The notes under the pieces are model-generated. The model was not told where the DNA came from, ran no database searches, and was given only the letters and a program-made list of their open reading frames with translations. A stretch of 16,586 bases of DNA. It comes from Candidatus Hermodarchaeota archaeon. Its GTDB lineage: Archaea > Asgardarchaeota > Lokiarchaeia > Sigyniarchaeales > SOKP01. The translations under genes were made by a program, and so were the position numbers. The stretch spans positions 1 to 16,586 of the forward strand of contig JBHLLG010000060.1 of NCBI GenBank assembly GCA_048885925.1, in the 5' to 3' direction. Of this stretch, positions 1 through 16,586 are shown piece after piece (within the stretch, counting starts at the first letter, position 1; every line of letters begins with the position of its first letter).

Positions 1-1060
1 GTGTAGGTGGAGGGGCTCCTACTGTTTTTAACATATCTTTAATTTTTTGTGCTTTTAGAAAAAATTCTTTCCCTAATGAATCATCGCCTAATTCGATACA
101 TAATCCGCTTATTTTATCAAATAAAAACGCAGCTTTACTAAAATCAGCATTTTTTAATGCACCCACAGCTTCCTCAGTTAACTTGTCTCTTTCAAGTAGT
201 GGCTTAAGAAGAGGAGATACCTCTGCACTCATTTCTAAAACATCAGCAATTATCTGAATCATTTTATCACGATTCATTGGATCAAGAGCAATCATGGAAT
301 ATGTTTTTAAACCAAGAATTTTCTCAATTTGCAAAGCATTTAAAGTACCTTTTATATCCTGTTTATTTCCAATTACCGAGACCTGAGCATTTGGTGCTTG
401 ATCTTTTATCAATTCTAAAAAATATCTACTTTTTTCAACATTTTCTAGAGTAGAATCTGTAATTAAAAGAACAGCATCGCTCCCTTTAATGAAATTGTTC
501 CATAAATAGCTAAACTGCTCCTGTCCAGCAAAATCCCATAAATGAAAGTGTAATTTTCCAATTTTTATTGTTGCAATATCTCCTGTAATTGTTGGGATAT
601 GTTGCATAGGAATTTCATCTGCTTTTATTAATTTAGTAATTGTGGTTTTGCCTACACCAGAAAATCCAACTAAAGAGATTTTAGGACGTAAATTTCTATG
701 AATAGAATCAATAATAGGATCAAAAACCTCAAGAGTTTTGGCATCAAATTTATGTTGTAAAATATCTTCAAATAAGTTCAAGAATTCGTCTCTACATCTT
801 ATTAGTTCCTTTTTAATGTTTTCAAATTTATCACTTAAGCTTGATACAAATAGAAATATGAGACTAGTTTTTTTTTCCGTTATGAAAGATACTCTAAATT
901 TATAATAATCATAAAAAGATATTTTCGGTTCACTTTGAGTTAAGGCTTCCCTAATAAGATCCTCTACAAGAAGATTTAACGCTTCTTTCTTTAATGCTTT
1001 TCCAAAGTGTCTATAATATAAAATTTCATTGCTTCTGTATATAAACACTTGTCTTAAAAT
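1..1060 (-). CDS. Longin-domain / Arf-like small GTPase fusion with C-terminal three-helix (MIT/TPR-like) domain; 3' end runs off the window
   Basis: Hand-translated, not in the ORF track. Open for 353 codons from 1060 to the window edge. G1 GFSGVGKTT (667-641), G2 PTI, G3 WDFAGQ (538-521), G4 NKQD (367-356). The N-terminal ~120 aa (ILRQVFIYRSNEILYYRHF...LIFLFVSSLSDKFENIKKELIRCRDEFLNLF) show the beta-beta-alpha-beta-beta-beta-alpha-alpha longin pattern. Ends ...DMLKTVGAPPPT at the edge. In-frame TGA at 1069-1067 limits the start to ATC 1063, ATT 1060 or GTG 1048. Confidence 0.92.
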   Translation of the reverse strand, partial: MLRQVFIYRSNEILYYRHFGKALKKEALNLLVEDLIREALTQSEPKISFYDYYKFRVSFITEKKTSLIFLFVSSLSDKFENIKKELIRCRDEFLNLFEDILQHKFDAKTLEVFDPIIDSIHRNLRPKISLVGFSGVGKTTITKLIKADEIPMQHIPTITGDIATIKIGKLHFHLWDFAGQEQFSYLWNNFIKGSDAVLLITDSTLENVEKSRYFLELIKDQAPNAQVSVIGNKQDIKGTLNALQIEKILGLKTYSMIALDPMNRDKMIQIIADVLEMSAEVSPLLKPLLERDKLTEEAVGALKNADFSKAAFLFDKISGLCIELGDDSLGKEFFLKAQKIKDMLKTVGAPPPT

Positions 1061-1066
1061 GATCTC

Positions 1067-1071
1067 TCACC
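1067..1071 (-). promoter_or_regulatory. Shine-Dalgarno-like GGTGA upstream of the GTPase gene
   Basis: Minus strand reads GGTGA-GAGATC-ATT TTA AGA CAA. GGTGA is the typical archaeal RBS core and lies 6 nt before ATT. Confidence 0.6.
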
Positions 1072-1100
1072 AAAATAATTATAATAACACTTCTTACAAA

Positions 1101-1592
1101 TTAACTTGAAATATGCTTAACTAAATATTTGATAATTGAATATTTTTCTTTTTTAACTTTTTCTTGTTCTAATGTTTCTTCTATTTTAGAAATCTCTTTT
1201 GAAAATTCAAAAACAGAAAATTGTTTTATTTCTTCTTCTTTAACACTAGCGCTTAACTTCTCTAAAAAAATGCTAATACTAGGCATAAATTTTGCTAAAT
1301 TCACGCTTAAATCCAATTTTGAAATTAATATTAATTCTTTACTGAAAGTAAATATATAATTGTACTCTTGAGCCTCAAGTGCAAAGGAATTTATTTTGTT
1401 TAAATTTAATTCAATGGCGATTTCCTTAGAATTTGAAATTAAAGACAATATAGCTTGGGGAATAACTTTTCCTTTAGAAAACTCTTTGATTGCTGATCCT
1501 AAAATAATTCCATATATATTTGCTATAGCACATTCAGCATTTAAATCAGACTTCAACTGAGATATAATTTCCTTGTATTTAACCTCATTCAT
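1101..1592 (-). CDS. Roadblock/LC7 (LAMTOR/MglB-like) domain protein with charged C-terminal extension
   Basis: 163 aa. Pattern helix - beta hairpin (CAIANIYGIILGS) - helix (ILSLISNSKEIAIELN) - three strands (SFALEA, NYIFTF, LILISKL) - helix (NLAKFMPSISIFLEKL) matches the roadblock fold. Ends 40 nt upstream of the co-oriented GTPase. Confidence 0.7.
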   Translation of the reverse strand: MNEVKYKEIISQLKSDLNAECAIANIYGIILGSAIKEFSKGKVIPQAILSLISNSKEIAIELNLNKINSFALEAQEYNYIFTFSKELILISKLDLSVNLAKFMPSISIFLEKLSASVKEEEIKQFSVFEFSKEISKIEETLEQEKVKKEKYSIIKYLVKHISS

Positions 1593-1705
1593 AATTAATA
1601 GACATTGCTTTTAGATAAATAATGAAAACCTATTTATTTATATTTATTCAGTTATTAGATTCAATATATTACTAAGATATTAACAAATTTAGCATATAAA
1701 TATAT

Positions 1706-2503
1706 TTGAAAATTTACAAAACAAGTTTTTCGGAAAAAGAATCTGATATTACGATTATATCTGATTCTAAAAATGCTATTTTAAGAGCGAAAGAATGTTT
1801 TTATAGACAAAGAAGAATTTTAGAAGAATATATAGCAAAAGATACACATTTTCTTAATTCATTTTCTCCTGTTAAGGTAAATACTAATTTTAGAATAATT
1901 AATATTATGGCTAAAGTAGCAGAAATGTGCAATGTTGGTCCAATGGCTTCTGTAGCGGGAACATTTGCAGATTTAATGCTTGAGAGAATGAAAATTAAAA
2001 ACTTGAATCAAAACTCTGAGTCTTCAACTTGTAAAATAGCTTTAGTTGAAAATGGAGGTGAAATTGCAATTGATTCTGAGAAATCAATGAAAATTGCTTT
2101 ATATGCAGGTAAAAATGAATTAAATCTAAATCTTGGATTTCTAATAAAAAAAGAAGATTCTCCAATAGGTATTGGGACGAGTTCTGCAACAATAGGTCAT
2201 GCAATTAGTTTTGGGCAAGCAGATGCAGTAACAATTTTCGCGAAAAATGCAGCATTAGCAGATGCAGCTGCAACGAAAATATGTAACTTAGTTAAAGGAA
2301 AAGATATAGAAAAATCGATAAAGAGAGGTTTAGATGCTGTAGATGATATTGACGACTTAATAGGCGCATTAATTGCTCGTAAGGATAAAGTAGGGCGAAC
2401 TGGAAAAATACCTCAATTATTTAAGATAGAAGGAGCAAAAAATAAAATAATAACAGGAAAAGTTGAAGATATATTTATTGATGATTACAAAATTTTTAAA
2501 TAA
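1706..2503 (+). CDS. UPF0280 / ApbE-like family protein
   Basis: Motifs VGPMASVAG, VENGGEIA and GIGTSSATIGHAISFGQADAVTIFAKNAALADAAAT are characteristic of archaeal UPF0280 (COG2122). TTG start. Overlaps the convergent gene by 8 nt. Confidence 0.9.
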   Translation: MKIYKTSFSEKESDITIISDSKNAILRAKECFYRQRRILEEYIAKDTHFLNSFSPVKVNTNFRIINIMAKVAEMCNVGPMASVAGTFADLMLERMKIKNLNQNSESSTCKIALVENGGEIAIDSEKSMKIALYAGKNELNLNLGFLIKKEDSPIGIGTSSATIGHAISFGQADAVTIFAKNAALADAAATKICNLVKGKDIEKSIKRGLDAVDDIDDLIGALIARKDKVGRTGKIPQLFKIEGAKNKIITGKVEDIFIDDYKIFK

Positions 2504-4781
2504 TCCAAAATAATGGAGTTTCTTTTTTGTTTATCGATTTGGCAGAACAAATTTTATTTATATAAGTAAGATTATAATACTGTTCTAATTCCTCATCTGT
2601 CAATTGCCCAAATAGTTCGAAACCTCTATTAATGATATAATCATCAGCAAAAATAATGTATACATCTGTATTGTATTCTTTTTTAATTTCCTTTAAAATA
2701 TTTATCCCACTTTCATTCAAATGATTATTTGGAGGAAATAAATCAATTTGATATTTCAAAAAATAGAAATTATGATCATAAAGGAGAGCTTCTGTTTTGT
2801 TATCAAATGGATATCCATAATACTTGAACGCGTGACTCCAACCAACTTCAGTAATTATAACATTCTTATGAGAGGTTCTATTTGAATACCATTGAATAGC
2901 ACTAACGTCTCTTCCTTTCATAATGAAAATGTCAAATGCCTTAGATTCATAGAAATATGTAGTTAATAATGAAAAGATCAAAATAAATAAAATTGCATAT
3001 TTCTTTTGAAATGTTCTTATTGAATTCAATTTAATAAGTTTATAAATGTATGCTATAAACCCAATTACTAGAATAGGAGGGATTAAATAGAGTATTCTTT
3101 GCCAAATCATATTACTTAATGCTAAAATATTAAATATAAAACCAATACCTAAAAATAATAATAAGCCAAGCCCCCAAATAAATAATGCCTTTCCTCTTCG
3201 CTTTTTTTGAAATAATAATAAACCCCAAATTGCGAAACTACTAATCATAATTATTTCAATCACATAAAAAATATTTATTAGTTCTAAATTAATCCATGCA
3301 AAGTTTATTATTAAAAGAATAATAAGTACTATGATTAAAATACTTGAAATAAACGGAATTATTATCTTATCTTCTACTTTTTTATAGAAAATGTCTGTTT
3401 CTCCTTTAATTACCTTATTAAATTTTCCTTTTGTAAAATTTATTGATTTTTGAATTTTCCAAATTATGATAAATCCTATTAAACCTCCGCCTAATGCTCC
3501 TAAAATAAGAAAAGACCATGGAATATCTAAAGATATAAAGAACCAATAATGCCCTTCTCCTATACCAAAGATAGAGAAAATTATAAATAATAATAATAAT
3601 CCACATAACAGGATAAAATCAAACCCTCTCTTATAATCTCTTAAGAAATAAATTAAAAATAACCATAGAAATGATATTAGAAAAAATAATGTTGTAACAT
3701 CATGTGTAAGGACTGAACTAATGAAAATAACTGTAATTAAAGCATAATCAAAAAACATATTTGAGAAGATTAATTTTTTCGTTGGACGTTCAAATTTGGT
3801 AAAATCTTGGATCCTAACATAAAAAAGGAAAAAAATCGTTAAACATTTGATTAAAGCAGAACCAGAGGGCCAATATTGAATCATCATTGTGGAAAAACCT
3901 AACGAAGAAAATTCTAAAAGAAATACTCCAAATAATGCCAAATTCTGATTTTTAAAGACTCTCATACAAATATTATAAAAAATTAGCCCTGAGACAAAAA
4001 AAGTGTAGAATACAAAATACCTTGGGATTAATGTATGATTTGCTCCAGAAAAGAAGTTAATTACAGCCCCAAATATGTTTAATCCCATAGTTCCGTGATA
4101 ACCTTCTAACGGTAAAATCTTAATATCAGTAATAATCCTACTATTAAGAATGTGAAGCCACGGGTCAGTTCCGATAAAATAATCCGCTTTAACAATATTT
4201 AAAATACAGATTAAGAATAAAAAGATAATTAATAATAGTGCATTAAAAGGAATTATTTTTTTGAAGTATTTCAATAAAGATAATAGGTTTAAGTTTTCTG
4301 TTTTTATAGTTGAAATATCTTTAGATCTTAAAAATGTATACGAATTTTTTTTTAATTCAAAAATTGAAATATAACCAATTATAAAAAAATACATAATTAA
4401 CAATGAAAAAAAGAAGAAAAACTTTGTTAATAGGAAGCCAAGAATATATCCAATATATCCCATCAGAATATAAAAAGCAGAATTTACAACTATTGTTAAA
4501 CTTAGTTTCTCTAAATAATTGAATGATTTCTCTTTAAAGATTATGAAAAAGATTGGGTAAGTAGGTAAAAATAAAATAGTAAAGACAGTACAAATAGAAA
4601 TTATAGTATGAAATAGAGAATTTAAAATCAAATTTTCTGAAAATCCCAAAATAATATCCAAATTAATAATTTTAAAGAAAATAAATAGAAGTGATATGAA
4701 GGAAACTAAAACAACAATTAAATTAATTCTTAAATTCAGAAAAAGCAAAATATTTTTGAATTTCCCTTTAACAACTTCCAT
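2496..4781 (-). CDS. Polytopic membrane protein, probable GT-C-fold glycosyltransferase
   Basis: 761 aa with well over 10 hydrophobic segments. GTDPWLH in the loop after a TM segment resembles the DPxxH loop motif of STT3/AglB-like GT-C enzymes. Soluble C-terminal domain starts AIQWYSNRT...VIITE. No WWDxG motif. Confidence 0.6.
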   Translation of the reverse strand: MEVVKGKFKNILLFLNLRINLIVVLVSFISLLFIFFKIINLDIILGFSENLILNSLFHTIISICTVFTILFLPTYPIFFIIFKEKSFNYLEKLSLTIVVNSAFYILMGYIGYILGFLLTKFFFFFSLLIMYFFIIGYISIFELKKNSYTFLRSKDISTIKTENLNLLSLLKYFKKIIPFNALLLIIFLFLICILNIVKADYFIGTDPWLHILNSRIITDIKILPLEGYHGTMGLNIFGAVINFFSGANHTLIPRYFVFYTFFVSGLIFYNICMRVFKNQNLALFGVFLLEFSSLGFSTMMIQYWPSGSALIKCLTIFFLFYVRIQDFTKFERPTKKLIFSNMFFDYALITVIFISSVLTHDVTTLFFLISFLWLFLIYFLRDYKRGFDFILLCGLLLLFIIFSIFGIGEGHYWFFISLDIPWSFLILGALGGGLIGFIIIWKIQKSINFTKGKFNKVIKGETDIFYKKVEDKIIIPFISSILIIVLIILLIINFAWINLELINIFYVIEIIMISSFAIWGLLLFQKKRRGKALFIWGLGLLLFLGIGFIFNILALSNMIWQRILYLIPPILVIGFIAYIYKLIKLNSIRTFQKKYAILFILIFSLLTTYFYESKAFDIFIMKGRDVSAIQWYSNRTSHKNVIITEVGWSHAFKYYGYPFDNKTEALLYDHNFYFLKYQIDLFPPNNHLNESGINILKEIKKEYNTDVYIIFADDYIINRGFELFGQLTDEELEQYYNLTYINKICSAKSINKKETPLFWII

Positions 4782-4794
4782 AATTGAATTCTTC

Positions 4795-5775
4795 TTATTT
4801 TATCTTTAAATTAACGTTATATTTATTAGAATACCATTTAAAATAATCCCTTAATCCTTGTTCTTGATTGTATTTTGGTTGAAATTGTAAAATTTCTTTT
4901 GCTTTTGAAATATCAGCATAACTGTGGATAATGTCTCCGGGTCTCGGAGGATCAAAGATAATTTTCAATTCTTCCTTATTTGTGATTTCTAACATTAATT
5001 TTGCAAGTTCTATTAGTTTAATTGGAGACCCAGCACCAATATTTAAAATCTCTCCAGATATCTTCTGTTCAGCAGCTAATAAATTTGCTTGAACAACATC
5101 TTTTATATATGTAAAGTCTCTTGATTGTTCTCCATCACCAAATATTATTAAATTTTTATTTTCTATTAATCGACCCAACCAAATTGCAATTACTCCACTA
5201 TAGGGAGAATCCTTCTGTCTTGGTCCAAAAACGTTAAAATAACGTAATGAAATGGTATTTATACCATATACTTGATAAAAAACCTGCATATATGCTTCGC
5301 ATGTTAGTTTTGACACACCATAAGGAGAAATTGGAATTCTTGGCATGCTTTCTTCTTTAGGTAATGTTGGAGTATCTCCATATACGGCAGAACTTGAAGC
5401 AAAAATAATTTTCTCAACATCTCTTTTTCTAACTGCATTTAACAAATTTAAAGTACCATTAATATTAACATCATTACATGACTCTGGCATTTTTATTGAT
5501 TGAGGTACACTAGTAAATGCTGCTTCATGAAAAATTATATCAATATCTTCGAAAATTTCAAATAAAAAATTAAAATCCCTTATATCGCCTTTATGGAATT
5601 GGAATTTTTTATTATTTAAGGCTTCTTCAATATTTTCTAGTCGTCCATTAAAGAAATTGTCAATTCCAATTACTTCTACCCCTAATTCAAGTAATTGATC
5701 AGCTAAATTACTACCGATAAATCCCGCAACTCCAGTTACTAATATCCTTTTATCTGCAATTTTCGATATAGACAT
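4795..5775 (-). CDS. NAD-dependent NDP-sugar epimerase/dehydratase (extended SDR; UDP-Glc/GlcNAc 4-epimerase-like)
   Basis: GVAGFIG Rossmann motif, FASSSAVYG, catalytic YGVSK (YxxxK), LRYFNVFGPRQ, GDGEQSRDFTY, PRPGDI. Confidence 0.93.
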   Translation of the reverse strand: MSISKIADKRILVTGVAGFIGSNLADQLLELGVEVIGIDNFFNGRLENIEEALNNKKFQFHKGDIRDFNFLFEIFEDIDIIFHEAAFTSVPQSIKMPESCNDVNINGTLNLLNAVRKRDVEKIIFASSSAVYGDTPTLPKEESMPRIPISPYGVSKLTCEAYMQVFYQVYGINTISLRYFNVFGPRQKDSPYSGVIAIWLGRLIENKNLIIFGDGEQSRDFTYIKDVVQANLLAAEQKISGEILNIGAGSPIKLIELAKLMLEITNKEELKIIFDPPRPGDIIHSYADISKAKEILQFQPKYNQEQGLRDYFKWYSNKYNVNLKIK

Positions 5776-5869
5776 ATTAAAATATTAAATTTGATTTTAT
5801 CCTTTAAAATTTCATATCATATAAAAACATTCAGAAAGAAGAATTGTCTAATAACTATTATGAATTAAT

Positions 5870-6189
5870 CTAACGTAATTCTATCAAATATTTCATAAAA
5901 TCTTCCTTATATTTTTTTGGAAGTTTATCTGGTCTTTTTAAACTGGGATAGGCTTGAAGATTTGTTTTTATTAGGATTAAAATCGGATCTTGTTGGCTTT
6001 TAATATTGTCAAGGGATTTTAACAATTTTTCTTTAGTCTCAATATTAATACTTAATTTATAATTTGTTGCTAATGCTATATCCGTAACTTTAAAATAGAA
6101 GAATTTGTAAATTGTCCTCTTCTAGATTCATGAGCTTCATTATCAATAATTATATAACCGAAATTTGGTAGTGAAACTGAGTTAATATA
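5870..6189 (-). pseudogene. Truncated, frameshifted C-terminal remnant of a ThDP-dependent phosphonopyruvate decarboxylase (Ppd/AepY-like)
   Basis: Frame A (6189-6076): YINSVSLPNFGYIIIDNEAHESRRGQFTNSSILKLRI*. Frame B (6088-5870): VTDIALATNYKLSINIETKEKLLKSLDNIKSQQDPILILIKTNLQAYPSLKRPDKLPKKYKEDFMKYLIELR*. Joined, these match my recalled Ppd C-terminal consensus (NxxHIVxxNxAH[DE]SxGGQxT...FxxIAxAxGY...GPxLIxI...LxRPxxxPxxxKxxFM). No start codon and no GDG motif; in-frame TAA at 6219-6217. Confidence 0.78.
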
Positions 6190-6190
6190 T

Positions 6191-6209
6191 AAAAAAGAAG
6201 AAAAAAAAG
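6191..6209 (-). terminator. Oligo-U archaeal-type terminator after the MFS gene
   Basis: Minus strand CTTTTTTTTCTTCTTTTTT begins ~17 nt after the MFS stop codon. Confidence 0.45.
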
Positions 6210-6226
6210 ATAATAATTATAGAATT

Positions 6227-7546
6227 TTAAATATATTCCTTTCTCTGCGGTATACTTTTCCAATCAAATAATAAAATTAACCCTCCGATTAACGCTACTA
6301 CTATCCAGAGACCAAAAGCGGCTCCAGAACCAGCTGTATAAATAAGAGCTCCAGAGGTAAAAGTTGTAATAGCCGCTCCGATATATCCAATTCCATCAAT
6401 AAATCCTGTAGCTGCAGATGATGCCTTTCTTGTACCAAATTCCATGGGTATCGTAGAAACTAAAAGAGCATGTGGTCCAAAATTTAAAAAGCCAATTAAC
6501 ATCAATACTGGAATTCCGAAAACCATATCAAGCGGAGGTAATAATGTATATATAAACAATGTCAATGCTAACCCAATAAAAAGAATACAAACTACAGGTA
6601 TTCTTCTTCTTTTTAAGAATTTATCTGAAACCCATGCAGCGACAATAACTCCAATTGTGCCCCCTATAGGGTAAAAAATGGACTTCCATGTACCAAAATA
6701 TGATGCGTCTGTTATTGCAGGACTTAATAGATATGGGAGCCAATCTGTTAACCCATATCTGACAATATTTAGACAAAATAACCCAAAAGCTGCAAAAAGA
6801 ACTGTTTTAGTTTTAATTACAGTATTAAAAGTATACTTAAACCCTACAAATTCATCTGGGCGACAATCCCCCATAACTATTTTACCTTCGCATTCTTCTT
6901 CTAAAGTTGGTAAACCAACCTCTTCAGGAGCATTTCTGCTACGAGAATAGAAATGAAATGCCATTAGAAACATGATAATTCCTGGAATAATAAAAGAAAA
7001 ACGCCAATCTAAACTAAATGTATCGGTAATAACTATAGCAAGAAACCATGATAAAACTCCTCCCAGGAGATATGAAGTAGCAAGCCTACTAGACCATCTC
7101 CCTCTTTCTTCTGCTGGATGCCAATTAGCAATCGTTTTTACAGAAGGAGCCCAACCCATTGATTGAAAATAACCATTCAACCCCCAAAAAAGAAATGCAA
7201 CCCAAATAAAATCAAATGCAACTCCCATCAATAAATTCAAAGCGGCAGATACAATTAATCCTAGAGTAATAAAACGCCTAGCACCGACTTTATCACCTAA
7301 AAAACCGTTGAAGAATTGTCCAGCAGCATAAGCAATAAGAAAAATAGAACTAACAAGTCCCATTAAAGGTTCGGAATATATACCAAATTCACTCATTATG
7401 AAAGGTTTCGCTATTGCATAGTTATTACGTCCTATATAGTAGATCATATATGTTATCCAAACGGTAAAGAATATTCGCATCCGCCATGATTTAAATTGCT
7501 TTTTAACTTCAGTTTCATTAGTAATTGTTTCACTCATTTTTTTCAT
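6227..7546 (-). CDS. MFS transporter, organophosphate:Pi antiporter (OPA; GlpT/UhpT/UhpC-like) family
   Basis: About 12 TM segments. OPA-type motifs YYIGRNNY, GFLGDKVGAR, FQSMGWAP...WHPAEERG, RNAPEEVGLP, IVRYGLTDWLPYL, AWVSDK and AATGFIDGIGYIG. Confidence 0.9.
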   Translation of the reverse strand: MKKMSETITNETEVKKQFKSWRMRIFFTVWITYMIYYIGRNNYAIAKPFIMSEFGIYSEPLMGLVSSIFLIAYAAGQFFNGFLGDKVGARRFITLGLIVSAALNLLMGVAFDFIWVAFLFWGLNGYFQSMGWAPSVKTIANWHPAEERGRWSSRLATSYLLGGVLSWFLAIVITDTFSLDWRFSFIIPGIIMFLMAFHFYSRSRNAPEEVGLPTLEEECEGKIVMGDCRPDEFVGFKYTFNTVIKTKTVLFAAFGLFCLNIVRYGLTDWLPYLLSPAITDASYFGTWKSIFYPIGGTIGVIVAAWVSDKFLKRRRIPVVCILFIGLALTLFIYTLLPPLDMVFGIPVLMLIGFLNFGPHALLVSTIPMEFGTRKASSAATGFIDGIGYIGAAITTFTSGALIYTAGSGAAFGLWIVVALIGGLILLFDWKSIPQRKEYI

Positions 7547-7560
7547 CCTTTAAAATTAAG

Positions 7561-8493
7561 CTATAATTTACCTTCTTTTATTAATTGTTTAGCGTATTCA
7601 TAATCTTGTTGGGTATCGATTTCTACCCATCCATGATTTACCTTTACAGCATGTATCGGATATCCTCTATCAATGAGTTCTTGAAGCATATCGGTAAGAT
7701 AGGCTTTCCGAATGGAAACAGCATCATGGAATCGTTGTCCTTCTGCAAATCGACATGTTTTATTTTCTTTTGCTCGATGGTAATTTCTTCGTAAGATTTC
7801 AGCACCTTTTTTAGTAAATTTCGCTACTCCAATAAATTCTCCATCAAACGCATCAGGATTGCAGAATTTTGAGATAAAAACAATTTTACCACCCTTTATT
7901 TTTACTAATTCTGCTTCATCTGTGGGATGTTCATCACGATTTTCATATCTAGCTTTCCAATTTGGTTCTACACAGATACATATATCATAGGGAGCATCCA
8001 AAATCCTTTGAAAAATATCTTTTGAGAAAACACTATCTGCATAAGTAAAAACGAATCCATCTTCCATGGCTTCTTCTGCATAAAAAAGTGATTCTAAAAT
8101 GTTATTTTCTGCGTATTCATCATTATCATAGTATTTAATATTAGAAATTGTAAATTTGTCTTTCTGATAACCTCGTACAACTACAATATCTTCCAGTCCC
8201 ACTTCTCGAAGTACATCAATTTCCCGTTCAATAATAGATTTACCTTCACTAATTTCTAATAGTGGTTTTGGTAGATATTTGGTCATATCCTTTAATCGAG
8301 ATCCCATTCCGGCTGCAATAATAATTACTTTCATTTCTTTTGCTTCCTTAATTTGTTCATATCGTCTTACAATTCGCTCTAGAAGTGAAATATGCTCATT
8401 ATATTTTTCAGATGTTTTTTTATATCCGATCTTTTTAACACTCTCATAAATCTTCTTAATTTCTTCAAGATCTGAATATTTTTGTTCCGGCAT
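7561..8493 (-). CDS. LicC/PntC-like (phosphocholine/phosphonate) cytidylyltransferase with 53-aa N-terminal extension
   Basis: IIIAAGMGSRL...LPKPLL nucleotidyltransferase signature, VVVRGYQ, NDEYAENNILESL, YADSVF, GEFIGVAKF, AYLTDMLQEL, WVEIDTQQDY. Catalytic domain starts at Met54 (8334). Confidence 0.85.
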   Translation of the reverse strand: MPEQKYSDLEEIKKIYESVKKIGYKKTSEKYNEHISLLERIVRRYEQIKEAKEMKVIIIAAGMGSRLKDMTKYLPKPLLEISEGKSIIEREIDVLREVGLEDIVVVRGYQKDKFTISNIKYYDNDEYAENNILESLFYAEEAMEDGFVFTYADSVFSKDIFQRILDAPYDICICVEPNWKARYENRDEHPTDEAELVKIKGGKIVFISKFCNPDAFDGEFIGVAKFTKKGAEILRRNYHRAKENKTCRFAEGQRFHDAVSIRKAYLTDMLQELIDRGYPIHAVKVNHGWVEIDTQQDYEYAKQLIKEGKL

Positions 8494-8536
8494 ATTATTA
8501 TAGAAAATGTTTATTAACTTTAGAAGTACATTTACC

Positions 8537-8544
8537 TATATAAA
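8537..8544 (-). promoter_or_regulatory. Candidate archaeal TATA box (TTTATATA) with purine-rich BRE-like upstream bases, for the cytidylyltransferase-MFS unit
   Basis: Minus strand CCTAAAAG-TTTATATA-GG, ~45 nt upstream of ATG 8493. The AT-rich background lowers specificity. Confidence 0.45.
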
Positions 8545-8772
8545 CTTTTAGGAATTTAACTTTTAAATGATTTATTAACTATATAGAAAAACTTGATAGT
8601 TTTTATAGGTAATTTAAATAAAATTTTATATAATTGTTAGGTATCCAAATTATTTTTCACCTAATCTTAAATATCTCTTCTTTCCTATTCATAATTCCAA
8701 CAAAACTCTCAGTAGAGTTAAAAGAAATATTTTAAAGAGTAATAAGATCTTTAAAAGAAAAACAAGAATTAA

Positions 8773-10278
8773 TTATTTGTAAAATCTCCTCATATGTTTG
8801 TTGAAATATAAAGGGAAATATAAAATCCATACTAAAATTTCTTTCCACCTTTGAAGTAGCTGATTTCTTCTAGCAATAATTGATTTTATGACAAATCTTA
8901 AATAACCAGTTTTATTCCACTGATGAGATACATCAGATAATTCAGTATTTAAAATTAGATAACTTTTTGAAATTTTTTTGTATCTTTTTATTAATTTTTT
9001 AAGGCCATAACCGGTAAGTCTATTTAAAAAAAGAATTGTTGTTACATTTCGTATTTTTTTAGGCTCTTTATTAATGATATCATCTTGAGTGATTATTTTA
9101 TTATATTTTTTGAGTTTTTCTCTTAGAAATTTCACTAGTTGAGGAGGAAATTGGTCAGGAATTAAAAATGTCTTAGATTTTAAATAACGTAATACACTAT
9201 GATTATATAATGAATCTAAAGTCAACTTAAAATTATCATAAGCTTTTGATTCAGAATCTAAATAAAATTGGTATAATTCATCAAAAATTTCTGGATTTTG
9301 ATCTTTCACATCCTTTTTTTCTAGTTTATCTTTAGCAAGGTTGAAAAGCGAGAATTTTCCATTATCATTAAGTAATTTCCATGTACCTTTTGTAATCATT
9401 GTCTTTTGAATTGATTGGAACATCAAATAACAATCTCCTCTCACTGTTCTTTCATTATTAACATCTATATTCTTCTCTATTAATGGTTTAAAAGAAATTG
9501 ATTGTCTATCATGGTTAGTTTCGATATTTAAATAATCTAAAATAGTTTCCAATATATCTATTAGATATACTCTTTTATAAATTGTTCTAGGTTTTACTTT
9601 TGTTAAAATGGGCGGAATTCTTATGAATAAAGCAGGTTGCATTGATGATTGATGTATATCATCAAAGTGTAATAATTTAGTTTTTTGGTATAGATTTTTA
9701 TCATAATATCCATGATCAGAATTAAGAATAAATAGGGAATTATTCCAAAAATTATTTCTTTTCAAGAATCCAATTATCTTTCTTACATACAAATCAGCCT
9801 GGGGATCGCTAGGTCGAAAAAATATGAAAAATAGATTTTTTTCTTTAGAAGTAATGTTCTCCACTTTCTTAATAAAGAGATCATAAACCTCTTTCGCATC
9901 TAACCAATGATCTCCTTGATACATCTCTTCTCTATAATAAGGATTGAGAATATCTTGGAGAACAATTACTTGTTCTTTACCAAATATTATAGAATGAATA
10001 TTATAGCCCTCTTTTTTTAAAGGGTAAATATTATTATCTAATTCTAAACTTGGAAGGTTTTCAATTGAGCGATAATAATCCGGAAATACATTATAAGGAT
10101 ATTTCCCAGTTAAAAATGAAAGCACAGATAAATTTGTAGATGGGAATTGAGATACCGCATCTTTAAAGTAAAAACCGTCCTTCCCTTTTTCTAATTCTTT
10201 ATATATTGGAAGTAGACTATGCAGATCCGGTCGTTCATAATTACAAATTGAATCAGTTAGAATCCAAAAAATATTCAT
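8773..10278 (-). CDS. Alkaline phosphatase superfamily (sulfatase-like) hydrolase/transferase, Thr-nucleophile type
   Basis: NIFWILTDS (first metal Asp), FPSTNLSVLSFLTGKYP at the nucleophile position (no C/SxPxR), FILNSDHG, LIDILETILDYL, and sulfatase-like C-terminal WKL...LFNLAKDKLE. No signal peptide seen. Confidence 0.8.
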   Translation of the reverse strand: MNIFWILTDSICNYERPDLHSLLPIYKELEKGKDGFYFKDAVSQFPSTNLSVLSFLTGKYPYNVFPDYYRSIENLPSLELDNNIYPLKKEGYNIHSIIFGKEQVIVLQDILNPYYREEMYQGDHWLDAKEVYDLFIKKVENITSKEKNLFFIFFRPSDPQADLYVRKIIGFLKRNNFWNNSLFILNSDHGYYDKNLYQKTKLLHFDDIHQSSMQPALFIRIPPILTKVKPRTIYKRVYLIDILETILDYLNIETNHDRQSISFKPLIEKNIDVNNERTVRGDCYLMFQSIQKTMITKGTWKLLNDNGKFSLFNLAKDKLEKKDVKDQNPEIFDELYQFYLDSESKAYDNFKLTLDSLYNHSVLRYLKSKTFLIPDQFPPQLVKFLREKLKKYNKIITQDDIINKEPKKIRNVTTILFLNRLTGYGLKKLIKRYKKISKSYLILNTELSDVSHQWNKTGYLRFVIKSIIARRNQLLQRWKEILVWILYFPLYFNKHMRRFYK

Positions 10279-10283
10279 TTAAA

Positions 10284-10288
10284 CACCT
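10284..10288 (-). promoter_or_regulatory. Shine-Dalgarno-like AGGTG upstream of the sulfatase-like gene
   Basis: Minus strand AGGTG-TTTAA-ATG (start at 10278). Confidence 0.6.
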
Positions 10289-10319
10289 GTTTAATTTCTC
10301 AATAATTCCTTTTAGAATT

Positions 10320-11141
10320 TCATTCTTTTTCTTTCATGAACTTTTTTTTGTAATGCTTTAGAGCATCTTTATCAATACTCTTTGCTTTTAAAACCATAAA
10401 AGTTGAGAATACAAAAAGTAGAAAAACAACATAAAACATCATTAGTAATTCTAGTATCATAGCAATATTAAAATAGATGTACAATAAGAAACCAATTAAA
10501 AACATTGTAGTAATAATATGTGTGTGACTAAAAGCATTTACAAGGTTTATTGATATATTTTTTATTTTCTTGAAAAATGTTTTTTTCGGAGGACCTACTT
10601 CTTTATTCTCACTTTCATCTGGTATTTTGTTTTGTACTTGTCCTTTAGTAAATGCAATTATAGATATTTTACGAATAGTTCTTATGCCAATTAAGAAGAA
10701 AGTCGCTATTATTCCAAAAAATATGTATAAAAATTCAGAATTGATTCTAAAAATACTATATCCAAAGGCAAAGAAAAACCATCCCTGAAAGAACAAATGT
10801 CCGATTTCATCATAATATATACCTTGTAAAGAAGTTTGTTTTTTATATCTAGCAACTTCACCATCAACTTCATCTGACAAATAATAAATATATACTAAAA
10901 TAAATCCTAAGATAATAAAAATTTTATTCGTTATTGCTATTAACAATAATCCTATTAACCCAATTAAGGTTCCAGTGATTGTAATAGAATTTGCTGTTAT
11001 AGGAGTCTTAACCAGAATCCAAGTAATATATCTTGATAAAGTTGTGTAGATCCAATGCCACCAATCTTTCTTCTTTTTTCGCTTTTCAAGTTTTGTTCCT
11101 TGAATAATCTGCTTAAATTCTTTAAAGCTTTCTCTTGGCAT
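10320..11141 (-). CDS. CDP-alcohol phosphotransferase family protein
   Basis: ITANSIT motif and signature DEVDGEVARYKKQTSLQGIYYDEIGH (DxxDGxxAR...GxxxDxxxD with the last Asp as His); about 6 TM segments. ATG at 11141 preferred over the track's TTG at 11207, which would leave only 15 nt before the divergent gene. Confidence 0.9.
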   Translation of the reverse strand: MPRESFKEFKQIIQGTKLEKRKKKKDWWHWIYTTLSRYITWILVKTPITANSITITGTLIGLIGLLLIAITNKIFIILGFILVYIYYLSDEVDGEVARYKKQTSLQGIYYDEIGHLFFQGWFFFAFGYSIFRINSEFLYIFFGIIATFFLIGIRTIRKISIIAFTKGQVQNKIPDESENKEVGPPKKTFFKKIKNISINLVNAFSHTHIITTMFLIGFLLYIYFNIAMILELLMMFYVVFLLFVFSTFMVLKAKSIDKDALKHYKKKFMKEKE

Positions 11142-11222
11142 ATTGCATAAAAAATAGTTTTTAAATGTATAAAAATTAGAAACCTTATAATCTTTATTTA
11201 AAACCAAAAGGAACGTTGAAAA

Positions 11223-11921
11223 TTGAACTTTATTACTAAAATTATTAAAAAAATTACGAAATATTATCTTTCTTATTTCAATTATATTATACCCTATTTT
11301 CCTAAATTCATTTGGAAAAGAATAAAACTTCTTTCAGTTATGAATTATTGGAGAATAGAATATAGATTAGGAGGAAAAGACAAATATAATCAAGACCCAT
11401 CTCTAAAAATCATTTTTGAGCGATATTGTAAACATTTACAAATAGATAAGAATACATTTAGGGGAAAAATTGTTGTTGATGTAGGATGTGGACCTCGAGG
11501 ATCCCTTCATTATTTTAATGCTAAATTAAAAATCGGAGTTGATCCTTTTGCGAATTTCTATCGAAAATATTTTAATGTTGATAAACAAAACATGATATAT
11601 GTTCACGCTAGTGCTGAAAAAATGCCCATAAATAATGAATTTACGGATTATGTTATTTCACATAATGCTTTAGATCATGTTGATAATTTCAAACAATCTA
11701 TAAAAGAAATCCATAGAATTCTTAAACCAAATGGAATAATAATTTTCCAACTTAACTTTAATAAAAAGCCTACGATTAACGAACCAATTGTGTTGAATAA
11801 GGCAATAGTAAAAAACACCTTAGAGCCTTATTTCGAATATAAAATAGAAAATGAAATCCTTACGCAAGAATATAGACATTTTGGTTCATATATTTTAATT
11901 AAAGGTAAGAAAATTAATTAA
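11223..11921 (+). CDS. Class I SAM-dependent methyltransferase
   Basis: Motif I VVDVGCGPRG, IGVDP, ASAEKMPI..EFTDYVIS.NALDHV, EIHRILKPNG. Exact start uncertain (TTG). Confidence 0.88.
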   Translation: MNFITKIIKKITKYYLSYFNYIIPYFPKFIWKRIKLLSVMNYWRIEYRLGGKDKYNQDPSLKIIFERYCKHLQIDKNTFRGKIVVDVGCGPRGSLHYFNAKLKIGVDPFANFYRKYFNVDKQNMIYVHASAEKMPINNEFTDYVISHNALDHVDNFKQSIKEIHRILKPNGIIIFQLNFNKKPTINEPIVLNKAIVKNTLEPYFEYKIENEILTQEYRHFGSYILIKGKKIN

Positions 11922-12077
11922 AACTAAAAATCAAAGTAATTGAAATTTATTCAATATATATTTTATTTAAAAAATGATCTTAGCTTAAGATTTCTTAATT
12001 TCTTCAAATCATAAATTTAATTTGAGACTCACTATTTTTTTTTTTAATTTATAATAATTTATAACTTGATTCTTAAC

Positions 12078-13721
12078 ATGGAAGATTCTGGTGATGAACT
12101 GCAGTTTTCTATAGGTGAGACAGAATATAGAAAATTGGCGACAAATACTTTTTACTCGTTCATGTTTAATTATAGTTCCTTATTTTTTACATTTATATAT
12201 TCATTTCTTTTAGCGCGTCTATTTGTGGATGTAATTTGGGGATATCTCATATTATCTACATCATATATAATGATTATAGTAATAATTTCGTCGTTATTAC
12301 CACCAGGTCTCAATTTTGCCTTGAATTATTATATTCCTAGACATTTTGCATTAAATGAAAAATCTAAAATAAAATCGCTAATTCGAAATTCAGTCATAAT
12401 AAAATTGGTATTTTTAATTCCAATTTTTATTATCAGTATTCTGATTTTTCAATTAATTTCTATCTATCTTGTAGATACATTGGTTTCCCTTTTTTTTATC
12501 ATGTCTCCCTGTATCTTAATTAATAGCTTAAATTACATTTTAGAAGCAATAAATCGTGGCTTTAATAAATTTCATTATAATTTCTGGTTTTTGATGGTGA
12601 AAAATGTAATTCATATTGTACCATTAGTTATTTTTTTTGTTTGGGATATTATGGTTGAGATTGAAATTGTAGCTTGGATCATATTATTTTCAAGTTTAAT
12701 TCCGTTCATTTTGAATTCTGTTCTTGTTTTTATTATGGTCAATAAAATTAAATCACTTGAAAGTATGACCAATTCATTTAAAAAAGATTTATCTAAAACA
12801 TTCAAGTACGGCAGTTATATGGGGGTCAATGATCTTATCGAAAGACTATGGAAAGAATCCCAACTTCAAGGAATTGGCTATATCGTGTCTCCAGATTTTG
12901 TCACTGGATTTAATATCTCAATAAATTATCAGAAATTAAATGATTATATTGTTTATTCTTTTCATTTTCCATTATTAACTTCTTTTACAACTTTAGACGC
13001 AAGAGAAAGTTATGAGCAAATAGATATGATTTATAGAATAGCTTATAAAATAACTTTATTTGTACTTTTAATCATTTCAGGAATTCTATATTTTTGTGTT
13101 GAGTTTGTTTTAGATTTTGTATTCCTTGAGGATCGCTTAATATATTCAAATTTACTTCGATTAATGGTGCTTGCTTCTATTTTTAGACTTTTAGCTGCAT
13201 TTCTACAAAGTCTATTAAATGCTCAACATAAAGTAAAATTAACATTAATTTTAAGAATAATTTATACTTCAATGAGTATTCCTTTATTTTTTATAGGGCT
13301 TTTCTTTTATGGTGTTGAAGGTGCAATATTATATGGATTAATTATCGGAAATATTCTCTCAATGGGGGTTCAAATTTTTGCTACTTATAAATATGGTAAT
13401 ATTCATTTAAATCTTAAAAAAGTTATTATCCAATACATAGCGTTTTTCCTTCCGTTGGTTATTACGATTTTTTTAAAAGAATTTATATTTGAAGACATTA
13501 GTTTTCGGATTATTCAGAATTTAGGTCTATTACTCTTTAAAAAATTCGACTTTCTTTCTCTTAGCGCATTTCTTATTCTTTTTACATTAATAAATTTAGT
13601 TCTTAAAGTGGTTACCACTTCTGATATTATATATTTTAAATCACTTTTAAATAAAGAAAGATTTTTTGATAAAATTCTTATTAAAAGTTTAAATTTGTTA
13701 AAAAAGTTTTCAAGGGACTAA
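12078..13721 (+). CDS. Oligosaccharide flippase (Wzx/MOP superfamily)
   Basis: About 14 TM segments. N-terminal LATNTFYSF...LLARLF...WGYL...PPGLNFALNYYIP is typical of Wzx-like exporters. ATG at 12078; the track's TTG at 12066 is also possible. Confidence 0.82.
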   Translation: MEDSGDELQFSIGETEYRKLATNTFYSFMFNYSSLFFTFIYSFLLARLFVDVIWGYLILSTSYIMIIVIISSLLPPGLNFALNYYIPRHFALNEKSKIKSLIRNSVIIKLVFLIPIFIISILIFQLISIYLVDTLVSLFFIMSPCILINSLNYILEAINRGFNKFHYNFWFLMVKNVIHIVPLVIFFVWDIMVEIEIVAWIILFSSLIPFILNSVLVFIMVNKIKSLESMTNSFKKDLSKTFKYGSYMGVNDLIERLWKESQLQGIGYIVSPDFVTGFNISINYQKLNDYIVYSFHFPLLTSFTTLDARESYEQIDMIYRIAYKITLFVLLIISGILYFCVEFVLDFVFLEDRLIYSNLLRLMVLASIFRLLAAFLQSLLNAQHKVKLTLILRIIYTSMSIPLFFIGLFFYGVEGAILYGLIIGNILSMGVQIFATYKYGNIHLNLKKVIIQYIAFFLPLVITIFLKEFIFEDISFRIIQNLGLLLFKKFDFLSLSAFLILFTLINLVLKVVTTSDIIYFKSLLNKERFFDKILIKSLNLLKKFSRD

Positions 13722-13741
13722 AAGGGTAAAAATTCTTGGAG

Positions 13742-14935
13742 TTATTTGTATAATTGATCAAAATTTTTCATATTTTTTTCCCATAAGAAGTCACTTTTAA
13801 TTTTTTCTAAGCTGTTCTTTAAAAATTTATTCCTTAGGTTTTCATCTTTTAGAAGTTTTTTAATGGATCTTGCATAACAAATATAATTTTCAGTCTCACA
13901 CAATAGTCCATTTTCTAAATGTTTTATTAAATCTCTTGTACCGGCTATATCACTAGTTATTATTGGAACTTGAAATATCATTGCTTCCATTAAAACTCCA
14001 GCTAATCCTTCACCTCTACTAGGAAGAAAGAATATATCAGCACATCTATAAAAATTATGTACATCGAGTCTATTTCCTACGGACAAAATTTTTTGATTTA
14101 AACCATATTTCAAACTCATTTGGATTAAATTTTTCCGCTCTGGACCGTTTCCTACTAAAATGAACTTAACCTTTTGGCTTTTTAATAAATTCGCAGTTTT
14201 TAATATTAAATCAATCCCTTTTCTATTATTAAGAAGTCCAACAAATAAAATTATTTTTTCATCTTCATTTATTTTATAAATTTTTTTTATATCTTTATCA
14301 GAAGGTTTTGTTATTAAATCGATTCCTGTTGGTGTAACTCTAATCTTTCTTTTTGGGACTCCTGCTTTATGAGCATATTTAATCATGGACGTGCCATAAA
14401 TACTTATGTAATTAGATGCTAAAAAAACAAGTTTACCTAATGTTTTAAAGAATATTTTAAATAAGATGTCTAATACAGATGAAAATTTAAAAGAATATGC
14501 TGGAATGGTATCCATTGTGAGAATTAGTCTTTTCTTTTTAAAGAATAATAGTTTTAACATACACAGAATAAATGTATTTGGGTAGAATGGAACCCAAACA
14601 TGAAAAATCTCATTATTTTTTAATATTTTCCAGCATTTTTTAAAATATTCTAAATTAATGGGTATTGGCCATGAAAAACCAGATGATTTCGTCCATACTG
14701 GGTAAGTTATTAGATTTATCCCATCAAAATCATCGTAAAATCTTGTAATCTCTTTTAATATTTCATTTTTTTTCCTTGGAGTAAAAATTGATACAATAAA
14801 TTCTTTCTTTTTCAATTTATGCGTTATAAAGGAGATTGGTCTTTTAATGTTAATCCCAGGGTTTATAAAACATATTCGTCTATAATTTTTACCCATAAAT
14901 AGGGAAAGGAATAATGAATTTTTTAAATTACTCAT
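13742..14935 (-). CDS. Glycosyltransferase family 4 (GT-B, retaining)
   Basis: VTPTGID, ILFVGLLNNRKGIDLIL, LVGNGPE, DIFFLPSRGEGLAGVLMEAM (ExxxxxxxE), NGLL. Confidence 0.92.
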   Translation of the reverse strand: MSNLKNSLFLSLFMGKNYRRICFINPGINIKRPISFITHKLKKKEFIVSIFTPRKKNEILKEITRFYDDFDGINLITYPVWTKSSGFSWPIPINLEYFKKCWKILKNNEIFHVWVPFYPNTFILCMLKLLFFKKKRLILTMDTIPAYSFKFSSVLDILFKIFFKTLGKLVFLASNYISIYGTSMIKYAHKAGVPKRKIRVTPTGIDLITKPSDKDIKKIYKINEDEKIILFVGLLNNRKGIDLILKTANLLKSQKVKFILVGNGPERKNLIQMSLKYGLNQKILSVGNRLDVHNFYRCADIFFLPSRGEGLAGVLMEAMIFQVPIITSDIAGTRDLIKHLENGLLCETENYICYARSIKKLLKDENLRNKFLKNSLEKIKSDFLWEKNMKNFDQLYK

Positions 14936-15261
14936 TTAAAAATTTTTTTTGTATTAATCTGGAATTGAGTAAATCTATAAAAGAAATGAATTAATCGAGT
15001 ATAAAAGATATTTTCTTATAGAAAAAAATTAATATTATTCAAAAATAGTAAAAAACTGTTATATAAATATTTAATTAATAGAATAAACTTATTTTTTATA
15101 TTACATAATATATTAACACATGCCAAAAAATATTGTTAAAATTTGAAAAAAATTAACATTAAATCTAACTTTTTATAGAACTTGGAGCATTTACGTTGAA
15201 GATATCAATACAACCTAAAGAGATAAATTCTACAATTAAAAGAAAATCTATTTATACAACT

Positions 15262-16029
15262 ATGAAATTCCTTTTTCCTAATTTAAAAGTTGGAGTTGTA
15301 ATGCCTGCTTACAATGAAGAATTAAACATTGGACAAACCCTCGAACAAATTCCTGAGAATATTTCTGAAATTTTTGATGTAATTGTTGTTGATGATGGTT
15401 CAGTTGATAAAACTAGCGATATTGTTAAAAATTATAATGTAACTCTTATTAAACATTCTCAAAATAGAGGGTATGGTGCTGCTGTAAGAACAGGATTAGA
15501 CTATTGTAAAAAAAAAGAATATGATGTAGTAATTATTCTTGATACTGATGGTCAGCATTCTCCAAAATATATTAAGGAATTTATAAAACCAATTGTTGAA
15601 GATGACATAGATTTTGTTATTGGAAATCGATATAAATATTACTATGATATGATAGGGTTTAAGAAATTATGTGTAAAACTTATGACTGCTTTATATATGG
15701 TATTTCTTCAAAAAAAAATAATGGATCCAACAAATGGATATCGTTCATTATCTTCAAAAGTAGTAAATGATTTAGAACTCGAATCCGAGTATTCAATTTC
15801 ACAAGAGATGCTTTTTAAAGTTATTCCCTATTATAAATATAAAGAAATTCCAATAAAAGTTTATCAAAGAAACCATGGCCAATCTTTTATCAAAATCAAA
15901 AATTATTTGCTTAAAATAATATTACTATTTCTAAAGTTTTATATCTTCCCAAAAGTCAGAAAAATTACTCATAAAATTTTACCTGAAGAATTTAGGACAA
16001 GAGTTAAATCTTATTATCTAAAAACTTAA
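15262..16029 (+). CDS. Glycosyltransferase family 2, DPM1-like (polyprenol-phosphate glycosyltransferase-like)
   Basis: VVMPAYNEE, VIVVDDGSVD, HSQNRGYGAA, LDTDGQH, DFVIGNR, DPTNGYR, EIPI...R..GQS. ATG at 15262 preferred; the track extends to TTG 15196. Confidence 0.92.
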   Translation: MKFLFPNLKVGVVMPAYNEELNIGQTLEQIPENISEIFDVIVVDDGSVDKTSDIVKNYNVTLIKHSQNRGYGAAVRTGLDYCKKKEYDVVIILDTDGQHSPKYIKEFIKPIVEDDIDFVIGNRYKYYYDMIGFKKLCVKLMTALYMVFLQKKIMDPTNGYRSLSSKVVNDLELESEYSISQEMLFKVIPYYKYKEIPIKVYQRNHGQSFIKIKNYLLKIILLFLKFYIFPKVRKITHKILPEEFRTRVKSYYLKT

Positions 16030-16043
16030 CAAAATTGAAATTT

Positions 16044-16086
16044 GTCTCCACCTTTTTGCTCATACATAAATTGTAACAGTGGAGAC
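16044..16086. repeat. 8-bp perfect GC-rich inverted repeat (GTCTCCAC / GTGGAGAC) with 27-nt spacer
   Basis: GTCTCCAC at 16044-16051 and GTGGAGAC at 16079-16086, starting 15 nt after the GT2 stop codon. Confidence 0.6.
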
Positions 16087-16196
16087 CATTAATTTTTTAT
16101 AGCTAAGAATAATAAATATAGAATAAAACAAAAAGACAAAAACTTATAAATTTATGTGTAAATTTTTAAGTTGAGTCCATATAAAATGTTTTCATT

Positions 16197-16586
16197 ATGA
16201 CCAAATATCAATATAATTCTGAAGAAATTATTAATAAAGCTGATAAACTATATTCAAATAAGTATTTATTTGAGATAAAAAAAGTTCAAAATAATGCACC
16301 TTTATTCTCTGTAATAATTCCACTTTATAATGAAGAAAATACGATTAAAAATGTTATTCAAAGAATACCTAACCATCAGCAGTATGAAATCATTATAGTA
16401 GATGATGGCTCAACTGATAATAGTATCAAGAAAGTTCAAGAAATTAATAACAGAGCGATTAAAATAATTAAACATGAAAAAAATCAAGGTTATGGCGCAG
16501 CAATATTGACTGGTTTTGAACATGCTATTGGAGATATTTTAATCACTCTAGATTCTGATGGACAACATAATCCTGAAGAAATTCCC
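16197..16586 (+). CDS. Glycosyltransferase family 2, DPM1-like; 3' end runs off the window
   Basis: Hand-translated, not in the track: MTKYQYNSEE...LFSVIIPLYNEE...EIIIVDDGSTD...HEKNQGYGAAILTGFEHAIGDILITLDSDGQHNPEEIP; 130 codons open to the edge. Confidence 0.92.
   Translation, partial: MTKYQYNSEEIINKADKLYSNKYLFEIKKVQNNAPLFSVIIPLYNEENTIKNVIQRIPNHQQYEIIIVDDGSTDNSIKKVQEINNRAIKIIKHEKNQGYGAAILTGFEHAIGDILITLDSDGQHNPEEIP

Follow-up and report, generated by a model that had tools for sequence, protein, structure and literature searches.

A decaying phosphonopyruvate decarboxylase remnant marks the deletion of a four-gene C-P module in an Asgard archaeon

The window analyzed here (16,586 bp; G+C content of 26.6%) is the entire contig C60 of a metagenome-assembled genome, G000, which is 95% complete, shows 4.4% contamination and consists of 181 contigs. 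Its Arf/Roc-type GTPase and archaeal-type glycosylation genes fit a Lokiarchaeota-type Asgard archaeon. Two minus-strand genes, encoding an MFS transporter (6227 to 7546) and a sugar epimerase (4795 to 5775), are separated by a 451-bp gap without any open reading frame of at least 60 aa, and the locus raises the question of what this gap contains. We conclude, with a probability of roughly 95%, that it holds a nonfunctional 3′ stub of a phosphonopyruvate decarboxylase gene (ppd), left by a deletion of about 4.6 kb that removed a four-gene C-P module.

The stub extends from position 5870 to 6168 on the minus strand and comprises about 99 codons split over two frames. The proximal part (6088 to 6168; 27 codons, corresponding to Ppd residues ~284 to ~310) lies in frame A, whose translation, PNFGYIIIDNEAHESRRGQFTNSSILK, terminates in ...DNEAHESRRGQFTNSSILK; it carries the end of the ThDP motif (IIDN) and the DNEAHES block. 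The distal part (5873 to 6085; 71 codons, residues ~311 to ~381) lies in frame B, which starts with TDIALATNYK and finishes with LKRPDKLPKKYKEDFMKYLIELR, followed by the stop codon at 5870 to 5872. Both parts were assigned by the Ppd model TIGR03297, by alignment with 12 orthologues and by tblastn with an intact 381-aa orthologue, which placed the stub at residues 284 to 380 (284 to 310 for the proximal and 309 to 380 for the distal part). When a 46-aa and an 83-aa piece of the translated frames were compared to NCBIfam, the former matched TIGR03297 only (profile positions 258 to 293 of 360, 19.1 bits, E = 5.2e-4), and the latter matched the same model at positions 291 to 360 of 360 (32.8 bits, E = 3.7e-8). 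The two matches are colinear, abut at the frame change and together cover the last 103 model positions; no other NCBIfam family reached E < 0.01 for both pieces. These scores are far below the whole-protein cut-off of 312.5 bits, and a comparison of both pieces to Pfam yielded no ThDP family, just two chance-level matches. Both outcomes are expected, because the fragment represents only a quarter of the full length (~100 residues). The nearest intact orthologue, the gene of which stands by a PEP mutase gene, is 66% identical over the stub, and the DNEAHES and LKRP blocks common to all 12 orthologues are retained.

The preliminary description of this DNA had assigned two overlapping minus-strand frames to a Ppd C terminus and had regarded everything upstream, including the GDG motif, as missing. 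Translation reproduced both frames with the quoted strings as a colinear Ppd C terminus, and nothing Ppd-like was found upstream of the PNF motif of the stub. Intact relatives possess the domains PF02776 and PF02775 and a GDG-X26-N motif (approximately residues 260 to 292, ending in ...IIDN); the stub starts past the GDG. The match to the Ppd family is thus colinear over the C-terminal quarter, but only ~99 of ~380 codons remain. An uninterrupted frame, the GDG...N motif, the N-terminal domain and an adjacent PEP mutase gene are all absent. The stub descends from the Ppd family, of which Fom2 of fosfomycin biosynthesis and the enzyme of the Bacteroides fragilis AEP (2-aminoethylphosphonate) pathway are examples, and is not a functional member of it.

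The similarity could also stem from another ThDP enzyme, such as ComE or acetolactate synthase, or from chance. Sulfopyruvate decarboxylase ComDE (TIGR03845/TIGR03846) belongs to the ThDP-enzyme superfamily, as does Ppd; its beta subunit, ComE, is related to Ppd, and the syntenic Ppd orthologue from the related genome G022 reaches 124.9 bits on the ComE-beta model. In addition, one of the two stub pieces, and only one, gave a faint match to acetolactate synthase (NF004772, 10.4 bits, E = 0.14). However, Ppd was the best and the sole significant NCBIfam family for the stub, and neither piece produced a match to the ComE-beta model TIGR03846 at E ≤ 10. On TIGR03297 the G022 orthologue reaches 419.4 bits (cut-off, 312.5), far more than on ComE-beta (cut-off, 221.5), and, as described above, the stub closely resembles an orthologue adjoining a PEP mutase. 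We also considered that the stub might be a fragment copy of the organism's own ComE. G000 encodes a ComD/ComE pair on contig C18 that exceeds the respective cut-offs (198.0 versus 147.95 bits and 242.8 versus 221.5 bits), and this possibility was ruled out because BLASTP of both stub pieces against this ComE yielded no alignment. ComDE is a two-subunit enzyme that differs from the stub in motif residues and shares no BLASTP similarity with it: the ComE of G000 reads DNCSYGS where Ppd and the stub have DNEAHES, and it lacks LKRP. The earlier preference for Ppd over ComE had been argued from AHES and LxRP; AHES and LKRP are shared with Ppd and absent from the organism's own ComE. An origin from a different ThDP enzyme or from chance can be dismissed for practical purposes.

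If the stub is a remnant of ppd, the complete gene should have had neighbors. We searched the 83-aa piece against 60 genomes (G000, 35 others of the genus and 24 further relatives) and obtained matches in 16 of them at E ≤ 0.01. Nine of the 35 other same-genus genomes contain a ppd open frame of 378 to 391 aa (gene, 377 to 381 aa) with 48 to 63% identity, and in all nine a PEP mutase gene (TIGR02320) is located a few kilobases upstream of ppd on the same contig. A second genus sample of 40 genomes was searched with a neighboring 761-aa protein (P761); 35 genomes matched, and three more intact ppd genes were recovered. The state of the locus was then assessed by tblastn of ten reference proteins over the fetched loci of 20 genomes, including G000. 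An intact four-gene block is present in 12 of the 20 (G001, G004, G012, G016, G017, G022, G024, G028, G030, G060, G061 and G062), while three (G000, G023 and G031) contain the ppd 3′ stub alone. In G002 the MFS gene stands directly beside the P761 gene, with no ppd detected by tblastn, and the remaining four (G005, G008, G025 and G063) have another arrangement in which the module is absent from the stretch fetched, two of these being cut by contig ends. G012 additionally contains a truncated ppd at a contig end, and the end of another contig enters the epimerase start; we treated this as an assembly break or strain variant and not as a separate relic.

The intact block consists of a fused PEP mutase::nucleotidyltransferase gene (563 to 569 aa), an Fe-ADH gene (378 aa), a second nucleotidyltransferase gene (238 aa) and ppd (377 to 381 aa). 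In the 12 intact genomes it is preceded by the MFS gene (or a sulfatase-like gene) and followed by the epimerase or P761 gene, the usual order being CDP-alcohol transferase, sulfatase-like, NT307 (a nucleotidyltransferase), MFS, block, epimerase, P761. The genes that flank the gap in the window are orthologues of those that flank the intact block. We scored the fusion protein of G022 as a single representative, and it exceeded the PEP mutase cut-off (TIGR02320, 339.3 versus 319.55 bits), with PF13714 in the N-terminal and PF12804 in the C-terminal part. The PEP mutase motif EDKxxxxxNS, as defined in PMC6697681, is present in all nine fusion proteins checked. Two expectations of the preliminary description were thereby borne out: an intact pepM-ppd pair exists at the syntenic site in relatives (12 of 20 genomes), and the locus once made C-P compounds, given that a PEP mutase gene accompanies ppd at this exact site in 12 same-genus genomes. 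Colinearity of the stub with the 3′ end of an entire ppd gene makes the converse scenario, insertion of the module into a preexisting ppd-like fragment, unlikely. Beyond the phylum, the nearest Ppd proteins belong to archaeal MAGs (47 to 55% identity; Hodarchaeota, Methanosarcinales, Woesearchaeota and Nanoarchaeia/Nanoarchaeota), followed by bacterial ones (36 to 45%), mostly from Treponema and then from Bacteroidota/Bacteroidales. Single bacterial records came from Prevotella, Kiritimatiellia, Pelagibacter and others.

Comparison with the intact loci located the lesions. The deletion junction was mapped to positions 6168 to 6201 (minus strand) by blastn against seven intact loci and against G061. 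On the MFS side, homology runs about 25 to 40 nt into the MFS-pepM spacer and stops at window positions 6186 to 6201, with the retained start of this spacer (6202 to 6226) aligning with the spacer of relatives 3′ of the MFS stop codon. On the ppd side, homology starts at 6155 to 6175, corresponding to codons ~275 to ~284. The stretch skipped amounts to 4.58 to 4.64 kb in the coordinates of G022, G001 and G061, which puts the loss from the ancestral locus at about 4.6 kb, comprising the three upstream module genes and ppd up to codon ~275. Downstream of the stub, DNA alignments identified the original ppd-epimerase spacer (5776 to 5869, minus strand). The remaining codons carry a single −1 frameshift within the T-rich run at 6085 to 6097, its exact place in the run being ambiguous. 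The missing T that had been proposed near position 6087 corresponds to this 1-nt gap relative to G061 and G001, which is the only gap in the 465-nt alignment of the stub region with G061 DNA (77% identity).

Signs of decay were also apparent at the protein level. Of 34 columns invariant among the 12 orthologues, one falls on the break; in the other 33, the stub keeps 26 residues and shows 7 replacements (V>G, H>Y, T>R, G>R, P>F, G>D and E>K). The same count, made for each intact orthologue by leave-one-out, gave only 0 to 4 broken columns. Three mutated glycines had been suggested earlier; the changes to R and to D are indeed seen, whereas the supposed GY-to-NY change is no lesion, as N-Y is found in all 12 orthologues. 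Nei-Gojobori pairwise dN/dS between the stub and the 12 intact orthologues ranged from 0.19 to 0.42. The pS values (0.39 to 0.68) are near saturation, the stub is short, and the ratios were not distinct from ~0.3, a rough hand estimate based on pN and pS for a single intact pair. The case for relaxed selection therefore rests on the invariant columns and the frameshift, dN/dS being uninformative here. Intact orthologues are 51 to 91% identical to one another (median, 63%), and the 66% identity of the stub lies inside this range; it must therefore have been a working gene for most of its history. Judging from the seven changes relative to the synonymous divergence, we roughly estimate that inactivation occurred in the later part of the lineage's own branch.

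Since the genome is fragmented (181 contigs) and contains some contamination, we considered whether the truncation or the frameshift might be an assembly or binning artefact in an organism with an intact ppd. The stretch from 5400 to 6800 is present in sequencing runs from 11 studies, with 22 runs listed. Contigs from four of these 22 runs were compared, one from the study of the probable source and three from other studies, a contig-level comparison that rare intact variants would escape. A 2,072-nt contig from another study (X4) spans the complete stretch with 11 substitutions and no gaps; contigs from X8 and X10 cover 5400 to 6181 and 5765 to 6160, respectively, with no gaps in either. No indels were reported in the contigs of the four runs within 5870 to 6189, including the frameshift site, and the only indels (1 nt at 5857 and 10 nt at 6191 in the T-rich spacer) were both from X10. 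The sole joint within 5870 to 6189 was found in one X10 contig, which skips 180 nt between 5942 and 6123. Loose ends at position 5942 in three runs reveal a coexisting related sequence in these sediments that differs in the ppd 3′ region, a point in favor of an artefact. Nevertheless, the MFS-stub-epimerase arrangement recurs in contigs from three other studies, and synteny with relatives holds for both flanks. The truncation is not an assembly chimera, and we attach next to no weight to an artefact.

We also searched G000 for a second copy of the pathway. PEP mutase gave no matches at E ≤ 10 in this 95% complete genome of 181 contigs, and none was present in the window. Apart from the stub, the strongest matches of the Ppd model in G000 were the ComD/ComE pair described above; all others were much weaker and located inside long open frames. 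As no PEP mutase was found in G000, C-P bonds are, barring a PEP mutase gene on an unassembled piece, no longer made by the PEP mutase route.

The loss seen in the window is not a singular event. We calculated a maximum-likelihood tree of P761 with 19 rows (excluding G029 and also G030, whose P761 is truncated at a contig end), a tree of a single linked gene and not a species tree. All four loss genomes have genomes that retain the intact block as their sisters in this tree: G061, G022 and G001 for G000 (support, 100/100), G012 and G028 for G031, G016 for G023, and G017 and G060 for G002. The breakpoints of the deletions differ as well. In G000 the deletion extends from the post-MFS spacer to ppd codon ~275 (~99 codons left), in G031 it begins at pepM codon ~8 and ends at ppd codon ~343 (~4.6 kb; ~35 codons left), in G023 the corresponding ends are pepM codon ~64 and ppd codon ~348 (~34 codons left), and in G002 it starts in the spacer and spares only the final ~7 ppd codons (~4.9 kb). 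Given the differing breakpoints and the placement in the tree, essentially the same four genes were excised independently four times. Two further deletions in G023 took the MFS gene and most of the NT307 gene. The MFS, NT307 and sulfatase-like genes are in view and intact in three of the four loss lineages (G000, G031 and G002). Thirteen loci contain both MFS and NT307, G012 and G024 contain neither, and in G023 the two were lost together by deletion.

This comparison also bears on whether the stub is still useful, be it as a short peptide, as the 3′ end of the MFS transcript or as a regulatory sequence for the epimerase gene. Three of the four independent losses left a ppd 3′ piece beside the downstream gene (the fourth kept ~7 codons), and the ppd-epimerase spacer is well conserved; both observations might hint at a retained role. 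The conserved element of this spacer, however, is a 15-nt AT-rich, TATA-box-like block (5814 to 5828) that is identical in G001 and G061, and it sits outside ppd; it may represent the promoter of the epimerase gene. The retained lengths vary widely, from 7 to 99 codons, which fits deletions that needed only to spare the neighboring genes, and in the stub itself neither frame has an ATG close to its head, one frameshift is present and 7 of 33 invariant residues are changed. A search of Rfam with positions 5700 to 6300 gave one match to a snoRNA model (23.8 bits versus a gathering threshold of 43, E = 0.32), which we treated as chance. A residual role of the stub is accordingly very improbable; we consider it an ordinary relic of gene loss and a pseudogene of a known enzyme family, most likely devoid of function.

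What the lost module made can be proposed from the known roles of its enzyme families. The ancestor held the fused PEP mutase::nucleotidyltransferase, the Fe-ADH, the second nucleotidyltransferase and Ppd at this locus, and the predicted route would lead from PEP to phosphonopyruvate, phosphonoacetaldehyde and 2-hydroxyethylphosphonate (HEP). HEP would then be activated with a nucleotide, and the activated product may have been attached to a surface glycan or lipid. A single deletion of ~4.6 kb, whose ends lie just past the stop codon of the MFS gene and near codon 275 of ppd, removed everything in between, and the ~100 leftover codons, having neither the N-terminal pyrimidine-binding domain nor the GDG motif, have since drifted and acquired the frameshift and the seven replacements. 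The Fe-ADH of G022 matches PF00465 and PF25137; its scores on the phosphonate-associated model TIGR03405 (197.7 bits) and on a lactaldehyde reductase model (203.7 bits) are each under the cut-off. No aminotransferase gene is present in the block. PhpC-like Fe-ADHs are described in PMC8942020 as converting phosphonoacetaldehyde to 2-hydroxyethylphosphonate. Because an Fe-ADH and not an aminotransferase accompanies Ppd, the ancestral branch was probably that of HEP rather than AEP, going by family membership. The preliminary description had named both products as the setting of Ppd; of the two, HEP is the more probable.

The module resembles known phosphonate systems in several respects. The early HEP module of the fosfomycin type includes Fom2 (Ppd) and FomC (Fe-ADH). 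In pathways of this type, as described in PMC6697681 and PMC8942020, Fom1 is a cytidylyltransferase::PEP mutase fusion and PhpC is an Fe-ADH. The relatives' module contains the same three activities, plus nucleotidyltransferases, but it differs in that ppd comes last, the host is an Asgard archaeon and no antibiotic-type tailoring genes follow downstream. Fusion to a nucleotidyltransferase is reported for ~60% of PEP mutases (PMC6697681); the fused domain of the relatives is C-terminal and of the PF12804 type, whereas that of Fom1 is N-terminal and of the PF01467 type. Pnt clusters, which the same paper (Rice et al. 2019, PMC6697681) links to cell-surface phosphonates, carry the cytidylyltransferase PntC. 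Features reminiscent of these clusters in the relatives are the PEP mutase::NTP_transf_3 fusion, the extra nucleotidyltransferases within one to two genes and the neighboring transferases and glycosyltransferases. In contrast, the Pnt clusters described there mostly use an AEP transaminase, while the relatives' module has an Fe-ADH and no aminotransferase.

Surface-glycan and lipid-type genes neighbor the module at this locus, and all of those examined in the window, each on the minus strand, are intact. The gene downstream of the stub, which is the downstream neighbor of ppd in relatives, encodes an NAD-dependent sugar epimerase/dehydratase (PF01370, E = 2.8e-65; orthologues 72 to 84% identical). 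The 439-aa MFS transporter upstream of it (PF07690, E = 1.1e-45) is of the organophosphate:phosphate antiporter type, with 229.5 bits on TIGR00881, under its cut-off of 407.75, and it is 75 to 88% identical by blastp to orthologues in eight relatives, where its gene lies upstream of the PEP mutase gene. NT307 (7561 to 8493; 310 aa; PF12804, E = 1.4e-13) is a paralogue (33 to 37% identity by blastp) of the nucleotidyltransferase domain fused to the PEP mutase of relatives. It is followed in the window by two conserved members of the locus, a 501-aa sulfatase-like protein of the alkaline-phosphatase superfamily (8773 to 10278; PF00884, E = 1.2e-8; orthologues 56 to 67% identical) and a CDP-alcohol phosphatidyltransferase-family protein (10320 to 11207; PF01066, E = 1e-4; NF040950, E = 5.2e-12; G022 orthologue 73% identical). 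No disruption is seen over ~4.5 kb in the full-length MFS, NT307, sulfatase-like and CDP-alcohol transferase genes. That these neighbors are intact while the 0.3-kb stub is frameshifted suggests that the retained genes still serve a purpose independent of home-made phosphonate.

One conceivable purpose is scavenging. The C-P module would then be a dispensable cassette of a surface locus that was shed repeatedly, and the retained genes would decorate the surface with an imported head group, either the phosphonate (HEP or AEP) of neighboring organisms or a phosphate ester, amounting to a switch from making to scavenging. GlpT and UhpT, which belong to the transporter's family, transport fosfomycin, a phosphonate, and the bacterial lic system, which scavenges choline, offers a loose parallel. 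In a search for this pairing beyond the genus, which covered 58 loci around Ppd relatives, the MFS gene was found only where genus-type module genes with at least 65% identity to the query were present. All but one of these loci derived from Promethearchaeota/Promethearchaeia MAGs, the other being labeled "uncultured archaeon." As the MFS-ppd pairing is confined to genus-type loci, it provides no outside support for a link between the transporter and phosphonate. Drawn from gene content, the scavenging idea is tentative, and we regard it as rather unlikely.

A search of the literature outside subscription journals found no publication that links phosphonate biosynthesis with Asgard archaea or Lokiarchaeota, and phosphonate or phospho groups are unmentioned in the consulted portion of a report on the glycoproteome of a cultured Asgard archaeon (PMC11284389). 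Our analysis corrects the annotation of an "intergenic gap" to that of a pseudogene and indicates, on the basis of a 95% complete genome, that this organism cannot make phosphonates via the PEP mutase route. In one genus of Promethearchaeota, a module that is probably of the HEP type occurs commonly (intact in 12 of 20 loci) and has been excised independently at least four times. Asgard archaea are the closest archaeal relatives of eukaryotes, and the predicted phosphonate decoration would be a variable surface trait in a genus of this group. Natural strains with and without the module thus exist and could be used to test the purpose that phosphonate serves.

The C-P module, which in relatives comprises a PEP mutase (pepM)::nucleotidyltransferase fusion, an Fe-ADH gene, a 238-aa nucleotidyltransferase gene and ppd, has also been excised in three other genomes of the genus, each time with its own breakpoints. 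The excisions lie at 9575-10410 of locus L039 (contig G023:C87), at 9848-10299 of L040 (G031:C15) and at 3394-3572 of L049 (G002:C13). The G023 remnant consists of the first 64 pepM codons fused to the last 34 ppd codons, together with a fragment of the gene for NT307, the nucleotidyltransferase encoded beside the MFS transporter gene. These three excisions are mutually independent and additional to that of the window.

Some contigs from other sediment and soil sequencing runs agreed with the window up to position 5942, within the ppd stub, and diverged beyond it, with loose ends in three of the four runs compared. One contig from run X10 lacked 10 nt at window position 6191, in a T-rich spacer. 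The divergence and the 10-nt gap indicate that related strains live alongside this one, and the ppd of those strains may be different or intact. In the related genome G012, the ppd-epimerase junction is spread over two contig ends (L044, end of C12; L045, end of C5), and ppd 3′ sequence is present at both. Rather than a second ppd copy, this split probably reflects a site where strains differ and the assembly broke.

Elsewhere in the window's own genome, contig C18 encodes a two-subunit ComD/ComE-like pair (L001:1122-1616 and 1618-2175, plus strand). The alpha subunit (164 aa) scored 198.0 bits against the curated ComD profile (cut-off, 147.95), and the beta subunit (185 aa) scored 242.8 bits against the ComE profile (cut-off, 221.5). 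With both subunits above the cut-offs, the pair is classed from its sequence as sulfopyruvate decarboxylase-like, in an Asgard-type, non-methanogen genome.

In the window and part of the relatives, NT307 (window 7561-8493, minus strand) is 307 to 310 aa long, of which about 50 aa form an N-terminal extension; matches to the remaining orthologues start only at query residues 49 to 54. Where ORFs were listed, these shorter orthologues measured 254 to 257 aa, apart from one of just 166 aa; the start codon or domain boundary of NT307 is uncertain. Beyond the epimerase gene, the 761-aa protein P761 (window 2496-4781, minus strand; no Pfam family) is kept at this locus throughout the genus with 51 to 79% identity, and distant copies (41 to 46% identity) occur elsewhere in many genomes, including G000:C27:30231-32477 in the window's own genome. 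Arf/Roc/Ras-type GTPases are eukaryote-signature-type proteins typical of Asgard archaea. A protein with such a small GTPase domain (PF00025; E = 3.8e-22) is encoded at window 2-1048 (minus strand); it is incomplete, its reading frame passing the contig end, and its orthologues in relatives comprise 550 to 714 aa.

The remainder of the contig (window 11223-16586) forms a surface-polysaccharide-type island with genes for a class I methyltransferase, a Wzx-like flippase (PF01943), one GT4 and two GT2 glycosyltransferases. Such an island is consistent with a role of the phosphonate module in decorating a surface polymer.

Follow-up and report, generated by a model that had tools for sequence, protein, structure and literature searches.

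A cytidylyltransferase-transporter pair retained beside a deleted phosphonate synthesis cassette in an Asgard archaeal surface-glycan locus

A 16,586-nt stretch of DNA (hereafter, the window) assigned to a Loki-type Asgard archaeon carries a surface-glycan locus from which a four-gene phosphonate synthesis cassette has been cleanly deleted, next to a cytidylyltransferase gene and a transporter gene that remain intact. We tentatively interpret the locus as an island for decoration of surface glycans or lipids that lost a cassette for 2-hydroxyethylphosphonate (HEP) and kept a module for import, activation, and transfer, with HEP-like cargo the likely substrate.

Locus organization and genomic context

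ORF calls and family scans placed four genes on the minus strand of the window, in the arrangement given by the original prediction, which had been made from the sequence alone. These encode a CDP-alcohol phosphotransferase-like membrane protein (CDPOH; 10320-11207), a sulfatase-like enzyme of the alkaline phosphatase superfamily (SULF; 8773-10278), a LicC/PntC-like cytidylyltransferase of 310 aa (NTPlic; 7561-8493), and an OPA-type MFS transporter (6227-7546). The CDPOH and SULF genes are separated by 41 nt (10279-10319) and the NTPlic and MFS genes by 14 nt (7547-7560), as that prediction had it. Family scans also bore out the surroundings it described, namely, a divergently oriented class I SAM methyltransferase gene (11223-11921, plus strand; PF08241, E = 1.4e-15) followed by glycan-locus genes for a Wzx-like flippase (12066-13721, plus), a GT4 (13742-14935, minus), and two GT2s (15196-16029 and 16197-16586, both plus, the second cut by the contig end). 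The methyltransferase had been counted as a member of the system. Of 12 related loci, a single one (G012, 41% identity) gave a match to it; the gene belongs with the variable glycan locus and shows no conservation with the module. No kinase families were detected among the window's proteins by family scans, in line with the prediction. The Asgard origin, previously considered probable, is supported by the labels of the closest named homologues (Promethearchaeota, Promethearchaeum syntrophicum, and Ca. Lokiarchaeum ossiferum) and by an Arf/Roc-type small GTPase gene at 2-1048.

The whole locus is syntenic with those of same-genus genomes, and NTPlic is followed by a co-oriented MFS gene in all 20 loci with room on the contig. 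This constant adjacency, the synteny, and contigs from two other studies that run across the deletion breakpoint (X3 record 12, spanning 6138-6806, and X9 record 29, spanning 6131-6424) indicate that the gene arrangement is not due to chance.

Deletion of the phosphonate synthesis cassette

In same-genus relatives, the cassette occupies precisely the interval from the transporter gene to the epimerase gene. The intact order is SULF, NTPlic, MFS, a PepM-nucleotidyltransferase fusion (PepM::NTP, 569 aa), an Fe-alcohol dehydrogenase (Fe-ADH, 378 aa), a nucleotidyltransferase (NTP, 238 aa), Ppd (378 aa), the epimerase, and a 761-aa protein. The relatives' PepM and Ppd score 352 and 437 bits, respectively (cut-offs, 319.55 and 312.5); in G054, PepM is fused to a TagD-like cytidylyltransferase. 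Given that the relatives' cassette encodes Fe-ADH and no transaminase, it should make HEP and not 2-aminoethylphosphonate (AEP), the compound that the original prediction mentioned as activated by PntC enzymes. The cassette occurs without the NTPlic-MFS pair in G012, G024, G046, and G053 and thus has its own activating enzymes, the pair being accessory.

Synteny showed that the window lacks exactly the PepM, Fe-ADH, 238-aa NTP, and Ppd genes, about 4.5 kb of sequence. The right flank of the slot is conserved and consists of an NAD-dependent sugar epimerase/dehydratase gene (4795-5775, minus; PF01370, E = 2.8e-65), which adjoins ppd in G028, G022, G016, and G001. The predicted ppd remnant is real: the deletion scar at 5870-6176 (minus) comprises codons ~277-378 and the stop codon of ppd, with a frameshifting loss of 1 nt that the alignment with G001 reveals. 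In two reading frames, matches to the 360-position phosphonopyruvate decarboxylase (Ppd) model TIGR03297 cover model positions 291-360 (frame 5870-6121, E = 3.7e-8) and 258-293 (frame 6076-6216, E = 5.2e-4), and the G028 Ppd, used as a tblastn query, matched the remnant with residues 281-302 and 308-377. In the DNA alignment, the remnant begins at ~6176, that is, at ppd codon ~277; on the left side of the junction, alignment with the intact G028 locus identified a residual ~50 nt (6177-6226, minus) derived from the spacer that parts MFS and pepM in relatives.

The differences between the remnant and G001 at the three codon positions number 27, 13, and 32 (~102 positions each), similar to the 27, 12, and 30 between the intact G028 and G001 genes. 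This pattern and the single 1-nt deletion mark the remnant as young, and relative to the divergence of species, the loss of the cassette is a recent event. Because the remnant is young, the intact neighbors in this one genome do not by themselves show selection.

Loss of local de novo synthesis, as originally predicted, is evident from the clean deletion and from searches of the genome, which is 95% complete. Among the genes bearing on that prediction, PEP mutase (PepM) had no match in the genome and choline kinase was not found; no ppd and no AEP transaminase scored above the cut-off, the ppd search giving just a split ComD/ComE-like pair on C18. The genome also yielded no phosphonatase above the cut-off and no PhnJ, TagF-like, or LicD gene. 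The genome therefore encodes none of the known ways to catabolize an imported phosphonate, and its sole candidate transferases are SULF and CDPOH.

The cytidylyltransferase and the transporter

In NTPlic, a helical N-terminal extension of 53 aa precedes the catalytic domain. Its sequence matches in the PDB are LicC (1jyk, E = 4.6e-17) and PntC (6pd1, E = 2.8e-8), and a family-profile search gave 1.7e-22 for LicC and 1.1e-14 for PntC. The best folds found with the structure model (pLDDT 88.4) were PntC (6pd2, 9.5e-17), LicC (4.8e-16), and IPCT (4jd0, 3.1e-15). Among solved structures, NTPlic is thus closest to LicC and PntC, ahead of IPCT, in both sequence and fold, which upholds the earlier assignment. 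Tyr151, invariant in NTPlic, aligns with Glu104 of Treponema denticola PntC, a residue that contacts the AEP amine (PMC6697681). This substitution argues against AEP or phosphocholine as the substrate but does not discriminate between HEP and a phosphate ester.

DNA identities in 100-nt windows set apart the segment 7620-8319 (minus), denoted the class B allele. This segment is 77-88% identical to G049, from another family, and 58-74% identical to the same-genus G028 and G022, to which its flanks are 78-91% identical. Its identity to the cassette-less G196 is 85-98%; the flanking DNA in G196 resembles that of G001, the nearest relative of G196. The NTPlic catalytic domain is therefore a recombinant allele common to the window and G196.

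The transporter belongs to the MFS (MFS_1, E = 1.1e-45) and is the sole match for an OPA transporter in its genome, present as a single copy. All OPA models score below their cut-offs: TIGR00881 at 229.5 bits (cut-off, 407.75), UhpC at 202.6, and GlpT at 183.5. In the alignment with Escherichia coli GlpT, both phosphate-binding arginines, Arg45 and Arg269, are invariant, and Lys80, His165, and Tyr266 are replaced by Gln, Tyr, and Asn, respectively. Retention of the two arginines without Lys80 and His165 has also been described for AepP, a proven OPA-family AEP permease (Murphy et al., PMC8316502). The direction of an antiporter is not readable from sequence, which limits the import reading. 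The original prediction raised a possible conversion from synthesis to salvage. We rejected the transporter as a replacement that arrived when synthesis was lost because it adjoins NTPlic throughout, intact clusters included.

Candidate transferases

SULF matches PF00884 (35 bits) with its C-terminal part only and PDB sulfatases with E values of 8e-10 to 4e-3. It has no signal peptide and no C/S-x-P-x-R motif; Thr48 occupies the position of the Cys/Ser that becomes formylglycine in sulfatases. D9, S47-T48, and D188-H189 are invariant in the alignment of nine orthologues. The gene lies beside the PepM cassette even where the NTPlic-MFS pair is missing (G012 and G024) and, in G049, beside the pair and away from PepM. 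With respect to the activated phosph(on)o group, SULF may act as a transferase or an esterase.

CDPOH matches PF01066 with 23.2 bits (cut-off, 22). Its ORF opens at TTG 11207; orthologues begin at ATG 11141, the likely true start. The protein shows the signature DxxDGxxARx8Gx3Dx3H, in which the fourth Asp is replaced by His137. This residue is invariant in 6/6 orthologues and aligns with the last signature Asp of AF2299 (PDB 4o6m, E = 2.5e-7).

Comparison with known systems

The bacterial phosphonyl-tailoring (Pnt) pathway runs through Ppm, Ppd, AEPT, and PntC (Rice et al. 2019, PMC6697681) and, like the locus described here, places a LicC-family cytidylyltransferase beside phosphonate synthesis genes in a cell-surface glycan locus; PntC is also the best structural and second-best sequence match of NTPlic. 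Unlike the Pnt bacteria, the archaeon analyzed here lacks Ppm, Ppd, and AEPT, its relatives' cassette follows the HEP route, and the AEP-contacting acid of PntC is a tyrosine. Furthermore, the fixed partner of NTPlic is a transporter; PMC6697681 makes no use of the terms transporter, sulfatase, or CDP-alcohol. The lic pathway of phosphocholine decoration, comprising the LicB importer, LicA kinase, LicC cytidylyltransferase, and LicD transferase (PMC6697681), offers the same sequence of import, CTP activation, and transfer to a surface glycan, and LicC is the best sequence match of NTPlic. Here, however, there is no LicA or LicD, the candidate transferases come from other families, and the importer is predicted to be an OPA antiporter for cargo that is already phosphorylated or phosphonylated.

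AepP of Pseudomonas putida, which carries a phosphonate, is likewise a GlpT-like MFS protein that keeps the phosphate-binding residues and not those for the glycerol moiety, but it is encoded with the catabolic phnWAY/phnWX genes and feeds mineralization (PMC8316502). The transporter described here, likened to AepP through the published residue pattern and not through the AepP sequence, is instead partnered with an activating enzyme in a genome that encodes no known phosphonate catabolism.

The early fosfomycin pathway employs Fom1 (a cytidylyltransferase-PepM fusion), Fom2 (Ppd), and FomC (Fe-ADH) and passes through a transient CMP-HEP. The relatives' cassette holds the same enzyme set, with either PepM::NTP or the TagD-like fusion of G054, but it is deleted from the window and its context is glycan synthesis rather than antibiotic production; the loci showed no tailoring genes of the Fom3, Fom4, or FomD type. 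The fosfomycin pathway is the subject of reference 28 in PMC6697681. The methylphosphonate cluster of Nitrosopumilus maritimus, reportedly described by Metcalf et al. in 2012, is said to include sulfatase-like and nucleotidyltransferase genes, the products of which, with HEP as a pathway intermediate, are thought to attach phosphonate to a polymer. Both are archaeal phosphonate clusters with a sulfatase-like enzyme and nucleotidyltransferases; they differ in that the locus analyzed here has no MpnS, belongs to a different phylum, and has lost its synthesis genes. The methylphosphonate product of N. maritimus is mentioned in PMC8942020.

Distribution of the pair and the nature of the cargo

Across 331 Asgard genomes, each at least 80% complete, NTPlic was found in 27 and PepM in 36 (both in 15, the pair only in 12, PepM only in 21). 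The anticorrelation of the pair with pepM that the original prediction proposed to test for does not hold overall; in two other genera, the two are mutually exclusive. The pair and PepM are thus linked but separable, and the pair is a module in its own right.

This distribution bears on a somewhat unlikely alternative with the same logic, in which the cargo would be a phosphate ester (a polyol or alcohol phosphate such as glycerol phosphate) and the pair would belong to a general phospho-decoration cassette merely adjoining phosphonate genes, so that loss of PepM changes nothing for the module. Five of the 12 genomes with the pair and without PepM come from one distant genus, and in the PepM-less G212 and G221, of a genus other than that of the window (2/2 scanned), a TagF-like CDP-glycerol glycerophosphotransferase (E about 1e-77) directly flanks the pair, which, together with the GlpT-like transporter, fits glycerol phosphate and means that phosphate-ester cargo is also allowed. 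The best family models of the transporter, OPA members for phosphate esters, and Tyr151, in place of the amine-binding acid of PntC and LicC, point the same way. Against this, the pair is held by 15/36 PepM-positive genomes compared with 12/295 PepM-negative ones; in nine same-genus loci, it has SULF on one side and, on the other, the PepM cassette or the slot left empty by its loss (in the tenth, G031, the contig stops inside NTPlic) and abuts the cassette in G054. The loss of GlpT Lys80 and His165 from the transporter and the absence of a TagF-like gene from the genome also count against it, as does the nearest NTPlic paralogue in these genomes being the domain fused to PepM (35-37% identity).

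Repeated cassette loss

Four genomes of the genus (G000, G031, G002, and G196) are cassette-less; no two have the same scar, and no PepM was seen genome-wide in any of them. In trees of MFS and of the 761-aa flank, G000, G002, and G031 each group with intact-cluster genomes; the nearest relative of G196, by identities of 94% and 90%, is the intact G001. These losses are relevant to a second, decidedly unlikely explanation, that the module is a relic which lost its substrate with the recent deletion and whose genes are simply not yet broken. The young scar would fit, as would the 94% identity between the G196 and G001 MFS, which makes the loss in G196 recent as well, and one relative-rate count (28:12 against G028) in which the MFS branch of the window carries the excess of changes. 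However, the counts in the other triplets are mostly even (18:20, 18:15, 40:29, and 8:11), and after four different deletions, MFS is intact in each genome and NTPlic, SULF, and CDPOH are intact in the three with loci extending far enough (G000, G002, and G196). Moreover, PepM-less lineages of two other genera retain an intact pair (g27, n = 3; g48, n = 5), and a fresh catalytic-domain allele has recombined into two cassette-less genomes without disruption.

An endogenous pathway, in which the cytidylyltransferase would activate a cell-made compound (for example, inositol-1-phosphate, to feed the CDP-alcohol transferase in a CDP-inositol route) and the antiporter would export a product or balance phosphate, is very improbable: in the fold comparison, IPCT structures come 4th and 10th, close behind LicC/PntC, the best family models of CDPOH are inositol-phosphate synthases, and the genome encodes an inositol-phosphate synthase, but the latter is on another contig without such neighbors, the IPCT/DIPPS and archaetidylinositol-phosphate synthase models score 49.9 and 46 bits (cut-offs, 580 and 180), NTPlic is never fused to the CDP-alcohol transferase, from which SULF separates it and which is absent from the G049, G054, G212, G221, and G111 loci, and an endogenous substrate leaves the constant transporter partner unexplained.

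Proposed function

Under the preferred interpretation, retention of an import-activate-transfer module after loss of the HEP cassette, the OPA-family antiporter would move internal phosphate out and an external phosph(on)o-alcohol in, and the adjacent cytidylyltransferase would couple the imported compound directly to CMP; no kinase step would be needed because the cargo would already be phosphorylated or phosphonylated. SULF and/or CDPOH would then hand the phosph(on)o group to an envelope glycan or an archaeal lipid. In this genus, the cargo would most likely be a phosphonate taken up from sediment, either HEP or one that is likewise uncharged. The comparative evidence supports a phosphonate-related role for the locus and makes it plausible that these archaea salvage a ready-made phosphorus compound for decoration of the cell envelope.

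Gene order and host of the locus

The window (16.6 kb) makes up the entire contig C60 of a genome of 3.9 Mb with 95% completeness. Four genes on its minus strand encode a CDP-alcohol phosphotransferase-like protein (CDPOH; 10320-11207, likely start at 11141), a sulfatase-like protein (SULF; 8773-10278, 41 nt beyond CDPOH), a LicC/PntC-like NTP-transferase (NTPlic; 7561-8493, 279 nt beyond SULF), and an MFS transporter (MFS; 6227-7546, 14 nt beyond NTPlic) for which the best models are those of organophosphate:phosphate antiporters (OPA). Between MFS and a gene for an NAD-dependent sugar epimerase (4795-5775, minus strand) lies a 450-nt stretch without a long ORF, in which two short frames match the last 103 of the 360 positions of the phosphonopyruvate decarboxylase (Ppd) model. 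The next gene (2496-4781, minus strand) encodes a 761-aa protein that matches no Pfam family and has a single sub-threshold NCBIfam match. A methyltransferase, a Wzx-like flippase, a GT4, and two GT2 genes are located on the CDPOH side of the window. ORF and family scans bore out the original prediction's description of these genes and gaps in each detail checked. The methyltransferase, which it had counted as part of the system, is not conserved among related loci and was rejected as a component.

A 279-nt AT-rich spacer (8494-8772) divides the CDPOH-SULF unit from the NTPlic-MFS unit, so that the four genes probably form two transcription units. A look-up of RNA data sets listed none that contains this stretch. 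Most relatives have a GT4 gene between CDPOH and SULF, a position at which the window has none.

The nearest named homologues of NTPlic carry the labels Promethearchaeota, Promethearchaeum syntrophicum, and Ca. Lokiarchaeum ossiferum. At 2-1048 on the minus strand, the window encodes an Arf/Roc/Ras-type small GTPase domain (PF00025, E = 3.8e-22), in a protein that spans 612-647 aa in relatives; such GTPases are eukaryote-like signature proteins typical of Asgard genomes. Both observations agree with an Asgard archaeal host.

Deletion of a phosphonate synthesis cassette

Sixty related genomes were searched with NTPlic, and the loci were then fetched. In six genomes of the same genus (G028, G022, G004, G016, G001, and G017), SULF, NTPlic, and MFS are followed by four extra genes, the epimerase (missing from the G004 and G017 loci), and the gene for the 761-aa protein. 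The four extra genes, denoted here the cassette, encode a 569-aa PEP mutase (PepM; 352 bits for TIGR02320, cut-off 319.55) fused at its C terminus to an NTP-transferase domain, a 378-aa iron alcohol dehydrogenase (matches include the phosphonate-associated TIGR03405 at 197 bits, below the cut-off of 423.7), a 238-aa NTP-transferase, and a 378-aa Ppd (437 bits; cut-off, 312.5). A dehydrogenase-to-HEP (2-hydroxyethylphosphonate) route opens several known phosphonate pathways, as described in a published account (PMC8942020). Given that a dehydrogenase occupies the place in the cassette where a transaminase would stand, the predicted product of the relatives' cassette is HEP. In 9 other loci of the genus, the 761-aa protein (59-76% identity) invariably borders the cassette slot. 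In 5 of 5 sequences, the PepM-fused NTP-transferase domain (L025 7403-9112, minus strand, and orthologues) carries AAG..PEF with a 5-residue gap and lacks G-x-G-x-R-L; this domain may be non-catalytic, leaving the 238-aa enzyme as the activator of the cassette.

Alignment of the oriented DNA revealed that the window retains ~50 nt of spacer past the MFS stop, followed by the end of ppd, beginning near codon 277 and running through the stop, with a 1-nt deletion inside the remnant; ~4.5 kb of the cassette is missing. The deletion junction is not an assembly artefact of this genome because contigs from other studies' runs bridge it (X3, 6138-6806; X9, 6131-6424); a further contig, from X8, covers 4850-6181. 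Differences by codon position in the ppd remnant (27, 13, and 32) resemble those between intact genes, which shows only that the scar is young; its decay yields nothing further on the date of the loss.

The rest of the genome containing the window (G000), to which all the following absences refer as a 95%-complete draft, fits the loss of synthesis that the original prediction had proposed for a phosphonate decoration locus turned to salvage. With respect to the Pnt pathway, TIGR02320, which in a control exceeded the cut-off in one of 14 known genomes, had no PEP mutase matches in the G000 genome; a genome search for intact Ppd found only the window's own remnant (29-33 bits) and, on another contig (C18), a split pair; and the best genome-wide match to the 2-aminoethylphosphonate (AEP) transaminase model TIGR03301 (170 bits) was far under the cut-off of 360.8. 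With respect to the lic pathway, neither choline kinase LicA (PF01633) nor LicD (PF04991) had any match in the genome. Genome searches also gave no match to the PhnJ and TagF-like families, and the best phosphonatase match was far under the cut-off. MFS is the sole gene of its kind in G000.

The split pair on C18 (8915-9968, L006) exceeds the cut-offs for the alpha and beta subunits of sulfopyruvate decarboxylase (198 against 148 bits and 243 against 221.5 bits, respectively) and sits among unrelated genes. This ComD/ComE-like pair has two Zn-alcohol dehydrogenases and a PhpK-like radical SAM fragment as neighbors and is also present in G002, G031, and G049. Coenzyme M synthesis is not expected in such an archaeon.

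Recurrent loss of the cassette in the genus

Three more genomes of the genus (G002, G031, and G196) lack the cassette at the locus and lack PEP mutase genome-wide; in G002 and G031, genome searches also found no ppd over the cut-off. The G031 scar consists of spacer, ~8 pepM codons, and ppd codons ~342-378, and that of G196 comprises 46 nt internal to pepM and the last ~24 ppd codons. In G002, MFS directly adjoins the gene for the 761-aa protein, and both a remnant and the epimerase are absent. No scar among the four, that of the window included, can be derived from another through simple extension. Quick maximum-likelihood trees were built for MFS and the 761-aa flank, with SH-aLRT support. 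G000 clusters with G022/G028 (support of 99) or G022/G001 (100), all of which carry the cluster; G002 clusters with the cluster-bearing G017 (95 and 98); and G031 clusters with the cluster-bearing G028 on the 761-aa flank (100) and is unresolved on MFS. G196 shares 94% (MFS) and 90% (761-aa protein) identity with G001. Because the scars are mutually non-derivable and the genomes carrying them group with cluster-bearing ones, the cassette was probably lost four times independently in this genus.

MFS is intact after each of the four losses, and NTPlic, SULF, and CDPOH are intact as well in G000, G002, and G196; the G031 contig stops within NTPlic. Relative-rate tests for relaxed constraint had no consistent outcome (those on SULF are invalid as its tree differs from those of the flanks). 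Replacement of the synthesis genes by MFS was rejected: MFS occupies the same position in seven intact loci of the genus, namely, the six loci with the complete cassette and that of G030, placed among them by coordinates.

NTPlic and MFS as a separable module

NTPlic is followed by a co-oriented MFS in 20 of the 20 loci with enough contig, intact and cassette-less alike. Conversely, the cassette occurs without the NTPlic-MFS pair in G012 and G024, where SULF abuts PepM, and also in G046 and G053, so that synthesis is equipped with activating enzymes independent of the pair. The G049 pair is accompanied by a Nudix hydrolase and a sulfatase-like gene ~305 kb away from the PepM cassette.

Among 331 Asgard genomes at least 80% complete, an NTPlic orthologue (E at most 1e-60) was detected in 27 and PEP mutase (over the cut-off) in 36: both are present in 15 genomes, the pair only in 12 (one of these, G166, being doubtful given its contig of only 2.8 kb), and PepM only in 21. 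As the genomes are interrelated, these counts are descriptive, with no statistical test attached. The anticorrelation between the pair and pepM for which the original prediction had suggested a test does not appear overall, with 15 of the 331 genomes carrying both, or in the window's genus, where the two mostly co-occur. It does appear in two other genera, g27 (pair only in 3 genomes, PepM only in 7) and g48 (5 and 1, respectively).

In a distant PepM-less genus (L040/G111 4768-11771; L041-L043), a divergent NTP-transferase paralogue of ~300 aa joins the pair in 5 of 5 loci and a Nudix hydrolase lies beside it in 2 of 5. In G111, a PhoU-like protein and an ABC permease are also encoded beside the pair, a context of phosphate homeostasis.

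Active site of NTPlic

NTPlic exceeds the cut-offs of PF12804 and PF00483 and has a confidently predicted structure (pLDDT, 88.4). Its residues 59-66, AAGMGSRL, correspond to the N-terminal nucleotide-binding signature G-x-G-x-R-L of the NTP-transferase fold, with G62 and R66 invariant in 18 sequences. Comparison with solved structures placed LicC ahead of the Treponema denticola PntC domain and IPCT both by sequence (E = 4.6e-17, 2.8e-8, and 7.4e-6, respectively) and by family profile (1.7e-22, 1.1e-14, and 2.6e-9). In the fold search, PntC (9.5e-17) preceded LicC (4.8e-16) and Thermotoga IPCT (3.1e-15), the margin over IPCT being small. The nearest solved relatives of NTPlic are thus LicC and PntC, ahead of sugar-1-phosphate and inositol-phosphate enzymes, as originally predicted.

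According to Rice et al. (PMC6697681), the substrate amine is faced by Glu104 and Glu196 in PntC and by the smaller Asp105 and Asp192 in LicC. HMMER alignment to 6pd1 places Tyr151 of NTPlic at Glu104 and Asp153 at Asp106; we used the PntC equivalence alone, because the alignment with LicC shifts by one residue between two runs, and the PntC alignment stops before Glu196. Tyr151 is invariant in 18 family members, so that the acidic amine-contact residue of PntC is not present at this position. A tyrosine in place of the amine-facing Glu104 faintly hints that the head group is uncharged, as in HEP or a polyol.

The IPCT/DIPPS enzymes of the CDP-inositol route to di-myo-inositol phosphate differ in that they are fused or adjacent to a CDP-alcohol transferase, whereas NTPlic is neither fused nor adjacent to CDPOH, with SULF and the 279-nt spacer intervening. 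The corresponding model, NF041135, yielded 49.9 and 31.3 bits, against a cut-off of 580.

A recombinant catalytic domain

The G+C content of the window is ~25% and rises to 32-35% across 6000-8500. A foreign origin of MFS, considered on this basis (0.32-0.35 against ~0.25), was rejected given that its DNA is 85% identical to that of the same-genus genome G028. Sliding identity showed that the catalytic part of NTPlic (7620-8319) is 77-88% identical in DNA to G049, a member of another family, compared with 58-74% to the same-genus G028 and G022; the N-terminal extension of NTPlic and MFS share 78-91% DNA identity with same-genus genomes. Hence, only the catalytic part of NTPlic looks foreign within the G+C-raised region. 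Between the window and G196 (L034 7246-7945), the same ~700-bp segment shows 85-98% identity, and its flanks in G196 follow the intact nearest relative, G001 (88-97%). By these comparisons, the NTPlic catalytic domain is a recombinant segment of ~700 bp, nearly alike in two cassette-less genomes.

We denoted this allele class B, defined by at least 77% protein identity. In the window's family, it is present in G000, G196, and G221, all three without PepM, and in none of the 13 PepM-positive NTPlic carriers; 4 of the other 17 NTPlic carriers in the family also lack PepM. In the other family, class B is native and coexists with PepM (G049 and G054). The link between class B and the absence of PepM in the window's family is an unexplained association, based on small numbers of related genomes.

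Transporter and candidate transferases

MFS exceeds the cut-off of MFS_1. The OPA models rank at the top of the remaining matches, all under their cut-offs (best model, 229.5 against 407.75; UhpC, 202.6 against 564; GlpT, 183.5 against 632.55). Arg45 and Arg269 of E. coli GlpT, which we take to be the phosphate-binding arginines, are invariant across the 7 archaeal MFS orthologues aligned with GlpT. GlpT Lys80, His165 (both substrate-site residues), and Tyr266 are replaced by Gln, Tyr, and Asn in the window's MFS, with Gln and Tyr at the first two positions in all 7 archaeal sequences, so that the Lys80-His165 combination that marks the glycerol-3-phosphate specificity of GlpT is not found. 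Murphy et al. (PMC8316502) state the phosphate-binding role in general terms for the OPA family and report the same residue pattern for AepP, an OPA-family permease genetically shown to import AEP. The window's MFS thus resembles AepP in keeping the phosphate arginines and replacing other GlpT site residues.

SULF lacks a signal peptide; its metal-site residues D9 and D188-H189 are preserved. Unlike S1 (formylglycine) sulfatases, it has no C/S-x-P-x-R motif: the aligned stretch, S47-T48-N-L-S, contains neither Pro nor Arg. Thr48 aligns tentatively with the formylglycine precursor, the N-terminal alignment not being significant (score of -1.3). The predicted structure of SULF, modeled from a 9-row alignment, has a mean pLDDT of 52.9 and is unusable. 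CDPOH, barely over its Pfam cut-off (23.2 against 22), matches 7 of the 8 positions of D-x2-D-G-x2-A-R-x8-G-x3-D-x3-D, the last Asp being replaced by His137. This histidine, invariant in 6 of 6 orthologues, aligns with the final Asp of AF2299 and could reflect either a different donor (CMP-phosphonate?) or an inactive enzyme.

Proposed function and alternatives

Because a phosphate antiporter is constantly paired with an enzyme predicted to activate its substrate with CTP, and a kinase is absent, uptake, activation, and transfer offer the simplest reading of the module. MFS would take up a compound already bearing phosphorus, NTPlic would join it directly to CMP without a kinase step, and the neighboring alkaline-phosphatase-type SULF and/or CDP-alcohol-type CDPOH would transfer the group to a glycan or lipid. 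Our first choice of cargo, held tentatively, is a scavenged HEP-like phosphonate, as in this genus the pair lies inside the HEP cluster and shares the SULF partner.

The main competing reading retains this logic and assigns a phosphate ester as the cargo. We consider it somewhat unlikely, even with two points in its favor: phosphate esters are the best-known substrates of the transporter family, and in both loci scanned of PepM-less g27 genomes, G212 (L036 12083-13303) and G221 (L035 3949-5241), a TagF-like CDP-glycerol glycerophosphotransferase (E ~1e-77) directly flanks the pair. There is no sulfatase-like gene nearby in these two loci.

The module could also be a relic heading for decay, as the young scar, with codon-position differences like those of intact genes, would allow. 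Its clean, repeated retention and the existence of stable pair-only lineages make this improbable. An endogenous route, such as that via CDP-inositol, is compatible by fold and still less probable, given that the family cut-offs are not reached and the fixed transporter partner would be left unexplained.

Under the preferred reading of a scavenged HEP-like cargo, a broader and decidedly speculative "make or take" economy can be envisaged, in which Loki-type lineages would repeatedly drop the HEP cassette, scavenge HEP from the organic matter of the sediment, and load it onto the envelope via the kinase-free pair, with class B, spread by recombination, tuned to the imported cargo.

Implications

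A large share of the organic phosphorus in the sea consists of phosphonates, which bacteria are known to use mainly for surface decoration. To our knowledge, little is established on which archaea make, trade, or reuse them. A literature search yielded no paper that connects Asgard archaea with phosphonate genes and none on bacterial or archaeal phosphonate salvage for surface decoration. The chemistry proposed here is a variation on the Pnt and lic pathways. New in comparison with these are the lineage of the host, an OPA importer as a fixed partner that dispenses with the kinase, a modular distribution of making or taking, a recurrent loss marked by scars, and a mobile allele of the catalytic domain.

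The comparative finding, that one module was lost repeatedly, leaving scars, and the other was kept, holds whatever the cargo proves to be. The presence of NTPlic orthologues in the cultured Promethearchaeum syntrophicum and Ca. Lokiarchaeum ossiferum opens the prediction to bench testing. If a ready-made phosphonate is indeed imported and attached, the module would constitute a kinase-free salvage route from a C-P compound to the cell envelope, and the envelope chemistry of the closest prokaryotic relatives of eukaryotes would depend on phosphonate-producing neighbors.
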